Positions 1 to 64,000 of a stretch of 64,000 nucleotides of DNA are shown piece by piece. The DNA is from an uncultured Dehalococcoidales bacterium (GTDB lineage Bacteria > Chloroflexota > Dehalococcoidia > GIF9 > UBA5629): positions 112,254-176,253 of the forward strand of contig CAZFIM010000001.1 in NCBI GenBank assembly GCA_964519615.1, written 5' to 3'. The position numbers and the translations under genes are program-made. Numbering within the stretch: position 1 is the stretch's first letter; every line of letters starts with the position of its first letter. The notes under the pieces are model-generated. The model was not told the DNA's origin. It made no database searches and was given only the letters and a program-made list of their open reading frames with translations.

Positions 1-73
1 CAACACAATGTATTTCATGTCAGTCCTCGTTTCCTTGCCACAAAGTTTTGGCTCATCTATAATAAAGCGTTAT

Positions 74-147
74 CGGGGCGTAGCGCAGCCTGGTAGCGCG
101 CAGCGTTCGGGACGCTGAGGTCGGAGGTTCGAACCCTCTCGCCCCGA
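74..147 (+). tRNA. tRNA-Pro (anticodon CGG)
   Basis: Cloverleaf: acceptor CGGGGCG/CGCCCCG, D-arm GCGC-AGCCTGGTA-GCGC, anticodon stem CAGCG/CGCTG with loop TTCGGGA, T-arm GGAGG-TTCGAAC-CCTCT, discriminator A, no encoded CCA. Closely resembles E. coli tRNA-Pro. Confidence 0.85.
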
Positions 148-156
148 TTTCCTTTA

Positions 157-936
157 CTATCCTTCTGCCTTCTTGGCCTCTTCCCAAAGCTTATCCTGAT
201 CTTGGAGCGTCAGGTCTGCGATGTTGATTCCCTGCTGGCGGCAGCTCTGCTCCATATGCGTAAACCGGCTCAAGAAACGGCTGTTTGCCTCCCGCAGGGC
301 CATCTCAGAATCTATACCCAGCTTCCTGGCAATATTGACAAGGGTAAAAAATATATCTCCCAATTCCGCTACCTGTTCCTTGCGTCCGGCCGCATTTTTA
401 AATTCGCCTATCTCCTCCTCAAGCTTGGGCCAGATATCCCCGCTGTCCTCCCAGTCGAAACCAACCGAGGCCACGCGCCTCTGTATCGACTGGCTGTAGG
501 TCAGAGAGGGCATTTGTGTGGGCACGTTCTCCAGCAAGGAACCGCTTCCGCTGCGCTCCTCCTTTTTAAGTTCCTCCCAGCTCATCTCCACTTCTCTTAC
601 ATCGAGCGCCTGCTTGCGGTCAAAAACGTGCGGATGGCGTCGGATTAGCTTGGTATTGATACCGCGTATCACGTCTTCTATGCTGAATTCCCCCCGCTCG
701 GAAGCAATCTGCGCATGAAGCATTATCTGCAGCAGTAAATCACCCAGCTCGCTGCAGATTTCCTGCGGACGGTCGCGTTCGATAGCTTCGAGAGCCTCGT
801 AACACTCTTCCACAAGATAGGTCTTGAGCGATTGCCGCGTTTGTTTCTTATCCCATGGGCAGCCGTGCTCGCTGCGCAGTGTCGCTATAATGTCCTTCAA
901 TGTTTCGAATTTCCCCGTATCCTTGTATGACGGCAA
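157..936 (-). CDS. mazG: Nucleoside triphosphate pyrophosphohydrolase MazG (tandem MazG domains)
   Basis: 259 aa; EEXXE-type MazG motifs (LVEECYEALEAI, LEEEIGEF) in two repeats. Confidence 0.8.
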   Translation of the reverse strand: MPSYKDTGKFETLKDIIATLRSEHGCPWDKKQTRQSLKTYLVEECYEALEAIERDRPQEICSELGDLLLQIMLHAQIASERGEFSIEDVIRGINTKLIRRHPHVFDRKQALDVREVEMSWEELKKEERSGSGSLLENVPTQMPSLTYSQSIQRRVASVGFDWEDSGDIWPKLEEEIGEFKNAAGRKEQVAELGDIFFTLVNIARKLGIDSEMALREANSRFLSRFTHMEQSCRQQGINIADLTLQDQDKLWEEAKKAEG

Positions 937-1076
937 GATTAACCTCCGTAGTGCACTTAAGCTGGACAGTCTCTAAAACATTCTCCCTCCCCCCAAAACA
1001 CCTTATTATAAATAATAATGCCCACCGAAGGAACTTCTCTCTCCGGAGGGCAACCGTTCGTGTTTTTTTATTACGG

Positions 1077-1790
1077 CTACCTTCTCATGCCGAGGAACAT
1101 CAAGACAAAATAGAAAAGCTGCGCTACGGCCTGCAGCATGGCCGCAACATAGGTGAGAGCGGCAGCAGAAAGCACCGCGCTTGCACCTTCGTACTCTTGT
1201 GCGGATACCAGGCCGTTGGCACGCAGCATCTGCCTTGCTCTATCGCTGGCATTGAATTCTACGGGAAGGGTTACAATAGTAAAAAGCACGGCAAGTGCAA
1301 AAAGGCAGATTCCTATCAGTACCATTGTTGAGGCTATATCGCCGCTGCCGCGAATCAAAGCCATAATAACAAAACCGAATATAACGAAGATAAAACCCAG
1401 ATTGCTGCCCACGCTGGCCGCCGGCACCAGCGATGTGCGAAAACGTAGAAAACCGTAGCCGGTCTGGTCCTGGACGGCGTGACCGACTTCATGTGCTACT
1501 ATTCCCATCGCTGCCACAGACGGCGTTTGCGCCACTGCCGGAGAAAGGCGAAGGACCTTTTTGGCAGGATCGTAATGATCGCCCAGCCTGCTCCGCACCC
1601 CCTCAAGCTTAACATGGCCCAGATTATTTGCCCTCAGCAGTAAACCCGCCACATCCACTCCTCTCAGCCGCTGAGAATTGGCGATTTTTGAATATTTTTT
1701 AAACGTGGAATTCACCTTATACTGCGCATAGAGCATAAAGATGAAAGGAGGCAGCATAATTAAAAACCACAAAGGATCAAAGAAAAACAT
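1077..1790 (-). CDS. Putative neutral zinc metallopeptidase (Zn_peptidase_2 / YugP-like), membrane-associated
   Basis: 237 aa; HEVGH zinc-binding motif, N-terminal TM segment, C-terminal hydrophobic region. Confidence 0.65.
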   Translation of the reverse strand: MFFFDPLWFLIMLPPFIFMLYAQYKVNSTFKKYSKIANSQRLRGVDVAGLLLRANNLGHVKLEGVRSRLGDHYDPAKKVLRLSPAVAQTPSVAAMGIVAHEVGHAVQDQTGYGFLRFRTSLVPAASVGSNLGFIFVIFGFVIMALIRGSGDIASTMVLIGICLFALAVLFTIVTLPVEFNASDRARQMLRANGLVSAQEYEGASAVLSAAALTYVAAMLQAVAQLFYFVLMFLGMRR

Positions 1791-1851
1791 CTAAACCTGT
1801 GCACCTCTCTCTATATACTAAAACCGATTCTAATCAACGTCCTCCGTTTAG

Positions 1852-2811
1852 TCAAGACAGGATACCGCTCATAAAGGTGCGCTGACCTCTGATGAATTCC
1901 TGTGCCGAAACCTCATTTTTACCTTCCAATTGAACTCTAACAAGGGCAAGTATACCGTCCGCCGTTTCCACGCCCACAGGCGAGACCGCAGAGGCCGGCA
2001 AATCTTTGACCTTCCCGGGAGTGCCGCCGCCGGCCAGTGGAAAAGCTTCCACTATTTTCAATTGTTTATTCTGCCAGCGTGTATAACAACCGGGCCAGGG
2101 ATTGAGCGCTCGCACCTGCCTCGCCAGTTCAACGGCGCTCCGATGCCAATCTATAAGTCCGTCCTGCTTGGTCAGCATGGAAGTGTAAACCGCCTGGCTC
2201 TCATCCTGCGGCTGCGGCGTGATACTGCCGTTCAGCCAGAGCGGTAATATTTCAGCCAGCAAATCAGCGCCGGCTTGGGCCAGCCTTGTGGTTAAAGTTG
2301 CGGTCGTATCCCGCTCCAGTATATCCTCCGCACGCTGCCCCAGAATGGGACCGCTGTCCATTCCCTCGTCAAGCAACATAATCGTTACACCGGTACGGCT
2401 GTCTCCTGCCAATATGGCCGATGCCACGGGCGAGGCACCCCTGTATCTGGGAAGCAGGGATGGGTGCAGATTAATGCATCCGTGCTGAGGTATCGATAAT
2501 ATCTCACGGGGGATCATTTTGCCGTATGCTGCGACAACTGCAACGTCCGCCTTTATTTCTACAATCTGGCGTATTACATCCGCTGACTTTAGTGTTTCCG
2601 GGTGAAACACCGCCAGTCCTCTATCCACAGCAAACCGGCTCACCGCAGAGGGCATGAGCTTCCTTCCCCGCCCGGATGGTCTATCCGGCTGTGTGAATAC
2701 GGCCTCAATAGAGTAAGGCCCCGCCAGCAGCCGCTTGATGCAGGGTACGGCAAAAGCCGGAGTACCCAGAAAAATTGCCTTATAAATCACTGTTGGACTA
2801 TTTTTAAACAT
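1852..2811 (-). CDS. fmt: Methionyl-tRNA formyltransferase
   Basis: 319 aa; N-terminal IFLGTPAFAV...TQPDRPSGRGRKL formyltransferase signature, plus C-terminal Fmt domain. Confidence 0.9.
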   Translation of the reverse strand: MFKNSPTVIYKAIFLGTPAFAVPCIKRLLAGPYSIEAVFTQPDRPSGRGRKLMPSAVSRFAVDRGLAVFHPETLKSADVIRQIVEIKADVAVVAAYGKMIPREILSIPQHGCINLHPSLLPRYRGASPVASAILAGDSRTGVTIMLLDEGMDSGPILGQRAEDILERDTTATLTTRLAQAGADLLAEILPLWLNGSITPQPQDESQAVYTSMLTKQDGLIDWHRSAVELARQVRALNPWPGCYTRWQNKQLKIVEAFPLAGGGTPGKVKDLPASAVSPVGVETADGILALVRVQLEGKNEVSAQEFIRGQRTFMSGILS

Positions 2812-3032
2812 TTCTCCTTTTATGTCAAAAACCCCCTTGACACCTCTTCAATGAAACATGATAAGCTTATTATCGCTTGAGGGGCAACGCGAAAGCGTAA
2901 TATTTCCAGTAGATACTGCAATCTGTCTGAACCTATGTACATACTATTTTTTGCTGGTTAACAAGCGCTTTTTTGTCTTTCTCGCATTTTTTTAATTTGC
3001 TTTGTCGTCAATTTTGATTTGGAGTTGGATTA

Positions 3033-4385
3033 TTGAAATCTTGTCAGGATATTTGGGATGCGGCTCTGGGCGAAATGGAAATGGAAGTCTCCAGGCCTAA
3101 CTTCGAGACATGGCTTAAAGATACCCGGGGGATAAGCTACGATAGCGATCTTTTTACCGTAGCGGTGCCCAATACATTTATTGCCGAGTGGCTGGAAAAC
3201 CGGCTTCGCTCTCTGATAAAAAAAACATTAGCTACCATTATCGGCCGGAAGGTAAACGTCCAATTTATAGTGCAATCTATAGCCGGAGCTAGCGCTCCAG
3301 TGGCCGCCGGACTGCAAACAGACGGTGGAACCAGCGTCAGGTCGCCCGGACTGGCGCGGCGTGTCAGGGCTGCTGCCAGATATACCTTCAACAACTTCGT
3401 AACAGGCAAGTGCAACAGGCTGGCCTATGCAGCTTCTTTAGAGGTTGCCGAAAATCCCGGCACTATTTATAACCCGCTTTTTATCTACGGTGATACGGGC
3501 GTGGGGAAAACGCATCTTATGCAAGCGATAAGGCAAATGGCCAAAACCAGCGGCTATCATGTGCTCTATGTAAGCACCGAGAAGCTTACGAACGATTTTA
3601 TAGCCGCCATCCGCAGCGGCGAAGCGGAGACGTTCCGCAGTAAATACATCGGCGTGGATTTCTTGCTCGTTGATGATTTTCATTTCCTGAGCGGAAAGAC
3701 TCAAACTCAGGAGTGCTTTTTCCACATTTTTAATGACTGCTATGATGCAGACTGCCAGATTGTCCTCACCTGCGACTGCCCTCCTAAAGCTATCTCTTCC
3801 ATCAACAAGAAGCTGCGCTCGCGGTTGGAGTGGGGCCTGGTAGTGGGTATTGAAAGTCCGGACCTGGAAACGAGGCTCTCAATTCTTGCAGTAAAATCGC
3901 AGCAGCTGAAATTAAAAATTCCTGATGAGACCATGAATTTTATCTCCTCCTGTTTTCCGCATAATATCCGCGAGCTTGAGGGCGGCTTTAACAGGGTGGT
4001 GACATACGCCAAGCTCAGCGGCGCTCCCGTGAATATGGACATTGCCCAGCAGGCTCTGGCAGACCTTGTGCCCTGTGACAAAGAAAAAGATGTTACCCTT
4101 TCACCGCATCATATTGTGGAGATAGTGGCCAGTTACTATAACCTTGAAACGGATGCTCTGAAAAGTAAAAAGAGAGACAGGAATACCGCTTTGGCACGGC
4201 AAGTTGCCATGTATCTGCTGCGAGAGCAAAATAATCTGCCCTTGAACAAAATAGGCAATATTCTCGGAAACCGCGATCACAGCACGGTTCTATATGGATG
4301 TGACAAGATATCCACAGAGATGCAAAATAATGCACAGCTTAAAAAGGCTATTGAAACGCTCATTGACAGCCTTTCTCACAAATAG
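3033..4385 (+). CDS. dnaA: Chromosomal replication initiator DnaA
   Basis: 450 aa; TTG start with GGAG RBS; DnaA N-terminal domain, Walker A GDTGVGKTHL, C-terminal DnaA-box-binding HTH (HSTVLYG). Confidence 0.95.
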   Translation: MKSCQDIWDAALGEMEMEVSRPNFETWLKDTRGISYDSDLFTVAVPNTFIAEWLENRLRSLIKKTLATIIGRKVNVQFIVQSIAGASAPVAAGLQTDGGTSVRSPGLARRVRAAARYTFNNFVTGKCNRLAYAASLEVAENPGTIYNPLFIYGDTGVGKTHLMQAIRQMAKTSGYHVLYVSTEKLTNDFIAAIRSGEAETFRSKYIGVDFLLVDDFHFLSGKTQTQECFFHIFNDCYDADCQIVLTCDCPPKAISSINKKLRSRLEWGLVVGIESPDLETRLSILAVKSQQLKLKIPDETMNFISSCFPHNIRELEGGFNRVVTYAKLSGAPVNMDIAQQALADLVPCDKEKDVTLSPHHIVEIVASYYNLETDALKSKKRDRNTALARQVAMYLLREQNNLPLNKIGNILGNRDHSTVLYGCDKISTEMQNNAQLKKAIETLIDSLSHK

Positions 4386-4645
4386 TAATCCACTTTCTTC
4401 TCTGTTTTTCTGTTAGCAACCCCTGCATAACTCACTGCTGATAAGAAAATTAATGTTTATACACTCTAATAACTTTCACATTGATGCCGCATGTACCACT
4501 TCATTCTATCCACTCTTTGAACATCCGTTAATATTATAGTTATTATAGATACTATATACTATAAACATATAATAGATTGATACTATTATTAATAACTTAA
4601 AGCGCTGCATTGTGCGGCAGATACGGAATAGATACGTGGATAAAG
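4386..4645. other. Candidate oriC: AT-rich unwinding element plus DnaA-box-like 9-mers between dnaA and obg
   Basis: Roughly 4530-4600 is an extremely AT-rich island (tattatagttattatagatactatatactataaacatataatagattgatactattattaataactt). cgTGGATAA at 4635-4643 is an 8/9 match to TGTGGATAA. Weaker 7/9 boxes: TAATCCACT at 4386, CTATCCACT at 4506. Confidence 0.4.
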
Positions 4646-5691
4646 TAGAAATCAATGTAAAATCAGGTGACGGCGGCAATGGAGTGGTTAGTTTCAGACG
4701 TGAGAAATTTGTGCCTTTCGGCGGACCTGACGGAGGGGACGGTGGTGAGGGAGGAGGTGTGTATATAAGGTCTGATCGCAATGTGGATAACCTGTTTATA
4801 TACAGGCATAAGAGGCATTTTAAGGCTGAAAGAGGCAGGGATGGATCAGGGAGCAAAAAGCACGGGAGAAACGGTGAAAATCTGATACTTAAAGTACCTC
4901 TCGGGACGCTTATATATACTGTTGCAGACAGCCGGGAATACTTTCTGGCTGACCTTAACGAGGAAGGTCAGCAGGTATTGGTAGCGAAGGGAGGAAGGGG
5001 AGGTTTAGGCAATGTTCATTTTGCCACACCATCCTATCAGGCTCCTCAGAAAGCGACAAGCGGGGAGAAGGGGAAGGAGGTGGATTTATTGTTAAGTCTT
5101 AAATTGATAGCGGATATAGGCATTATCGGGTATCCCAATGCCGGTAAATCGACTCTTATGTCCGCAGTATCCGCTGCCAGGCCCAAAATAGCCGGTTATC
5201 CGTTTACTACTATCGAGCCTGTACTGGGGGAGGTAGCGGTTGGCAACAGGCATTTTATTATCGCTGAAATACCGGGATTGATTGAGGGTGCGCATAGCGG
5301 AAAAGGTCTCGGACATGATTTCCTCAGGCATGCAGAAAGGACAAAAGTATTAATCCACCTATTGGACGGCAGCTCAAAAACACTTCAGAATGATCTGCTT
5401 ACCCTTTCACAGGAGCTGGAGCTGTACAGTCATGAGCTCGCTGCCAAGGCAATGCTGGTGGTTATAAATAAAATAGACCTTCCCGAGGTAAGTGAAAGGA
5501 AAGCTGATATTGCCCGCGAGTTTTCCTCTGTAGGGATTAATGTCTATTTTATATCGGGCATGTCAGGAGAGGGCGTTGAGGAGCTTTTGAATGATGCGGT
5601 GAAAGTCCTTGCGGAGGTTGAGGGACAAATGAAGAATATCGAACCGCCTCCAAAGATATTTCGCCCGGTGCAAAAGGACGGGAAAGGATGA
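4612..5691 (+). CDS. obg: GTPase Obg/CgtA
   Basis: 359 aa; Obg fold with glycine-rich GDGGNG / GGDGGEGG repeats, G-domain GYPNAGKST, C-terminal extension. True start may be the in-frame GTG at 4636 (VDKVEI...). Confidence 0.9.
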   Translation: MRQIRNRYVDKVEINVKSGDGGNGVVSFRREKFVPFGGPDGGDGGEGGGVYIRSDRNVDNLFIYRHKRHFKAERGRDGSGSKKHGRNGENLILKVPLGTLIYTVADSREYFLADLNEEGQQVLVAKGGRGGLGNVHFATPSYQAPQKATSGEKGKEVDLLLSLKLIADIGIIGYPNAGKSTLMSAVSAARPKIAGYPFTTIEPVLGEVAVGNRHFIIAEIPGLIEGAHSGKGLGHDFLRHAERTKVLIHLLDGSSKTLQNDLLTLSQELELYSHELAAKAMLVVINKIDLPEVSERKADIAREFSSVGINVYFISGMSGEGVEELLNDAVKVLAEVEGQMKNIEPPPKIFRPVQKDGKG

Positions 5692-5692
5692 G

Positions 5693-6292
5693 ATGAAGGC
5701 GGGTATACTGGGAGGGACTTTCGATCCTGTCCATTGCGGCCATCTGGAGATAGCCCGCCGCGCGGCCGGCCAGCTAAAACTGGCAACGGTCATCTTTGTT
5801 CCGGCAGGGCAGCCCTGGTTGAAAACGGACCGCCGTGTTACCGCGGCTCACCACAGGGTCGCTATGCTGAAACTCGCAATGGAAGGCCAGCCCGGCTTTG
5901 AGATTTCCACAACTGAGGTGGAGAGAGAAGGACCGTCTTATACGGTTGATACCCTAAGAGAGATAAGGCGCATTGTGGACAAAAATACGGAGATCTTCTT
6001 CATAGTGGGGTGGGATACATTGGAGGAACTCCCATTATGGAAAGAGCCTGAAGAGCTGGTCCGGCTGTGCCGGCTGGTTGCTGTATCGAGGCCCGGGCAT
6101 CAGAGGCCGGATATTGAGGCTCTTGAGCATGCTGTGCCGGGGATTGTCAAGAGCACTATACTGCTTGAGATACCACCGATAGCTATCAGTTCAACGGAGA
6201 TAAGGGCGTATGTGAAAGCGGGAAAACCGCTGGACCAGCTGGTACCGGAGAAAGTAGCCGGTTATATAGGAATGCACAGACTATACATATAG
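5693..6292 (+). CDS. nadD: Nicotinate-nucleotide adenylyltransferase
   Basis: 199 aa; GGTFDPVHCGHL (HxGH) motif; adjacent to obg as in many bacteria. Confidence 0.85.
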   Translation: MKAGILGGTFDPVHCGHLEIARRAAGQLKLATVIFVPAGQPWLKTDRRVTAAHHRVAMLKLAMEGQPGFEISTTEVEREGPSYTVDTLREIRRIVDKNTEIFFIVGWDTLEELPLWKEPEELVRLCRLVAVSRPGHQRPDIEALEHAVPGIVKSTILLEIPPIAISSTEIRAYVKAGKPLDQLVPEKVAGYIGMHRLYI

Positions 6293-6344
6293 ATGGCAGA
6301 ATTCAAGTGGATGCCTGGCATCTCAGACAACGGCTGTTATGCCG

Positions 6345-8270
6345 CTAAATATCGAGGTTCTTAACGTTTCTAGCGTGTGCCTGGATAAAAGATTTACGCG
6401 GCGGTACTTCACTGCCCATAAGCATATGGAACACGCTGTCCGCTTTAATGGCATCGCTTACCTCCACTTTGAGCAGTGTGCGCGTTTCTGGATTCATAGT
6501 GGTCTGCCAGAGCTGCTCCGGACTCATCTCTCCCAGACCCTTATAGCGCTGTACCTCCACTTTCCTGTCTCCATTAAGCTCTTTGAGTTTTTGGTCACGT
6601 TCTCTGTCCGAGTATATCCAGAACTCTTTTTTACCCGCCTGTATGCGGTAGAGCGGCGGTTGGGCGATGAACAGGTGGCCCTCGTCAATGAGCTCCGGCA
6701 TATTGCGGTAGAAGAAAGTCAGGAGGAGTGTACGTATATGGGCGCCGTCCACATCGGCATCGGTCATGATAATGACACGGTTGTAGCGCAATTTGGAGAA
6801 GTCCGTCTGTTCGCCGATGCCGCTGCCGAGTGCGGTGATAATAGCACGAATCTCTTCGTGAAGCAGGATTTTATCCTGTGCGGCCTTCTCAACATTAAGG
6901 ATTTTCCCGCGCAAGGGCAGTATTGCCTGGAACCGCCGATCTCTTCCTTGTTTGGCTGAACCGCCGGCGGAGTCACCTTCAACAAGGTAGAGCTCGCAAT
7001 GTTCGGCATTTTTTTCAGAGCAGTCCGCCAGTTTACCCGGCAAGGTTCCCAATTCATTGCCGCTCTTTTTAAAGATCATGTCGCGAGCTTTGCGTGCCGC
7101 CTCTCTGGCTTTGGCCGAAACGAGGCATTTATCGATAATCGCTTTAGCGTCATCGGGGTGCTGCTCAAGATAAAGGGAAAGGCCGTCGGCGATAACGGAT
7201 TCGACCTGAGTCTTCACCTCCGGATTACCCAGCTTGGCTTTGGTCTGGCCCTCGAATTGCGGTTCGGATACCTTGACGCTTATTACCGCGGTGAGGCCGT
7301 CTCGAACATCTTCTCCGCTCAAATTGGGGTCTGTTTCTTTGAGCAGTTTGTTCTTGCGTGCATAATCGTTGAGAATTCTGGTCAGAGCTGAGCGGAAACC
7401 GGTCAGATGGCTGCCGCCGTCAATGGTATTCACGCAATTGGCAAAACTGCGCATAGACTCAGCCAGCCCGTTATTGTACTGTAGTGCTGCTTCAACAGTA
7501 GTGCTGTTGACGGCGCCGGACATATAAATGGGAATTTCATGCAAAACATGGCGGTTTCTATTGAAACGCCGTACCAGACTGGCAATGCCTCCCTCAAAAT
7601 AGTATGTCACTTCAAGATCGCGTATATCATCGCGGAAATAGATTTCCAGGTCCTTATTCAGATAGGCCAGTTCCTTAAAACGCTGAGCAAGGATATCGAA
7701 ATCATAGGCGATCTCTCCAAAAATCTCCTCATCAGCCATAAAGGTAATCGTGGTACCGGTGCTGTTTGCAGGACCGATAACTTTCACATCAGCCTGGGGG
7801 ATGCCTCTTTCGTATTGCTGAAAATATACCTGCTCCTGACGCCTGACTTCTACCTTAAGCCAGGAGGACAGTGCATTGACTACGGATGCACCAACGCCGT
7901 GCAGGCCGCTGGAAACCTTATATGTCCCGCCTCCGAACTTAGCGCCGGCATGCAGGATAGTCATCACCGCCTCCAGGGCGGACTTTTTGGTTTCCGGATG
8001 AATATCTACCGGTATACCCCGCCCCTGGTCGGTCACCGTTACAGAGCCATCAGGGTTAATGATGATCTCGGTGCGGTTTGAGCAACCTGCCATTGCCTCA
8101 TCGATGGTGTTGTATACTATTTCATAGACAAGGTGATGCAGTCCGTGCTGGTCTGTACTGCCGATATACATGCCCGGCCGTTTGCGTACCGCCTCCAGTC
8201 CGCCCAGTATACGGATATCCTCAGCATCATAATGCTCGTTGTTATTGTTGTTCATTTTCATTTGTGTCAT
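6345..8270 (-). CDS. gyrB: DNA gyrase subunit B
   Basis: 641 aa; GHKL ATPase, TOPRIM (EGDSAGG) and C-terminal GyrB motifs. Confidence 0.95.
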   Translation of the reverse strand: MTQMKMNNNNNEHYDAEDIRILGGLEAVRKRPGMYIGSTDQHGLHHLVYEIVYNTIDEAMAGCSNRTEIIINPDGSVTVTDQGRGIPVDIHPETKKSALEAVMTILHAGAKFGGGTYKVSSGLHGVGASVVNALSSWLKVEVRRQEQVYFQQYERGIPQADVKVIGPANSTGTTITFMADEEIFGEIAYDFDILAQRFKELAYLNKDLEIYFRDDIRDLEVTYYFEGGIASLVRRFNRNRHVLHEIPIYMSGAVNSTTVEAALQYNNGLAESMRSFANCVNTIDGGSHLTGFRSALTRILNDYARKNKLLKETDPNLSGEDVRDGLTAVISVKVSEPQFEGQTKAKLGNPEVKTQVESVIADGLSLYLEQHPDDAKAIIDKCLVSAKAREAARKARDMIFKKSGNELGTLPGKLADCSEKNAEHCELYLVEGDSAGGSAKQGRDRRFQAILPLRGKILNVEKAAQDKILLHEEIRAIITALGSGIGEQTDFSKLRYNRVIIMTDADVDGAHIRTLLLTFFYRNMPELIDEGHLFIAQPPLYRIQAGKKEFWIYSDRERDQKLKELNGDRKVEVQRYKGLGEMSPEQLWQTTMNPETRTLLKVEVSDAIKADSVFHMLMGSEVPPRKSFIQAHARNVKNLDI

Positions 8271-8601
8271 AAGCTGTTTAAACCTTGAAGAAAATACCGC
8301 CTTCGGGAGAAGGCCCCTGCTACGGGTAAAAAATATATTTGGAATAAAAACCCATATATTGTGTTAGATTAAATATACAATACTACTTATTCCAATTGTT
8401 ATTTTATCATATATATATCAATGATTAAAAGTAAAACGTGCCTGTAAAGGTATGGCCGTATGGCGGTAAATCTCTGTATAATAGAGAAGGCAGGTAGCAC
8501 GGGGAAGGCCTGAGGCTTATAATGTATATCAGGCAAACCGCCGGATATCGGGTGCTGCTCGTAGCGCTGCGCAAATAATGGTAGCTTGTACACATCTTGC
8601 G

Positions 8602-8631
8602 TTGACACGTAATCGTGAAGAATGGTACAAT
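8602..8631 (+). promoter_or_regulatory. Near-consensus sigma-70 promoter of the CODH/ACS operon
   Basis: TTGACA (8602-8607), 18-nt spacer, extended -10 TGgTACAAT (8623-8631), about 80 nt upstream of the acsE start. Confidence 0.45.
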
Positions 8632-8712
8632 ACCGCTTGTTTTGGCGCCGCCCGATTTTGATGCTACTATTCATTCCAGTGCGTATGCCCTAATCACGAG
8701 TAGGAGGATTAC

Positions 8713-9588
8713 ATGATCCTGATTGGTGAGAGCATTCACATCATTTCCAAACTGGTAAACGACGCAGTCACAGACCGTAACCCCAAGGTTATTCAGGAGC
8801 TTGCTAAGGCACAGACGGAGGCAGGAGCAGACTATATAGATGTTAACCTCGGTCCTGCTAAAAAAGACACTGAAGCCATGACAACCTGGCTGGTAAATGC
8901 CATTCAGGAAGTCACTGATTTACCGCTGGCGATAGATACACTCAATACGGTTGCCATGGAAGCGGGATTGAAAGCCTGCAAGGTCAGACCACTGCTGAAC
9001 TCTGCCTCCGGGCGAACCGACAGCAAAGAGAAAATGCTTCCTCTAGCTAAAAAATACAATACGGAGGTTGTCATCTCAGTTTTTACCGACAAAGGCTGTC
9101 CCCCTGATATGGACAGCAGGACAGAGAGCATTATGGAGACGGTTGCGCTGGCTGAAGAAATGGGTATCGCTATCGAAGACATTTATGTTGATCCAATCAT
9201 CTTGCCTATCAGTGCAGACCAGAAGCAGGTCGCAGAAGCCACCGAGTTTGTAGGCATCCTTCAGGACCTTTTCCCCGGCATAAAATCGACTGTTGGGCTC
9301 TCTAATGTATCAAATGGTACGCCGGAGCCGCTGCGCGGCATTTTAAACCGCACCTATATGGTAATGCTGGAGCGCAAGGGTCAGTATTCAGCTATCGCCG
9401 ATGTGCTCGATAAAGAGCTGATGGCCATCAATAAGGGGCAGCGGCCCGATGTTGTCGATCTCATCCACAAGGTTATGGACGGTGAAGCAGTGGACATGGC
9501 CTCTCTCTCTAAAGAGATGCAGGACTATGTCAAAACAACGAAAGTATTAATGGGCGAGATGCTCTATTCACATGCCTGGCTTGATTAA
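8713..9588 (+). CDS. acsE: Methyltetrahydrofolate:corrinoid/iron-sulfur protein methyltransferase
   Basis: 291 aa; pterin-binding TIM barrel; N-terminus MILIGESIH...DYIDVNLGP is collinear with Moorella AcsE. Confidence 0.8.
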   Translation: MILIGESIHIISKLVNDAVTDRNPKVIQELAKAQTEAGADYIDVNLGPAKKDTEAMTTWLVNAIQEVTDLPLAIDTLNTVAMEAGLKACKVRPLLNSASGRTDSKEKMLPLAKKYNTEVVISVFTDKGCPPDMDSRTESIMETVALAEEMGIAIEDIYVDPIILPISADQKQVAEATEFVGILQDLFPGIKSTVGLSNVSNGTPEPLRGILNRTYMVMLERKGQYSAIADVLDKELMAINKGQRPDVVDLIHKVMDGEAVDMASLSKEMQDYVKTTKVLMGEMLYSHAWLD

Positions 9589-9627
9589 CTCGAGGCGGGA
9601 CATATTTCAGCCGTAAAGGAGTCTGCA

Positions 9628-10533
9628 ATGGAATATAAAGCACCTTTAGAAACATATAACGGCAAAGTGGCAGAAGTGACCATCGGTGAGGGAAGCAAGG
9701 CCGTTAAAATAGGCGGACAGAATATACTTCCCTTTCACTACTTTGAGGGGGAACAGACCAATAAACCGCTGGTTGCTCTTGAAATATGGGATACTGAGCC
9801 TGAAGGTTGGGCAGAAGGATTGCTTGAACCGTACAAAGGTGTAATCGGCGATCCGGCCGCATGGGCAAAGAAGAGTATAGAATACGGGGCAGACCTTATC
9901 TGTATACGGCTGGCAAGCACTGATCCGACGGGGAAGAACCGCACAGCGGATGAGGCCGCTGCAACGGTAAAGAAAGTTGCAGAAGCTGTTCCTGTGCCGC
10001 TGGTGATCTACGGCTGCGGGGACGAGGCTAAGGATGTGGCAGCGTTAACAAGGGTGGCTGAGGTATGCAGCGGCCAGAAGCTGCTTATAGGCCCACTTGT
10101 CAAAGAAAACTATGATCCTATAAGCAAGGCGGCGCTTGAGCACGGGCATAATATCATTGCTCAGACTCCCCTCGATATCAATCTCGAGAAAGAGCTCAAC
10201 GTAAAGCTGCTAAAGAGTTTTCCCCCGGATAGAATCGTTATCGATCCGCTCAGCTCCGGCCTGGGATACGGCATGGAGTACAGCTTTACAATTATGGAAC
10301 GTACGAGGCAGACAGCTGTAATGTTCGGCGATACCACTATGCAGATGCCTCTTATAGCAGACCTCGGCGGAGAGTGCTGGAAGACAAAACAGGCCAAAGC
10401 GAATAAAGAGCAGGGCATACTGTGGGAGGGAGTGACTGCCATGAGCCTGCTGCTCGCAGGCGCCGATATTTTGATTGTGCGTCACCCCGACAACTGCAGG
10501 TATATCAGAGAAGCCATAGATGGCTCTATGTAA
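9628..10533 (+). CDS. acsD: Corrinoid iron-sulfur protein small subunit (AcsD/CdhD-like)
   Basis: 301 aa; AEVTIGEG...IGGQNILPFHYFEGE resembles the AcsD N-terminus; AAGGAG RBS. Confidence 0.75.
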   Translation: MEYKAPLETYNGKVAEVTIGEGSKAVKIGGQNILPFHYFEGEQTNKPLVALEIWDTEPEGWAEGLLEPYKGVIGDPAAWAKKSIEYGADLICIRLASTDPTGKNRTADEAAATVKKVAEAVPVPLVIYGCGDEAKDVAALTRVAEVCSGQKLLIGPLVKENYDPISKAALEHGHNIIAQTPLDINLEKELNVKLLKSFPPDRIVIDPLSSGLGYGMEYSFTIMERTRQTAVMFGDTTMQMPLIADLGGECWKTKQAKANKEQGILWEGVTAMSLLLAGADILIVRHPDNCRYIREAIDGSM

Positions 10534-10614
10534 TTTTGATAATCATTATCGCTGAATTATAATGAATTGTATGAACGTATAGTCCCTCGCAAGATAGTAA
10601 GGAGGATTGAAAAA

Positions 10615-12936
10615 ATGGCGGTACAGGTAAATAAAGAGAAAAAGGCTAAAAAACATACGCGCAAAGATGAAGTGAACGAGATCATCAAGGCGGAGGACGC
10701 ATGGGAACCGGTAGGTCATACGCCGATGCCGGAGATTCCCGATCTCAGGAATTGGGATATGCGCTTGATGAAGCAGTATAAACCGTTTTATGCACCTATG
10801 TGCGATATGTGCTGTTTCTGCACTTACGGGAAATGTGATTTAACAGGGGATAAAAAGGGCGCCTGCGGTATAAATATTTCCGCGCAGCAGGCACGAGTCG
10901 TCCTGCTTGCCTGTTGCATGGGCATGTCTGCTCACGGTGGTCACGGGCGCCATGTGCTTCATTATCTCATAGAAAAACACGGCCGTGATTATCCGATCAA
11001 TATGGGCGATCAGGTTGCTATCGAGGCGCCGCATATCAGAACGGTGATGGGGCTCAAACCGAAGACACTTGGTGATCTGGAGAAGGCTATAGAATATGTA
11101 GAAAGCCAGCTTATTCATCTTATATCCTCACTTCACACCGGACAGGAAGGCTCTGCACTGGACTATGAATCCAAGGCGCTGCATGCCTCGATGCTCGATC
11201 ATGTAGCAATGGAAGTGTGTGATATTGCCGAGATAACCGGCTTTGGCTATCCTACTTCGGTTGCGGAGACACCTCTGGTTGACATGGGCTGGGGCTCTGT
11301 AGATAAGACCAAGCCTCTCATTCTTCTGGTCGGCCATAACCCGGTTACAGCCATTCCTATAGTCGATTATCTTAACGAGCACGGCCTGATGGATAAGGTG
11401 GAGATCGGAGGCATTTGCTGCACGGCTCTGGAGGTGACCAGGTATACCGATAGAGCAAAGATAATAGGTCCTCTTTCCCGTCAGCTTTATTTTGTCAGAA
11501 GCGGCCTTGCGGACGTGATTGTGATCGATGAACAGTGTATTCGTACCGATATCCCCGAGCAGGCCTCTAAAGTCGGCTCGGCTTTGATAGCGACCTGCGA
11601 CAAGGCCTGTCACGGTTTGGAAGACTGTAAGCACAAGGAAGTAGATGAAATAGTAAAGGAGATGGTGGGAGGTAAGCACTCGCTTATTTTCGACCCCGAG
11701 AAAGCGGCCGAAGTAGCAGTGAAGGTTGCGCTGGAGCTTGCACCGAAGAGGAAGAAACAGTTGATCACCCCGGAGCAGGTTCCCGAGCTGGCCAAAGACC
11801 ATAAGCTTTGCAATCTCTGCAGCCAGGTCTGCCCTAATTTGCTGCCCGTCGGCGATGCCGTTGAAGCGGCTAAGAACGGAGACCTTACCTTGCTTGCGGA
11901 GGTTTTCTCTAAATGTCTGGGATGCGGCAAGTGTGAACAGGAATGTCCGCGCAACGTGCCAATCATCAGCATGATGCAGGCGGTCGCAGGCAGCGAGACC
12001 TGGAAGGTACGCTCCGGACGCGGCCCTGTGATGGACAGCGAGATCAGAAAGGTGGGCGCTCCGCTGGTACTGGGTACGATACCGGGAATCATCGCCATTG
12101 TCGGCTGCTCCAATTTCCCGGAAGAGATACAGGAGATTGCTGAAATAGTCGATGAGTTTGCCAAGAGAAAGTATATAGTGGTGCTTACCGGCTGTTCGGC
12201 TATGGCCGCCGGCATGATGAAGGACAAGGACGGAAAGACGGTATATGAAAAGTACCCTCCGCAATTCGATGCCGGAGGAGTAATCAATATCGGTTCTTGT
12301 GTGTCCAATGCCCATATCACCGGTGCCGCGATGAAGGTAGCCAATATTTTCGGCACGCTGCCGCTGCGAGGCAACTACGAGGTTATTGCCGATTATGTGG
12401 TCAACCGTGTGGGGGCCTGCGGTTTAGCATGGGGAGCTATGTCTCAGAAGGCGGCCTCCATTGCTACCGGCTGCAACAGGCTGGGCATACCGGTTGTGCT
12501 TGGCCCGCACTCTGCCAAATACCGCAGACTGTACATGAGCAAGAAGGAAAATGACGATTGGACAGTGATGGACGGCAGAGAGAGGAAGCTTGTCGACACG
12601 CAGGAACCTTCGCCGGAGCACTTGATTACCGTAGTGGAATCGAAAGAACGAGCCATGATCACCATGGCCAAGCTCTGTATCCGCAAGAACGATACTCCCC
12701 AGGGCAGGCAGCTTAAGCTTACTCACTATATCGGCCTGCATAAGAAATTTATGGGGACTTTACCGGAGGATTTACACCTGTATATAAGGAAGCCCTCCGA
12801 TATTCCTATATTCTTCAAGAAGGAGATAATGCCGTATCTGCAAGAGGTGGGTTGGAAGGAGAAACCGGTGCTGTCATTACCGACCTGGATCGGGACTTAT
12901 CCGACCGATGTGCCGCTCGATGCGGTTGTACATTAG
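10615..12936 (+). CDS. cdhA: Archaeal-type CO dehydrogenase catalytic subunit (ACDS alpha, CdhA)
   Basis: About 773 aa from the ATG at 10615, which has a perfect AAGGAGG RBS; the track ORF begins at 10567. Cys-rich motifs CDMCCFCTYGKC, Ni-CODH C-cluster region, and an inserted 2x[4Fe-4S] ferredoxin domain (CxxCxxCxxxCP) typical of CdhA. Confidence 0.85.
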   Translation: MAVQVNKEKKAKKHTRKDEVNEIIKAEDAWEPVGHTPMPEIPDLRNWDMRLMKQYKPFYAPMCDMCCFCTYGKCDLTGDKKGACGINISAQQARVVLLACCMGMSAHGGHGRHVLHYLIEKHGRDYPINMGDQVAIEAPHIRTVMGLKPKTLGDLEKAIEYVESQLIHLISSLHTGQEGSALDYESKALHASMLDHVAMEVCDIAEITGFGYPTSVAETPLVDMGWGSVDKTKPLILLVGHNPVTAIPIVDYLNEHGLMDKVEIGGICCTALEVTRYTDRAKIIGPLSRQLYFVRSGLADVIVIDEQCIRTDIPEQASKVGSALIATCDKACHGLEDCKHKEVDEIVKEMVGGKHSLIFDPEKAAEVAVKVALELAPKRKKQLITPEQVPELAKDHKLCNLCSQVCPNLLPVGDAVEAAKNGDLTLLAEVFSKCLGCGKCEQECPRNVPIISMMQAVAGSETWKVRSGRGPVMDSEIRKVGAPLVLGTIPGIIAIVGCSNFPEEIQEIAEIVDEFAKRKYIVVLTGCSAMAAGMMKDKDGKTVYEKYPPQFDAGGVINIGSCVSNAHITGAAMKVANIFGTLPLRGNYEVIADYVVNRVGACGLAWGAMSQKAASIATGCNRLGIPVVLGPHSAKYRRLYMSKKENDDWTVMDGRERKLVDTQEPSPEHLITVVESKERAMITMAKLCIRKNDTPQGRQLKLTHYIGLHKKFMGTLPEDLHLYIRKPSDIPIFFKKEIMPYLQEVGWKEKPVLSLPTWIGTYPTDVPLDAVVH

Positions 12937-12976
12937 GACTAAGAGCAAGGGAGCGTCTTATTAGAGGAGGGTAACT

Positions 12977-13531
12977 ATGGCAACATCAACGCAGCCATTC
13001 CATCATGTCAATACAATGACGGGCACCAAGTATGCCCGGCTGATCGAGGATCCGGAGGAATATGCGCATTTGATTAAGCGCGCAAAACGGCCGCTGCTGA
13101 TTATTGGTGCACGCTGTCTGACCATGACTCTCGAAGGCAGGAGTTTGCTGGAATACGCAGTGGATATTGCCAAAGCGGGCAGCATACCTATATGTGCTAC
13201 TGCGCATACACAAAAACAGCTCATCGAGATGGGCGTAAAGCCTGACTGCAACTACGATATAATCGAGATATTGAATTTCCTAAAGGATGAAAACTGGCAG
13301 GGAGTGAAGAAAGAGGGGAATCATGACCTGGTGCTGTTTCTGGGGCTGAGGACCGATCTGGGTGAACAGGGGCTTTCCACCCTGAAACATTTCGCTCCGC
13401 ATTTGAAAACCATGACGCTGTGCAAGTACTATTATCCTCACGCCAGCTATTCACTGGCTAACTTCAGGAAGGATGCTAAGTGGAAGGAATTCCTTGACGC
13501 CATTATCGAAGATTTAAAGAAGGAGGCATAA
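12977..13531 (+). CDS. cdhB: ACDS epsilon subunit (CdhB)
   Basis: 184 aa, immediately 3' of cdhA; size and position match archaeal CdhB; GGAGG RBS. Confidence 0.65.
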   Translation: MATSTQPFHHVNTMTGTKYARLIEDPEEYAHLIKRAKRPLLIIGARCLTMTLEGRSLLEYAVDIAKAGSIPICATAHTQKQLIEMGVKPDCNYDIIEILNFLKDENWQGVKKEGNHDLVLFLGLRTDLGEQGLSTLKHFAPHLKTMTLCKYYYPHASYSLANFRKDAKWKEFLDAIIEDLKKEA

Positions 13532-13532
13532 G

Positions 13533-14759
13533 ATGGCAGGTATATTTCCGGTGGATGTCGGACCTCAGTACGAGGGCGAAGTAATCAGAAAAAACGATAT
13601 GCATGTTGAGTTCGGCGGCCCTAAGGTGGATACCAAGTTCGAGCTTGTGACACTCAAGAGCAGCGATGAAGTGGAAAATGAGAAGATAGAAATAATCGGT
13701 CCTGATATCAGCGAAATGGAGGAAGGCAGCAGCCATGCTTTTGCCCTGCTGATCGATGTCGCCGGTGAGAAGCTGGAAAAGGATATGGAGCCGGTCTTCG
13801 AGCGCCGGATGCACCTCTACGGCAACTATATCGAAGGGCTCTATCATATGAACCAGAGAGACGATGTCTGGATTCGTATCAGCAAAGACTCTTTCGCTAA
13901 AGGGCTCAACTCCTTTGAGGTCATCGGCCAGATCCTCATGTTCCTCTATACCTCAGAGCTGGAGGTTATCGAGAAGATTTCCATAACCTTTGTTACCGAT
14001 GAGAGCAAGGTAAAAGAGCTTTTACCTAAAGCAAAGGAAATCTATGCAGCGAGAGACGAGAGAGCCAGGGGCTTGAAAGATGACGATGTAGAGGAGTTTT
14101 ACAGCTGCGCACTCTGTCAGAGCTTCGCTCCCACCCATATTTGCGTTGCCACCCCCGAGCGCATCGCCAACTGCGGCGCCATAAGCTGGTTCGATGGGCG
14201 CGCTGCTTATAAACTGGACCCCGAAGGCCCCGTACAGGAGTGTAAGAAGGGCGAGTGTATTGATCCCGTCAAGGGAGAATACGCCGGAGTAAACAAGCTC
14301 GGCCTTGAAAAATCGATGGGCGCCTACGACCGGGTATTCTTACACAGCGCATTCGAGCACCCGCATACATCCTGCGGTTGTTTTCAGGCTATCTACTTCT
14401 ATATTCCGGAGGTGGATGCTTTCGGCCTGGTGCACCGTGATTTCGCCGGCCCGACAGTGACAGGCACTCCGTTTACCACAATGGCGGCGGATACCAGCGG
14501 AGGCAGACAGGTAGAAGGATTTCTTGGCATTGCGCTTGAATACCTGCGCTCACCCAAGTTTCTGCAGGCCGACGGCGGCTTGAAGCGCTGCGTCTGGATG
14601 CCTAAAGAGCTGAAAGAGCGATACAAGGATGTTATACCGGAAGGTTTTTATGACAAGATAGCGACTGAGGAAGATGTAAGTAATGTCGATGAGCTGCTGG
14701 AGTTTCTCGATAGAGTACAGCATCCCTGGTTGCAGGGAGAGGTAGAGCTTCCCATATAA
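13533..14759 (+). CDS. cdhC: Acetyl-CoA synthase catalytic subunit (ACDS beta, CdhC / short AcsB)
   Basis: 408 aa; nearly collinear with Methanosarcina CdhC (EFGGPK, CALCQSFAPTHICV, HTSCGCF A-cluster Cys motifs, FLQADGG). Confidence 0.9.
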   Translation: MAGIFPVDVGPQYEGEVIRKNDMHVEFGGPKVDTKFELVTLKSSDEVENEKIEIIGPDISEMEEGSSHAFALLIDVAGEKLEKDMEPVFERRMHLYGNYIEGLYHMNQRDDVWIRISKDSFAKGLNSFEVIGQILMFLYTSELEVIEKISITFVTDESKVKELLPKAKEIYAARDERARGLKDDDVEEFYSCALCQSFAPTHICVATPERIANCGAISWFDGRAAYKLDPEGPVQECKKGECIDPVKGEYAGVNKLGLEKSMGAYDRVFLHSAFEHPHTSCGCFQAIYFYIPEVDAFGLVHRDFAGPTVTGTPFTTMAADTSGGRQVEGFLGIALEYLRSPKFLQADGGLKRCVWMPKELKERYKDVIPEGFYDKIATEEDVSNVDELLEFLDRVQHPWLQGEVELPI

Positions 14760-14779
14760 GATAAACCAGGAGGAACAGC

Positions 14780-16147
14780 ATGGCGCTAAAAGGTACTGAT
14801 ATAGTCAAAAAGCTTCCCGAGTCCGGCAAAAAGAACTGCCGCGAGTGCGGGTTCCCTACCTGCTTTGCTTTTGCCATGAAATTGGCCGGCGGCGGAGTAA
14901 AACTGGAGAAATGTCCGCACCTCACCGAGGAAGTGAAGGCGGAGCTTGAAGATGCTCTGGCACCTCCGATCAAGCTGGTAACTTTAGGCACAGGTGATAA
15001 CGTGCTTAAAATCGGCAACGAAGAGGTAATCTACAGACACGAGAAGACCTTTGTGCATTCACCCGGTGTGGCAGTGCTGCTATCGGATACCGAGCCGGAA
15101 GAGAAGGTGGATAAGAAAATCAAGAAACTTCAGGACCTGCGTTATCAGTGGGTAGGAGTGGAGTTGAAAGCTGACCTTCTTGCTCTGAACTGCCAGTCAG
15201 GCGATAAGGCAAAATTCGCAGCACTGGCAAATAAAGTTCACGCAAGCAACGGTTTTGCGGTGATCCTTATCAGTGAGGATGTCGAAGCACTGGTTGCAGC
15301 CGGTAAAATCTATGCTGACCGCAGGCCGCTGCTGTACCCCGTAACGGAACAAAATATCGAACGAATAATTACTGAATTCAAAGATTCCCCTCTGCCTGTA
15401 TGCGTACGCAGCGACAATGTAGAGGGGATAGTCCCTCTCACAACCAAATTGAAGGAAGCGGGATTTGAGGAAATAGTGCTTGATCCCGGCTCCCGCAAAT
15501 TGCAGGATGCGGTACGGGACCAGATGCTGATACGCCGGGCATCGTTAAAGCAGAATTTCAGGCCGCTGGGCTATCCTACGATCGGTTTTCCCTGTTTTAT
15601 GGCCGAGGATTCCATGCACGAACTGCTCTATGCGGCTATGTTCATGATTAAGTATCCGGGTGTTATCGTGCTCTCCGATATCGCTGAAAATACGCTGCTG
15701 CCGCTGCTGGTACAGCGGTTGAATATTTATACTGACCCGCGTATACCGATGTCAGTAGAGGAGAAGCTGTACGACATCAACAATCCTGATGCAGATTCGC
15801 CGGTTCTGGTTACCAGCAACTGGGCGCTTACCTATTTCATTGTTGCCTCAGAGATAGAAGGCAGTAAAGTGCCCACATGGCTGGTTGTAAAAGAATCGGA
15901 AGGGCTGGGTGTTCTGACCGGATGGGCAGCCGGAAAGTTTACGGCTGATTCCATTGCCCCGCTGGTAAAAAAACTGGGAGTTGAGAATAAAGTTAATCAC
16001 AGGAAACTGGTTATCCCGGGAAAGGTTGCCAGGATTAAAGGCGAGCTTGAAGAAGAGCTGCCCGGATGGGAGATTATCGTAGGTCCGCGGGAAGCGGCGG
16101 AAATTCCCGGCTACCTGCCCGATCTGGTAAAACAGTGGAAGAATTAG
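14780..16147 (+). CDS. acsC: Corrinoid iron-sulfur protein large subunit (AcsC / CdhE gamma)
   Basis: 455 aa; N-terminal [4Fe-4S] motif CRECGFPTCFAFAMK, TIM barrel, C-terminal B12-binding domain. Confidence 0.85.
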   Translation: MALKGTDIVKKLPESGKKNCRECGFPTCFAFAMKLAGGGVKLEKCPHLTEEVKAELEDALAPPIKLVTLGTGDNVLKIGNEEVIYRHEKTFVHSPGVAVLLSDTEPEEKVDKKIKKLQDLRYQWVGVELKADLLALNCQSGDKAKFAALANKVHASNGFAVILISEDVEALVAAGKIYADRRPLLYPVTEQNIERIITEFKDSPLPVCVRSDNVEGIVPLTTKLKEAGFEEIVLDPGSRKLQDAVRDQMLIRRASLKQNFRPLGYPTIGFPCFMAEDSMHELLYAAMFMIKYPGVIVLSDIAENTLLPLLVQRLNIYTDPRIPMSVEEKLYDINNPDADSPVLVTSNWALTYFIVASEIEGSKVPTWLVVKESEGLGVLTGWAAGKFTADSIAPLVKKLGVENKVNHRKLVIPGKVARIKGELEEELPGWEIIVGPREAAEIPGYLPDLVKQWKN

Positions 16148-16638
16148 CGCAGACATTCGAAGACATTTTTGTACCCGAAAGGAAAGACCGCCGCCGGCTG
16201 GTAAGTATTCTGCAAGAAGTCCAGCGCAAGTACGGTTATATATCTAAAGAAGCGATGCTGCAGACAGCAGCTTTTCTGGGGATTACCCCCGGTGCTGTTT
16301 ACGGCGTCGCTACTTTTTATAACCAGTTCCGCTTTATTCCTCCCGGTAAAAACGCAGTCAAGGTATGCATGGGGACCGCATGTCATCTGGCGGGAGGTAA
16401 ACTTGTCCTTGAAGCGATATCGCGCGAGCTGGACCTGGATGTCGGAGCTGTGAGCGAGGATAGAGAGTTCAGCCTTGAAAGAGTAGCCTGTATCGGCTGC
16501 TGTGCGCTTGCGCCCGTCATTCAAATAAACGAGACGGTCTATTCCCGTATGACATCACCGAAAGTAGAAGAGGTTCTGGTATCCGTCAAACCGGCTGTTG
16601 ACGAGAGGGACAGCGCCAAGGACAAGGGGGAAGGGTGA
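16135..16638 (+). CDS. NuoE/HoxE-like thioredoxin-fold [2Fe-2S] flavoprotein-complex subunit
   Basis: CMGTACHLAGG...CIGCCALAPV cluster motif. The track ORF starts at 16066 and would overlap acsC by 82 nt; the in-frame GTG at 16135 gives a NuoE-like N-terminus (VEELAQTFEDIF...) and a 13-nt overlap. Confidence 0.7.
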   Translation: MEELAQTFEDIFVPERKDRRRLVSILQEVQRKYGYISKEAMLQTAAFLGITPGAVYGVATFYNQFRFIPPGKNAVKVCMGTACHLAGGKLVLEAISRELDLDVGAVSEDREFSLERVACIGCCALAPVIQINETVYSRMTSPKVEEVLVSVKPAVDERDSAKDKGEG

Positions 16639-16645
16639 AAAGAGC

Positions 16646-18568
16646 ATGACGATAGCATCGATGCAGCAAAAGGCTAGGGCTGAGTGGGACAAGCTATACC
16701 GCGGGGATATCCCGCATATTCTTATCGGTACTGCCACATGCGGCAGGGCAGCGGGCGCTCTTGCCGTTGTCGATGCTTTTAATAAAGAGCTTGCCCGCAG
16801 GCAGGCAAAGGCCCATGTTTCAGAGGTCGGGTGTATCGGCTTATGCTCGCTCGAGCCGCTGGTGACTATCATTAAACCTGATTCGTTTACCGTCTGTTAT
16901 CACAATATTAGCCCGTCCGATGTGCCTGCTCTGGTCGAGGGATATATAGAGGGAGATGATCCCTGTTTAGACCTGGCTGTCGGTACGGTGGAGGGAGGTG
17001 GAGGAGAGGCGGTTTATATTCCAGAACTGGAGCGGTTCGAGCATGAACACAGGGTGCTATTACGTAACTGCGGCTACAACAATCCCCGTGAGATCGACCA
17101 CTATCTTGCCTGCGGCGGATATAACGGGCTGGCCCGCGCATTATCTATGAGCCGGGAGGATATCCTGAATGAGATAGAGAGGTCCGGATTGCGGGGCCGC
17201 GGCGGTGCCGGATTTCCCACCGGAACAAAGTGGAGAATTTGCCGCCAGACCGGCGGCACAGCCAGGTATGTGATTTGTAATGCGGACGAGGGCGACCCCG
17301 GCGCATTTATGGACAGGGTGGTGCTTGAGAGCGATCCGCAGCAACTGCTGGAGGGCATGGTGATAGCCGGGTACGCCGTGGATGCCCGCCAAGGCTATAT
17401 ATATATACGTTCCGAATACCCACTGGCGGTAGAGATACTGCGCTGTGCGCTCACAAAGGCCCGTGAAAAGAAATTGCTTGGCAAGGATATAATGGGCTCC
17501 GGATTTACCTTTGATATCGAGATAATAGAGGGCGCAGGAGCTTTTGTCTGCGGTGAAGAGACCGCGCTCATAGCATCTCTTGAGGGTAAACGCGGGATGC
17601 CGCAGCCCCGCCCCCCTTTTCCTGCCGTTTCCGGTCTTTGGGGCGAGCCGACAGCCATCGATAATGTAAAGACTTTTGTGTATGTACCGTTAATACTGGA
17701 GCGTGGCGCTGACTGGTTTGCGGGTATCGGCACCGCCGGCAGCAAGGGCACTGCTGTCTTTGCGCTTGCCGGAAGCACGGTCAATACCGGGCTTGCGGAG
17801 GTCGCAATGGGGACCACACTCCATGAGCTTATTTATGATATCGGCGGAGGCATTAAAAAAGAGAGAAAGTTAAAAGGAGTTCAGATAGGCGGTCCATCGG
17901 GCGGATGCCTTCCGCAAAGTATGATGCAGACGCCCGTAGACTTCGATTCATTGAAGAAGGCCGGGGCCATTATGGGTTCAGGCGGCATAATTACCATGGA
18001 CGAAGGGAACTGCATGGTCGACACCGCCAAATTCATGATAGATTTCAATCAGAAGGAATCATGCGGCAAATGTACTCTCTGCCGTATCGGCACAACACAT
18101 ATGCTCAATATACTCGAAAGGATTACTGCCGGTCAGGGAAGGATAGAGGATATAGACCTGCTGGTTGCATTGGGGGAGGATATCAAGCTCGGCTCTTTGT
18201 GCGGGCTGGGCAGAACCGCTCCTAACCCCGTGCTCACCACCATCCGCTATTTCAGAGATGAATACGAGGCGCATATACTTGAAAAGCGCTGTCCCGCATT
18301 GGTATGTAAAGAGCTGATAGCCTACTATATTCTGCCGGAGAAATGCCAGAAGGGCTGCGATCACTGCGTCCTCTCCTGTCCGGTAGAGGCCATCAGTACC
18401 GATAGCAGCGGCATCAAAATAATCGATCAAAGCAAATGCAGCAAATGCGGCAATTGTGAGGCCGTCTGCCCGCCGGAGTATGATGCGGTTATAAGGATGT
18501 CGCCGGTGGAACTGGTGCCTGTAACCGGGCCTACCGTTGACGTAGAAGCAAAGGAAGCTAAGGAGTAG
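16646..18568 (+). CDS. NuoF/HoxF/HydB-like NAD(H)- and FMN-binding Fe-S flavoprotein with C-terminal 2x[4Fe-4S] ferredoxin domain
   Basis: GGAGFPTG FMN/NADH motifs, ESCGKCTLCR [4Fe-4S], C-terminal CDHCVLSCP / CSKCGNCEAVCP, N-terminal thioredoxin-like domain. The ATG at 16646 has a GGGGGAAGGG RBS; the track start 16598 overlaps the preceding gene. Confidence 0.8.
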   Translation: MTIASMQQKARAEWDKLYRGDIPHILIGTATCGRAAGALAVVDAFNKELARRQAKAHVSEVGCIGLCSLEPLVTIIKPDSFTVCYHNISPSDVPALVEGYIEGDDPCLDLAVGTVEGGGGEAVYIPELERFEHEHRVLLRNCGYNNPREIDHYLACGGYNGLARALSMSREDILNEIERSGLRGRGGAGFPTGTKWRICRQTGGTARYVICNADEGDPGAFMDRVVLESDPQQLLEGMVIAGYAVDARQGYIYIRSEYPLAVEILRCALTKAREKKLLGKDIMGSGFTFDIEIIEGAGAFVCGEETALIASLEGKRGMPQPRPPFPAVSGLWGEPTAIDNVKTFVYVPLILERGADWFAGIGTAGSKGTAVFALAGSTVNTGLAEVAMGTTLHELIYDIGGGIKKERKLKGVQIGGPSGGCLPQSMMQTPVDFDSLKKAGAIMGSGGIITMDEGNCMVDTAKFMIDFNQKESCGKCTLCRIGTTHMLNILERITAGQGRIEDIDLLVALGEDIKLGSLCGLGRTAPNPVLTTIRYFRDEYEAHILEKRCPALVCKELIAYYILPEKCQKGCDHCVLSCPVEAISTDSSGIKIIDQSKCSKCGNCEAVCPPEYDAVIRMSPVELVPVTGPTVDVEAKEAKE

Positions 18569-18571
18569 AAA

Positions 18572-19327
18572 ATGACAACGACAATTGTAGTAGCCGGCAA
18601 GGGGGGAGTTGGCAAAACTGCCATATCCGCACTGCTGATAGATATACTCTCTAAAAAAGGCATAGTTCTGGCTATTGATGCAGACCCCAGCACTAACTTA
18701 AGCGATTCCCTCGGCATGGAGATCACCGGTACGGTGGGCAAGGCACGCGAAGAGCTTACCGATGATATACAGAAAGGAGTGCTGTCTCCCACCGTAACCA
18801 AACAGGATATCCTGGAGATGAAAATCAGGGAATCTCTGGTGGAAGGAGCCAGAGTAGACCTTCTGCCCATGGGGCGGCCGGAGGGACCGGGCTGCTACTG
18901 CGCTGCCAACCATATGCTGCGCCTTTCCATGGAACGACTGGCTAAAAACTATGATTATCTGGTAGTGGACTCGGAGGCGGGGATGGAACATATTAGCCGT
19001 CAGACGACTCAGGATGTGGATATATTATTGATAGTATCAGACCCCACTATGAGGGGTATTACCGCCGCCTCAAGGATGAAAGACCTCATCAAAGATATGA
19101 GAACCCGTGTGGGCAAGATTTACCTTGCCGTTAATAGGGTCAGCAACGGTCTTCCTCCTGAGATTAAGCAGGCTATAGAGAAGTACAGCCTCAATCTTAT
19201 CGGTACACTTGCTGAGGACCCCAAATTGACCGAACTGGATGTGAAAGGAAAACCGATCAATGAAATGCCTAAGGGATCACCGCTGCGTGCAGGGGTGGAG
19301 GACCTGGTTAAAAAATTCGGCCTGTGA
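18572..19327 (+). CDS. cooC: CooC/AcsF-type Ni-insertion ATPase (CODH/ACS maturation)
   Basis: 251 aa; deviant Walker A GKGGVGKT, MinD/ParA-like fold; last gene of the operon. Confidence 0.8.
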   Translation: MTTTIVVAGKGGVGKTAISALLIDILSKKGIVLAIDADPSTNLSDSLGMEITGTVGKAREELTDDIQKGVLSPTVTKQDILEMKIRESLVEGARVDLLPMGRPEGPGCYCAANHMLRLSMERLAKNYDYLVVDSEAGMEHISRQTTQDVDILLIVSDPTMRGITAASRMKDLIKDMRTRVGKIYLAVNRVSNGLPPEIKQAIEKYSLNLIGTLAEDPKLTELDVKGKPINEMPKGSPLRAGVEDLVKKFGL

Positions 19328-19389
19328 ACAAAGTGCAGGATAAGGACTTTGCCGTATTTACCGTGCAGGCATAGTATCCGGCATGCGGG

Positions 19390-21558
19390 CTAATAGACAG
19401 CTAGCGGAGCGCTGCCGAAAATGAAGCCGCATTTCTCGAATAGTTCCACACAGCAGTCCACCGCGTCAGGGTCATACAGTATCCCCCGGTTGATCTTGAT
19501 CTCTTCAAGCGCTTTATGAATGCCAAGGCTTGGCCTGTAAGGCCGGTGAGAAGCCATGGCCTCAACTACATCGGCAACGGCCAGTATCTTTGCTTCCATA
19601 ATAATATCTTTGCTGTGGAGCCCGTTGGGATACCCTGAGCCGTCCAGCCTTTCATGGTGCTGCAGAATGGCATGAGCTATAGGCCAGGGGAAAGCAATAT
19701 TCTTCACTATCTCATATCCGATCGTGGGATGGGTTCGGATTATACTCATCTCCGCCCCCGTGAGCCCGTTGGGATGGGTTAGAATTTCGGCAGGAACCCT
19801 GATTTTGCCTATATCGTGCACGAGGCCGGCAAGCCGGATACCCACAAGCTGATCTTCAGGCAAGCCCAGCTTGGCCCCTATAGTGAAAGCAAGTTGAGCT
19901 ACACGTCTTTGATGTCCCGCAGTATAGGGATCGCGCAGTTCAACCGTAAAAGCCATGGCCTCAATCATGTCCTCCAGCGCCTTGAGCAGGAGCCCGGTAC
20001 TGCGTTCCGCCCGCTCCTCCGCTTTTCTACGCTCGGTAATGTCCTGAGCAACCACTTGAAAGCCGGTTGGCAGCCCTTTTTCCATAATAAGCTCACCCAT
20101 ACCGGATACGTATTTGATTTCTCCGTTTTTACACCGGACGGCAACGTCCATAGACTTTATGGTGTTGTTCTTGAATTTTTCTTTCATTCTGCGCAGAAGT
20201 GTCGCTGTGTCGAAGGGAAAAAGCTTAAGCGTCGGCCAGTATTTCCCTACGACTTCATCTTTTGTATACCCGGAGAATTCCTCAAAGCGCTTGTTTACGT
20301 AGAGTATTTTTGTTTTCAAGTCTGACCTGCAGATTATGGCCGGCGATGCTGACAATAGGGTTTCCAGCTCTCTCCTGGCCTGGCTCGCCTCTTCCTGTAC
20401 CAGCTTGCGCACCGTTAGCTCCTGCTGAAGTCTGATATTGGCGGCCTTGAGCTCACGGGCATGTACCACCATTTGCTGTTCGAGAGAACGATATTCCTGC
20501 CGTAGCTTCTCTAAAATTTGCTTTTTCTCGCTGATATTCCGGGCAATACACAGCACGCCTACTATATTCCCCGCCATATCGTAAAGAGGACTGGAACTCA
20601 TGGAGGTGATGATTTGGTGCCCTTTTTTCGTTGTGCAGCGGAATTCAAGGTTTTGAATGGTTTTACCCTTAAAGACGGGAGCGGTCTGTTTTTTTATCTC
20701 GTCAATATCATCAGGATGCACGAGCGAAAGTATAGAGCTATCGAAGAGCTCCTGCTCTGAGTAGCCCAGTTCATTGTAGAGCGCCTTGTTGGAATTAATG
20801 AGTTTGCCCTGCCGGTCAAAGGAAAAAATCATATCAGTAGATGTTTGCAGCAGGCAGTCGACGGAACGGACGATTTCCTCTTTCTGCTGCTCGGATTGCC
20901 GCAGTGCCTCTTCCATCCTCCATTTTTTCAGGGCAATTGATGCCAGCTTCACGAAGGTCTCCACTATTTCGGGTTGTATTTCACTGCCCTTGCGCAGCAG
21001 AAAGCTTGCGCTGCCCATAATCTCTTTTTTATCCAGCAGGCCGATGCCGTATACCTCCGGCGTTTCAAGCAGATATTCAATTTGAGCGCAGATAGCTTGC
21101 GGTAACCGTCCCATTGCCAGAGAATACAGCCCGCCTGGAACTTTTTGCAGCCGCCCGCTGCCTATACCTGCACGCGCCTCATCGTTGATATAAAAAGTTA
21201 TATTGAGCGGATGATCGCGCAGCAGTCCGGTAATTTTCTTTATGAAGATATTGCTACCCTCCAAAGATTTGACATGGAAGGTAGCTGTAGTGGAGTCATA
21301 GGAGTTTATGAGCACTACAGAGTTCGGGATCAGCCTGTGTAGGGCCTGCCCGATAATTCTATAGATATCTTCATCGCAGGAGATGTCCGCCAACCTTAGC
21401 AGCATTTCCGCCAGAATATGGAGGGGAGAGTGTTGACCCCGCAGCTCGGTATATGCTGATGCTTTCATCAGCAGATCTATACTCTCAAGCGTTTGCCCGG
21501 TTTTCATAGAAGATAATCGCTCCCGCTTCGTTGCGGCACAGGGTTGTACTGCCGCCAT
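19390..21558 (-). CDS. Cytoplasmic sensor protein with GAF-like N-terminus, two PAS domains and a C-terminal HD-GYP domain (putative c-di-GMP phosphodiesterase)
   Basis: 722 aa; HDIGK...HHERLDGSGYP HD-GYP signature; PAS-like segments between coiled-coil linkers. Confidence 0.8.
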   Translation of the reverse strand: MAAVQPCAATKRERLSSMKTGQTLESIDLLMKASAYTELRGQHSPLHILAEMLLRLADISCDEDIYRIIGQALHRLIPNSVVLINSYDSTTATFHVKSLEGSNIFIKKITGLLRDHPLNITFYINDEARAGIGSGRLQKVPGGLYSLAMGRLPQAICAQIEYLLETPEVYGIGLLDKKEIMGSASFLLRKGSEIQPEIVETFVKLASIALKKWRMEEALRQSEQQKEEIVRSVDCLLQTSTDMIFSFDRQGKLINSNKALYNELGYSEQELFDSSILSLVHPDDIDEIKKQTAPVFKGKTIQNLEFRCTTKKGHQIITSMSSSPLYDMAGNIVGVLCIARNISEKKQILEKLRQEYRSLEQQMVVHARELKAANIRLQQELTVRKLVQEEASQARRELETLLSASPAIICRSDLKTKILYVNKRFEEFSGYTKDEVVGKYWPTLKLFPFDTATLLRRMKEKFKNNTIKSMDVAVRCKNGEIKYVSGMGELIMEKGLPTGFQVVAQDITERRKAEERAERSTGLLLKALEDMIEAMAFTVELRDPYTAGHQRRVAQLAFTIGAKLGLPEDQLVGIRLAGLVHDIGKIRVPAEILTHPNGLTGAEMSIIRTHPTIGYEIVKNIAFPWPIAHAILQHHERLDGSGYPNGLHSKDIIMEAKILAVADVVEAMASHRPYRPSLGIHKALEEIKINRGILYDPDAVDCCVELFEKCGFIFGSAPLAVY

Positions 21559-21726
21559 TAGTTTTCTCGTTTTGAGCTCTGCTTCCCTTTTTATTTAACA
21601 GAAGTGTTTTTACGTGTATGGAGTTAATTATAGGTAGTGCGTGTATAGAATAAAATAGTATTTAAGTACCGAATCTATAGTTCTTTGGTACGGGAAGGGG
21701 GTAAAACTGGAGCGTAAAATCGAGTT

Positions 21727-21755
21727 AAAACCGGCTTTTAAAGCAGGCAAGCCGG
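21727..21755 (-). terminator. Putative intrinsic terminator downstream of mutL
   Basis: Hairpin CCGGCTT-N11-AAGCCGG, followed on the minus strand by UUUUAACUCGAUUUU. Confidence 0.4.
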
Positions 21756-21795
21756 CCACTATTTCACGACGCTCTTAAAGGACGGTCGTCAGCTA

Positions 21796-23493
21796 TCACG
21801 TTCTCCGGAACTCTTTTTCCAACTGCCGCGAGCTTAAGTGAACGATGGTAGGGCGGCCGTGGGGGCAGGTGCGCGGCTGCCGGGCCTGCTCAAGCTGCCG
21901 CACGAGCTCTCTCATCTCTTCGATGGTGAGACAATCGCCGGCCTTAACGGCGCTGTGACAGGCTATCGATTGCGCTACTTTTTCCTCCCTTGACAGCGGC
22001 GCCTCCGGGTTGGGTAGAGCATCGAGCAGGGAAAGCACGGACTCGCTCAAGTTTGCATCACTCATAAGAGCGGGGACAGCCCGGAGCAAGTAGCTCCTTT
22101 CGCCGAAATACTCCAGGTTCAATCCGAACTGGCTTAACAGTTCGCCCCTCTCCTTCACCACCTGCTGCTGTCTGGGATTGAGCTCGATCACCAGCGGGTC
22201 CAGCAGCCCCTGCATGTCTATCCGCTGTTGAGCGCGCTGCGCGAGCACCTTCTCAAATAAAATGCGCTCATGGGCGGCATGCTGGTCTATCAGATAAAGC
22301 CCATCCGGCCCCTCTGCCATTATATAGCTGTTTCCCAACTGCCCCACCACCCTGAGAACTGGCAGGCCGAAACTTGGCCGCTCTTCGTCCTCAAGCTTAG
22401 GGACAGGAGGGGATTCAACGGGTATTACCGGCCGGGTCATCTCCTCCTCGGTCCATAAGGAGGAGGGACTTACCGTGGGTTTAGCCGGAGTTTTCACTGC
22501 CGGCGGAGCGGTGCGGTTTATCACCTTGCGCACGGCTGTATATACCGCTTTGTAGACAGCCTGGCTGCCGCGGAATTTCACCTCCGTCTTGGCGGGGTGG
22601 ACGTTAATATCGAGTTCCTCCGGCGGCAGCAGGATGTTGAGTACGATAATAGGATGCTTGCCCGTTAGCAGATAGCCGTGATAGGCGTCTTCAGCAGCCC
22701 TGACAAGCAGACTACTGCGCACCCAGCGGCGGTTGACGAAGAAGCTCAGATAGTTTCTATTTGCACGGCTGAGGGAAGGGGGGCTTGCCAGTCCACGGAT
22801 ACGTATGGGAGGAGCGTTCTCTTCCACTTCCTGCATCTGAAGGGCTGTTTCCAGTCCGTAATTTTCCACCAGCGCATCCCGCAGGTTGCCGTTGCCGGGA
22901 GTGTGCATGGCCGTCTTTCCTTCTATGGAAAGACTGAAACTGACCTCGGGAAAAGCCATGGAATACTGTGTGACCAAGTTGGCGATATGGCTGTTTTCCG
23001 TGGATATGGATTTGAGAAATTTAAGCCTTGCCGGCAGGTGGCGGAAGAGATGGCGGACAGTGATGGTAGTTCCTCGGGTGCGGCTGCCCATCTCCCTGCG
23101 GACGATCTCCCCGTGCGCAAGGCGCATATAGCTTGCCGAGTCCTCGTCTTCCGGCCGGGTGGATATCTCCACATCAGCTACCGCCGCTATGCTGGGAAGG
23201 GCTTCTCCCCTGAAGCCCAGCGTAGAAACTGTATCGAGGTCTGAAAGCCTGCGGATTTTACTGGTGGCATGCCTGGCAAAGGCAATCTCAACCTCCGCGG
23301 CAGGTATGCCGATGCCGTTATCTGTAACCTTGATGAGGCGGGTTCCACCATCGCGGGATTCGACGGCGATATCGGTTGCTCCGGCATCGAGGGCGTTCTC
23401 CACCAGCTCCTTGACCACGGAAGCCGGCCTTTCGACTACCTCTCCAGCCGCAATCCTGGATGCTACCTGCGGCAGCAGCACTTCAATAGACAT
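21796..23493 (-). CDS. mutL: DNA mismatch repair protein MutL
   Basis: 565 aa; GHKL ATPase N-terminus (ENALDAGAT, DNGIGI), C-terminal dimerisation domain. Confidence 0.9.
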   Translation of the reverse strand: MSIEVLLPQVASRIAAGEVVERPASVVKELVENALDAGATDIAVESRDGGTRLIKVTDNGIGIPAAEVEIAFARHATSKIRRLSDLDTVSTLGFRGEALPSIAAVADVEISTRPEDEDSASYMRLAHGEIVRREMGSRTRGTTITVRHLFRHLPARLKFLKSISTENSHIANLVTQYSMAFPEVSFSLSIEGKTAMHTPGNGNLRDALVENYGLETALQMQEVEENAPPIRIRGLASPPSLSRANRNYLSFFVNRRWVRSSLLVRAAEDAYHGYLLTGKHPIIVLNILLPPEELDINVHPAKTEVKFRGSQAVYKAVYTAVRKVINRTAPPAVKTPAKPTVSPSSLWTEEEMTRPVIPVESPPVPKLEDEERPSFGLPVLRVVGQLGNSYIMAEGPDGLYLIDQHAAHERILFEKVLAQRAQQRIDMQGLLDPLVIELNPRQQQVVKERGELLSQFGLNLEYFGERSYLLRAVPALMSDANLSESVLSLLDALPNPEAPLSREEKVAQSIACHSAVKAGDCLTIEEMRELVRQLEQARQPRTCPHGRPTIVHLSSRQLEKEFRRT

Positions 23494-23566
23494 TATCTCT
23501 TCTCTCTATGCCATGTGCCTATGCACCTCCGGCAGCAGTTCAGGGTGGCTGTATACCCAGCCATCG

Positions 23567-24907
23567 CTACGACCTGGGCGGCAGGAACCCTACCGCATCG
23601 ATCTCAATTTTCATTTTTGTGGAGGCCAGGCTCAGGGGGTAGATCACCGTGCTCGCCGGCGGCTCCGCAACAAGGGCGGGAGCGTATTTGCGATAATAGT
23701 CGCGCTCTATCCGTCGGAAAGAATCATATGTGCCGGGATCGGGCAGCAGCACATATGTCTTCATCAGGTGTTCCAGCGTACTGCCGGTTTCCTCCAGCGA
23801 GAATCTCATGCCATCAAGAGCGGTTCTCAACTGATCCTCAAAATTGTCAGATTCGATTCTGGCGGTATAGGGATCTGTTGCCGTCTGGCCCGAGATGTTG
23901 ATAAGGTTGCCGATAACCACGGTATTGGAATAGAATTTCTTGGTATCTCCGGCATGCCTGGGGAATCCTCTGCGGCCCAGATAAAGCGGGTAGTTTTTGA
24001 CCTCCCAGCCTTTGCGATACCTGTTGACCACGCCGATATAGTCAAGCTGCACCTGTGCGCCGGGCAGCGGCAGAGCGGGCAGCTTGAGGAAGGTGCTGGC
24101 CGGGAATTCCTCCATCAGGTACGGTGCGTACATGTCGAAATGCTCAAGTTCTCTTTTCCAGAGACGGTCCGAGGTCGGACTGCCTGAGACATTGGGGTCC
24201 CGCCCCCGCTTAAGCATATTCTCCAGTCCCGCCTGCATATGAAGCGTCTTGATGAGATTGCTGGCGGAGCTTCCCGCTCTATCGAGTGCCCTTATTATCT
24301 TATCGAAAGCAATATCCATTTGCATCTCAAAATTATCCGTCTCTATTTTCCCCGTCTGGGGGCTGGCGCCGCAGAATGCGGGCAAATAGACCAGATTGCC
24401 CACGGCGACGGCCTCAGATGAAGGCAATGTCCCCGGGATACGGCCCTGTTTGGGATATCTGGTTACTTCACATTCCGGCTCATCTGAGCGCAGCACTGCA
24501 TGAGCATCTACCTCTATCAGGCTTTGATCTTGTCCCAGTGCTTTAACCGGCATGACCGTTATTACCGGCGGCTCCTCGATCAGGGAGGGAGCATGCTTAA
24601 GGAAATAGTCCTCCAGCGCCTTTCCCAGCTTCGGGTAGTCCTCCACTTTTGCCAGCATAACGTATAATTTCACAAGATTGGCAAGGGAGCTTCCCGCCCT
24701 CCCCAGCGCCTCTTTGATCTTATCCAGGCTGCCGGCAAGCTGAGCTTCAAAATCCCCGGCCGCAAGAATGCCGGTTTCAGCATCAGCGCTGTCCATCCCC
24801 GATAAATAGACGAGATTTCCTGCCACTGCAGCGCCGGATGCATAAGGTGCGGCGGCTTCTCCGGTGCCGGTTGCCGCTAAAGGATATTTTGTAAGGGTCC
24901 ATTTCAT
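23567..24907 (-). CDS. Triple-domain RidA/YjgF/TdcF-family protein (three tandem endoribonuclease L-PSP domains in one chain)
   Basis: 446 aa. Three roughly 150-aa repeats each carry the RidA-like pattern, for example GNLVYLSGMD...LAKVEDY...IEVDAHAV, GNLVYLPAFCG...IGVV, and GNLINISGQTATD...IEIDAVGF. Confidence 0.7.
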   Translation of the reverse strand: MKWTLTKYPLAATGTGEAAAPYASGAAVAGNLVYLSGMDSADAETGILAAGDFEAQLAGSLDKIKEALGRAGSSLANLVKLYVMLAKVEDYPKLGKALEDYFLKHAPSLIEEPPVITVMPVKALGQDQSLIEVDAHAVLRSDEPECEVTRYPKQGRIPGTLPSSEAVAVGNLVYLPAFCGASPQTGKIETDNFEMQMDIAFDKIIRALDRAGSSASNLIKTLHMQAGLENMLKRGRDPNVSGSPTSDRLWKRELEHFDMYAPYLMEEFPASTFLKLPALPLPGAQVQLDYIGVVNRYRKGWEVKNYPLYLGRRGFPRHAGDTKKFYSNTVVIGNLINISGQTATDPYTARIESDNFEDQLRTALDGMRFSLEETGSTLEHLMKTYVLLPDPGTYDSFRRIERDYYRKYAPALVAEPPASTVIYPLSLASTKMKIEIDAVGFLPPRS

Positions 24908-25460
24908 ATTCTTATTACCTCCCCTTGCTCGATACTCTGAATATTTCGCTTGTCTCAGACAGGTCTATTCCTGAAACATTACCGCCAGGCCTCGATAAAT
25001 TATTACATTTAACCGGTATCCTGTTATACTATATACCGAACTGGATGAACTTTGCCTGCCCCTTCAAGAGATTGGGAAGCATTGATCGGCGATTTGCCTT
25101 GATACGGTAGAAAAATTGTATAATAGGGTATGATGTAAATCAACTATTTTTATAACAGACAAGACATAAACGAGTATTCTCAAAGAAACCGTTCAAATAT
25201 ACTTGCTGCCCCTACAGGAGTCGAAACAATCAAGCCGCACCGGATTATGTTATAGAATCATATCCGTGAGCGGCAAGCGGAAAAAGGGCAGCTTGACTTT
25301 ATTTTTGCAAAGAATTATCATTAATTATTGTTTATGCTATATAATGATATCGTCAAAGACAATTATTATGAAAAAAGTTATACACCCCCTGCATTAATAG
25401 TTATCGCAAATGTGATAGCGCAGGAAGGTTACCCGCAAAAATACTAAAAAAGGAAAAGGA

Positions 25461-25919
25461 ATGATAGACAATATTGATCACAAACTTATTGTGGAACTTC
25501 AGAAAGACGGCCGCGCAAGCTCGGTCAATCTTTCCAAAAAATTGGGCATAAGCATTGCTTCCGCCTCCCGGCGGATCAAACGTTTGGTGCGTGACAACAT
25601 CATCACCATAACTGCTATGCCGGAGCCGTCCAAGGTCGGATTGAGCGCCATGGCTATTATCGCTCTCGATGTCACTATGAACCAGATTGACAGCGTCTGC
25701 GATAAGCTTATCAGCAATAAAAGCGTTCATTTTACGGCGTTGACCTTTGGCCGCTTCGATATTATCGTTAATGTCTATGCATCTTCACCGGAGATGCTGG
25801 TCAATCTCATCAAGAGTGAAATTGCCACTATAGACGGGGTAAGGCATGTGGAAACATTCTACATAGCTGAGCTGAAAAAGCAGACATTTGCCTGGCTGCT
25901 GGATAGAGAACAGGAATAA
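25461..25919 (+). CDS. lrp: Lrp/AsnC-family transcriptional regulator
   Basis: 152 aa; N-terminal HTH (DHKLIVELQKDGRASSVNLSKKLGIS), C-terminal RAM domain. Confidence 0.8.
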   Translation: MIDNIDHKLIVELQKDGRASSVNLSKKLGISIASASRRIKRLVRDNIITITAMPEPSKVGLSAMAIIALDVTMNQIDSVCDKLISNKSVHFTALTFGRFDIIVNVYASSPEMLVNLIKSEIATIDGVRHVETFYIAELKKQTFAWLLDREQE

Positions 25920-25981
25920 CGTACTTCATCTGCTGAGTATTTAGAATACACAAATATTCAGGAGAATACGGGATACGATAT

Positions 25982-26011
25982 AAAGCATGTACCTGTAAAG
26001 GTGCATGCTTT
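25982..26011. terminator. Perfect 8-bp stem hairpin between the convergent lrp and pcrA genes (putative bidirectional terminator)
   Basis: AAAGCATG-N14-CATGCTTT, with U-rich flanks on both strands. Confidence 0.4.
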
Positions 26012-26051
26012 CGTTATCAATTGCTGATTTGCAGTGCAGGGACGGCTCGGA

Positions 26052-28277
26052 CTAGCCTTTGCCGCCGGTCTTTTCAATTTTCTCCAGAGGGGCAAGGCTG
26101 AGCAGCAATTTTTTCACGCCCACTCCGGCAAATTCTATTGTGGCCTGCTGGTCTCTGCCGAAGGGCGCGCAGCCGACAACCACCCCTTCTCCGAAGGCGG
26201 TATGACGCACATAATCTCCTACGCTTACCTGTAGAGTCCTGACTCTCTCGGGCGCAGGCTGTACAGGCCTGCTCTCCGCGCGCCTGGAAAAGAGCGAGGT
26301 TATCGGAGTACACTCTATCTCCTCCGGTTCGGCCTCCCTGAGAGTAATATTATGTATCAGATGGCGCGGCACCTCCTGGAGAAAACGGGACGGCTCGCTC
26401 ACTGCGCTCATGCCGAAGAGGCTGCGTCTGAAGGTGTAAAGCAGATAGACCCGGCTTTTGGCTCTGGTAACGCCTACATAGCACAACCGTCTCTCTTCCT
26501 CGATTTCTCCATCCTCTATAGACCTGCGATGAGGCAGCAGCCCCTCCTCAAGTCCCACAATAAAGACAACCGGGAATTCCAGCCCCTTGGCCTGATGCAG
26601 CGTGGTCAGTGTAGCGGCATCGGGCTTTTCCTCCGTTTCGTCTTCCGCCATGACCAGGCTGACCTTTTCCAGAAAAGCAGCAAGCGCTTCATCCTGTTCC
26701 AGCCAGTTATATTCCCGTGCAACCGTCCGCAATTCAAGGATATTCTCCCAGCGATCTTTGCCTTCCTCGTCCGCAAGGATGTAGTCCTTATATCCGGACG
26801 AACCGATGACTTCATCAAGAAGTCCGCTTAAGGGAAGCTGCCGGCTTTTTTCAATAAGGTGCGAAAGCAGACGGTAAAAACCTGAAACGGCAAGAGCAGC
26901 CCGTGCCCCCAATTGCGGCCCGGTGTCATCGGACAGCTTGCTCACCGCCTGATACAGGCTGCCGCCGTTGGCACCGGCCCATGAGCTAAGCTCATTTACG
27001 GTACGGGGTCCTATTCCGCGCCCGGGTGTATTGATAATCCGGCTTAAGCTGATATTATCATCGGGATTATGAATGAACTTGAGATAGGCGATAACATCCT
27101 TGATCTCCCGTCTCTGGTAGAAACGCAGCCCGCCGACCAGTCTGTAGGGTATGCCGTGCCGCATGAAAGCCTCTTCCAGCGCACGCGATTGAGCGTTGAC
27201 CCTGAACATCACTGCACAATCGAGCGGTGAAATACCGTGCTCCCTTTTCAACCGGTCTATTTCGCTCACTACATACTGCGCCTCTTCGCCCTCATTATAG
27301 GTCTGGACCACTGTGGTCAGCGCTCCAGCAGCATTCTCCGTTCTTAAAGGCTTTGGTTTTCTCTGAATGTTTGCCGAGATAATGCAGGAGGCTACCTGAA
27401 GGATGTTCTGCGTAGAACGGTAGTTTTGGTCCAGCACGATCACTCTGGCATCGGGAAAATCGCGCTCGAAACTGAGAATATTGCGTATATCGGCATATCT
27501 CCACGAGTAGATGGATTGGTCGGGATCGCCGACCACGCAAATATTTTTATACAGGCCGCCGAGATGCTTGATCAGCCTGTACTGTGTGATGCTGGTGTCC
27601 TGGAATTCATCGACCATGAGGTGCAGGTAGCGTTTCTGATAACGGGATGCTATATCCGCATGCTGTTCGAACAGCAGCACCGTTTTCATGAGCAGGTCCT
27701 CGAAATCCACCGTCTGGCTCTGCTGGAGGTGCTTCTGGTAGCGTTCATAGACCCGGCCGACGATCTCCTCGAAATAGCTGCTTGTTGATCGAGCGTAGTC
27801 ATCAGGTGTGAGGAGCTGGCTTTTCGCCTGGACGATCGCGTTCTGAATAGATTTGGGAGTATACTGTTTGGGATCGATGCCCAGCTCCTGCAGGCTTTGC
27901 TTGATTACCCGCACCTGGTCGTCATCGTCAAATATAGTATAGCGCGGTTCCAGTCCGATAGCGGAACCATCCTCGCGCAAAATGCGCGCACAGATGGAAT
28001 GGAAGGTTCCCATCGCAGGCGGCTCAGCGGACTTGCCCAAAAGCTTTTCCAGCCTCTCCTGCATTTCCCGGGCTGCCTTGTTGGTAAAGGTGACGGCCAT
28101 TATGCGGTGAGGGCTGATGCCGCATACTTTCACAAGATAGGCTATCCGGTGAGTAATAACCCTTGTTTTACCGCTGCCCGGCCCCGCCAGTATAAGCACA
28201 GGCCCTTCTATGGTTTCTACTGCTTCCCTTTGCGCGGGATTGAGGTCGGCTAAAATTTCACGGGGAGATTGTGGCAT
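26052..28277 (-). CDS. pcrA: ATP-dependent DNA helicase PcrA/UvrD
   Basis: 741 aa; SF1 helicase motifs (AGPGSGKT, DEFQDT, VGDPDQSIY, TLHQAKGLEF). Confidence 0.9.
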   Translation of the reverse strand: MPQSPREILADLNPAQREAVETIEGPVLILAGPGSGKTRVITHRIAYLVKVCGISPHRIMAVTFTNKAAREMQERLEKLLGKSAEPPAMGTFHSICARILREDGSAIGLEPRYTIFDDDDQVRVIKQSLQELGIDPKQYTPKSIQNAIVQAKSQLLTPDDYARSTSSYFEEIVGRVYERYQKHLQQSQTVDFEDLLMKTVLLFEQHADIASRYQKRYLHLMVDEFQDTSITQYRLIKHLGGLYKNICVVGDPDQSIYSWRYADIRNILSFERDFPDARVIVLDQNYRSTQNILQVASCIISANIQRKPKPLRTENAAGALTTVVQTYNEGEEAQYVVSEIDRLKREHGISPLDCAVMFRVNAQSRALEEAFMRHGIPYRLVGGLRFYQRREIKDVIAYLKFIHNPDDNISLSRIINTPGRGIGPRTVNELSSWAGANGGSLYQAVSKLSDDTGPQLGARAALAVSGFYRLLSHLIEKSRQLPLSGLLDEVIGSSGYKDYILADEEGKDRWENILELRTVAREYNWLEQDEALAAFLEKVSLVMAEDETEEKPDAATLTTLHQAKGLEFPVVFIVGLEEGLLPHRRSIEDGEIEEERRLCYVGVTRAKSRVYLLYTFRRSLFGMSAVSEPSRFLQEVPRHLIHNITLREAEPEEIECTPITSLFSRRAESRPVQPAPERVRTLQVSVGDYVRHTAFGEGVVVGCAPFGRDQQATIEFAGVGVKKLLLSLAPLEKIEKTGGKG

Positions 28278-28477
28278 ACTTTTTATCAGATCCGTTTCCA
28301 GTTACTGTATTACCGTGCATTTATGAAATCGCCAGGGCAGATAAGTGCGCGGTACGGGACTATTATAACATCGGCTCAAGCGTCACTCCAAACGCCGCAG
28401 CCGGATTTAACGGCGCGCGGAACAACCGGACAAATACAGGAAAGGTGTGGATTTTACGCAGGCAATGAAGCGGCTTT

Positions 28478-29116
28478 TTAATGCGTTTCTATTACCCGCT
28501 CGGAGGAGTCCTCTCTCGAATAGCTTCTGAAACTGCGTTTTATTAGATCCATCAGGCTGATACCATCATAAAACTCATGCATTTTGTGGACAAGCTGAAG
28601 CATGCGTTGATTGATGGTGGTCTGTGCCTGCTCCAACCCGTTCATGCGGGAATCAAAGGCTTGAAACGATTTGTTCATAAGTGCCATGGATGAGCTGAGC
28701 TCGCGGATGACCCTGGAGTCAAACTCAAAAGAACTGACTTTTTTCTGTAGATCGGAGACGGACTTTTCTTTACTTGCGAGCGACGCAACCATCTCTTCAC
28801 GCAGGGTTTCAAGGCTCTCTATCTTAGTTTTTAATTCGTCGACTGTATTTTGCAGTTCTCTGTTTTTGAGCTCCCCTTCCAGCTCCGCAGTTGCCAGACA
28901 GGCGGTGCAGAAAATAGCCTCCCCTTTCTCCAGCTCCGTGTGGCAATGCGAACAGACCAGTGATTGCGGCTGACTGTTTTTAGCGACGCGGCATTGCGGA
29001 CAGCGGTGCGGGAGGCTAAGCCCTTTTCTTTCATAGAATAGGCGCTCTCCCTGCGTAAACAGAAACTCTTTGCCGCATTGACGGCAAACCAGCGTTTGAT
29101 CACTCATCTCAGACAT
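28478..29116 (-). CDS. Hypothetical protein: N-terminal double zinc ribbon followed by a long coiled coil
   Basis: 212 aa; CRQCGKEF...CPQCR and CSHCH...CTAC, then heptad-rich ELEGELKNRELQNTVDELKTKIESLETLREEM. Confidence 0.4.
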   Translation of the reverse strand: MSEMSDQTLVCRQCGKEFLFTQGERLFYERKGLSLPHRCPQCRVAKNSQPQSLVCSHCHTELEKGEAIFCTACLATAELEGELKNRELQNTVDELKTKIESLETLREEMVASLASKEKSVSDLQKKVSSFEFDSRVIRELSSSMALMNKSFQAFDSRMNGLEQAQTTINQRMLQLVHKMHEFYDGISLMDLIKRSFRSYSREDSSERVIETH

Positions 29117-29425
29117 TTACGATCCTCCGTGAGGTTAGATTATCTCTCCTCACCGTACAGTGCAGCCAACATCTTAATCATACCGTATTATATAGTGTAA
29201 AACCAGCGAGAATGTACATCATTTGCAGACCTCTTGCCAACATCCCGCTAATAATACTTCTGTACACATTATATTATAAGGGGCATGTCAAGAGACGGTA
29301 GAAAACGTTCCTTGCTTATGCTGAAGTATCTTCATGGAGGAAAAACCTTTAGCAGGGGCAACTCCCTCCATTATTATTCAGAGGTGGTACAATTACCTTA
29401 TCGACGGATAAAGGAGGCTACGACA

Positions 29426-29923
29426 ATGTCCGGAACGGAATCGTTCTTAAAAGAAGCTTTTGCGGGGGAATCACAGGCAAACCAGAAATATCTTGCTTTT
29501 GCTGCTGTGGCCAATAAAGAGGGCTATAAGCAGATTGCCAGATTCTTCAGAGCAGCAGCAGCAGCGGAGACAGTTCATGCCGGTAACCATCTGAAAGTGT
29601 TAAGAGGAATAAAAACCACCGCGGAGAATTTGAAAGAAGCAGTTACAGGAGAAACTTTCGAGTTCGAAAAAATGTATCCGGAGATGATTGAAGCCGCCAA
29701 AGCGGAAGGCAATAAAGATGCAGAACGCAGTTTTTTCTATGCTAATGAAGTAGAGAAGGTTCATGCCCGTATATATCAATCCTTTCTGGATACTATGCAA
29801 AAAGACGAACAGGATTTTCCCTACTATGTATGCCCGGTATGCGGGTATACCGCTGAGAAAGAACTGCCCGGCAATTGCCCGGTATGCGGTACGAAAGGAA
29901 GCCTTTTTACCAGAATAGACTGA
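29426..29923 (+). CDS. rbr: Rubrerythrin (ferritin-like diiron domain plus C-terminal rubredoxin-like CxxC...CxxC)
   Basis: Start re-set to the ATG at 29426 (AAGGAGG RBS 8 nt upstream); the track ORF 29285 adds 47 non-homologous residues. EAFAGESQANQKY...ETVHA diiron motifs and CPVCGY...CPVCG. Confidence 0.85.
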   Translation: MSGTESFLKEAFAGESQANQKYLAFAAVANKEGYKQIARFFRAAAAAETVHAGNHLKVLRGIKTTAENLKEAVTGETFEFEKMYPEMIEAAKAEGNKDAERSFFYANEVEKVHARIYQSFLDTMQKDEQDFPYYVCPVCGYTAEKELPGNCPVCGTKGSLFTRID

Positions 29924-29944
29924 GACCGGGAGCGAATTCAGATT

Positions 29945-30682
29945 GTGGAGCAAATTTTCGCAGCAGGAGTAGACGGCTGCCGCAAAGGCTGGTGTGTGGT
30001 GACGCTGGGGCGGTATTCTGACTGGAGCGTTTCATGCTGTTCAACTATTGAGGAATTTTGGCAGGAATGCAGGGCTATTAAGCTTGCGCTTATCGATATA
30101 CCTATCGGCCTGAGAGATGGAGGCGAGCAGGAACGCAAGTGTGATCTGGAAGCCCGCCGCCTGCTGGGGAAGCGGGCCTCTTCAGTTTTTCGTCCGCCCT
30201 GCCGCTCCGCGCTTTCAGCGGTAAATTACGATCAGGCTCTTTTCGCCAACCGTGTCTGTACGGGCAAAGGCATTTCCCTACAGGCATTTCATATTACAGC
30301 GAAGATCGCAGAAGTGGACCGGTTCCTCTCCCGTCATCCGCAGGCGCGCGGTGTCATCAGGGAGACTCATCCGGAATTATGCTATTTCATACTGGCGCAA
30401 GGTCTTCCCATGCGCTTAAGCAAAAAGACGCAGCAGGGCCGGCGGGAACGCAGGGATATTTTGTCCTCTTTTTGTCCCTGGGCAGATGATATTATAAAAT
30501 ACGGTCTTGATAATTTCTTAAGAAGGGAGGTGGCGGAGGACGATATTCTGGATGCGCTGGCAGCGGCTCTTGTGGCTTTGCTAGCCGGCAAGGAAGGGTG
30601 CAAGCCTGACACCATACCGGCGCAGCCGGAAACCGATTCCTGCGGCCTGCCCATGGAGATTGTCCTTTACGGGAACATATAA
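29945..30682 (+). CDS. DUF429-family protein (predicted RNase H-like fold)
   Basis: 245 aa; the N-terminal AAGVDGCRKGWCVV resembles the DUF429 signature. Confidence 0.4.
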   Translation: MEQIFAAGVDGCRKGWCVVTLGRYSDWSVSCCSTIEEFWQECRAIKLALIDIPIGLRDGGEQERKCDLEARRLLGKRASSVFRPPCRSALSAVNYDQALFANRVCTGKGISLQAFHITAKIAEVDRFLSRHPQARGVIRETHPELCYFILAQGLPMRLSKKTQQGRRERRDILSSFCPWADDIIKYGLDNFLRREVAEDDILDALAAALVALLAGKEGCKPDTIPAQPETDSCGLPMEIVLYGNI

Positions 30683-30734
30683 ACATGGCTGCCGTACAAT
30701 GATTTCATACTGGTGGATGCGGTGTACTGCACAG

Positions 30735-32396
30735 CTAGCGGTATGATGAGCTCGCCCAGGCTACACGGATGCCCAGTACCACCGCTGCGATAAAGAGGAG
30801 CAGCAGAACAGCGGAAAGCACGGCAATATAGATAGGGACGAGTATCACTTCAAAAGAGGCTGCTTCAGACCAGGGGCTCTCTTTTCCCATCGAATCGATT
30901 ACTTTAATTCTCCACTGGTACTTCCCCGGCGGCAGAGCATCGGCCTGCGAGAGAGTATATGAAGATATACTCTCGGTTTCTTTTTCCAGAGCTATCCGGT
31001 CAAACGATGTGCCTCTGGCGATTTGAAGGACATAGCGTTCCTCCCCGGATTCCCTATCGAGTGACCAATCGAAGTCAACCCCTGTCAAACCCAGCGGCCT
31101 TTTCCCGAACAGGTATTTTATTCCATCGATATAGACACGCCCAATGGAGTAAAAAACAGCAAACCTCTGGTCCTGTACCGGGGCAAGGGGGGTGGGTGAT
31201 GATGTTGCGGCAAATTTCACCGTGTTTAAGGACGCCTGTGCCGTGTTGCCTTTGCTGTCACTGACCGAGATCATATGCTCGAGGCTTGTGGTCTGGGGAA
31301 CGATAAAGGAAGTTCTGAAGCTGCCGAGATCATCGCTCCTTAGCGGAGGCGTAATCTCGGTCTGATCGAAAGTGAATGTGAGGCGGTCTTTGGCGGTAAA
31401 GCCGGCCCCTTTTATAGTGACGCGTTCATCTATGGCAGCGGTGTCCGGTTCCACGGTTAGAGACGGAAGTACCTCGAAGTATGATTTGGGGACTTTGCCT
31501 TTAAGCGTATAAAGTTTGCCGAAGATACTGATAGCATGTTTGCCGTAAGAGCTGGGAGGGACCTCGATTTCCTGTACTATGCTGCCTCCGGTATCTGCGG
31601 TGAGCCCGGACATTATCACTTCGTCATCCCAGCTTATAGATATCCCCACTTCACTGGTACTGAAGCCGTGACCCCACAGGGTCGTCTTTGAACCGACCTG
31701 CCCCGCAACCGGCTCTATTTTGCTCCAGGGGGTTACCAGAAAAACGACCTCATCCACCTCTCCGGCATAGGTTGTACTCCCCTGCGCTCCAAACAAATGC
31801 TCTCCACGGGATATATTGGGAAGAATATAGGAGATGCTCCATGTCCCGAAAGCATCCGCAGAGGTCAAGGTGCTGGATACTACAGTACCATCTACAGTGA
31901 TACTGATATTCGTTTCATATTTATCGAATCCATTTCCAGTGACCGTAAGCTGTGTCTGCGGTTCACCCATCGGCGGAAAGACCTTGATTGACGGAAGTAC
32001 CTCGAAAGAAACGGAAGCGGTGCTTTCAGACCAGTTGCTGTCGTCAGAGATAAAAATGGTATGTTCGCCTCGAGCGGCATGCGGTATCTCAATTGTATAG
32101 AGTATGGTGCCTTGAGCTGAAACGGGGACATCTTCAGCTATGATTGCCTCATCCCAGTAGACAGCAGCCAGACTGCCCGAAAAATTTTCTCCTCTAAGCT
32201 CTATGTTGGACCCTACAAGTCCTGATTGCGCCGATAACGTCAGATTTGCCCCCGCATAGGCAGGAGCCGGGAAAACAGCCGCAGCGACAATAACGATACA
32301 GGTGCATATCAGCAGGGACAGCAGGGCAGCATGGCATGCGTTTTCTTTTATTGTTTTATTAGCCGGTCTCTTCTGGTTACGGTCTCTGCCGGGCAC
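30735..32396 (-). CDS. Membrane-anchored surface protein with tandem Ig/TIG-like repeats and a C-terminal FN3-like domain (paralog of 55866..57638)
   Basis: 553 aa; signal peptide, repeated about 90-aa beta-rich modules, C-terminal GKYQWRIKVIDSMGKESPWS then a TM helix. Confidence 0.5.
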   Translation of the reverse strand: MPGRDRNQKRPANKTIKENACHAALLSLLICTCIVIVAAAVFPAPAYAGANLTLSAQSGLVGSNIELRGENFSGSLAAVYWDEAIIAEDVPVSAQGTILYTIEIPHAARGEHTIFISDDSNWSESTASVSFEVLPSIKVFPPMGEPQTQLTVTGNGFDKYETNISITVDGTVVSSTLTSADAFGTWSISYILPNISRGEHLFGAQGSTTYAGEVDEVVFLVTPWSKIEPVAGQVGSKTTLWGHGFSTSEVGISISWDDEVIMSGLTADTGGSIVQEIEVPPSSYGKHAISIFGKLYTLKGKVPKSYFEVLPSLTVEPDTAAIDERVTIKGAGFTAKDRLTFTFDQTEITPPLRSDDLGSFRTSFIVPQTTSLEHMISVSDSKGNTAQASLNTVKFAATSSPTPLAPVQDQRFAVFYSIGRVYIDGIKYLFGKRPLGLTGVDFDWSLDRESGEERYVLQIARGTSFDRIALEKETESISSYTLSQADALPPGKYQWRIKVIDSMGKESPWSEAASFEVILVPIYIAVLSAVLLLLFIAAVVLGIRVAWASSSYR

Positions 32397-32695
32397 CTGT
32401 TTACCTCCCAGGAATTTTCACGGCGGACATCGGACTATCTGTAGCTTAAAGTATTTACTCTAAAAAAGCAACGGTTGCAGTGCTCATGGAGATGGCCGGT
32501 CATACAACAGAGGGAGAAAACGGCAAGATGTCAGACAGATGTGCGCAAAGAGAACCGCTGCCGGGTAACGGGCATATTATTGCATGTTGCCCGCAGAACA
32601 TATATAATGCTCGTATATAACTTTGTTGATTATTTTCCCGTCATACCGAAAATATAATCAGGCCAAACCATAGCCGGAATCGTGAGGCAGGGAAG

Positions 32696-32863
32696 GTGTA
32701 TATAGGACATAAGGCAGTTTGTCCCGAGTGCGGAAGCCAGTGGTGGGGATGGAGCGTCAAAGACCACCCCATATGCGATAAATGCGGGGCGAAACTGATC
32801 ATACTTGAACGGGGGAAGGAGCATGCATCTCTGCCCTCCCTCGAACGAAAAGAGATGAAGTAA
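32696..32863 (+). CDS. Candidate small zinc-ribbon protein (55 aa, GTG start)
   Basis: VYIGHKAVCPECGSQWWGWSVKDHPICDKCGAKLIILERGKEHASLPSLERKEMK with a CxxC...CxxC ribbon; GAGG 9 nt upstream. Shorter than the length cut-off of the ORF track. Confidence 0.3.
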   Translation: MYIGHKAVCPECGSQWWGWSVKDHPICDKCGAKLIILERGKEHASLPSLERKEMK

Positions 32864-32919
32864 GGCTGGCTGAAGGTATCCGCGTGCTTCCGTTGCGTTG
32901 TTTTTCCATGTAGTACGAA

Positions 32920-33402
32920 TCAGGGTAGATAGGTGATTTCCGCGGCAGGCTTTTCCAGCAGATCGAAAGCGATAGCCGCTTCTGTAAAAAGGTCAACGAA
33001 GGATTCATCCGCATAACGCCCGAATGTAACGAAACGCTTTATCCTTGCGTTCACCAGCATTTTTGCACAGAGAATACAGGGGGAATGGGTGCAATAGATG
33101 GTCGAGCCCTCCAGGCTAACGCCGTGCAGTGCCGCCTGAATGATCACATTTTGCTCTGCATGGATAGCACGGCATACTTCATGCATGGTCCCTGACTCGA
33201 TGTTGCGCTCATTCCGAAGGCAGCCTAGCTCCAGACAGTCCTTCAGTCCTGCTGCAGCGCCGTTGTAGCCCGTGGACAGTATGTGCTTATCACGGACAGC
33301 CACGGCGCCCACGTGGTGTCTTAAGCAAGTGGAGCGCTCTGCCACTACAGAAGCTATTTTAAGGAAATATTCATCTATACCCGGTCTTTTTATCCCATTC
33401 AT
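32920..33402 (-). CDS. dCMP/cytidine deaminase family protein
   Basis: 160 aa; HAEQNVI...CTHSPCILCAKML zinc-binding deaminase motifs. Confidence 0.8.
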   Translation of the reverse strand: MNGIKRPGIDEYFLKIASVVAERSTCLRHHVGAVAVRDKHILSTGYNGAAAGLKDCLELGCLRNERNIESGTMHEVCRAIHAEQNVIIQAALHGVSLEGSTIYCTHSPCILCAKMLVNARIKRFVTFGRYADESFVDLFTEAAIAFDLLEKPAAEITYLP

Positions 33403-33947
33403 GTTAAAGCCTCTATTATGCGCCGGGTCTGCCCCCGCAGCTCTTCCAGCGAGGATTCGTTCACAATGGTGTAATCCGCCATAGCAATTGGCCCGCCCTT
33501 GTGGCTGTTCTCTATTTCCGTGCGGTCGCGTTCCGCTCCTTCACTACCGGTAAGGGGGCGCACTGCTCTATGGGCTAGGCGGCGGTAGCGGGTCGCCGGC
33601 GACGACCAGACGGCAACGAGGACAAGCTGTTGCCCGTAGTGGCCTTTCATCAGAGTATATTCCTCCCATGAGTAGAGGCCGTCAACCACGACATTTGTCT
33701 GCTTGAGCAGGGGGTCGATTTTCGGCAGGTTTAATATGGCGTAAGCCGCCATCCCGTGTTCCTGTCTTAGTTGCTGCCGTACGGTGCGCTCGTTCTCTTC
33801 CTTGAGAGCAAGCCCCCTGCGGGTGACTTCCTCGTCCGTAACATCGCCGAAGCGTACCTTGCGGTACCCGTGTTCTTCAAACACTATCGATACTTCAGAT
33901 TTGCCGGAACCGGCCATGCCGACAATGGCGACTACCTTATATTTCAT
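33399..33947 (-). CDS. P-loop nucleotide kinase-like protein (putative (d)NMP/nucleoside kinase), translationally coupled to the deaminase
   Basis: Walker A GMAGSGKS. The ATG at 33947 (GGAG 7 nt upstream) is preferred over the track start at 33986. The stop overlaps the deaminase start (ATGA). Confidence 0.5.
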   Translation of the reverse strand: MKYKVVAIVGMAGSGKSEVSIVFEEHGYRKVRFGDVTDEEVTRRGLALKEENERTVRQQLRQEHGMAAYAILNLPKIDPLLKQTNVVVDGLYSWEEYTLMKGHYGQQLVLVAVWSSPATRYRRLAHRAVRPLTGSEGAERDRTEIENSHKGGPIAMADYTIVNESSLEELRGQTRRIIEALT

Positions 33948-34054
33948 GCTGCTCCGAATTTTTGAAAATGCGCCCTGCCCCTTCATTTTACGGTTGAGCT
34001 ATTATAGGAGATAGACATTGCAGTTGACAACAGAACAGGATAATCAGCGGTTTA

Positions 34055-35692
34055 TTATGACTGTTCTGCCAGCAGCCTGTCTCTGAGCACCCTTCTGAGG
34101 ACCTTGCCTACCGTGGTCTTGGGTATCTCATCCACGAAAACCACCTCGCGTATTCTTTTATAGGCTGAGAGTCTCTTCTTACAGAACTCGATAAGCTCTG
34201 GGGCTGTTGCCGTACGGCCTTGTTTCAACACTACGAAAGCGGTGGGTATCTCGCCCGCCAGCGGGTCAGGCTTGCCCACCACGGCACATTCTTTTACGGC
34301 CGGATGCTCATAAACCACCGCTTCCACCTCGGCCGGAGCGATAGTATAGCCCTTGTATTTGATAATCTCTTTCTTTCTATCAGCGATGGAGAAGTATCCG
34401 TCCTTGTCCATACGCGCCAGATCGCCTGTATGCAGCCAGCCGTTCTTAAGGGTTTCCTTGTTATCTTCAGGGCGGTTCAGATATCCCTGCATAACCTGCG
34501 GTCCGCGTATCACCAGTTCTCCCACCTTATCGGGCGGAAGCTCGGTCACACCATCATCGGCATCGACTATGCGTGCATCGACATCCATCATCGGTATACC
34601 GATGGTGCCGGCTTTGATCCGCTGAGGCGGGTTGTTGTGGGTTTCCGGGGAAGCTTCGCTTAATCCGTAGCCCAGCATCATCTTCGACCCGGTTGCGCTC
34701 TCCCATTTCTCTTTGACATCCGGGGGTATGGGCATTGCCCCCGGTTTGGCCCAGCGCAGGCTGGAGAGATTGTACTCTTTCAATTTTGGATTGCTCACCA
34801 TCATGATGAACATGGAGGCAGCGCCGTAGAGGATGGTGATTTTATCCGCTTGTATGGCCTCCAGCAGTGTTTCCAGGTCGTAGCGTTCAAAAACGATAAC
34901 TTTTGCGCTGCTGTAAATAGCGGAGTTGAGCAGGCTGGCTCCCCAGCTGTGATAGAGCGGCAGGACTCCTGCTACCACATCCGTATCTTTCCAGCCCATC
35001 CATGTCGCATTCTGGATGGCATTGGCAGTGAGATTATAATGGCTGAGCAGCACACCTTTAGGCAGGCCGGTGGTGCCGCCCGTATATTCGATGGCTGCGA
35101 TGTCCTCATCAGGATTGAGGGAAAAGTCCGGTTTATAAGGCGCATTTTCCGACCGCAGCTTATTGAAGGACACGGCTCCGTCAGGTACGGAGTCTCCGGT
35201 GACGATTATGGTAGAAAGGCCGGTCTCATGCTGTATATGTTTAAGTGCATCAAAGCACTCCATCTCTGTGATTACCGCCGTAGATCCGGAATCGTTGAGG
35301 TGATGCGCCAGCTCCCTGTCTTTGTACATGGGATTGGTGGGCACGACGATTGCCCCTGATTTCAATATGCCGTAGTATGCCACCGGGAATTCCAGACAGT
35401 TCGGCAGCAGCAGCATAATGCGGTCGCCTTTTTTAATCCCCAGCCCCCTCAGGCCCGCCGCCAGCTTTGCCGTCATGAGGTCGAACTCTTTATAGCTGTA
35501 CTTGCCTCTGTCCATCTGGAAAGCAATGTTATCCGGGTGCGTGCGTGCGCTCTCCATAAGGAAGTGAAAAAGCGGTATCCGGGGATAATCGATATGCCGT
35601 GGCATCCTCTCAGGCCAGAATTTAAACCAGGGCCTGTTTTCAGGTACCTGCATAGTAGACTCCTCTTTATGTTTATTAGCGGGGTTCTCCAT
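34055..35692 (-). CDS. Long-chain fatty-acid--CoA ligase (AMP-binding superfamily)
   Basis: 545 aa; AMP-binding motifs YTGGTTGLPKGV, GYGLSE, C-terminal domain. Confidence 0.85.
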   Translation of the reverse strand: MENPANKHKEESTMQVPENRPWFKFWPERMPRHIDYPRIPLFHFLMESARTHPDNIAFQMDRGKYSYKEFDLMTAKLAAGLRGLGIKKGDRIMLLLPNCLEFPVAYYGILKSGAIVVPTNPMYKDRELAHHLNDSGSTAVITEMECFDALKHIQHETGLSTIIVTGDSVPDGAVSFNKLRSENAPYKPDFSLNPDEDIAAIEYTGGTTGLPKGVLLSHYNLTANAIQNATWMGWKDTDVVAGVLPLYHSWGASLLNSAIYSSAKVIVFERYDLETLLEAIQADKITILYGAASMFIMMVSNPKLKEYNLSSLRWAKPGAMPIPPDVKEKWESATGSKMMLGYGLSEASPETHNNPPQRIKAGTIGIPMMDVDARIVDADDGVTELPPDKVGELVIRGPQVMQGYLNRPEDNKETLKNGWLHTGDLARMDKDGYFSIADRKKEIIKYKGYTIAPAEVEAVVYEHPAVKECAVVGKPDPLAGEIPTAFVVLKQGRTATAPELIEFCKKRLSAYKRIREVVFVDEIPKTTVGKVLRRVLRDRLLAEQS

Positions 35693-35835
35693 GTAAAGAC
35701 AGAGTTCTCACACCGCATTTATTGTAGCGTATACATGGATTTAAAGTAAGCCTCTGACTGGAGTGCCGCTATACCTGTATGCTATCATGAGCGCACGCAT
35801 GAGGATATATTAAGAACTCCCGGATTATTGATACA

Positions 35836-37047
35836 ATGATAAATCCTTCACTGGCCCTGCTGATCTCCCTGATAGTAATTCTGCTTCTGCTGCGCATAAA
35901 GCTCCATGCCGGCTTTGCCGTGCTGGCCGGCGGAATACTATTAGCCCTTTTAGTGCTGCCCTGGCGCGTAATACCCGGCATGATGCTTGCTGCCATTTGT
36001 GACTATCAGACCATACGCCTGCTGGTCGTTATTGCCAGTGCGCTTACGCTGAGCAAATTAATGGAAGAACGAGGGCTGCTGTCAGGGCTGGCGCAGACCA
36101 TGGAGCGGCTCACTCCCAAACTTGCCTTTCATCTCGTTCCCGCAGTTATCGGTTTTGTGCCCATGCCTGCGGGTGCGCTGGTTTCCGCCACAGCCGTACG
36201 GGACCTGGTGCGCAAAATAGGACTGGACCCGCCTCAGAGCACTTTTATCAACTATTGGTTCCGGCATGTCTGGGAGTACTCTGTTCCGGTCTACCCGGCC
36301 ATTATCGCCACTGGTGCGCTCCTGGAAGTGCCCCTTTCAAAATTGCTGGCCTTTATGTTTCCGGCGACGCTTCTGGCGGTAGCGTGCGGCGCTGTTGCCA
36401 GCTACAGGATTATGAGGAATCTACCCGGGTCCAGAGGTACTCAATCAAAGGGTATGGCCTTGAACTTCCTGAAGGCTGCCTGGCCCATCATTCTGTTGGT
36501 CATACTGATACTGGCGGGAATTGATGCTATTATCGCTTTTCCTGTCGTACTGCTGCTGCTCATAGTGCAGCAGCGCCCGGGGCTGCCGCAGTTGGGCAGA
36601 TCTTTTAAATACGGATTGGAGCCCAGGATACTTCTCTTCCTTTATGCTGTCATGTTGTTTAAAGCGGTAATAGAGACAGCCGGGGCGGCAGAGTCTATCC
36701 TGTCTGTTTTTCGATCTGTCGGCCTGCCGGTGGTGGTGACGCTCTCACTGCTTCCCTTGATCATCGGTCTGGTTACCGCCAACAGCATGGCCTTTGTGGG
36801 AATTACCTTTCCCCTGCTGCTGCCGCTCATAGGCACCGGCGCCGGCCTGAAGAGCTTTTCTCTGCTGCTGGCCTACGGCAGTGGAATGATAGGGATGATG
36901 ATCTCGCCGCTGCACCTTTGCCTTGCGCTTTCAGCGGAGTATTTTAAGGCACGGTTGGTTACGGTATACCGTTATCTGACCGTGCCGGCACTGTCCGTTC
37001 TTGCCGTGCTGGTGCTGGTCTTCAGCATTGCCTACTATGTCTTTTAG
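35836..37047 (+). CDS. Polytopic membrane protein, transporter-like (possibly DUF401 family)
   Basis: 403 aa; at least 10 predicted TM helices, internal two-fold repeat. Confidence 0.4.
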   Translation: MINPSLALLISLIVILLLLRIKLHAGFAVLAGGILLALLVLPWRVIPGMMLAAICDYQTIRLLVVIASALTLSKLMEERGLLSGLAQTMERLTPKLAFHLVPAVIGFVPMPAGALVSATAVRDLVRKIGLDPPQSTFINYWFRHVWEYSVPVYPAIIATGALLEVPLSKLLAFMFPATLLAVACGAVASYRIMRNLPGSRGTQSKGMALNFLKAAWPIILLVILILAGIDAIIAFPVVLLLLIVQQRPGLPQLGRSFKYGLEPRILLFLYAVMLFKAVIETAGAAESILSVFRSVGLPVVVTLSLLPLIIGLVTANSMAFVGITFPLLLPLIGTGAGLKSFSLLLAYGSGMIGMMISPLHLCLALSAEYFKARLVTVYRYLTVPALSVLAVLVLVFSIAYYVF

Positions 37048-37095
37048 GAGCGAAGACTGTTTTCAGAAAATAAGGAGTACGCTACAATAACAGCG

Positions 37096-38127
37096 ATGAT
37101 TGGGAAAAACGCTCATATTACCGTTATCGGCGCGGGAGCAATAGGCGGCGTTACGGCAGCTTTGCTGCACCGGGCGGGATATGACGTTCAGGTGGTCTGC
37201 AACTCACCTGAGCTGGCAGCGGCGGTAGAGAGCAGGGGGCTGCATATAACGGGCATCAAAGGAGATTTCTCAGTCCGTTTATCTGCTGTCGCGCATATCG
37301 CAGAACTGCAAGGCAAAAAGGACCTTATAATCATGGCTACCAAGGCCGTGGACCTCCAGAAAGCAGCGCAGGAAATAGTTCCCTTTATGAACGAGGATTC
37401 TCTGGCCGTATGTATGCAGAACGGCATTTGTGAGCCGGCTCTGGCAGAGGTACTGGGGAGGGGGCGGGTAGTGGGGTGTATCGTGGGGTGGGGCGCAACC
37501 TTTCACCGTCCCGGCGAGCTGGAGATCACCGCCTCCGGCAAGATGATACTGGGCAGTATCTTCGAGCCAGCAGACGAGCGCCTGCCGGCGGTAGCGGATA
37601 TACTGCGGGCAGTCTACCCCGTGCGCATTTCTCATAATATGATGGGGCACCGCTATGCCAAACTGGTGATCAACTGCTGCATCGCTTCGCTGGGGGTTGT
37701 CTGCGGCCTGCCTTTGGGACAAATGTTGTCAATGAGCAAGGCACGCAACATCATGATCGCTGTAATCAAGGAGTGTATGGCGGTGGCGGACGCCATGGGG
37801 GTAAAAGTGGAGCCCTTTTTCGGGCGGCTCGATTATCATTCTTTCGTCAACGGTTCGGGCTGGTGTAGCGATGCTAAGCGCCATATGCTGCTGCGCCTGG
37901 TGGGTTTCAGGTACCGCAGGCTGCGCTCATCCAGCCATACCTCTCTTATGCGCGGACGCCAGACGGAGATAGACTATCTCAACGGGTATGTCGCACAGAA
38001 AGGCAGGGAATGCGGTATTGCAACGCCGGTCAACGATGCCGTTATTGCCGTAGTCAAGGAGATCGAGAAGGGTGACCGGACGGTCTCAATACATAATTTC
38101 AATGACGGCAGGTTCTCAGGGCTTTAG
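37096..38127 (+). CDS. panE: 2-dehydropantoate 2-reductase (ApbA/PanE family)
   Basis: 343 aa; N-terminal Rossmann ITVIGAGAIGG; C-terminal KPA-reductase motifs (TEIDYLNG). Confidence 0.7.
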   Translation: MIGKNAHITVIGAGAIGGVTAALLHRAGYDVQVVCNSPELAAAVESRGLHITGIKGDFSVRLSAVAHIAELQGKKDLIIMATKAVDLQKAAQEIVPFMNEDSLAVCMQNGICEPALAEVLGRGRVVGCIVGWGATFHRPGELEITASGKMILGSIFEPADERLPAVADILRAVYPVRISHNMMGHRYAKLVINCCIASLGVVCGLPLGQMLSMSKARNIMIAVIKECMAVADAMGVKVEPFFGRLDYHSFVNGSGWCSDAKRHMLLRLVGFRYRRLRSSSHTSLMRGRQTEIDYLNGYVAQKGRECGIATPVNDAVIAVVKEIEKGDRTVSIHNFNDGRFSGL

Positions 38128-38187
38128 TCCCCGCTCAGGGCAGCACGGGGGCTCTCGTATATCTTCCGTCAAACTGTAGCTACGTGT

Positions 38188-38424
38188 TCAGCTGCTGCCT
38201 TTTTTCTCCTTTAGAATTGCGATTATCTCTTCAGCGGCAGGTAAGTGCCCGACCGTATATTTGGAAAAGACAAGCTCCCCATCTACTCTCACATCGAACA
38301 TGCCTTTTTGGCCGGGTAAGACCTGCGCATTTGCCCCCATTGTGCTTTTCAATTCGTCCGCCAGACTGACGGCATGCGGCTGGTAGCCCGGTCAAATCTC
38401 GCAATAGTATATCTCGATATTCAT
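38188..38424 (-). CDS. selW: SelW/Rdx-family selenoprotein with an in-frame UGA (Sec) at codon 11
   Basis: Translation with TGA read as U: MNIEIYYCEIUPGYQPHAVSLADELKSTMGANAQVLPGQKGMFDVRVDGELVFSKYTVGHLPAAEEIIAILKEKKGSS. Rdx-family CxxU motif and downstream FDVxVDGELVFSK...G.LP...EII. AAGGAGAGG RBS 6 nt upstream. The UGA lies at 38392-38394. Confidence 0.7.
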
Positions 38425-38504
38425 TGATGCCTCTCCTTACAATGCATATTTGTCCCTGCAGGGCCGCAGCTTTACTCTGATATTAACCGCATCAATATTT
38501 GATC

Positions 38505-38543
38505 GAAAACGCAGGGAGAGCGTTTATGATTTACTCTCCCCGC
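38505..38543 (-). terminator. Putative intrinsic terminator after the cupin gene
   Basis: Stem GCAGGGAGAG / CTCTCCCCGC (one mismatch) with a 13-nt loop, followed on the minus strand by GCGUUUUCGAU. Confidence 0.4.
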
Positions 38544-38546
38544 AGG

Positions 38547-38894
38547 TCACTCGTACTGAACAGGCACAGCGCATATCATCACCAGAGGCTCGCTTGCCGA
38601 TGTATTGATGTATTGATGCGTCTCTCCCGGCATGACCAGAATAAAATCTCCTTTTCTGATCTTGTTTTCGCTCTCTCCTGACACGGCTGTTCCCGCCCCT
38701 TCGATAATGTAATTCATGTGCTCGAAGGGGTGACTGTGCCTGGGGGTATGGCCGCCCGGTTCGATGGAGAATACGCGGAAGGAACAGGTTGGCGCTCCGT
38801 CTTCTTTTGAGAGCGGGACCTGTTTAGTTATACCTTTTGCCCCTTCCATCTCCGGCTTTATTTTGACAACTGTATCGAGGTTTGATATATGCAT
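38547..38894 (-). CDS. Cupin-domain protein
   Basis: 115 aa; the two-His cupin motif region (GGHTPRHSHPFEH...) and jelly-roll size. Confidence 0.6.
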   Translation of the reverse strand: MHISNLDTVVKIKPEMEGAKGITKQVPLSKEDGAPTCSFRVFSIEPGGHTPRHSHPFEHMNYIIEGAGTAVSGESENKIRKGDFILVMPGETHQYINTSASEPLVMICAVPVQYE

Positions 38895-38965
38895 ATCGGG
38901 ACTCCTGCAGTCTTTATCGTAACAACATTACCATATTATGCCAGGGTATACCAGTACCTGCGCTG

Positions 38966-39397
38966 CTAATAGTCGTTCGGTGCTTTAGTGAGGGGGCGGC
39001 GCAGGCGTTTAAGCGCGGACCTTTTCCGTTTATCATCCAGACGCCGTTTTTTCGCGGTGAGAGAGGGTCTTGTCCTGTGCCGGACCTTCGGCTCCTGTGT
39101 CGCTTCCTTAAGCAGGCTGATAAGCCGGCTATAGGCATCTTTGCGGTTTGCCTTCTGAGTGCGGAAGCGGTGGGCTCTGATAACCAGAAAGCCGTCGCGG
39201 GTTATGCGGCTGCCCGCATTTGCAAGCAGGCGGCCGCGCACATCTTCAGGAAGCGATGGAGACCCGGCAGCATTAAAGCGCAGTTGCACCGCGCTGGCAA
39301 CCTTGTTAACGTTCTGTCCGCCCGGTCCGCCTGACTGGACGAACTCCTCCTGTATCTCCTTCTCATCGATAGTTATATCGGGAGTTATTATTATCAT
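38966..39397 (-). CDS. arfB: Peptidyl-tRNA hydrolase ArfB (alternative ribosome-rescue factor, class I RF-like)
   Basis: 143 aa; GGQ motif (SGGPGGQNVNKV), basic C-terminal tail. Confidence 0.8.
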   Translation of the reverse strand: MIIITPDITIDEKEIQEEFVQSGGPGGQNVNKVASAVQLRFNAAGSPSLPEDVRGRLLANAGSRITRDGFLVIRAHRFRTQKANRKDAYSRLISLLKEATQEPKVRHRTRPSLTAKKRRLDDKRKRSALKRLRRPLTKAPNDY

Positions 39398-39516
39398 GAG
39401 ATGAGCTTATCGTAAAAAGGCATCTTGCGCAATCCCCCGCCATAAGCTTTTCAGCCAGCGGCGGCAGATGGTACAATACTTTGCGACTTTGCAATAAGGA
39501 GGCTTAAGGAAAGCGT

Positions 39517-39996
39517 ATGAAATATACTACACCGCCGCCAATGAAGCTCGATAACACTAAAAAATATAGTGCTACCATAGAAACAGCAAAAGGTGATCTG
39601 GATCTGGAGTTGTTTGCCGCCGATGTTCCGGTGACAGTGAACAACTTCGTTTTTTTAGCTCGAGAGGGCTTTTATACCAACTCGTCTTTCCACCGCGTCA
39701 TCCCCGGTTTTATGGCGCAGGGCGGAGACCCGACCGGCACGGGGACAGGAGGACCGGGCTACAGGTTTGCCGATGAGTTCACGGGGCATACGCATACAGC
39801 CGGTGCGCTCTCCATGGCCAATGCCGGCCCCAATACCAACGGCTCGCAGTTCTTTATCTGCTATGAGCCGCAGCCGCACCTTAACGGCAGGCATTCGGTA
39901 TTCGGGCAGCTTACCGGCGGCATGGATGTGCTCAAGTCGCTCGTCAATGGAGACGCCATCAAGCGCGTAACCATACAGGAAAGTCCGGCTGAGTAA
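39517..39996 (+). CDS. ppiB: Peptidyl-prolyl cis-trans isomerase (cyclophilin type)
   Basis: 159 aa; FHRVIPGFMAQGGD...GSQFFI cyclophilin signature. Confidence 0.9.
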   Translation: MKYTTPPPMKLDNTKKYSATIETAKGDLDLELFAADVPVTVNNFVFLAREGFYTNSSFHRVIPGFMAQGGDPTGTGTGGPGYRFADEFTGHTHTAGALSMANAGPNTNGSQFFICYEPQPHLNGRHSVFGQLTGGMDVLKSLVNGDAIKRVTIQESPAE

Positions 39997-40058
39997 CAAG
40001 CCGACCATAAGCGGAGAACTGCGGGCAGGGCTGTAAAGCACGGAGAAGGGGGAAGGAC

Positions 40059-41057
40059 TTGCTTCATAGATTATACCGGCTGTGGAGACCGGGTATGTAT
40101 CAGGGAAAGGCGCGCATGCGCGGCTACTTCGAAGGCTGGTACTACAAGATGGTTGATGCCGCAGAAAAGAATGTCGTCGCCGTCATTCCCGGCGTATCTT
40201 TTGATGAATCAGGCAATGCCGGCGCTTTCATCCAGCTTCTGGATGCGGCCGCTTCCTCCAGCGCCTATTTTAAATATGAGATAGAGCGATTCAAGACCGC
40301 AGATAAACAATTCGAACTGCAGATAGGCCCCAACAGATTCAGCAGTACCGGCATTGCTGTCGATGCCGCAGGGGACGGGCATACCGTCAAAGGAATGCTT
40401 ACTTTTACGGGCTTGTCTCCCTGGCCGGTAAAACTTTTTTTGCCGGGAGCGATGGGCTGGTATGCCTTTGTGCCGTTTATGGAGTGCTATCATGCGGTCC
40501 TGAGCTTCGACCACATTATAGAAGGTGTGCTTGCCCTCGATGGGCGCCGTATCGATTTCAGCGGCGGCAGGGGCTATATGGAAAAAGACTGGGGGACTTC
40601 ATTTCCTCGCTATCATATCTGGCTGCAGACTAACCATTTCCTGCAACCCGGCATGTCTTTGATGGTATCGATCGCCAATATCCCCTGGCGGGGCAGCTAC
40701 TTCGATGGATTTATCGCCGGGTTCAGGCACGGCAATGAACTCTACCGGTTTACCACCTATACCGGAGCACATCTTAGCCTCTTCAGACTGGAGGAGCGCA
40801 CATTGTCAGTCCACATCGCGTCAAAGCGACACCGGTTGGAGATTGAGATATACGAGGCGGAAGGGATTCCGCTGCGCGCACCCGTAATTGGGGCTATGCG
40901 GGGAACGCTGCGGGAAAGCCAGACTGCGGTGACACGGGTCAGACTGGTGGGTGTTGGAGGAAAAAGAGAGAATCTTCTCTATGAGGGGGAAGGAAGGCAT
41001 ACCGGCTTTGAAATAGCCGGCAGTAGAGAAGAGCTCGCAGCGATAAAAACAGCATAG
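40059..41057 (+). CDS. Tocopherol-cyclase-family (VTE1-like) protein
   Basis: 332 aa; N-terminal GYFEGWYYK-type motif and beta-rich fold typical of bacterial tocopherol-cyclase homologues. Confidence 0.45.
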   Translation: MLHRLYRLWRPGMYQGKARMRGYFEGWYYKMVDAAEKNVVAVIPGVSFDESGNAGAFIQLLDAAASSSAYFKYEIERFKTADKQFELQIGPNRFSSTGIAVDAAGDGHTVKGMLTFTGLSPWPVKLFLPGAMGWYAFVPFMECYHAVLSFDHIIEGVLALDGRRIDFSGGRGYMEKDWGTSFPRYHIWLQTNHFLQPGMSLMVSIANIPWRGSYFDGFIAGFRHGNELYRFTTYTGAHLSLFRLEERTLSVHIASKRHRLEIEIYEAEGIPLRAPVIGAMRGTLRESQTAVTRVRLVGVGGKRENLLYEGEGRHTGFEIAGSREELAAIKTA

Positions 41058-41135
41058 ATTAGCAATTTCAGAGGCTGCCTGAGGTCGAGGACATGCATAG
41101 AGAACGTCGCGATAATAACATAGAGGCAGAAGATA

Positions 41136-41519
41136 ATGGCTGCATGTGAGCAGTCTTGCTGCTCCCGTTGCGGGTGTTCCATCCCTGCAGGGGAAAGCTA
41201 TGATTTGAGTGGACAGGTGTTATGCGAGGAATGCTATCTGCTGGCAGCTCACCGCGTGCAGGCCTGCGACCCGCTGGCGGTGCGTTCGGCGCAGTCCGCC
41301 AGAAAGGCTTTCGGCATCAGCCCGCTGGAAGGCTTGACGGCGCAGCAAAGGGCGATCAGGGAGTATATAGCGGCTAAAGGTAGAGCTGCGGCTGGAGAAC
41401 TGGAAAGAGAGCTTGGTATTCCCCCCGCTGAGCTTCATAACGATCTGGCTGTCCTGCGCCACTGCGAACTGGTTAAGGGACAGAAAGAAGGCGGCACGGT
41501 CTATCTGGTGCTCTACTGA
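41136..41519 (+). CDS. Hypothetical small protein: N-terminal Cys-rich zinc ribbon plus C-terminal winged-helix-like domain
   Basis: 127 aa; CSRCGC...CEEC, then LTAQQRAIREYIAAKG...ELERELGIPPAELHNDLAVL. Confidence 0.3.
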   Translation: MAACEQSCCSRCGCSIPAGESYDLSGQVLCEECYLLAAHRVQACDPLAVRSAQSARKAFGISPLEGLTAQQRAIREYIAAKGRAAAGELERELGIPPAELHNDLAVLRHCELVKGQKEGGTVYLVLY

Positions 41520-41523
41520 GCCG

Positions 41524-42039
41524 CTACCTCTTCAAACTCTCCGCGATACCTTGCGCCCATTTTTCAATGGCGTCCCAATCGCGCCAGTCTCCCAGCGGCG
41601 CCTTGATGTTCTTGATGGCCGCCTTCTCCAGAAAATTGAATTTATCGAGGTTGATCATCCCGTGAAAGACGGCTATATCGCGCGGCTTGATTGCCTCGAT
41701 TACCGGCTCCAGCGCCGACGGATAGCGCCAACCCTGTACCAGTGCCTCAGGATCGCCCTGCCCTGTCGGGCCGCTGGAGAAGATCCACACAGGGACTGCT
41801 GACAGCGCTTCCCGGTTGGATTTAACGAAGGAAGCAGCATCTTTGCGCCACTGCCCGATATAGACGGCACTTCCCAGCACAACCGCCCTGTAACGCGCCG
41901 GGTCTTTTACCTCTTTTACAGGCATAACCTCGGCCTCAAGTCCCGCCTTAAGCAGGACATGTCCGATTCTCTGTGCTATCTCCGCTGTGGCCCCGTATTT
42001 GGTAGCATAGGTAACTAATACGGTATCGCTCATCAACAC
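41524..42039 (-). CDS. Flavodoxin-like domain protein (Flavodoxin_5 / HemG-like)
   Basis: 171 aa; N-terminal VLVTYATKYGATAEIAQ flavodoxin-like P-loop for FMN. Confidence 0.5.
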   Translation of the reverse strand: MLMSDTVLVTYATKYGATAEIAQRIGHVLLKAGLEAEVMPVKEVKDPARYRAVVLGSAVYIGQWRKDAASFVKSNREALSAVPVWIFSSGPTGQGDPEALVQGWRYPSALEPVIEAIKPRDIAVFHGMINLDKFNFLEKAAIKNIKAPLGDWRDWDAIEKWAQGIAESLKR

Positions 42040-42094
42040 AGTCCTGTCGCATCATGGGGGATGGTGTCCCTCGATGCGTTTTTCTTCTTTGCTT

Positions 42095-42751
42095 TTAGCG
42101 GTTCCTTACCCTGACAGTGAAGCCCTGGCTTTTGAAATCGTCGACCAGTTCTTCTATTTTGTCGCTGTCCTGGAGATGGAAGCAGACGACCTTATTTATT
42201 TCTTCCTGCGGACTTTCGATATGGATGGTCGTGATCTTGTGGCCGTGCTTATGGATGGTAGCGACCAAATTCTCCATCTGCTCCAACCCTTTGCCTTTGA
42301 TCAACCCGCCGGTGACCTCGATGCGCGTCCCGGGTATATTTATTCCCAGCAGCGGATTGATGATACTTTCAAAGAAATCGTCACTGGTTACTATACCCAC
42401 AATAGCATCATTTTCCATTACCACCACCGAGCCGATGCGGTTCTTCTGCGCCAGCGCCACCACTTCCTCTGCATCCATATCGGGCGGCACGGTGACCACG
42501 TTCTTGGTCATGACCTCTTTTACGGTGATTCTGTCCAACAGATAGGTGAGCTCCCAGATAGAAAGCGAGCTCGCCTTGCTGGGCGAGGCCTGTTCTATGC
42601 TGCGCGAGGTGACGATCCCCTTCAGTTTGCCCTTATCGACAACAGGCAGCCGCTTGATGCGGTGTGCAGCCATGATGCGTTTGGCCTCGGCAATACTGGT
42701 GCTGCTGGGTACGGTGACGACATTGTAGGACATGATATCTTTTACTTGCAT
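42095..42751 (-). CDS. CBS-domain protein (two CBS pairs)
   Basis: 218 aa; four CBS repeats. Confidence 0.7.
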   Translation of the reverse strand: MQVKDIMSYNVVTVPSSTSIAEAKRIMAAHRIKRLPVVDKGKLKGIVTSRSIEQASPSKASSLSIWELTYLLDRITVKEVMTKNVVTVPPDMDAEEVVALAQKNRIGSVVVMENDAIVGIVTSDDFFESIINPLLGINIPGTRIEVTGGLIKGKGLEQMENLVATIHKHGHKITTIHIESPQEEINKVVCFHLQDSDKIEELVDDFKSQGFTVRVRNR

Positions 42752-43016
42752 TCTGCCCTCCCCTTGTTTTTAAGTTGTTTATTTAAATGACGCCTTCACT
42801 AAACAGGATTAGCTCCCGGGTCATGCGAGAACTGCTAGTAATTGTATGATACGAGTATAACCTGCCGCAGGGACAAGTTCAAGGGGTTTTACTTATTGAA
42901 TGGCAGGCTTACGTAGTGTTGCCTTCTCAACAGACACATGGTAAACTTAATGCGTAAATGCGCATATAAGGATACATGCATATTTAGGCCGTGAGGCCTG
43001 ATAAAAAATAGAGTAT

Positions 43017-44057
43017 ATGATAATGGACTATCTTCTTCACCTCATGCAGGGCGGCCTTACAGCACTGGTCGACTATTTATCACTGCATGTGCTCACGTGC
43101 CTTATTCCGGCCTTTTTTATCGCCGGAGCCATCTCTGCCTTTGTCTCACAGAACGCGATACTGAAATATTTCGGGCCTAAAGCCAAAAAGCTGGTTTCAT
43201 ACGGCGTTGCTTCTGTATCAGGTACGATTCTGGCTGTATGCTCCTGTACGATATTACCCTTATTCGGAGGCATCTATAAAAGGGGGGCGGGTCTGGGCCC
43301 GGCCATAGCCTTTTTATATTCCGGCCCTGCTATCAATGTGCTGGCGATCGTTTACTCGGCCCGCCTGCTTGGTTTTGATATAGGCGCTGGCCGTGCTATC
43401 GGCGCTATCATATTCTCAATTATTATCGGACTCATCATGGCGGCTATCTACAGGGAGGAAGAATCTCAGAAAGATGCAACTGCCTTTAATGCTTTACTTG
43501 ATGACTCTGACAGTAAACCCATCTGGCAGCAACTGCTCTTCTTCGCAGTTTTGGTGGGCATTCTGATCTTTGCCGCCTCAAAGCAGTGGATTGTCACTGG
43601 AGTGCTGCTGGCAGCGCTGGCTGTGATTCTGTGGCGGCTGTTTAGCCGCGGCGAAATCATCATCTGGCTGAAAGAGACGGTGAGATTCGTGCGCCTGATT
43701 GTGCCCTGGCTGCTGGCGGGTGTGTTTGCTGCAGGTATTATCACCACTGTCGTGCCGCAGGAAGCCGTAACCGCCTGGGTGGGCGGCAATGGGCTGCTTG
43801 CCAACTTCATTGCCTCATTTTTAGGGGCACTGATGTATTTTGCCACCCTTACAGAAGTTCCCATTATACGCGCTTTCATGGACCTGGGCATGGGAAAAGG
43901 ACCGACTATGGCATTGCTGCTGGCGGGACCTGCGCTCTCGCTGCCCAATATGCTGGTGATACGTAATATCATGGGCACGAAAAAGACGGTGACATATGTT
44001 GCCCTGGTGGTCATCATGGCAACCATCTCAGGTTATATCTTCGGGCTCATTACATAA
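43017..44057 (+). CDS. COG0701/ArsP-like permease
   Basis: 346 aa; TM protein with CSC motif in TM region (AVCSCTILPLFGG); typically paired with a small thioredoxin-like protein. Confidence 0.6.
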   Translation: MIMDYLLHLMQGGLTALVDYLSLHVLTCLIPAFFIAGAISAFVSQNAILKYFGPKAKKLVSYGVASVSGTILAVCSCTILPLFGGIYKRGAGLGPAIAFLYSGPAINVLAIVYSARLLGFDIGAGRAIGAIIFSIIIGLIMAAIYREEESQKDATAFNALLDDSDSKPIWQQLLFFAVLVGILIFAASKQWIVTGVLLAALAVILWRLFSRGEIIIWLKETVRFVRLIVPWLLAGVFAAGIITTVVPQEAVTAWVGGNGLLANFIASFLGALMYFATLTEVPIIRAFMDLGMGKGPTMALLLAGPALSLPNMLVIRNIMGTKKTVTYVALVVIMATISGYIFGLIT

Positions 44058-44083
44058 AGAATACAACTAGGAGGAGGCAAAAT

Positions 44084-44338
44084 ATGAACATTAAAATTCT
44101 CGGTCCCGGTTGTGCGAAGTGCCACGCACTGGAAAAAGCAGTAAGCGAAATTATCAGTGAACTTAAGGTCGAAGCTCAGGTCGAATATGTGAAAGACATG
44201 GCGAAAATACTCGAGTATCCTATCCTCACCACGCCGGGGCTGGTTATCGACGGCAAAGTCATAACCTCCGGCAAGGTGCCGGGCAAGGCAGAGATGACAA
44301 AATACATAATGAACGCTCTGGCCGAACAGGAGAAATAG
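44084..44338 (+). CDS. Small thioredoxin-family protein (redox-active disulfide protein 2 type)
   Basis: 84 aa; MNIKILGPGCAKCHALE CxxC at N-terminus. Confidence 0.7.
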   Translation: MNIKILGPGCAKCHALEKAVSEIISELKVEAQVEYVKDMAKILEYPILTTPGLVIDGKVITSGKVPGKAEMTKYIMNALAEQEK

Positions 44339-44430
44339 AACAAAAAAATCAGGCAATGTTTAAAAGTATATGAGCAGGCGGGTGTTGTTCTCTGCTTGTT
44401 CCGAACGGGATACCTGATAAGGAGTAAAAC

Positions 44431-44967
44431 ATGATCAAAAATATATTATCTAAACTGGGCGTTTGTCTCGTGATGATAGTTATGCTTAGTGCGGTTGCTG
44501 CCTGCGATACGCCAACACCGGTACCGGCACAGCCCGATGAGCCGCAGTCTTCCGCACCGGCGGCAAGCGAAAAACCTGCTAGCAGCGAACCGCAGGTTAA
44601 GCCGGAAGCTCCCTCAGAGGATAATAATTATGTCGAGGTAGCATACTTTCATACCAAACGCCGCTGTGGGCCGTGTACATATATTGAGATAAGGACGCAA
44701 CATAACATAGAGACATATTTCCAGGATGAGCTTGCCAGCGGGAAGCTGGAATTCAACGTCTATGAGCTGGGATTGAAGGAGAATGAAGCCGTGGCCACAA
44801 AATATCAGGCTGTCGGCTCTCAACTCTTTATTAACACCATAGTAGACGGCAAGGACAATATACGGCATATGGAAGCTGTATGGGAAAAAGAATATCTGGA
44901 CGACCAGGAGAAATTCGACGCCCTTATCCAGGACCTGGTCAAAGAAGCGCTGGAGGCAGCAGGATAA
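44431..44967 (+). CDS. Extracytoplasmic thioredoxin-fold CxxC lipoprotein (paralog A)
   Basis: 178 aa; lipobox AVAAC, Pro/Ser-rich linker, VAYFHTKRRCGPCTYIE, ELASGKLEFNVYELG. Confidence 0.45.
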   Translation: MIKNILSKLGVCLVMIVMLSAVAACDTPTPVPAQPDEPQSSAPAASEKPASSEPQVKPEAPSEDNNYVEVAYFHTKRRCGPCTYIEIRTQHNIETYFQDELASGKLEFNVYELGLKENEAVATKYQAVGSQLFINTIVDGKDNIRHMEAVWEKEYLDDQEKFDALIQDLVKEALEAAG

Positions 44968-45674
44968 TGGATATCGGAAGCCTTGGCGGGGATTTCAATA
45001 TACCGATATTATCAGCCTTTTTACTGGGGCTGCTGACAGCGGTAAGCCCGTGTCCGCTGGCTACTAATATAGCAGCCATTGCCTTCATCAGCCGCAAGGT
45101 GTCGGAGCGCAAATTCGCCGTCATAACCGGCTCGCTTTATACGCTTGGGCGGATGTTTTCCTATTCCGTGATCGGTGTACTTATCATCGCTGCCGGCCTG
45201 GAAATACCCGGTATCTCGCTCTTCCTACAGGATGTGGGAGAGAAGGCATTGGGACCGCTGCTGATAGTCGTAGGACTGGTTATGCTCAATATAGAACGAC
45301 TCGGTTTTGGCAGGGGGGGAGGGCGATTATCTTCTCTTGGAGAGAAGGTAGCCAATTGGGGTACTGTGGGAGGCTTTCTGCTTGGCGTTATTTTTGCCCT
45401 GGCCTTCTGTCCTTACAGCGCAGTCCTTTATTTCGGAGTCTTGATACCGCTTGCGCTCAAGTCCGCCGGAGGTATTTCCTTCCCGGCGGTATATGCGCTG
45501 GGGACGGGGCTGCCCGTTCTAGTACTCGGCACATTGCTTTCCCTGGGCGTGAGTGGGGTTTCTTCATGGCTCAACGCTATATCCAGAGTTGAGCGGGTTG
45601 TCCGCATAATTGTCGCTATCGCATTCATCGGGATAGGCATCTACTATGTCTATCTATGGATTCAGCATGTATAA
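44967..45674 (+). CDS. ccdA: CcdA/DsbD-family transmembrane thiol-disulfide electron transporter
   Basis: Start at the ATG 44967 (MDIGSL...), overlapping the previous stop (TAATG). TM1 contains LLTAVSPCPL; six TM helices. Confidence 0.75.
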   Translation: MDIGSLGGDFNIPILSAFLLGLLTAVSPCPLATNIAAIAFISRKVSERKFAVITGSLYTLGRMFSYSVIGVLIIAAGLEIPGISLFLQDVGEKALGPLLIVVGLVMLNIERLGFGRGGGRLSSLGEKVANWGTVGGFLLGVIFALAFCPYSAVLYFGVLIPLALKSAGGISFPAVYALGTGLPVLVLGTLLSLGVSGVSSWLNAISRVERVVRIIVAIAFIGIGIYYVYLWIQHV

Positions 45675-45702
45675 CTTTAATGTAGCAGGATAGTTTGACG
45701 CT

Positions 45703-46197
45703 ATGGGAAAATTCAGCCGCTTAAAAAATTGGAGCTGTTTGCTCGTACTTCTTATGATTGCCGGCATGCTTTGCTCCTGTGAAAAAATCTTCAGCGATTA
45801 CTCGATATCGAATGCAGATCCGGCAGCACATGTCACCGGCCCGGCCGATCAGGTGGAGCTCGTCTATTTTCACCGTGAGCGGCGCTGTGAGGCATGTACC
45901 TATGCGGAGGAGCGGCTGTTATATCTGGTAAAGACATATTTTGCCGATGAACTTGCCAGCGGTAAACTTGTATTTCAGATTTACAATCTCGGCGATAAGA
46001 ATAGTCAGGCTCCTGCACAGAGATACAACGCTATCGGCTCTCAGCTTTTTATAAATGTCATTATTGATGGTGAGGACCATATCAGGTATGTGGAGGAAAT
46101 CTGGTACTGGGGATGTATAGATGACGAAAAAGTCTTCGATAAGGTGATTAAAAATATTATTACTAAAGGATTGTACGGTACCACGTTGCAGGAATAG
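45703..46197 (+). CDS. Extracytoplasmic thioredoxin-fold CxxC lipoprotein (paralog B)
   Basis: 164 aa; signal/lipobox GMLCSC, LVYFHRERRCEACTYAE, ELASGKLVFQIYNLG; clearly paralogous to 44431..44967. Confidence 0.45.
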   Translation: MGKFSRLKNWSCLLVLLMIAGMLCSCEKIFSDYSISNADPAAHVTGPADQVELVYFHRERRCEACTYAEERLLYLVKTYFADELASGKLVFQIYNLGDKNSQAPAQRYNAIGSQLFINVIIDGEDHIRYVEEIWYWGCIDDEKVFDKVIKNIITKGLYGTTLQE

Positions 46198-46236
46198 AGT
46201 TAGCAGCAAATATGAATTGCGGAAAGAAAGCGGAAT

Positions 46237-47316
46237 ATGAATACTATGGAGAAATCGATCAAAGGTAGCCTGCCGTTACTTGACCGTTTTCTCACCCTGT
46301 GGATTTTCCTGGCTATGGCCTTGGGGGTTGGGCTGGGCTATTTTATCCCGCAGGTTGCGGATGTTATCGGCTATTTCCAGGTTAATACCACCTCGATACC
46401 GATAGCTGTGGGATTGATCCTGATGATGTACCCGCCGCTGGCAAAGGTACGCTATGAGGAGATGGGCCGTGTCTTCCGTGACTGGCGTGTGCTGGGGCTT
46501 TCCCTGGTGCAGAACTACATTATCGGACCGCTGCTTATGTTCTTTGTTGCGATCCTGTTTCTGGGCTTTATCTGGCCGAATCCCGATTACATGGTAGGGC
46601 TCATCATGATCGGGCTTGCGCGCTGTATAGCTATGGTTATCATCTGGAATCAGCTGGCCAGGGGTGACAGCGAATACGCTGCGGGGCTGGTGGCGCTCAA
46701 CTCCGCCTTTCAGATCGTTTTCTATTCCGTCTATGCCTATATCTTCATCACTATTATGCCGGGCTGGTTCGGATTGGAGGGCTCGGTGGTCCATGTGGCT
46801 ATGGGCGAGATCGCCAAAAGCGTGCTTATATATCTGGGCATACCTTTCTTCGGAGGCATGCTGACTAGATTCATATTCCTCAAGATCAAGGGGCGTACAT
46901 GGTATGAGGAGCGTTTTATCCCGAAGATAAGCCCGCTTACGCTGGCGGCGCTGCTCTTCACTATTGTGGTAATGTTCTCGCTCAAGGGCGAGCTTATCGT
47001 GCAGATACCGCTGGATGTAGTCAAAATAGCGGTGCCTCTGCTGATCTATTTTGTCGTTATGTTCCTGCTCTCCTTTTATATGGGCAAAAGAATCGGCGCT
47101 GACTACTCTCGTACTGCCACCATCGCCTTCACCGCGGCGAGCAACAACTTCGAGCTGGCCATCGCCGTAGCCGTAGCCGTCTTCGGCATCGGCTCCGGGC
47201 AGGCTTTTGCCGCTGTTATCGGCCCGCTGGTGGAGGTGCCGTTATTGATAGGCCTTGTCAATGCTGCACTTTTCTTTCAGGAAAGATACTTTCATCATAA
47301 AGAAAAGGCAACATGA
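46237..47316 (+). CDS. acr3: Arsenite efflux transporter ACR3
   Basis: 359 aa; ACR3/BART family N-terminus ([20 protein letters not shown]), 10 TM. Confidence 0.85.
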
Positions 47317-47396
47317 TAAGATATATGCCAGGTTTAACCGTTGTATAATGGTGGTAAGCATAAAGCGCACGGTATATCTGAAATAGGACAATCTTC

Positions 47397-48383
47397 ATGA
47401 GTGCTAAGAAAAAAAAGTATAAAGCGAAAGAAGCAAAGAGCGCCAGGCGTTTATCCTCCCCACCCGCCGGAGGAGCCGGCATTGTTTCCGGACAGCGGCG
47501 GAAAACCCTCTCTTTACCCAAAAAGTTGAGTATAAGGATATTAATGGCTGCGGCGGTGGTTATAGTGTGCGCGGCAGTTATCTGGGCTATTATCTTTTTA
47601 GCCGGCAGAGGCGGCTCTTCCCCCGATACTTCCGGCGTGGTAGATGGCGGCAGTATCAAAATAAGCAATGTAGATATTTCGAAAATCACGGAAAAGACAA
47701 TAACAGTAACGTGGAAGACAAATGTCCCTTCCAGCAGCCAGGTAATAGCCACAGAACAGGAATCAGGATTGGTTATTGCCGGATGGCCCGATGATGAGCT
47801 GCTTAAGGACCATAAATATGAGGTAGCAGGGCTGGAGCCCGATACTGCCTACCAACTTACGATAAAGGCAGTTGATGTGGAGGGGAGCGGGGTGGAGCTC
47901 AAACTTCAGGAACAGGTCGCAACCATGCCCGTACGAACATCAACTGATCTGGTTCAGGGTATGAAGGCTCCTCAGTTCGCTTTAAAAACACTGGCAGGGA
48001 AAGATGTCTCGCTTGCTGATTCCGGCGGCAAACAAATAATTCTGGTCTTCTGGGAAATGAGCTGCGCTTCCTGTAAAGAGCAGCTGCCGCTTATTCAGGA
48101 GTTCTTTTCATTGATGGACAGCAACGAATATATACTTCTCACTGTGTGTGTGAAAGGACGTCAGGCGCTTGTTGAAAGCTATGCTGCAGGGAGCAAATTT
48201 ACGTTCCCCATTCTGCTAGATGAGGAGGGGGCCGTAGCGGAAAAATATACTATCGCCGTCTACCCGACAACTATACTCATCGATGGAGAAGGGATCATAA
48301 TAAGTGTAAGGGAGGCCTCGTTCGGCTCTGTGGATGAGATGACAGGCTTTGTGGCGTCCGACAGCAACGCCCGAAGTGAATGA
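47397..48383 (+). CDS. Membrane-anchored FN3-domain / TlpA-like thiol-disulfide oxidoreductase (redoxin)
   Basis: 328 aa; N-terminal TM, FN3-like (TITVTWKTN...YQLTIKAVD), redoxin with WEMSCASCKEQ CxxC. Confidence 0.65.
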   Translation: MSAKKKKYKAKEAKSARRLSSPPAGGAGIVSGQRRKTLSLPKKLSIRILMAAAVVIVCAAVIWAIIFLAGRGGSSPDTSGVVDGGSIKISNVDISKITEKTITVTWKTNVPSSSQVIATEQESGLVIAGWPDDELLKDHKYEVAGLEPDTAYQLTIKAVDVEGSGVELKLQEQVATMPVRTSTDLVQGMKAPQFALKTLAGKDVSLADSGGKQIILVFWEMSCASCKEQLPLIQEFFSLMDSNEYILLTVCVKGRQALVESYAAGSKFTFPILLDEEGAVAEKYTIAVYPTTILIDGEGIIISVREASFGSVDEMTGFVASDSNARSE

Positions 48384-48532
48384 TGACCGAATAGAGAAAC
48401 AGCGGCGCTGTCCCGCGCAAGTAAAAAACCGGATACCGTTTGTAATGAGGTACGCGGTAAAAGACCATACTATCAGAAAAATGGAAAGAGAGAATACGTC
48501 CAGGCTGCCGTTTACAGGCCTTCTGAAAAGTC

Positions 48533-49351
48533 TTAACCGCGCCCGATACTACTTTTTTGCTCTCCATGTGCCGGATGCCAGCGGAGCAGGGCGGAGCGCA
48601 TACCGTCCGGCCAGATGAACCCCCTGTCTGCAGCCGTCAGGTGCCGTTTGAGTGTGATGCGGACAAGTTCGTCATGCTCCGTGCATCCCTCCAGATGTAA
48701 ATGACGTTTGGCTCGGGCGAATGCGTCATCGAATGTATGGTTGACCCAGGGGTGGAGTTGCTCTTCCACAATCATATCTGCATAAATGCCCATTGCGTAG
48801 AGAGCATTATAGGCAATGATCGCGTTCGGGCTGTCATGAACCCGTCCGTAGATAGTGAGGGACAGCCTGCCGATAATACCGTCTGACGGAGGCAGCCGCA
48901 GGGCCAGGCAGCATGTCTTGCGGGCGTGGCGTCCCATCTTCTCTATGAATTCGCGCAGATCGGGGCTGGCGTACATGGCATGGGCGCAGACGATGATATC
49001 GTGCTGCTGCGGGTAAGCCTCTTCCCATGATTCCGGCACTATCGTGATATTATCAAGTCCTGCCGCAGCGATGGCGCGGGCAAGCATTGCCCGCATCTCA
49101 GCCGAAGGCTCCAGTGCGGTTACGGCTGCGGCCTTGCAGGCGCATGGTATACTCCAGCGCCCGTTTCCCGCGCCGATATCAAGCACCGTATCGGATCTTT
49201 CTATGGCGCCGGTGACCAGGTCGAGCAGCGGGTCCGTCCGTTCCTGTCCGGCGGCGCTGTGCGCTTTGTAGCGCTGTATGGGCTTGCTGTCCGGCCAGTG
49301 GCCGGATACCTCGGTCAGTTCCCGCCACAACGCAAACCAGTCCGTCTCCAT
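48533..49351 (-). CDS. Class I SAM-dependent methyltransferase
   Basis: 272 aa; motif I VLDIGAGNGRW. Confidence 0.7.
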   Translation of the reverse strand: METDWFALWRELTEVSGHWPDSKPIQRYKAHSAAGQERTDPLLDLVTGAIERSDTVLDIGAGNGRWSIPCACKAAAVTALEPSAEMRAMLARAIAAAGLDNITIVPESWEEAYPQQHDIIVCAHAMYASPDLREFIEKMGRHARKTCCLALRLPPSDGIIGRLSLTIYGRVHDSPNAIIAYNALYAMGIYADMIVEEQLHPWVNHTFDDAFARAKRHLHLEGCTEHDELVRITLKRHLTAADRGFIWPDGMRSALLRWHPAHGEQKSSIGRG

Positions 49352-49532
49352 CTATCAGCAGTCCTTCCTGTACCAGTACAGGAACATAATAGCTTTTCCG
49401 GCAAGGCTGCAGCAAATCAGCGCTTGAATATGTGTGCGGCTTTAAAGTTGTGATGTATAGGTGGAACTCGCAGCCCTGATTTGCTCATTATCAGGGTAAC
49501 CCCGGATCAGGGGTAGCGGTCATTTTTTCAGA

Positions 49533-50792
49533 TTAATGCATCTCTATTTTCCCCAGCTTGCGGAATGCGATCAGCGGCAGCAGCGCGACAATGAAGCAGA
49601 CACCGCCTAACAGGCTTAGGGAGGCCGGGGCACCAATATATTCCGCAATAGCGCCGAATATTATCGCACCCGCAGGGCCCAGCCCGAAAGTGACCTCGCG
49701 CAGGCTCATTACCCTGCCGCGCACCCCATCCGGTATAGCCCCCTGTATTAAGGCCGTGTTTATGCTTACAAACCCCATTTGCATAGCCCCGAACAGCACC
49801 ACCAGAATCAGTGAAACCGCTGTTTGCCTGGAGAAAGCAAAGGCAAGCAGCGATAGACCCATCACTATGCCGGCACCTGTAAACAGCGCGGTCTTTTGCC
49901 GGAAATGGGTTAGCAGGGACAGCGTCACCAGTGCGATCAGCGCGCCCAGCCCGGGAGCGGCCTGGAAAAATCCGTAGCCCGTGGCGCTGATGTGCAGTAT
50001 ATCCGTGGCAAAGACGGGCACGAAGCTGGTATAGGTGTTGTCAGCAAGCCATGGCAGCAGATAGAGCATAATTAAGCCTAAAATGATGGCATTGCTTTTC
50101 AGATATTGAAACCCTCCGACCATGCTTTGCCAGGGTGCCTGACGGGAGGTATCCGATGGGGTAGCTGGAATTTTTGCCATTAGCAGCAGGACGATTGCCA
50201 GGATAAGCCCGGCAATCCTGAGAACAAAGATGGGCCACACTCCTATTACCGTCATGAGCGAGCCTACCAGAGACATCCCCACCATGCGGGATGCCAGCAC
50301 GGATATGAGGTCCAGTGAAACGGCATTGAGGAGGTGTTTTCTCTCTACCAGATTCGGGACGATCGCCTGGCGCGCAGGGTGATTAAAACTGGTGGCGGCC
50401 CCGATGAGCAAACTGATAACGATCAGGTGCCATACGGCTATGTGCCCTGTCCCCGTCAGCACGGAAAGGGCTGCCGAAAGAAGTCCCGTCCCTATAAGCG
50501 ATATGATGAGCAGTGTCCGCCTGTTCATGCGGTCGGCAACCACGCCGCCGATGATAGGCAGGAATATCATGCTTATAAAGCGGCAGGCGCCAACGATGGT
50601 CAGCATTAAAGGCGAGTGGGTGAGCTGGTTGACCAGCCACAGGATTGCCCCTACCTCCATGAATTCGCCCAGATGCTCGGAGAAAGAACCAAACCACACC
50701 AGACGAAAATCACGGAATGATAGAGAAGCAAGCATAATTGAGCGAAAGGATTCTTTCCTCTCGGGGCTTCGCGGCTGTTTTTCTCTGCTCAT
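49533..50792 (-). CDS. MFS transporter
   Basis: 419 aa; 12 TM; MFS motif A-like GGVVADRMNRR. Confidence 0.75.
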   Translation of the reverse strand: MSREKQPRSPERKESFRSIMLASLSFRDFRLVWFGSFSEHLGEFMEVGAILWLVNQLTHSPLMLTIVGACRFISMIFLPIIGGVVADRMNRRTLLIISLIGTGLLSAALSVLTGTGHIAVWHLIVISLLIGAATSFNHPARQAIVPNLVERKHLLNAVSLDLISVLASRMVGMSLVGSLMTVIGVWPIFVLRIAGLILAIVLLLMAKIPATPSDTSRQAPWQSMVGGFQYLKSNAIILGLIMLYLLPWLADNTYTSFVPVFATDILHISATGYGFFQAAPGLGALIALVTLSLLTHFRQKTALFTGAGIVMGLSLLAFAFSRQTAVSLILVVLFGAMQMGFVSINTALIQGAIPDGVRGRVMSLREVTFGLGPAGAIIFGAIAEYIGAPASLSLLGGVCFIVALLPLIAFRKLGKIEMH

Positions 50793-51006
50793 GATTATAA
50801 TCTATACCATAATATAGACGTTGTATACGCCCGCCACGCTTGACTTTGCGACTGCTTCTAGGGCGTGTATTCTCAGTATCAGTAATAAAAAAGTAATAAC
50901 GATAATTACTGGAAGCAACCTGTAATGTCTGCTAGCATATCATATATTCTCATAATTTACATCTGTGCCGCGTCTGCCTTCATCCTGCCGGCAAAGAAAG
51001 CAGCAT

Positions 51007-52044
51007 TTACTTTTTAAAAAACGGTTTTATCAGGGCGGCCACCTCCTCTGGAGGGCGGGTGATAAAGCCGCTTCCCAACAGGTTGGGCCCATACCAGACA
51101 TCGTTTATGGGAAATTGCTGTATACCGGCGCGCGCCACAATTTTCATGCCTGCTCTGAAATAAGGCAGGTCCTGTCCCATAGGGCCGGAATATACGGCAA
51201 AATTAAAGCAGGTGAGTTTCTCGTCGTGATATGCTTTAAGCACGCGCGTCAGTCCCTCTGCCAATCCTTCCCAGATGGAGCTATCGAATTCCAATATATG
51301 GCGGCAGCCGCTCACTATGGCATCGATCTCGTAGTGACGGATGGGTGCAAAGGGAACGAGCCATTCGGTTGCGCCGATGCTGCCTATATAGCGTTCGTCA
51401 AGCCTTTTTTCCTTTTTCACCAGATCGTCCCAGTAGTTGCTGCCGTAGCGCTGAAAGTAAGCCCTTCCCTTTTCCATGTAGGTGGTCATAAGCTGATAAG
51501 GCGCGTTTGACGCTATCACCTGTATATGAGGATGCATAACGCTGGAGCCGCTGGGATGTAGATAGTTGCAACCCACCTCGGCATAGCGGGCGCCGTATAC
51601 TTCAAATACGCGCGCCAGATAGTTGCCTGCCAGCGTAAAGGCATCTGTAAATAGCGACGGAGTGAACTCATCGAGCCTGAGATAATGTGAATGTGAGAGA
51701 GTCGCCACGGCGGCATAAGCCTTTTGCGCAAAAAGGTTGGGGAAGAGCGTTGCCTGTCCTCGAGCAAGCCTTCCCTGCGGCACCAGTTCCGCCGGGAAGG
51801 TGGGTGTGGACGTTTCAACCTTCTGCGGGCAGAAAAAGCAGGTCTCCTGAGTTTGCTGAGCTATCTGTTCTATCAACTTATGCTCACTGTGGAAATAAGC
51901 GCCCCTGCCCCGCCGTGGATGGATGAAAGTCACCGTACCGGTGAGAGGGTCATGGCGGTATTCTATGGGCTGCATATCCAGTTCATAGTTCTGAGAAGGG
52001 TTATGCAGCGCGGCTGTCTCGGTGTATCTTTTGAAGCGTATCAC
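51007..52044 (-). CDS. GalT-like (HIT superfamily) hexose-1-phosphate nucleotidyltransferase family protein
   Basis: 345 aa; N-terminal CFFCP zinc knuckle, HPHIQV (HxHxQ) active-site motif. Confidence 0.5.
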   Translation of the reverse strand: MIRFKRYTETAALHNPSQNYELDMQPIEYRHDPLTGTVTFIHPRRGRGAYFHSEHKLIEQIAQQTQETCFFCPQKVETSTPTFPAELVPQGRLARGQATLFPNLFAQKAYAAVATLSHSHYLRLDEFTPSLFTDAFTLAGNYLARVFEVYGARYAEVGCNYLHPSGSSVMHPHIQVIASNAPYQLMTTYMEKGRAYFQRYGSNYWDDLVKKEKRLDERYIGSIGATEWLVPFAPIRHYEIDAIVSGCRHILEFDSSIWEGLAEGLTRVLKAYHDEKLTCFNFAVYSGPMGQDLPYFRAGMKIVARAGIQQFPINDVWYGPNLLGSGFITRPPEEVAALIKPFFKK

Positions 52045-52260
52045 GGGTATCTTCTCCGGGATAATTATTTCCGGTCGATTGTATCATGGAATAATCCATA
52101 AACTCCAATATAAACACAGCAGCTGATGTGGGGAGGCATGGACTTTATCAGGAAGAACGTGGAATAATAGTACACGGAAGTGAAGCTCGTCTGAAACGGG
52201 CGATAAGACAGATGCACCCGTCCACCTGCTGCGGAAGTCAACGAAAGCAAGGAATATGAA

Positions 52261-52509
52261 ATGGCAGTGTATGAAAAATATACGGTATCGGGAAAGGACC
52301 TTCTGGACAAACTGAAGGAGCTCATAAGGCAGGGGAACATACGGCGGGTGCGCCTGATTCATGAGGGCAGGCCGCTTATCGATATTCCTCTTTCGATAGG
52401 TGCTCCGGCTGTAGCGATAACCGTTCTGGCGGTTCCGGTACTGGCTGCCATAGGAGCTGTGGCCGCGCTGGTTGCGGAGTGTACGATCGAGGTTGAAAAG
52501 GTAGAGTAG
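52261..52509 (+). CDS. DUF4342-like small protein
   Basis: 82 aa; MAVYEKYTVSGKDLLDKLKELIRQGNIRRVRL... matches the DUF4342 pattern; C-terminal hydrophobic segment. Confidence 0.4.
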   Translation: MAVYEKYTVSGKDLLDKLKELIRQGNIRRVRLIHEGRPLIDIPLSIGAPAVAITVLAVPVLAAIGAVAALVAECTIEVEKVE

Positions 52510-52565
52510 AGCAAAGGCAGTAAACCGGTTTATTATTTCGACTTTGCAAGGTACTGCTTGAACGT

Positions 52566-53258
52566 CTATACAAGCATATAGCCGAAGCTCTTTTTACTGA
52601 TTATCCGTGAGGGACTGGAGGGGTTGGGCTCTACTTTCTCCCTGAGGCGGTGGATTAGCTGATCGATTGTTGCGTCAGAAACCGCACCGGAGTCCTGAGC
52701 CTCTGGCCATACCTCCGGGATTATTTCATCCCTTGAGCAAATGGTACCCGTCCGGCGGCATAGGAACCAGAGAAGGCTGTACTCCTTACGCGAGAGGGTA
52801 ATCAGGCAGTCGTCCACCCTCACTTCCTTGCGTTCGTCATCTATTTGCAGCCACACAGGCCTCTGAACGCTTTCTGCTTTTTGCGCCTGCGGTATGGTAT
52901 CTATAGAGCTAAAGCGCAGGGCTGCGCGGGGAATACCCTGAATAATGGCCAGCTCGATCAGTGAGTTATCCTCAAGCCTGTATGACCTTCCTTTTTCCAG
53001 CGTTTGCCCGTTCAGCCTGCTGCCGTTGGTGCTGCCGGGATCAGTGATGTAGTAAAAGCCGCCCTCAAATTTGATCTCCGCGTGAGTGCGTGAAATATTG
53101 GGATCGTTTATTTTAATATCCGGATTGCTGGTAGAGGCGGAGCGGCCTATGACAGTATTCCCGGAGGAAAGAGCAAATACTTTCACGGTCTCCTCGCTCT
53201 GTCCTCTTTCAAGAATGAGAAAGGCGGTACCTTTTTGTTTATCTGAACTGTTGTCCAT
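52566..53258 (-). CDS. One-component regulator: N-terminal FHA domain fused to a C-terminal OmpR/PhoB-type winged-helix DNA-binding domain
   Basis: 230 aa; FHA core (VIGRS...ISRTHAEI...TNGSRLNG), C-terminal trans_reg_C-like LSRKEYSLLWFL...IDQLIHRLREKV...FGYMLV. Confidence 0.65.
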   Translation of the reverse strand: MDNSSDKQKGTAFLILERGQSEETVKVFALSSGNTVIGRSASTSNPDIKINDPNISRTHAEIKFEGGFYYITDPGSTNGSRLNGQTLEKGRSYRLEDNSLIELAIIQGIPRAALRFSSIDTIPQAQKAESVQRPVWLQIDDERKEVRVDDCLITLSRKEYSLLWFLCRRTGTICSRDEIIPEVWPEAQDSGAVSDATIDQLIHRLREKVEPNPSSPSRIISKKSFGYMLV

Positions 53259-53458
53259 ATCCAGGCTGTTTCAGGGTGCTAATAATGCAGTAGCGCATCC
53301 GGCCTCTATTATCAGGCAATTATTGAGGCGGCCAACAGGAGCCGCCGTTTCCGCTCTCCATACACGACACAATATAATCGTTACGGCGGGCTCTCGATCA
53401 GTTTTACTGTAAATTCGTTTACGGCATCCTGTTAAAAGGCTGCGCTGAGGGGCTGAGT

Positions 53459-54355
53459 TTACGTTTTCAATGCGCCCTCTGACCGCACAATGAGCAAAGG
53501 CGAGCTGCCCTCGGTAAGTATCGTCTGTTGTATGTTATCGTGCATCCATCGTCCGATACCTGTATGCCCATAGGTAGTCATGGCGACCAGGTCAATATTG
53601 AATTCATCCGAGACCCTGATGATCTCTCTGGCCTCATCACCTGCCAGTATGGTTCGGAATTCAGTGGTCACATTGATTCCTTTCTGCTTGACCCGGTCTG
53701 CTACATCGGCCAGATAGCCCCTGGCTGCTTTCTCCGCTTGCTGCTGCTGCTCGAGCGATTCTATGCTGATCAGATTGGGGTTTGTCTCCAGCATATGGAA
53801 GATAATCATATCCGCCTTAAGGCTGCTGCACAGTTCCTCTATATAAGGAAGGATTGCCTCGCTTTCCTTTGTACCGTCGAGAGGAACAAGCGCACGGCGC
53901 AGGATACCCTTCTCCCTGATATCCGGTCTGGCGCCTTTTGCCCTTATCAAACAAACAGGCTTAACTGAAGCTGTACCGATTTTATAGGCCACACTACCCA
54001 ATGCCCAGCGGCTCAGTCCCGTGCGCCCGTGAGTCGCTACCATAATCTGGGTTACGTTTTCCTCTTCTGCGTACTTCAAGATCTCTTCTGCCGGATCGCC
54101 TTCCACGATTACCGTTTTCACGGCGATCTCCCGCTCTTTCGGTTCGGAGAGATACTTTGCTGCATTGTTTTTTATATCGTTGGCTAACGATTCAAGGTAA
54201 CACTGCGTCATGCGTCTGGATTGCTCTTTACCCGGTTCCAGAACGGTCAGAAGCACAACACTTGACCCCCATCTGCCGGCCATCTCCTCAGCATATGGTA
54301 GCGCTACCTCCGCCATCTCTGAGCCATCCATTGGAAGAAGCAAGCAACTGTACAT
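53459..54355 (-). CDS. Tandem universal stress protein (2x UspA domain)
   Basis: 298 aa; two Usp domains with ATP-binding G-x2-G-x9-G(S/T) motifs (ATHGRTGLSRWALGSV; TTYGHTGIGRWMHDNI). Confidence 0.8.
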   Translation of the reverse strand: MYSCLLLPMDGSEMAEVALPYAEEMAGRWGSSVVLLTVLEPGKEQSRRMTQCYLESLANDIKNNAAKYLSEPKEREIAVKTVIVEGDPAEEILKYAEEENVTQIMVATHGRTGLSRWALGSVAYKIGTASVKPVCLIRAKGARPDIREKGILRRALVPLDGTKESEAILPYIEELCSSLKADMIIFHMLETNPNLISIESLEQQQQAEKAARGYLADVADRVKQKGINVTTEFRTILAGDEAREIIRVSDEFNIDLVAMTTYGHTGIGRWMHDNIQQTILTEGSSPLLIVRSEGALKT

Positions 54356-54542
54356 AGTTGTCCCCCATAAATTATTTTTGTCTTTAGAGATTAATAATAG
54401 TTGCCGTATCTGGTAAAGTCAATAGTAAGGGCTGGATTTATCGCATATAAGCCTGTATAGTGTGCATGTCTTCAGATGTTTCCAGGTAGTAAGGCAGTGT
54501 GTAGTATTTTTCCCCCGGAAGTAATCAAGTCTGCAGTGAATC

Positions 54543-55856
54543 ATGAGCGGTAAAGACGATCAGGATAACACGGTATGCGGTGATAATTTCCGCTCTTGCC
54601 GGCGCAGTATACGGGTGTACCATCCCCGATTCGGCGATCTGACTGATGTTAAATCCGTAACCATGCGCACAGGCTCATCCGCATTTGCGCCGTACATTGA
54701 AGAACCCTTCACTCTCTTTCATTTGACCGTAACCGGCCGCTGCTATGCGCGCTGTCTTGGCTGTATCAACAGCGAGCTTACCTTTTCGGATAAAGACAGG
54801 CCAAGCTTCATCGAGGAGATGGAGGCTGTGCCTGAACGGGATGCCGCGCTCATCGCCCGCCTTGCCGTAGCGGTACCCCACGGGAAGATCACGCTTGCAT
54901 TCTACGGGGGAGAGCCTTTTTTGGCTGCGGCGAGCATGGCGCGGATACGACGGCTGCTGGACTCCTCTGAGATGAAAGGCCGGCTGCGCTACATGGTCTA
55001 TACCAATGGCGAACTACTGGAACCTTCCATAAAGCTTTTTCCGGAGATGATGAAAGGGATGTGGCTTTACAGCGTTTCCATCGATGGAGACCAGCGGCAG
55101 CATGCCGCCGTACGGCCCGGTACCGATCTTGCCGTAATCAGAGATAATTTGCGGGCGTTGGCGCGGGTATATTCGGGACATAGAGTTTTCTGGTCGACCC
55201 TCAGAGAGCAGCAGTCGCTATTAAACTGTTTCGAAACGTTTATGGATATGTATACAGAGGGGCTGGTCAATCAATTCTTCTGGCATTGGGCTGATACTTC
55301 AGAGCCGTTTGCAGAAATACAGACATATGCTGATCTTTACGGCCGTGAGCTGCAGCAGGTTATGGACGCCTACATTCAATGGCTGGCCGAAGGCAAGCTG
55401 CTGCCGGTTATACATATAAATGAATTGGTTCTTTATCTGCTCAGCGGCAAAGAGCGGGGGGCAACCGCCTGCGGAGTGGAGCTGGCGCAAAACTATGATG
55501 TAGTGGCAGGGAGGGTATATGCCTGTGCAGACCTTCCTCCCGCGCTGGGCGAAGTGAAGTACAGTGGGGATGGTTTTACATCACCGGATTTAAGTTCACT
55601 GGCAAAATACAAAGCTGGGCTGGGGTGTCGGGAATGCGGGGTGCATGCATACTGCGGAGGGCGCTGTCCGGTGCAGGCGCTGAGCGGATCCCCGCAAAGG
55701 ACCGTCCAGATATGTGCCCTCATGCGCCTGCATGTAGGCATCGTGCAGGAACGTATCCCGCAGATAGCGGACCTGCTAAAGCGCCGACATATTACCCTGC
55801 AGGATATTTATGACCGCTCAGCAAAGCTCACCCGCTATACGGATGTAATACCATGA
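54543..55856 (+). CDS. Radical SAM enzyme with C-terminal SPASM domain (anSME-like maturase family)
   Basis: 437 aa; CX3CX2C (GRCYARCLGC), GGEPFL, C-terminal CRECGVHAYCGGRCP SPASM Cys cluster. The true start could be M41 (MRTGSS...). Confidence 0.75.
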   Translation: MSGKDDQDNTVCGDNFRSCRRSIRVYHPRFGDLTDVKSVTMRTGSSAFAPYIEEPFTLFHLTVTGRCYARCLGCINSELTFSDKDRPSFIEEMEAVPERDAALIARLAVAVPHGKITLAFYGGEPFLAAASMARIRRLLDSSEMKGRLRYMVYTNGELLEPSIKLFPEMMKGMWLYSVSIDGDQRQHAAVRPGTDLAVIRDNLRALARVYSGHRVFWSTLREQQSLLNCFETFMDMYTEGLVNQFFWHWADTSEPFAEIQTYADLYGRELQQVMDAYIQWLAEGKLLPVIHINELVLYLLSGKERGATACGVELAQNYDVVAGRVYACADLPPALGEVKYSGDGFTSPDLSSLAKYKAGLGCRECGVHAYCGGRCPVQALSGSPQRTVQICALMRLHVGIVQERIPQIADLLKRRHITLQDIYDRSAKLTRYTDVIP

Positions 55857-55865
55857 GCGTATATG

Positions 55866-57638
55866 TTATAGACTGCTTTTATTTCTTGTAAATGCTTTGC
55901 GGATCAGGCGCGGCACAATCGATATGACAATGAAGAATGCGATAAGGCACAAAATGATAATAACCGCGGTTTTTATGCTCATCACCGCTGTTTTAACCAG
56001 TGCCGGTTTGGTCCAGGCGCTTTCATTGCCGGCTCTATCCGTGGCCTTTACCCGCCAGTAATACGAGCCGGGAGGCAGCGATTCAGCCTCGCTCAGCGTA
56101 TACATGGACTCCTCCAGATTATCGATATCCACCAGCAGTTCAGCGAAGTTGGACTGCTCGCTCACCTGTATGGCATATCGGACGCCGCTGGGATCGGACA
56201 CATCGGTCCAGTCGAAGTGAACCTTGGTATCTCCGATATAGCCCTCTCTGCCCCCGTCTTTAGGAGAGGCAATGCGGGGAACCTCCGGAGGCGTGGTTTC
56301 AATGGAAAATGTTGCCGATGCCTCTACGTTTGCCGTATCGATGGCGCTGACAACGATATCTCCGCTGATATTAACAGGTGTCTCGAAACTGGTACTGAAT
56401 TTGCCGGTATTATCGCTGATAATACCCAGTGTGAGCGGCTCACCGCCGAAAGCAAGAGAGATGTCCGCTTTTTTGCTGAACCCGCTGCCGGTGACGGTGA
56501 CGACATCTCCGACATTGCCCACCCTGGGATTAAGAGTGAGTAGCGCTTCTATGGTGAAAGTGCTTTCCAGCACATCATCCGCTACTGTGGTATTGCCGTA
56601 GGCACTGACGGTATGATCGCCGTTGACGCTGTCCGGAGCGTTTATGGTGGTAGTCCAGTAACCCTGGTCGTTGGCGCTGAGATTACTCTCTATAACCTTG
56701 CCGTCGTAGGTGACCTTTATACCGCTCTCATTATTGGCAAAGCCGCTGCCGCTTATGACGATTTCATCGCTGATATAGCCGCCTTCCGGTTCAACGATGA
56801 CGCGGGGGGATACGGTGAATGTCTTGTCTTCCACCTCGCTGTCGGAGGTTGTATCTCCTTCCGCGTCGATGGTATGCATCCCCTTGATTGAGCTCGGTAC
56901 CGTAAAGGATGTGCTCCATGTGCCGTTTACATTGGCGATAAGCCCTGTCCTGACCTTGTCATCGTCGTAGTATAGGGAAATGCCTGTTTCCGCTGATTCA
57001 AAACCGGTGCCGGTGACGGTAACTACCGTCCCTACACCGCCGGTAGAGGGGTTGACCGTTATTTTGGGGCTGACTGTGAAGTTCTCATCAGCTACATCAT
57101 CGTCTTCAGTGGTGCTGCCGTAGGCATCTACCGTATGGGTCCCCGTAGCGGCATCCGGGACGGTGAACGTTGTTGTCCATGTCCCGCTGCTGTTGGCGGT
57201 AATGCCGCTTTTTACCGCTTTGCCGTTAAAGGTAACAGCGATCTTATTCTCAGCTGAGCCGAATCCGGTACCGGTGATATCCACTGCGGTTCCCACGGTG
57301 CCCGAACTAGTCTCAATATCTATTACGGGCACAATAATGAATGTGCCGCTGAATACCTGAGTGCTGTTGGTAAGCACTTTGACAGAATGAGAGCCACCGG
57401 AGGAGTCGTTGACAGCAAAGGTCACTGATCCGGAAGAGGAGACTGTCCCTGTCTTGTAATCGACGTCATCCCATCTGATCGTATATGTATTTCCAACCGT
57501 AAGGCCGGTAATGGTAATATCCGTACCTACCGCTCCCTGCGATGGAGACATGGCCACCGCTGCATGTACGGGTATCGTAATAATTGTACTTAAGAAAAGC
57601 ACTATACAGAGGGCCGAAGCAGCGATTTTTGCACGCAT
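55866..57638 (-). CDS. Membrane-anchored surface protein with about 6 tandem Ig/TIG-like repeats and a C-terminal FN3-like domain (paralog of 30735..32396)
   Basis: 590 aa; signal peptide, repeated VTVTGTGF...TFTVSP modules, GSYYWRVKATDRAGNESAW, C-terminal TM anchor. Confidence 0.5.
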   Translation of the reverse strand: MRAKIAASALCIVLFLSTIITIPVHAAVAMSPSQGAVGTDITITGLTVGNTYTIRWDDVDYKTGTVSSSGSVTFAVNDSSGGSHSVKVLTNSTQVFSGTFIIVPVIDIETSSGTVGTAVDITGTGFGSAENKIAVTFNGKAVKSGITANSSGTWTTTFTVPDAATGTHTVDAYGSTTEDDDVADENFTVSPKITVNPSTGGVGTVVTVTGTGFESAETGISLYYDDDKVRTGLIANVNGTWSTSFTVPSSIKGMHTIDAEGDTTSDSEVEDKTFTVSPRVIVEPEGGYISDEIVISGSGFANNESGIKVTYDGKVIESNLSANDQGYWTTTINAPDSVNGDHTVSAYGNTTVADDVLESTFTIEALLTLNPRVGNVGDVVTVTGSGFSKKADISLAFGGEPLTLGIISDNTGKFSTSFETPVNISGDIVVSAIDTANVEASATFSIETTPPEVPRIASPKDGGREGYIGDTKVHFDWTDVSDPSGVRYAIQVSEQSNFAELLVDIDNLEESMYTLSEAESLPPGSYYWRVKATDRAGNESAWTKPALVKTAVMSIKTAVIIILCLIAFFIVISIVPRLIRKAFTRNKSSL

Positions 57639-57937
57639 AATTGCTGTCTACCTCCTTTGAATTCGTTTTGTCTATTATAGTATAAAAACGCAGGTATATG
57701 CCGATATGTTTAAGAAAAATCTGGTTTTATCGTCTTTGGCCTCATCTCCCGCTGCAGGAGAAATGAATCAATGTTATAGAATATTGACCGATGGTGGCTC
57801 TACCGCACAGGTATGCATTTCCTATTGCTATCAAGGGCCTGATTAACATTTGCCAATATCTATTTCTTTGTGTGTTGTATATAATTTATGCTATCCCTCA
57901 CTACAAATAAGAAATATTTGGATGGAGTATGTAACCG

Positions 57938-58696
57938 GTGGCAGAGGTAGAGAAGCCGCTCAAATGGTATAAAGAGCTTGCTACGGCAAAGGGCAGGTTA
58001 AAGGCCGGTGTCTTTGTTGTAGAGGGCCAGCGTGCCGTCACCCAGGTAGCGGCCAGCAGCCCCGGGGCTATCGAGCATATTGTGGCGGCAGAGGGGATTA
58101 CTATCTTTCCGCCGGGGTATCCGGTACGATTCGTTACTGAAGGCCAGTTCCGCTCCATCAGCAGCATGGACACACCTCAGGGTATGATGGCAATTGTACG
58201 TTTTCCTGAGGGTATCTACAGTGCTGATCTGCCCCCCCGCCCCGGCCCCAGGATCCTGCTGCTGGAGGATATTCAGGACCCCGGTAATACAGGTACGCTC
58301 CTCAGAACCGCCGGAGCATTTGATTACTCCGGAATTATTATGAGCAGAAAATGCGCCGACCCCCTCTCTCCTAAATGTGTGCAGGCCTCCGCGGGAACCG
58401 TATTTTCGCTGTGGATCAGGCGTACGGATAACTATGCTGAGCTTGCTCTCAGGCTTTGCCAGAGCGGTTATATTCTGGTGGCAGCGGATTTGGAAGGCCG
58501 TGAAGATATGTCTGTATTGAGAGAAGAAAAGCGTATGCTTCTGGCACTTGGCAATGAAGCATCAGGCCTATCGCCGGACCTGCGGCAGATGGCTTCCTTC
58601 CGGATGCGCGTACCCATTGCCAGGGAAAAGGCGGAATCGCTTAATGTGGCGGTATGCGGCGCTATTTGCATGTATGAGAGCAGGAAAGAGAAATGA
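57938..58696 (+). CDS. TrmH/SpoU-family RNA 2'-O-methyltransferase
   Basis: 252 aa; SPOUT motifs (LLLEDIQDPGNTGTLLRTA, LALGNEASGL, VPIAREKAESLNVAVCGAI). Confidence 0.8.
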   Translation: MAEVEKPLKWYKELATAKGRLKAGVFVVEGQRAVTQVAASSPGAIEHIVAAEGITIFPPGYPVRFVTEGQFRSISSMDTPQGMMAIVRFPEGIYSADLPPRPGPRILLLEDIQDPGNTGTLLRTAGAFDYSGIIMSRKCADPLSPKCVQASAGTVFSLWIRRTDNYAELALRLCQSGYILVAADLEGREDMSVLREEKRMLLALGNEASGLSPDLRQMASFRMRVPIAREKAESLNVAVCGAICMYESRKEK

Positions 58697-58732
58697 AGGA
58701 TTCAATTATATTTCTTAGCGTCTGAAAAGCCG

Positions 58733-59245
58733 CTACGCGCCCACCTGCGGATACTCCATTAGCCGTTCTCTCAGCTTCTTGAGATTTACCGCATCCTCGC
58801 GGTTGTATTCCAATAGAAGCTCAAGCGCCTTTTTATTGCCGTAGCGTGTGTAGTGTTTCCACAGTTGTACGGCTTTGTATCCATCCATGTCCTGAAGGCG
58901 ACGTGATATTTTTAGCTGCCGTTCAACTGCTTTGAAGCCGCCTTTAAGATTATTGCGCCAGCAGGCATACATCAGATCGCAGTGTTCGTATAGGGACTCG
59001 AGATCAACACCGATAGCGTTATGGATGAAGGGCAGGTCGAACCGCCTGCCGTTATAGGTATAGATGGAGCGCACATTATGCAGAGCGCCGATAAGGTTTT
59101 CTCTGGTAACCTGCTCGCCGACGAGCTGTAGAAATTTACTGTCCGATGAATTGCATAAATAAATACCGATGACAGTAATGCTGTCACTCACGAAAGAGAG
59201 ACCCGTAGTCTCAATATCGAGATAGGCGTCAAGAAAACGGCCCAT
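58733..59245 (-). CDS. RNase H-like / DnaQ-like exonuclease-domain protein (YprB family)
   Basis: 170 aa; DIETTGL Exo I motif, YNGRRFDLPF. Confidence 0.55.
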   Translation of the reverse strand: MGRFLDAYLDIETTGLSFVSDSITVIGIYLCNSSDSKFLQLVGEQVTRENLIGALHNVRSIYTYNGRRFDLPFIHNAIGVDLESLYEHCDLMYACWRNNLKGGFKAVERQLKISRRLQDMDGYKAVQLWKHYTRYGNKKALELLLEYNREDAVNLKKLRERLMEYPQVGA

Positions 59246-59474
59246 TGTCTGTTTCCTGTGATTCGGCAGAAGCCGCTTAAATGAATTCTGCCGTTCATAC
59301 GCCTTTCTAGTTAATATTCGGATATGCGGCTGTATCCCGCCTCTCAGTCATAGTATACCACATCGAGACGGAATGCGAACTAAAAAGGCAATGCGTCGCA
59401 GGCTGCTCCCGTATTATCGCAGCCTGATTTTTTCACTTGCCCCTTTGTGATAAAGTAGATAGTTAAGTGAGTAT

Positions 59475-60656
59475 TTGGTGAGACGTTCTCTAAATCTGCC
59501 TCTAATCTGCTTTGTGGGAGTAGCCGGGTTTGTCAACCAGAGTCTGGTTTATCCGGTAATACCACTGTACGCTCATGAATTGGGCGCCAGCATCGCGCAA
59601 GTTGGTATTATCATGTCTATTGCCCCTTATGTTATGGCGGTGCTGATGGTACCGATGGGCCTGTTTTCAGACAAAATCGGTAAAGACAGGGTACTGCTCG
59701 GCGGGCTGCTGGTGATAAGCATAGCATCGTTTCTGTATTCGTTCACTGCGGATATTGTCCAGATAGCAGCGGTCAGGTTTTTTCACGGATGCGGGCAGTC
59801 AGCAATGATAGTGGCTGCTCTTGCTCATGTTATCGATATGGCTCCTGCAGGTAAGAGAGGATGGACGATGGGGTGGTATACTGCTTTTACTCAGGTGGGA
59901 ATAATGTTAGGGCCTTTCTTTGGCGGTCTGATATTAAACCGGATGGGGTATCTACCGGTCTACTATACAGGCAGCGGGGTAGCTTTAGCCGGCCTGTTGG
60001 TCTGCATCTATTTATTCGGCCGTATAGAAAAAAAGGTGCCGGCCTCTCCTCTGCCGGCAGAGACAGACTGGAGGTTTCTCAAGAGAAAGGAATTTTTCAT
60101 AGCTATATTGCCTGCTTTTTTTGTGGCTACAGGAACAGGGACACTGGTTGCCTATATGGCGATCTACGGTCTGGACCTGAATATCAACGAGGTGGGCGCC
60201 GGTTTCATTATTGCTGTTTCATTTGCCGGCTCGGCACTGGTGCGTGTACCGGCGGGTATGCTGGCGGACAGGCTGGGCAGAAAACCTCTAATAGTATACG
60301 GATTGCTGTTGGGTGCCGCCGCAGCGGTCGGCATTGCTGAATTTCATAGCTTTACCCTGCTGAGCGCGGCCGCTTTTATACTCGGCATCGGCCTGGGTGT
60401 TGTGCAGCCGGCTGCGCTGACGTTGACAGCAGACCTTGCTCCCAGCGAAAAGCGCGGTCTGGCTATGGGCTTCTACGTTTCCTTTTTCAACGTCGGAAAC
60501 GGTTTGGGCCCCACGGTACTGGGTTTTGTGGCTCAGTGGGGCGGCTATACTGTAATGTTCTGGACATGCGCGGGGGCAATTATCACCGGCAGTCTGCTGG
60601 TGAGCGTGCTGCTGCGTAGACGGGTAAGGGTTAACAGCACCGCTGTTATGCGCTAG
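59475..60656 (+). CDS. MFS transporter
   Basis: 393 aa; 12 TM, MFS motifs (GMLADRLGRKP). Confidence 0.75.
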   Translation: MVRRSLNLPLICFVGVAGFVNQSLVYPVIPLYAHELGASIAQVGIIMSIAPYVMAVLMVPMGLFSDKIGKDRVLLGGLLVISIASFLYSFTADIVQIAAVRFFHGCGQSAMIVAALAHVIDMAPAGKRGWTMGWYTAFTQVGIMLGPFFGGLILNRMGYLPVYYTGSGVALAGLLVCIYLFGRIEKKVPASPLPAETDWRFLKRKEFFIAILPAFFVATGTGTLVAYMAIYGLDLNINEVGAGFIIAVSFAGSALVRVPAGMLADRLGRKPLIVYGLLLGAAAAVGIAEFHSFTLLSAAAFILGIGLGVVQPAALTLTADLAPSEKRGLAMGFYVSFFNVGNGLGPTVLGFVAQWGGYTVMFWTCAGAIITGSLLVSVLLRRRVRVNSTAVMR

Positions 60657-60712
60657 AATGAATACCGCAGCCGGTTGACAACTATGGTGAAGGGACACGA
60701 TAAGGGCAGACA

Positions 60713-61249
60713 ATGAAGATTGTGTTACATATATGCTGCGGCGTATGCGCAGCAGGAGCGGCAGCTGAGCTTATCGGCGAGGGGCATGAGATCACAGGGT
60801 ATTTTTTCAATCCCAATATCTACCCCGAAGAGGAGTATAACCGCAGGTTGGAGGGCGCCCGTGAGGTTGCATACAGGCTGGCCTTTCCCCTGAAAAGCGG
60901 ACCATACTACCCCAGTCAGTGGCATGACCTGTGCCGGCCTTATGCCTTTACTCCCGAAGGCGGCGTCCGCTGTGAAATGTGTTTCCGTCTGCGGCTCGGC
61001 TACACGCAGCGTTATATGCTTGCGTGCCGTGCCGAAGCCTTTACCACTACTCTGACCATCAGCCCACATAAATCCGCAGCTGTCGTCAACAGGGTGGGAC
61101 GGGAGTTGGGGGGCGAGAGGTTCCTGTCCAGGGACTTCAAAAAGAAGGACGGCTTTAAACTGGCTATTAAGAAGGCAAAGGAGTGGGGGCTTTACCGTCA
61201 GGACTATTGCGGCTGCATCTACAGCATGATCGAAAGGAGCAAGAGATGA
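60713..61249 (+). CDS. queH: Epoxyqueuosine reductase QueH (DUF208)
   Basis: 178 aa; LHICCGVCA and CGC Cys motifs typical of QueH. Confidence 0.8.
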   Translation: MKIVLHICCGVCAAGAAAELIGEGHEITGYFFNPNIYPEEEYNRRLEGAREVAYRLAFPLKSGPYYPSQWHDLCRPYAFTPEGGVRCEMCFRLRLGYTQRYMLACRAEAFTTTLTISPHKSAAVVNRVGRELGGERFLSRDFKKKDGFKLAIKKAKEWGLYRQDYCGCIYSMIERSKR

Positions 61250-61809
61250 GCGATTGGCCTACGCAGGAAGAGGCCCAGACGATTCTGGACCAATGGTGTA
61301 CAAACAAGAATCTCAAGAAGCATGCATATGCGGTCGAGGCTGCTATGCAGGCTTATGCTCAAAGGCAGGGGGCGGACCCGGTAAAATGGGGCGTTGTCGG
61401 CCTGCTTCACGATTTCGATTATGAGAGATACCCTGATTTGAAAGACCATCCTTTCAAAGGCGTAGAGTATCTGAATGAACATGGGTACAGCCGGGATTTT
61501 ACAGATGCCATCCTGGCGCATGCGGAGCATACGGGTACGGTAAGGGACAGCGATCTTAAGAAAGTTATCTACGCTGTGGACGAGTTGACCGGGCTGATAG
61601 TGGCGGTGGCGCTTACCAGACCTTCCAAAAAGCTAGCGGATGTCTCTGTGGATTCGGTGATGAAGAAATGGAAGGAGAAGTCATTTGCCGCCGGGGTGGA
61701 CAGGCAGATGGTGGAGAGGGGAGCTTGCGAGATGGGCATCCCCCTGAAAGAGCATATCGGCATAGTGCTTGCAGCCATGCAGAGTATTGCTGAAAAGCTG
61801 GGACTGTAG
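61246..61809 (+). CDS. HD-domain phosphohydrolase
   Basis: Start at the ATG 61246 (AAAGGAG RBS), overlapping the queH stop (ATGA). H...HD motif (LLHDFDY), D residue downstream. Confidence 0.7.
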   Translation: MSDWPTQEEAQTILDQWCTNKNLKKHAYAVEAAMQAYAQRQGADPVKWGVVGLLHDFDYERYPDLKDHPFKGVEYLNEHGYSRDFTDAILAHAEHTGTVRDSDLKKVIYAVDELTGLIVAVALTRPSKKLADVSVDSVMKKWKEKSFAAGVDRQMVERGACEMGIPLKEHIGIVLAAMQSIAEKLGL

Positions 61810-61827
61810 ACTATCATATACCATCCT

Positions 61828-62799
61828 TTATTTCTCCACAGGCACGGCTACGGTAGAGAGGACGCTCTCGATGACCTTTTCCACCGGCTGACCCTTGAGG
61901 CGGGCTTCTGCCCTTGTTATCAACCTGTGCGCCAGTACCGGCGCCGCCAGCATTTTGACATCGTCCGGGATAACATAATTCCTGCCCCTCACCGCCGCCA
62001 TTGCCTGAGAGGCGTGGAATAAGCCCAGCGAGGCGCGCGGGCTTGCCCCCAGCTCGACGTTCTTGTGAGTCCGGGTTGCCCTGCAGATGGAGACCACATA
62101 AGAACGTACGGCATCGCTGATAGCCACCTTCCGGCAGAGCTTCTGTAGCGAAAGCAGTTTCTCTGCCGTGGCGACGCTTTGCAAAGTGTCAAGCGGATTT
62201 GCCTGCTGGAAGCGGCTAAGTATGACCTCCTCGTCTTTCTGGTCGGGGTAGCCCAGCTTGATTCTCAGCAGGAACCTGTCGAGCTGCGCCTCCGGAAGGG
62301 GAAAGGTGCCTTCCAGCTCCACCGGGTTTTGTGTGGCAATGATAAGGAAGGGGCGGGGCAGGGGAACCGTCTCCAGATCAACGGTCACTTGCTGTTCCTG
62401 CATGCTTTCCAGAAGGCAGGACTGGGTCCGCGGTGTAGCGCGGTTTATCTCATCGGCGAGTACCACGTTGGTGACGATGGGGCCGGGCCTAAGCTCGAAC
62501 TCCTGCGTGCGCTGGTTAAAGTAATGAATTCCGATAACATCGGAGGGGAGCAGGTCGGGTGTACACTGAATGCGCTGGAACTGCATTCCCAGCGATTTTG
62601 CCGCTGCCTTTGCCAGCACCGTTTTGCCCGTCCCCGGCACGTCTTCGATCAGCACGTGTCCTTCACAGAGCAATGCTACCAGCAGCATCTCTACTGTTTC
62701 CTCTTTGCCTACAAATACTTTGCGCATATTATCCATGAGAGCGCAGGCCACCTCTTTTACAACCGTCATATCACCAATTTCTCCAGAGCTTTTATCCAT
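61828..62799 (-). CDS. moxR: MoxR-family AAA+ ATPase
   Basis: 323 aa; Walker A GVPGTGKT, Walker B, C-terminal MoxR lid. Confidence 0.9.
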   Translation of the reverse strand: MDKSSGEIGDMTVVKEVACALMDNMRKVFVGKEETVEMLLVALLCEGHVLIEDVPGTGKTVLAKAAAKSLGMQFQRIQCTPDLLPSDVIGIHYFNQRTQEFELRPGPIVTNVVLADEINRATPRTQSCLLESMQEQQVTVDLETVPLPRPFLIIATQNPVELEGTFPLPEAQLDRFLLRIKLGYPDQKDEEVILSRFQQANPLDTLQSVATAEKLLSLQKLCRKVAISDAVRSYVVSICRATRTHKNVELGASPRASLGLFHASQAMAAVRGRNYVIPDDVKMLAAPVLAHRLITRAEARLKGQPVEKVIESVLSTVAVPVEK

Positions 62800-63979
62800 T
62801 ATCGTGCTCCTCCTGTATTTCTCTTTCCTGTCCGTGCTGGCGTTTTAACCTGTATTTACGAACCCGGCGCCAGCTTTGATTGACCGCATCGCGGTCGCCG
62901 GAAGACGGTATAGACATGCCGTAGCGTACCTGTACATAGTGCGCCGTAATCAGCTGCAGGTCATCGCTTGCATCCGGCAGTGCTGCCGCAAGCGTGCTTA
63001 AATATTCGTAAGGCGTCTGGTCTGCCGCCCGCGGATATCCTCTGGAAGCCGCCCAGCGAATCATCTGCCTGTAGGTCGTGCGTATAAAGGCAGTGCCGGG
63101 AAGTTCACTTTTTTGCTCCACATGAAACAGGCGCTTAAGCAGGTCTGTGAACGCCGAGCCGATGTATTTGAACATCGCTTTCATGTCCGCCCAAAACGCT
63201 CCTTTAAGCTGCTGGACTTCCACCCCTTCCATGCGGGCGGAGCGGCGGGCTAGCCAGTTGTATATCTGAGATGAAACACGCCAAAGCGCCAGAATAAGTA
63301 TGACGGACCAAATACACAGCATGAGGATATTGAGGACGGAGCGGGCTCCCTCAGACAGACGGAAAAGCCGGAAAGTTTCCGTCTCCTCCGTTCCGGGCAT
63401 TGCCGCAGGCGGCGGCAGCGCTGCCTCTCCCCCCGTATCAGGCATCAGGCTTGCCAGAAATTCCATTATTCTCAGGAATATACCCCAGAGCCATTTTAGG
63501 GCATCAACTGCCACCTGGAGCAGATCGCGGGATACAAAGAGGCCGATGATAAGGCCGATAATAAGTATGGCGCAGATGCTGATTGCCAGCAGCCATCCCC
63601 AGTGTCCCTGCTGCATAGATGCCAGCCAGCTTTTGTCCTGGCGGGAGTGGGCGGTGGAAACGCCGGTCAGAGCAAAGCAGAAAAAGGCCAGCGCCAGCGG
63701 GATTACGCCGCGAATCTGTACATCCGAGGCAGAGGCGATAAGAAAAGCGATTATCAGCAGAATCAGCCCGAACTGAAATTCGGCCAGCAGGCGGATAAAA
63801 TCCGGTTTACACTGCGCCGCCCGTTTGCCCAGCCACCACAGGATAATGCTTGACAGCAGTACCAGAAGGGCAGGCTCGAAATCGTGAATGACATGGACTA
63901 TGGAGAGCGGTATGGACATCAGCCAGGCCGTATCCGCCCACGCTGCGGCAGGGTAAAGATGCAGCTTTACTGTCAGCAT
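62792..63979 (-). CDS. Polytopic membrane protein with C-terminal DUF4129 domain (MoxR-associated)
   Basis: 395 aa in window; several TM helices, C-terminal YEYL...YVQVRYG DUF4129-like motif; 8-nt overlap with moxR; the N-terminus may extend beyond the window. Confidence 0.55.
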   Translation of the reverse strand: MLTVKLHLYPAAAWADTAWLMSIPLSIVHVIHDFEPALLVLLSSIILWWLGKRAAQCKPDFIRLLAEFQFGLILLIIAFLIASASDVQIRGVIPLALAFFCFALTGVSTAHSRQDKSWLASMQQGHWGWLLAISICAILIIGLIIGLFVSRDLLQVAVDALKWLWGIFLRIMEFLASLMPDTGGEAALPPPAAMPGTEETETFRLFRLSEGARSVLNILMLCIWSVILILALWRVSSQIYNWLARRSARMEGVEVQQLKGAFWADMKAMFKYIGSAFTDLLKRLFHVEQKSELPGTAFIRTTYRQMIRWAASRGYPRAADQTPYEYLSTLAAALPDASDDLQLITAHYVQVRYGMSIPSSGDRDAVNQSWRRVRKYRLKRQHGQEREIQEEHDNG

Positions 63980-64000
63980 CGTGACGACCGCCCAGCAAAG

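Follow-up and report, generated by a model that had tools for sequence, protein, structure and literature searches.

Genes for thioredoxin-like proteins that lie among arsenic transporter genes raise the question of what the redox proteins do. Such a set is found at positions 43017-48383 of a 64,000-nucleotide stretch of DNA (the window) from the genome of an uncultured, anaerobic, Dehalococcoidia-like member of the Chloroflexi. A first-pass annotation regarded these genes as a departure from the canonical ars operon, in which electrons supplied through a CcdA protein may serve reductive chemistry on the envelope side.

An arsP-arsEFG-acr3 operon composed of known modules

All seven genes lie on the + strand, and every motif quoted in the first-pass annotation is in place. 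The first gene (43017..44057, 346 aa) encodes an ArsP-like permease with a membrane C-S-C (VCSCT motif), which matches Pfam PF03773 (ArsP_1) with an E-value of 2.3e-78 and scores under the equivalog cut-offs of the SaoE and SO_0444 models. It is followed by arsE (44084..44338, 84 aa), encoding a mini-thioredoxin with a GPGCAKC motif, arsF1 (44431..44967, 178 aa), encoding a CxxC lipoprotein with the motif YFHTKRRCGPC, arsG (44967..45674, 235 aa counted from ATG), encoding a DsbD/CcdA-type polytopic membrane protein, and arsF2 (45703..46197, 164 aa), encoding a second ArsF-family lipoprotein with the motif YFHRERRCEAC. The last two genes are acr3 (46237..47316, 359 aa), for an arsenite efflux transporter, and a gene (47397..48383, 328 aa) for a membrane-anchored protein that joins an FN3 domain to a TlpA/ResA-like redoxin (WEMSCASC).

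The curated NCBIfam cut-offs are 62 bits for TIGR00412 (MTH895/ArsE family), 60 for NF040494 (ArsF), 200 for the NF040495 equivalog (ArsG), and 282.8 for the TIGR00832 equivalog (ACR3). Against these, ArsE scored 97.7 bits, ArsF1 and ArsF2 83.9 and 73.1 bits, respectively, ArsG 276.3 bits, and ACR3 443.5 bits; ACR3 also matches Pfam SBF. ArsE belongs in addition to Pfam Thioredoxin_3 and matches the solved structure 1ILO (MTH895) with an E-value of 1.8e-14. The analysis bears out the anatomy first described, with a mini-thioredoxin in the cytoplasm, a DsbD/CcdA-type membrane protein, two extracytoplasmic CxxC lipoproteins of thioredoxin fold, a redoxin anchored in the membrane, and two permeases of the arsenic type.

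Gaps between the genes range from -1 to 92 nt, and the start of arsG overlaps the stop of arsF1 (TAATG), as had been noted. Promoter- and terminator-like sites inside the operon showed no excess over the shuffled expectation. In a relative (locus L003), the same order of ArsP, ArsE, the two ArsF on either side of ArsG, ACR3, and FN3-redoxin is found together with matching flanking genes, at 59-86% identity. Because both the order and the flanking genes recur in L003, the arrangement is not a product of chance. The region is very probably an arsP-arsEFG-acr3 operon, which consists of three known modules, that is, an ArsP-type permease, ArsE/ArsF/ArsG with two ArsF paralogues, and ACR3, with the FN3-redoxin gene appended. 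Since it is built on the already named ArsE/ArsF/ArsG module, the operon is an ordinary example of a known arsenic-resistance type and not a new system. The view that the system was unrecognized must be abandoned, as its proteins fall into curated families and the NCBI pipeline already names equivalent ars clusters in the cultured Bacteroidota Fulvitalea and Prevotella.

The first-pass annotation also stated that arsC and arsR are missing. A phmmer search of the 64 kb window, for which the queries were a single LMWP-type ArsC and a single ArsM, found neither arsC nor arsM. For arsR the statement holds in part; no canonical arsR adjoins the operon, but a gene 1.5 kb upstream (41136..41519, + strand) encodes a protein with a Cys-rich N-terminus and an ArsR/SmtB-like winged helix. 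Its match to HTH_metalloreg is weak and below the cut-off (31.8 bits vs 55), and BLASTP shows no similarity between it and the canonical ArsR found in locus L001. A 90%-identity cluster mate is labelled an ArsR family regulator by JGI, and the gene is kept upstream of the operon in L003. The protein is a possible regulator, and its membership in the operon is uncertain.

Conservation of the arsEFG core

More than 100 loci show the association of arsE, arsF, and arsG. The core that is conserved comprises arsE and an arsF placed just upstream of arsG: of 55 ArsG-anchored metagenome loci, 54 have arsF in this position, and 25/26 of such loci contain arsE. In 34 Chloroflexi genome loci and the other loci retrieved, 38 ArsG copies have enough sequence upstream to be judged, and 37 of these show the arsF-arsG pattern; the core pattern was also seen in Planctomycetota-like contigs. 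The first-pass annotation asked whether lipoprotein-CcdA-lipoprotein is a conserved cassette and whether it always neighbors acr3. Neither is supported by the wider comparison; a second arsF directly downstream of arsG is a minority variant (2/55 ArsG-anchored loci), and acr3 is common near arsEFG, yet not obligatory.

These data also bear on the idea that a CcdA/ResA module for cytochrome c maturation came to lie beside acr3 by chance. JGI labels close homologues as 'cytochrome c biogenesis protein CcdA', and the final gene of the operon is ResA/TlpA-like. However, in Chloroflexi, Planctomycetota-like, and Bacteroidota loci alike, ArsE, ArsF, ArsG, and ArsP are encoded co-linearly with ArsR and often with acr3, ArsC, or ArsM, and ArsG passes an ArsG-specific equivalog model. 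Genes for System II, that is, ResB/ResC (CcsBA), c-type cytochromes, and CxxCH-rich ORFs, were absent from the window, and the neighborhoods were ars throughout. Because of the synteny, we consider chance adjacency effectively refuted and extremely improbable.

Topology and cysteines of ArsE, ArsF, and ArsG

ArsE begins MNIKILGPGCAKC and therefore has no signal peptide; with CAKC at residues 10-13 leaving no space for one, it is predicted to be cytoplasmic. The CxxC is retained in 90 of the 91 ArsE homologues of the loci.

The two ArsF proteins are thioredoxin-fold CxxC proteins with predicted lipoprotein signal sequences, and as paralogues they share 40% identity. Their N-termini carry a hydrophobic stretch that ends in a lipobox-like Cys (VAAC in ArsF1 and LCSC in ArsF2), as read from sequence patterns. 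In ArsF1, a Pro/Ser-rich linker leads to the thioredoxin-fold CxxC domain at residues 62-178, while ArsF2 represents a 'downstream' subtype with an additional W-x-C cysteine; these positional subtypes are maintained in L001 and L003. The same architecture is a property of the family. A hydrophobic or lipobox segment is present at the N-terminus of nearly every full-length ArsF representative, and the ArsF proteins of cultured Bacteroidota have classical signal peptides. The CxxC lies at the N-terminus of helix 1 of the thioredoxin fold, and its cysteines are conserved in 145/145 (Cys1) and 140/145 (Cys2) representatives. ArsF forms a distinct thioredoxin-fold family with the signature FH-x(2)-R-C-x-x-C / GSQLFI, for which Pfam has no model. 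The two checks named in the first-pass annotation, on fold and signal peptide of the lipoproteins and on gene order in relatives, therefore both came out in favor of its reading of the anatomy.

ArsG is a DsbD/CcdA homologue that has kept both membrane cysteines. It matches Pfam DsbD_2 (74.2 bits, cut-off 24.9) and DsbD_TM (36.5 bits, cut-off 27.1), and by hhalign the membrane domain of E. coli DsbD (probability 94%, E-value 1.4e-7). C29 (in SPC) and C148 (in AFCPYS) are both invariant (39/39 and 21/21 homologues). C29 aligns with the TM1 Cys of DsbD, and C148 falls within the ICSPC segment beside a gap, where the exact register is uncertain. The AF2 model of ArsG has a pLDDT of 43. In locus L076 (3183-4388), a single polypeptide combines a signal anchor, ArsF (96.7 bits), and ArsG (274 bits), and an ArsF-ArsG fusion is present in L086 as well.

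The FN3-redoxin protein matches Pfam fn3 (33.8 bits), AhpC-TSA (73 bits), and Redoxin (50 bits) and fails the family-specific models for ResA (77.2 bits vs 170) and TlpA (31.2 bits vs 230). Its N-terminus is basic and continues into one hydrophobic segment. The gene occupies the equivalent place in L003, and 7 of 39 related ArsG neighborhoods contain a similar one. Other extracytoplasmic proteins of the CxxC reductant type, such as TlpA-like proteins and a lipoprotein thioredoxin, are recurrent in arsEFG operons.

[quoted passage not shown] The redox genes would then be a thioredoxin system that serves cytoplasmic arsenate reduction by ArsC. ArsC was indeed encoded in 7/8 of those operons, and several relatives encode an LMWP-type ArsC within the operon itself. 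The reading is nevertheless very improbable here; ArsC is absent from the operon and from that of the closest relative, L003, and ArsF is extracytoplasmic whereas ArsC is cytoplasmic, a mismatch that the 2010 authors acknowledged.

Electron relay, nitroreductase, or arsenical hand-off

The database names imply another function. To our knowledge, the sole experimental study of ArsEFG is that of Chen, Zhang and Rosen in 2019, reportedly in Environ Sci Technol 53:6182, which is said to have ascribed nitroreduction of trivalent roxarsone and nitarsone to ArsEF and efflux of the amino products to ArsG; the name ArsEFG likewise reportedly dates from 2019. Taken literally, ArsE and ArsF would act together as a nitroreductase on trivalent nitroaromatic arsenicals of the roxarsone and nitarsone type and yield amino derivatives, with ArsG an independent secondary efflux permease for the products, ArsP an exporter of methylarsenite or aromatic As(III), and ACR3 an exporter of arsenite. 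All three proteins exceed the cut-offs of NCBIfam models built on the 2019 study, the operon context is wholly one of arsenical export, and both genuine transporters and electron carriers belong to the DsbD/LysE superfamily. PMC9144182 also refers to ArsG as an efflux transporter and states that ArsE/ArsF confer organoarsenical resistance. We nonetheless find this literal reading rather doubtful. ArsE is predicted to be cytoplasmic and ArsF, family-wide, to be secreted or lipid-anchored, and therefore no soluble ArsE-ArsF complex is expected. Both proteins are plain CxxC thioredoxin folds without a flavin or metal cofactor domain, ArsG has kept precisely the pair of catalytic-type cysteines that DsbD has, and ArsF and ArsG are fused in some organisms. 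Moreover, uncultured anaerobic Chloroflexi carry the module in abundance, and there synthetic nitroaromatic arsenicals are unlikely to be its main substrate.

The sequences instead suggest a membrane-spanning cysteine relay, and the predicted topology seems easier to reconcile with a CcdA-type relay than with a soluble nitroreductase made of ArsE and ArsF beside an ArsG pump. We tentatively propose that ArsE, ArsG, and ArsF may act together as a transmembrane dithiol relay of the CcdA type. In the cytoplasm, ArsE would reduce the Cys29-Cys148 pair of ArsG, and ArsG would in turn reduce the CxxC motifs of ArsF1 and ArsF2, both tethered to the surface, with the redoxin protein as a probable further acceptor. 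Reduced ArsF and redoxin may then act outside the cytoplasm on arsenicals or arsenic-modified thiols, and ArsP and ACR3 would be the exporters of trivalent arsenic, both organic and inorganic. If the reported nitro-group reduction of aromatic arsenicals by ArsEF is true, ArsF would carry it out at the outer face with electrons delivered via ArsG. An envelope-side reductive function is a reasonable hypothesis that departs from the assignment of nitroreduction and efflux. What arsenic resistance would gain from reduction outside the cell is not evident.

The relay architecture is equally compatible with transfer of arsenic-dithiolate ligands instead of electrons. Trivalent arsenicals, R-As(III), bind vicinal dithiols, and their complexes could be handed from ArsE to the Cys pair of ArsG and on to ArsF, or in reverse, with ArsG as a true thiol-exchange exporter, by analogy with MerP-MerT-MerA for mercury and with ArsD, a thioredoxin-fold arsenic chaperone that gives As(III) to ArsA. 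The three-compartment layout of CxxC, Cys pair, and CxxC is the same, ArsR-type regulators head arsEFG operons in relatives, and Cys-based substrate sites are typical of the neighboring ArsP too (CxC in 56/59 ArsP-like ORFs of related loci). Such a hand-off would also bring the architecture into line with the ArsG-dependent efflux that has been reported. It is nevertheless unlikely; ArsG is homologous to an electron carrier, and no homology to MerT is expected, and the recurrent TlpA/ResA-like and thioredoxin genes encode classical electron acceptors, not metal chaperones.

Comparison with known systems

The operon resembles the ArsEFG module (TIGR00412/NF040494/NF040495) in that all three families score above their cut-offs and the genes are adjacent and co-directional in an arsenic operon. 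It differs in its two arsF genes flanking arsG, the appended FN3-redoxin gene, the lack of an adjacent canonical arsR and of arsC, and its host, an uncultured anaerobic member of the Chloroflexi. With known ArsP proteins, which export methylarsenite or aromatic arsenicals, and their small thioredoxin-like partner, it shares the ArsP_1 family, the membrane C-x-C, and a TIGR00412 neighbor, but its permease is no equivalog of the tested curated ArsP_1 subfamily models (SaoE and SO_0444).

The proposed CcdA-type relay is comparable to the CcdA/DsbD relays, which lead from thioredoxin through CcdA to ResA/CcmG/TlpA. ArsG has the DsbD-type membrane domain with both Cys kept, and the operon also encodes a thioredoxin-like partner on the cytoplasmic side and CxxC partners of thioredoxin fold on the extracytoplasmic side, a likeness in the presence of genes only. 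The natural ArsF-ArsG fusion mirrors the domain fusion of DsbD. In contrast to those relays, the context of arsEFG is exclusively arsenic. The Mer system (MerP-MerT-MerA) may be likened in layout only; it too deals with a toxic, thiophilic element by means of Cys pairs on the outside, within the membrane, and in the cytoplasm. Finally, whereas the ArsF family was unrecognized in the eight instances of Castillo and Saier (2010; PMC2963123), the present comparison extends to more than 100 loci and identifies ArsF as the extracytoplasmic partner.

Organization of the arsenic operon

All seven co-directional ORFs that the first-pass annotation had placed at 43017-48383 were found in the ORF list with the motifs it quoted, and their families were assigned with Pfam and NCBIfam models and the cut-offs of these models. 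The first gene (43017-44057, +) encodes an ArsP_1 permease (Pfam, E 2e-78) with a VCSCT motif and is followed by a gene for an 84-aa thioredoxin-like protein of the MTH895/ArsE family (44084-44338, +; 97.7 bits, cut-off 62; GPGCAKC), which matches the solved structure 1ILO in a sequence search. Two further products were assigned to the family named "nitrophenyl compound nitroreductase subunit ArsF", ArsF1 (44431-44967, +; 83.9 bits, cut-off 60; YFHTKRRCGPC) and ArsF2 (45703-46197, +; 73.1 bits, cut-off 60; YFHRERRCEAC); neither has a Pfam match, and at 40% identity they are paralogous, as had been proposed. Between them lies arsG (44967-45674, +), the product of which falls into the "aromatic aminobenzylarsenical efflux permease ArsG family" (276 bits, cut-off 200) and contains the Pfam domains DsbD_2 and DsbD_TM. 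Its start codon overlaps the arsF1 stop codon as TAATG, in agreement with the overlap described for the gene then called CcdA. The operon ends with ACR3 (46237-47316, +; 443 bits, cut-off 283) and a protein with fn3 and AhpC-TSA/Redoxin domains and a WEMSCASC motif (47397-48383, +), which scores under the ResA and TlpA equivalog cut-offs of NCBIfam. By these assignments, the core described as mini-thioredoxin, lipoprotein, CcdA and lipoprotein is the arsE-arsF-arsG module, already named, in which arsF has been duplicated; it is located between arsP and acr3. Intergenic distances range from -1 to 92 nt; a scan for promoter- and terminator-like matches inside the operon gave no excess over the shuffled expectation, and an inverted-repeat search 5' of arsP gave nothing above it and no clear operator.

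Genomic surroundings and a candidate regulator

No canonical arsR adjoins the operon. The sole candidate is a 127-aa protein at 41136-41519 (+), 1.5 kb upstream, whose N-terminus is rich in Cys (CEQSCCSRCGC...CEEC) and whose ArsR/SmtB-like winged helix is only weakly recognizable, at 31.8 bits against an NCBIfam cut-off of 55; BLASTP found no similarity between it and the canonical ArsR of the related locus L001. The gene adjoins a Flavodoxin_5 gene on the opposite strand (41524-42039, -), and the pair is kept upstream of the operon in L003, a second related locus. The protein may be an arsenic-sensing regulator that takes the place of the canonical ArsR common to most relatives.

Flanking genes tested by NCBIfam (a methyltransferase, an MFS transporter, a GalT-like protein and others) revealed no link to arsenic, and phmmer found no match to LMWP-type ArsC or to ArsM within the 64-kb window. 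That the redox genes of the operon support a cytoplasmic ArsC is a poorly supported and very improbable explanation. The window probably lies near the origin, since translations read by eye in the region 3033-8270 / 8713-19327 include dnaA, obg, nadD and gyrB. The same reading by eye revealed a Wood-Ljungdahl/acetyl-CoA synthase cluster in this region, with a corrinoid methyltransferase, CODH/ACS subunits, a corrinoid FeS protein and a CooC-like ATPase. Secreted repeat-rich proteins with a C- or N-terminal membrane anchor are encoded at 30735-32396 (-; 553 aa) and 55866-57638 (-; 590 aa).

Conservation of the gene order

The closest relatives of ArsG, at 70-86% identity, come from Dehalococcoidia and Chloroflexi MAGs. 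In L003, where ArsF1 is 59% and ArsG 86% identical to the proteins of the window, the order arsP-arsE-arsF1-arsG-arsF2-acr3-FN3-redoxin is the same and continues with an ArsM-like methyltransferase; the upstream genes are also shared. Gene order is kept between the two. The idea that a cytochrome c maturation module came to lie here by chance was rejected on synteny, and we give it almost no weight. The more distant Chloroflexi locus L001 (44% identical) reads arsR-arsP-arsE-arsF-arsG-arsF-thioredoxin-arsF-DGC-ArsC-MtrA/FeS-acr3-PKD-ArsM. Its MtrA-like (tetrahydromethanopterin S-methyltransferase subunit A) and FeS domain protein (L001:12380-13213) immediately precedes acr3, as do its equivalents in many ars operons of Chloroflexi (loci L005, L007, L011, L012, L016, L049, L050 and L055), often with ArsM nearby.

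We scanned genomes with ArsF patterns as the anchor, which biases the result toward arsF-arsG adjacency and toward Chloroflexi, and all 34 genome loci found in this way belonged to Chloroflexota. Together with other fetched loci, arsF lay immediately upstream of arsG in 37 of the 38 copies with upstream room, arsE was near 35 of 39 ArsG copies and acr3 near 28 of 39, while two or more same-strand arsF genes accompanied 20 of 39 and a TlpA-like gene 7 of 39. Because of this bias, an ArsG-anchored scan of metagenomes was added (80 loci, 44-72% identity). Of the 55 loci that reach far enough upstream, 54 have arsF directly before arsG and only 2 have arsF directly after it; arsE was present in 25 of the 26 loci that extend 1.5 kb or more to either side.

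Beyond Chloroflexi, the order in Planctomycetota-like contigs is arsR-SBF-arsR-arsP-arsE-DGC-arsF-arsF(tandem)-arsG; in two further contigs it is arsR-arsE-GCV_H-DGC(n)-arsF-arsF-arsG, and acr3 is absent within 7 kb. The ArsR-headed clusters at L040:2192-8288 and L041:2767-8323 combine arsE, two arsF and arsG with OsmC, several DGC-domain proteins and a lipoyl carrier (glycine-cleavage H protein); they have neither acr3 nor arsP within 7 kb and present a different context for the E/F/G core. In cultured Bacteroidota, the NCBI pipeline annotates arsR, thioredoxin, ArsF, ArsG and permease on pFA1 of Fulvitalea axinellae, and wHTH, ArsF, ArsG, thioredoxin, permease, ArsC and ACR3 on a Prevotella nigrescens plasmid.

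From these gene orders, the invariant unit is arsE with arsF-arsG, multiple arsF copies being common; arsG straddled by two arsF genes is a minority layout, and acr3 is a frequent but not obligatory neighbor. The lipoprotein-CcdA-lipoprotein arrangement was thus rejected as a conserved cassette on the count of 2 in 55, and acr3 is not always alongside. Nor does the novelty claimed in the first-pass annotation hold, as this type of ars operon is already known, named by NCBIfam models and annotated in cultured strains; by its assignments, the operon is one more arsP-arsEFG-acr3, a type common in Dehalococcoidia.

Secreted ArsF and the membrane protein ArsG

When 1.84 billion representatives were searched with a profile, 3,323 ArsF clusters matched at E ≤ 0.001, of which 1,234 reached E ≤ 1e-10; at 50% identity, ArsF alone numbers no fewer than 3,300 clusters. 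Among the top 150 representatives, the first Cys of the CxxC motif was present in 145/145 and the second in 140/145, and the F-H ahead of it was also conserved. The thioredoxin fold and export signal ascribed to the two lipoproteins stood up, with a hydrophobic N-terminal signal, lipobox or membrane anchor in nearly all full-length members and classical signal peptides in those of cultured Bacteroidota. A sequence search of ArsF against solved structures gave noise only. The domain fusions of ArsF are all of an extracytoplasmic type: tandem ArsF-ArsF (P0173, P0182), a PKD-like/beta-rich domain followed by ArsF, and ArsF followed by a second, C-terminal CxxC domain of glutaredoxin-like type (P0221, P0224, P0256). 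Weak precomputed Pfam matches to Thioredoxin_4 and Thioredoxin_2 occur in the tandem forms only. Two positional subtypes can be told apart: the copy upstream of arsG has no third cysteine (WEKEY), and in the downstream copy the last strand is followed by a conserved W-x-C (IWYWGC). The distinction holds for 44431-44967 versus 45703-46197 and for their counterparts in L001 and L003 (44-59% identical). Selenocysteine forms (UxxC/CxxU) of ArsF and ArsE were absent from 125 loci, which therefore add no further evidence for redox catalysis.

ArsG has exactly two cysteines, C29 (SPC) and C148 (AFCPYS), invariant in 39/39 and 21/21 homologues, Bacteroidota and Planctomycetota-like sequences included. 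Its profile matches the membrane domain of E. coli DsbD (probability 94%, E 1.4e-7); in the alignment, C29 falls on the DsbD TM1 cysteine and C148 within the ICSPC segment, adjoining a gap. A sequence search against solved structures gave no match for ArsG, and an AF2 model, for which the 32 input sequences shared 70% identity or more, had a mean pLDDT of 42.7.

In two metagenome loci, ArsF and ArsG form one polypeptide of signal anchor, ArsF and ArsG (L076:3183-4388 and L086:279-1610), the former a 401-aa ORF to which the NCBIfam models give 274 bits (ArsG) and 96.7 bits (ArsF). As the two contigs are closely related, they probably represent one fusion event. Genes for ArsE, ACR3 and a lipoprotein thioredoxin are likewise present on L076. 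Between acr3 and arsE it encodes a protein of 127 aa (L076:2028-2411) that bears a GPMACSCSG motif, has no NCBIfam match and may be an ArsD-like arsenic chaperone.

A possible transmembrane thiol relay

ArsE has no signal peptide and keeps its CxxC in 90 of 91 homologues. By sequence, redox-type Cys pairs are arranged in three compartments, with ArsE in the cytoplasm, ArsG in the membrane, and ArsF1, ArsF2 and the FN3-redoxin protein outside; on fold, signal and family evidence, the earlier structural reading of these proteins was right.

The database names taken literally describe a soluble ArsE-ArsF nitroreductase and an independent ArsG pump. This is the sole reading with experimental backing, reportedly obtained by Chen, Zhang and Rosen in 2019, yet by sequence ArsE and ArsF would lie on opposite sides of the membrane and no flavin or metal cofactor domain is present, and we regard it as rather unlikely. 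PMC9144182, referring to Chen, Zhang and Rosen (2019), lists ArsG as a transporter for the efflux of organoarsenicals and ArsE/ArsF as determinants of resistance.

The secretion signals across the ArsF family, the DsbD-type cysteines of ArsG, the near-obligatory linkage of arsE/arsF with arsG and the ArsF-ArsG fusions instead point to a membrane-spanning thiol relay. In such a relay, either electrons or an arsenic-dithiolate would cross the membrane by way of ArsE inside, ArsG within it and ArsF outside, ArsF being present as one to three paralogues and at times fused to ArsG. A Mer-like hand-off of the dithiolate would suit the same architecture and reconcile it with the reported efflux; by analogy it is conceivable, but unlikely. 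Our working model, tentative but the most likely one, is a CcdA-type electron relay, because the homologous family works in this way, the partners have canonical folds and locations, and arsEFG operons repeatedly include classical clients of CcdA, namely secreted thioredoxins and proteins similar to TlpA/ResA. The idea of an envelope relay itself has a precedent from 2010.

What the operon offers is a sharper and testable doubt on how ArsEFG works, the point of interest being the topology and fusions of ArsF and ArsG set against functional names now in propagation. If the relay is true, the annotations "nitroreductase subunit" and "efflux permease", which are spreading to thousands of genomes, need revision, models of arsenic resistance gain an extracytoplasmic redox or chaperone step, and anaerobes possess an extracytoplasmic arm of arsenic defence that is missing from current ars models. 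With similar tentativeness, ArsEFG could be, instead of a nitroreductase and a pump, a transmembrane cysteine relay of the DsbD-like type that is dedicated to arsenic and very widespread. The fusion of ArsF with ArsG parallels DsbD itself, in which periplasmic thiol domains are joined to the membrane domain.
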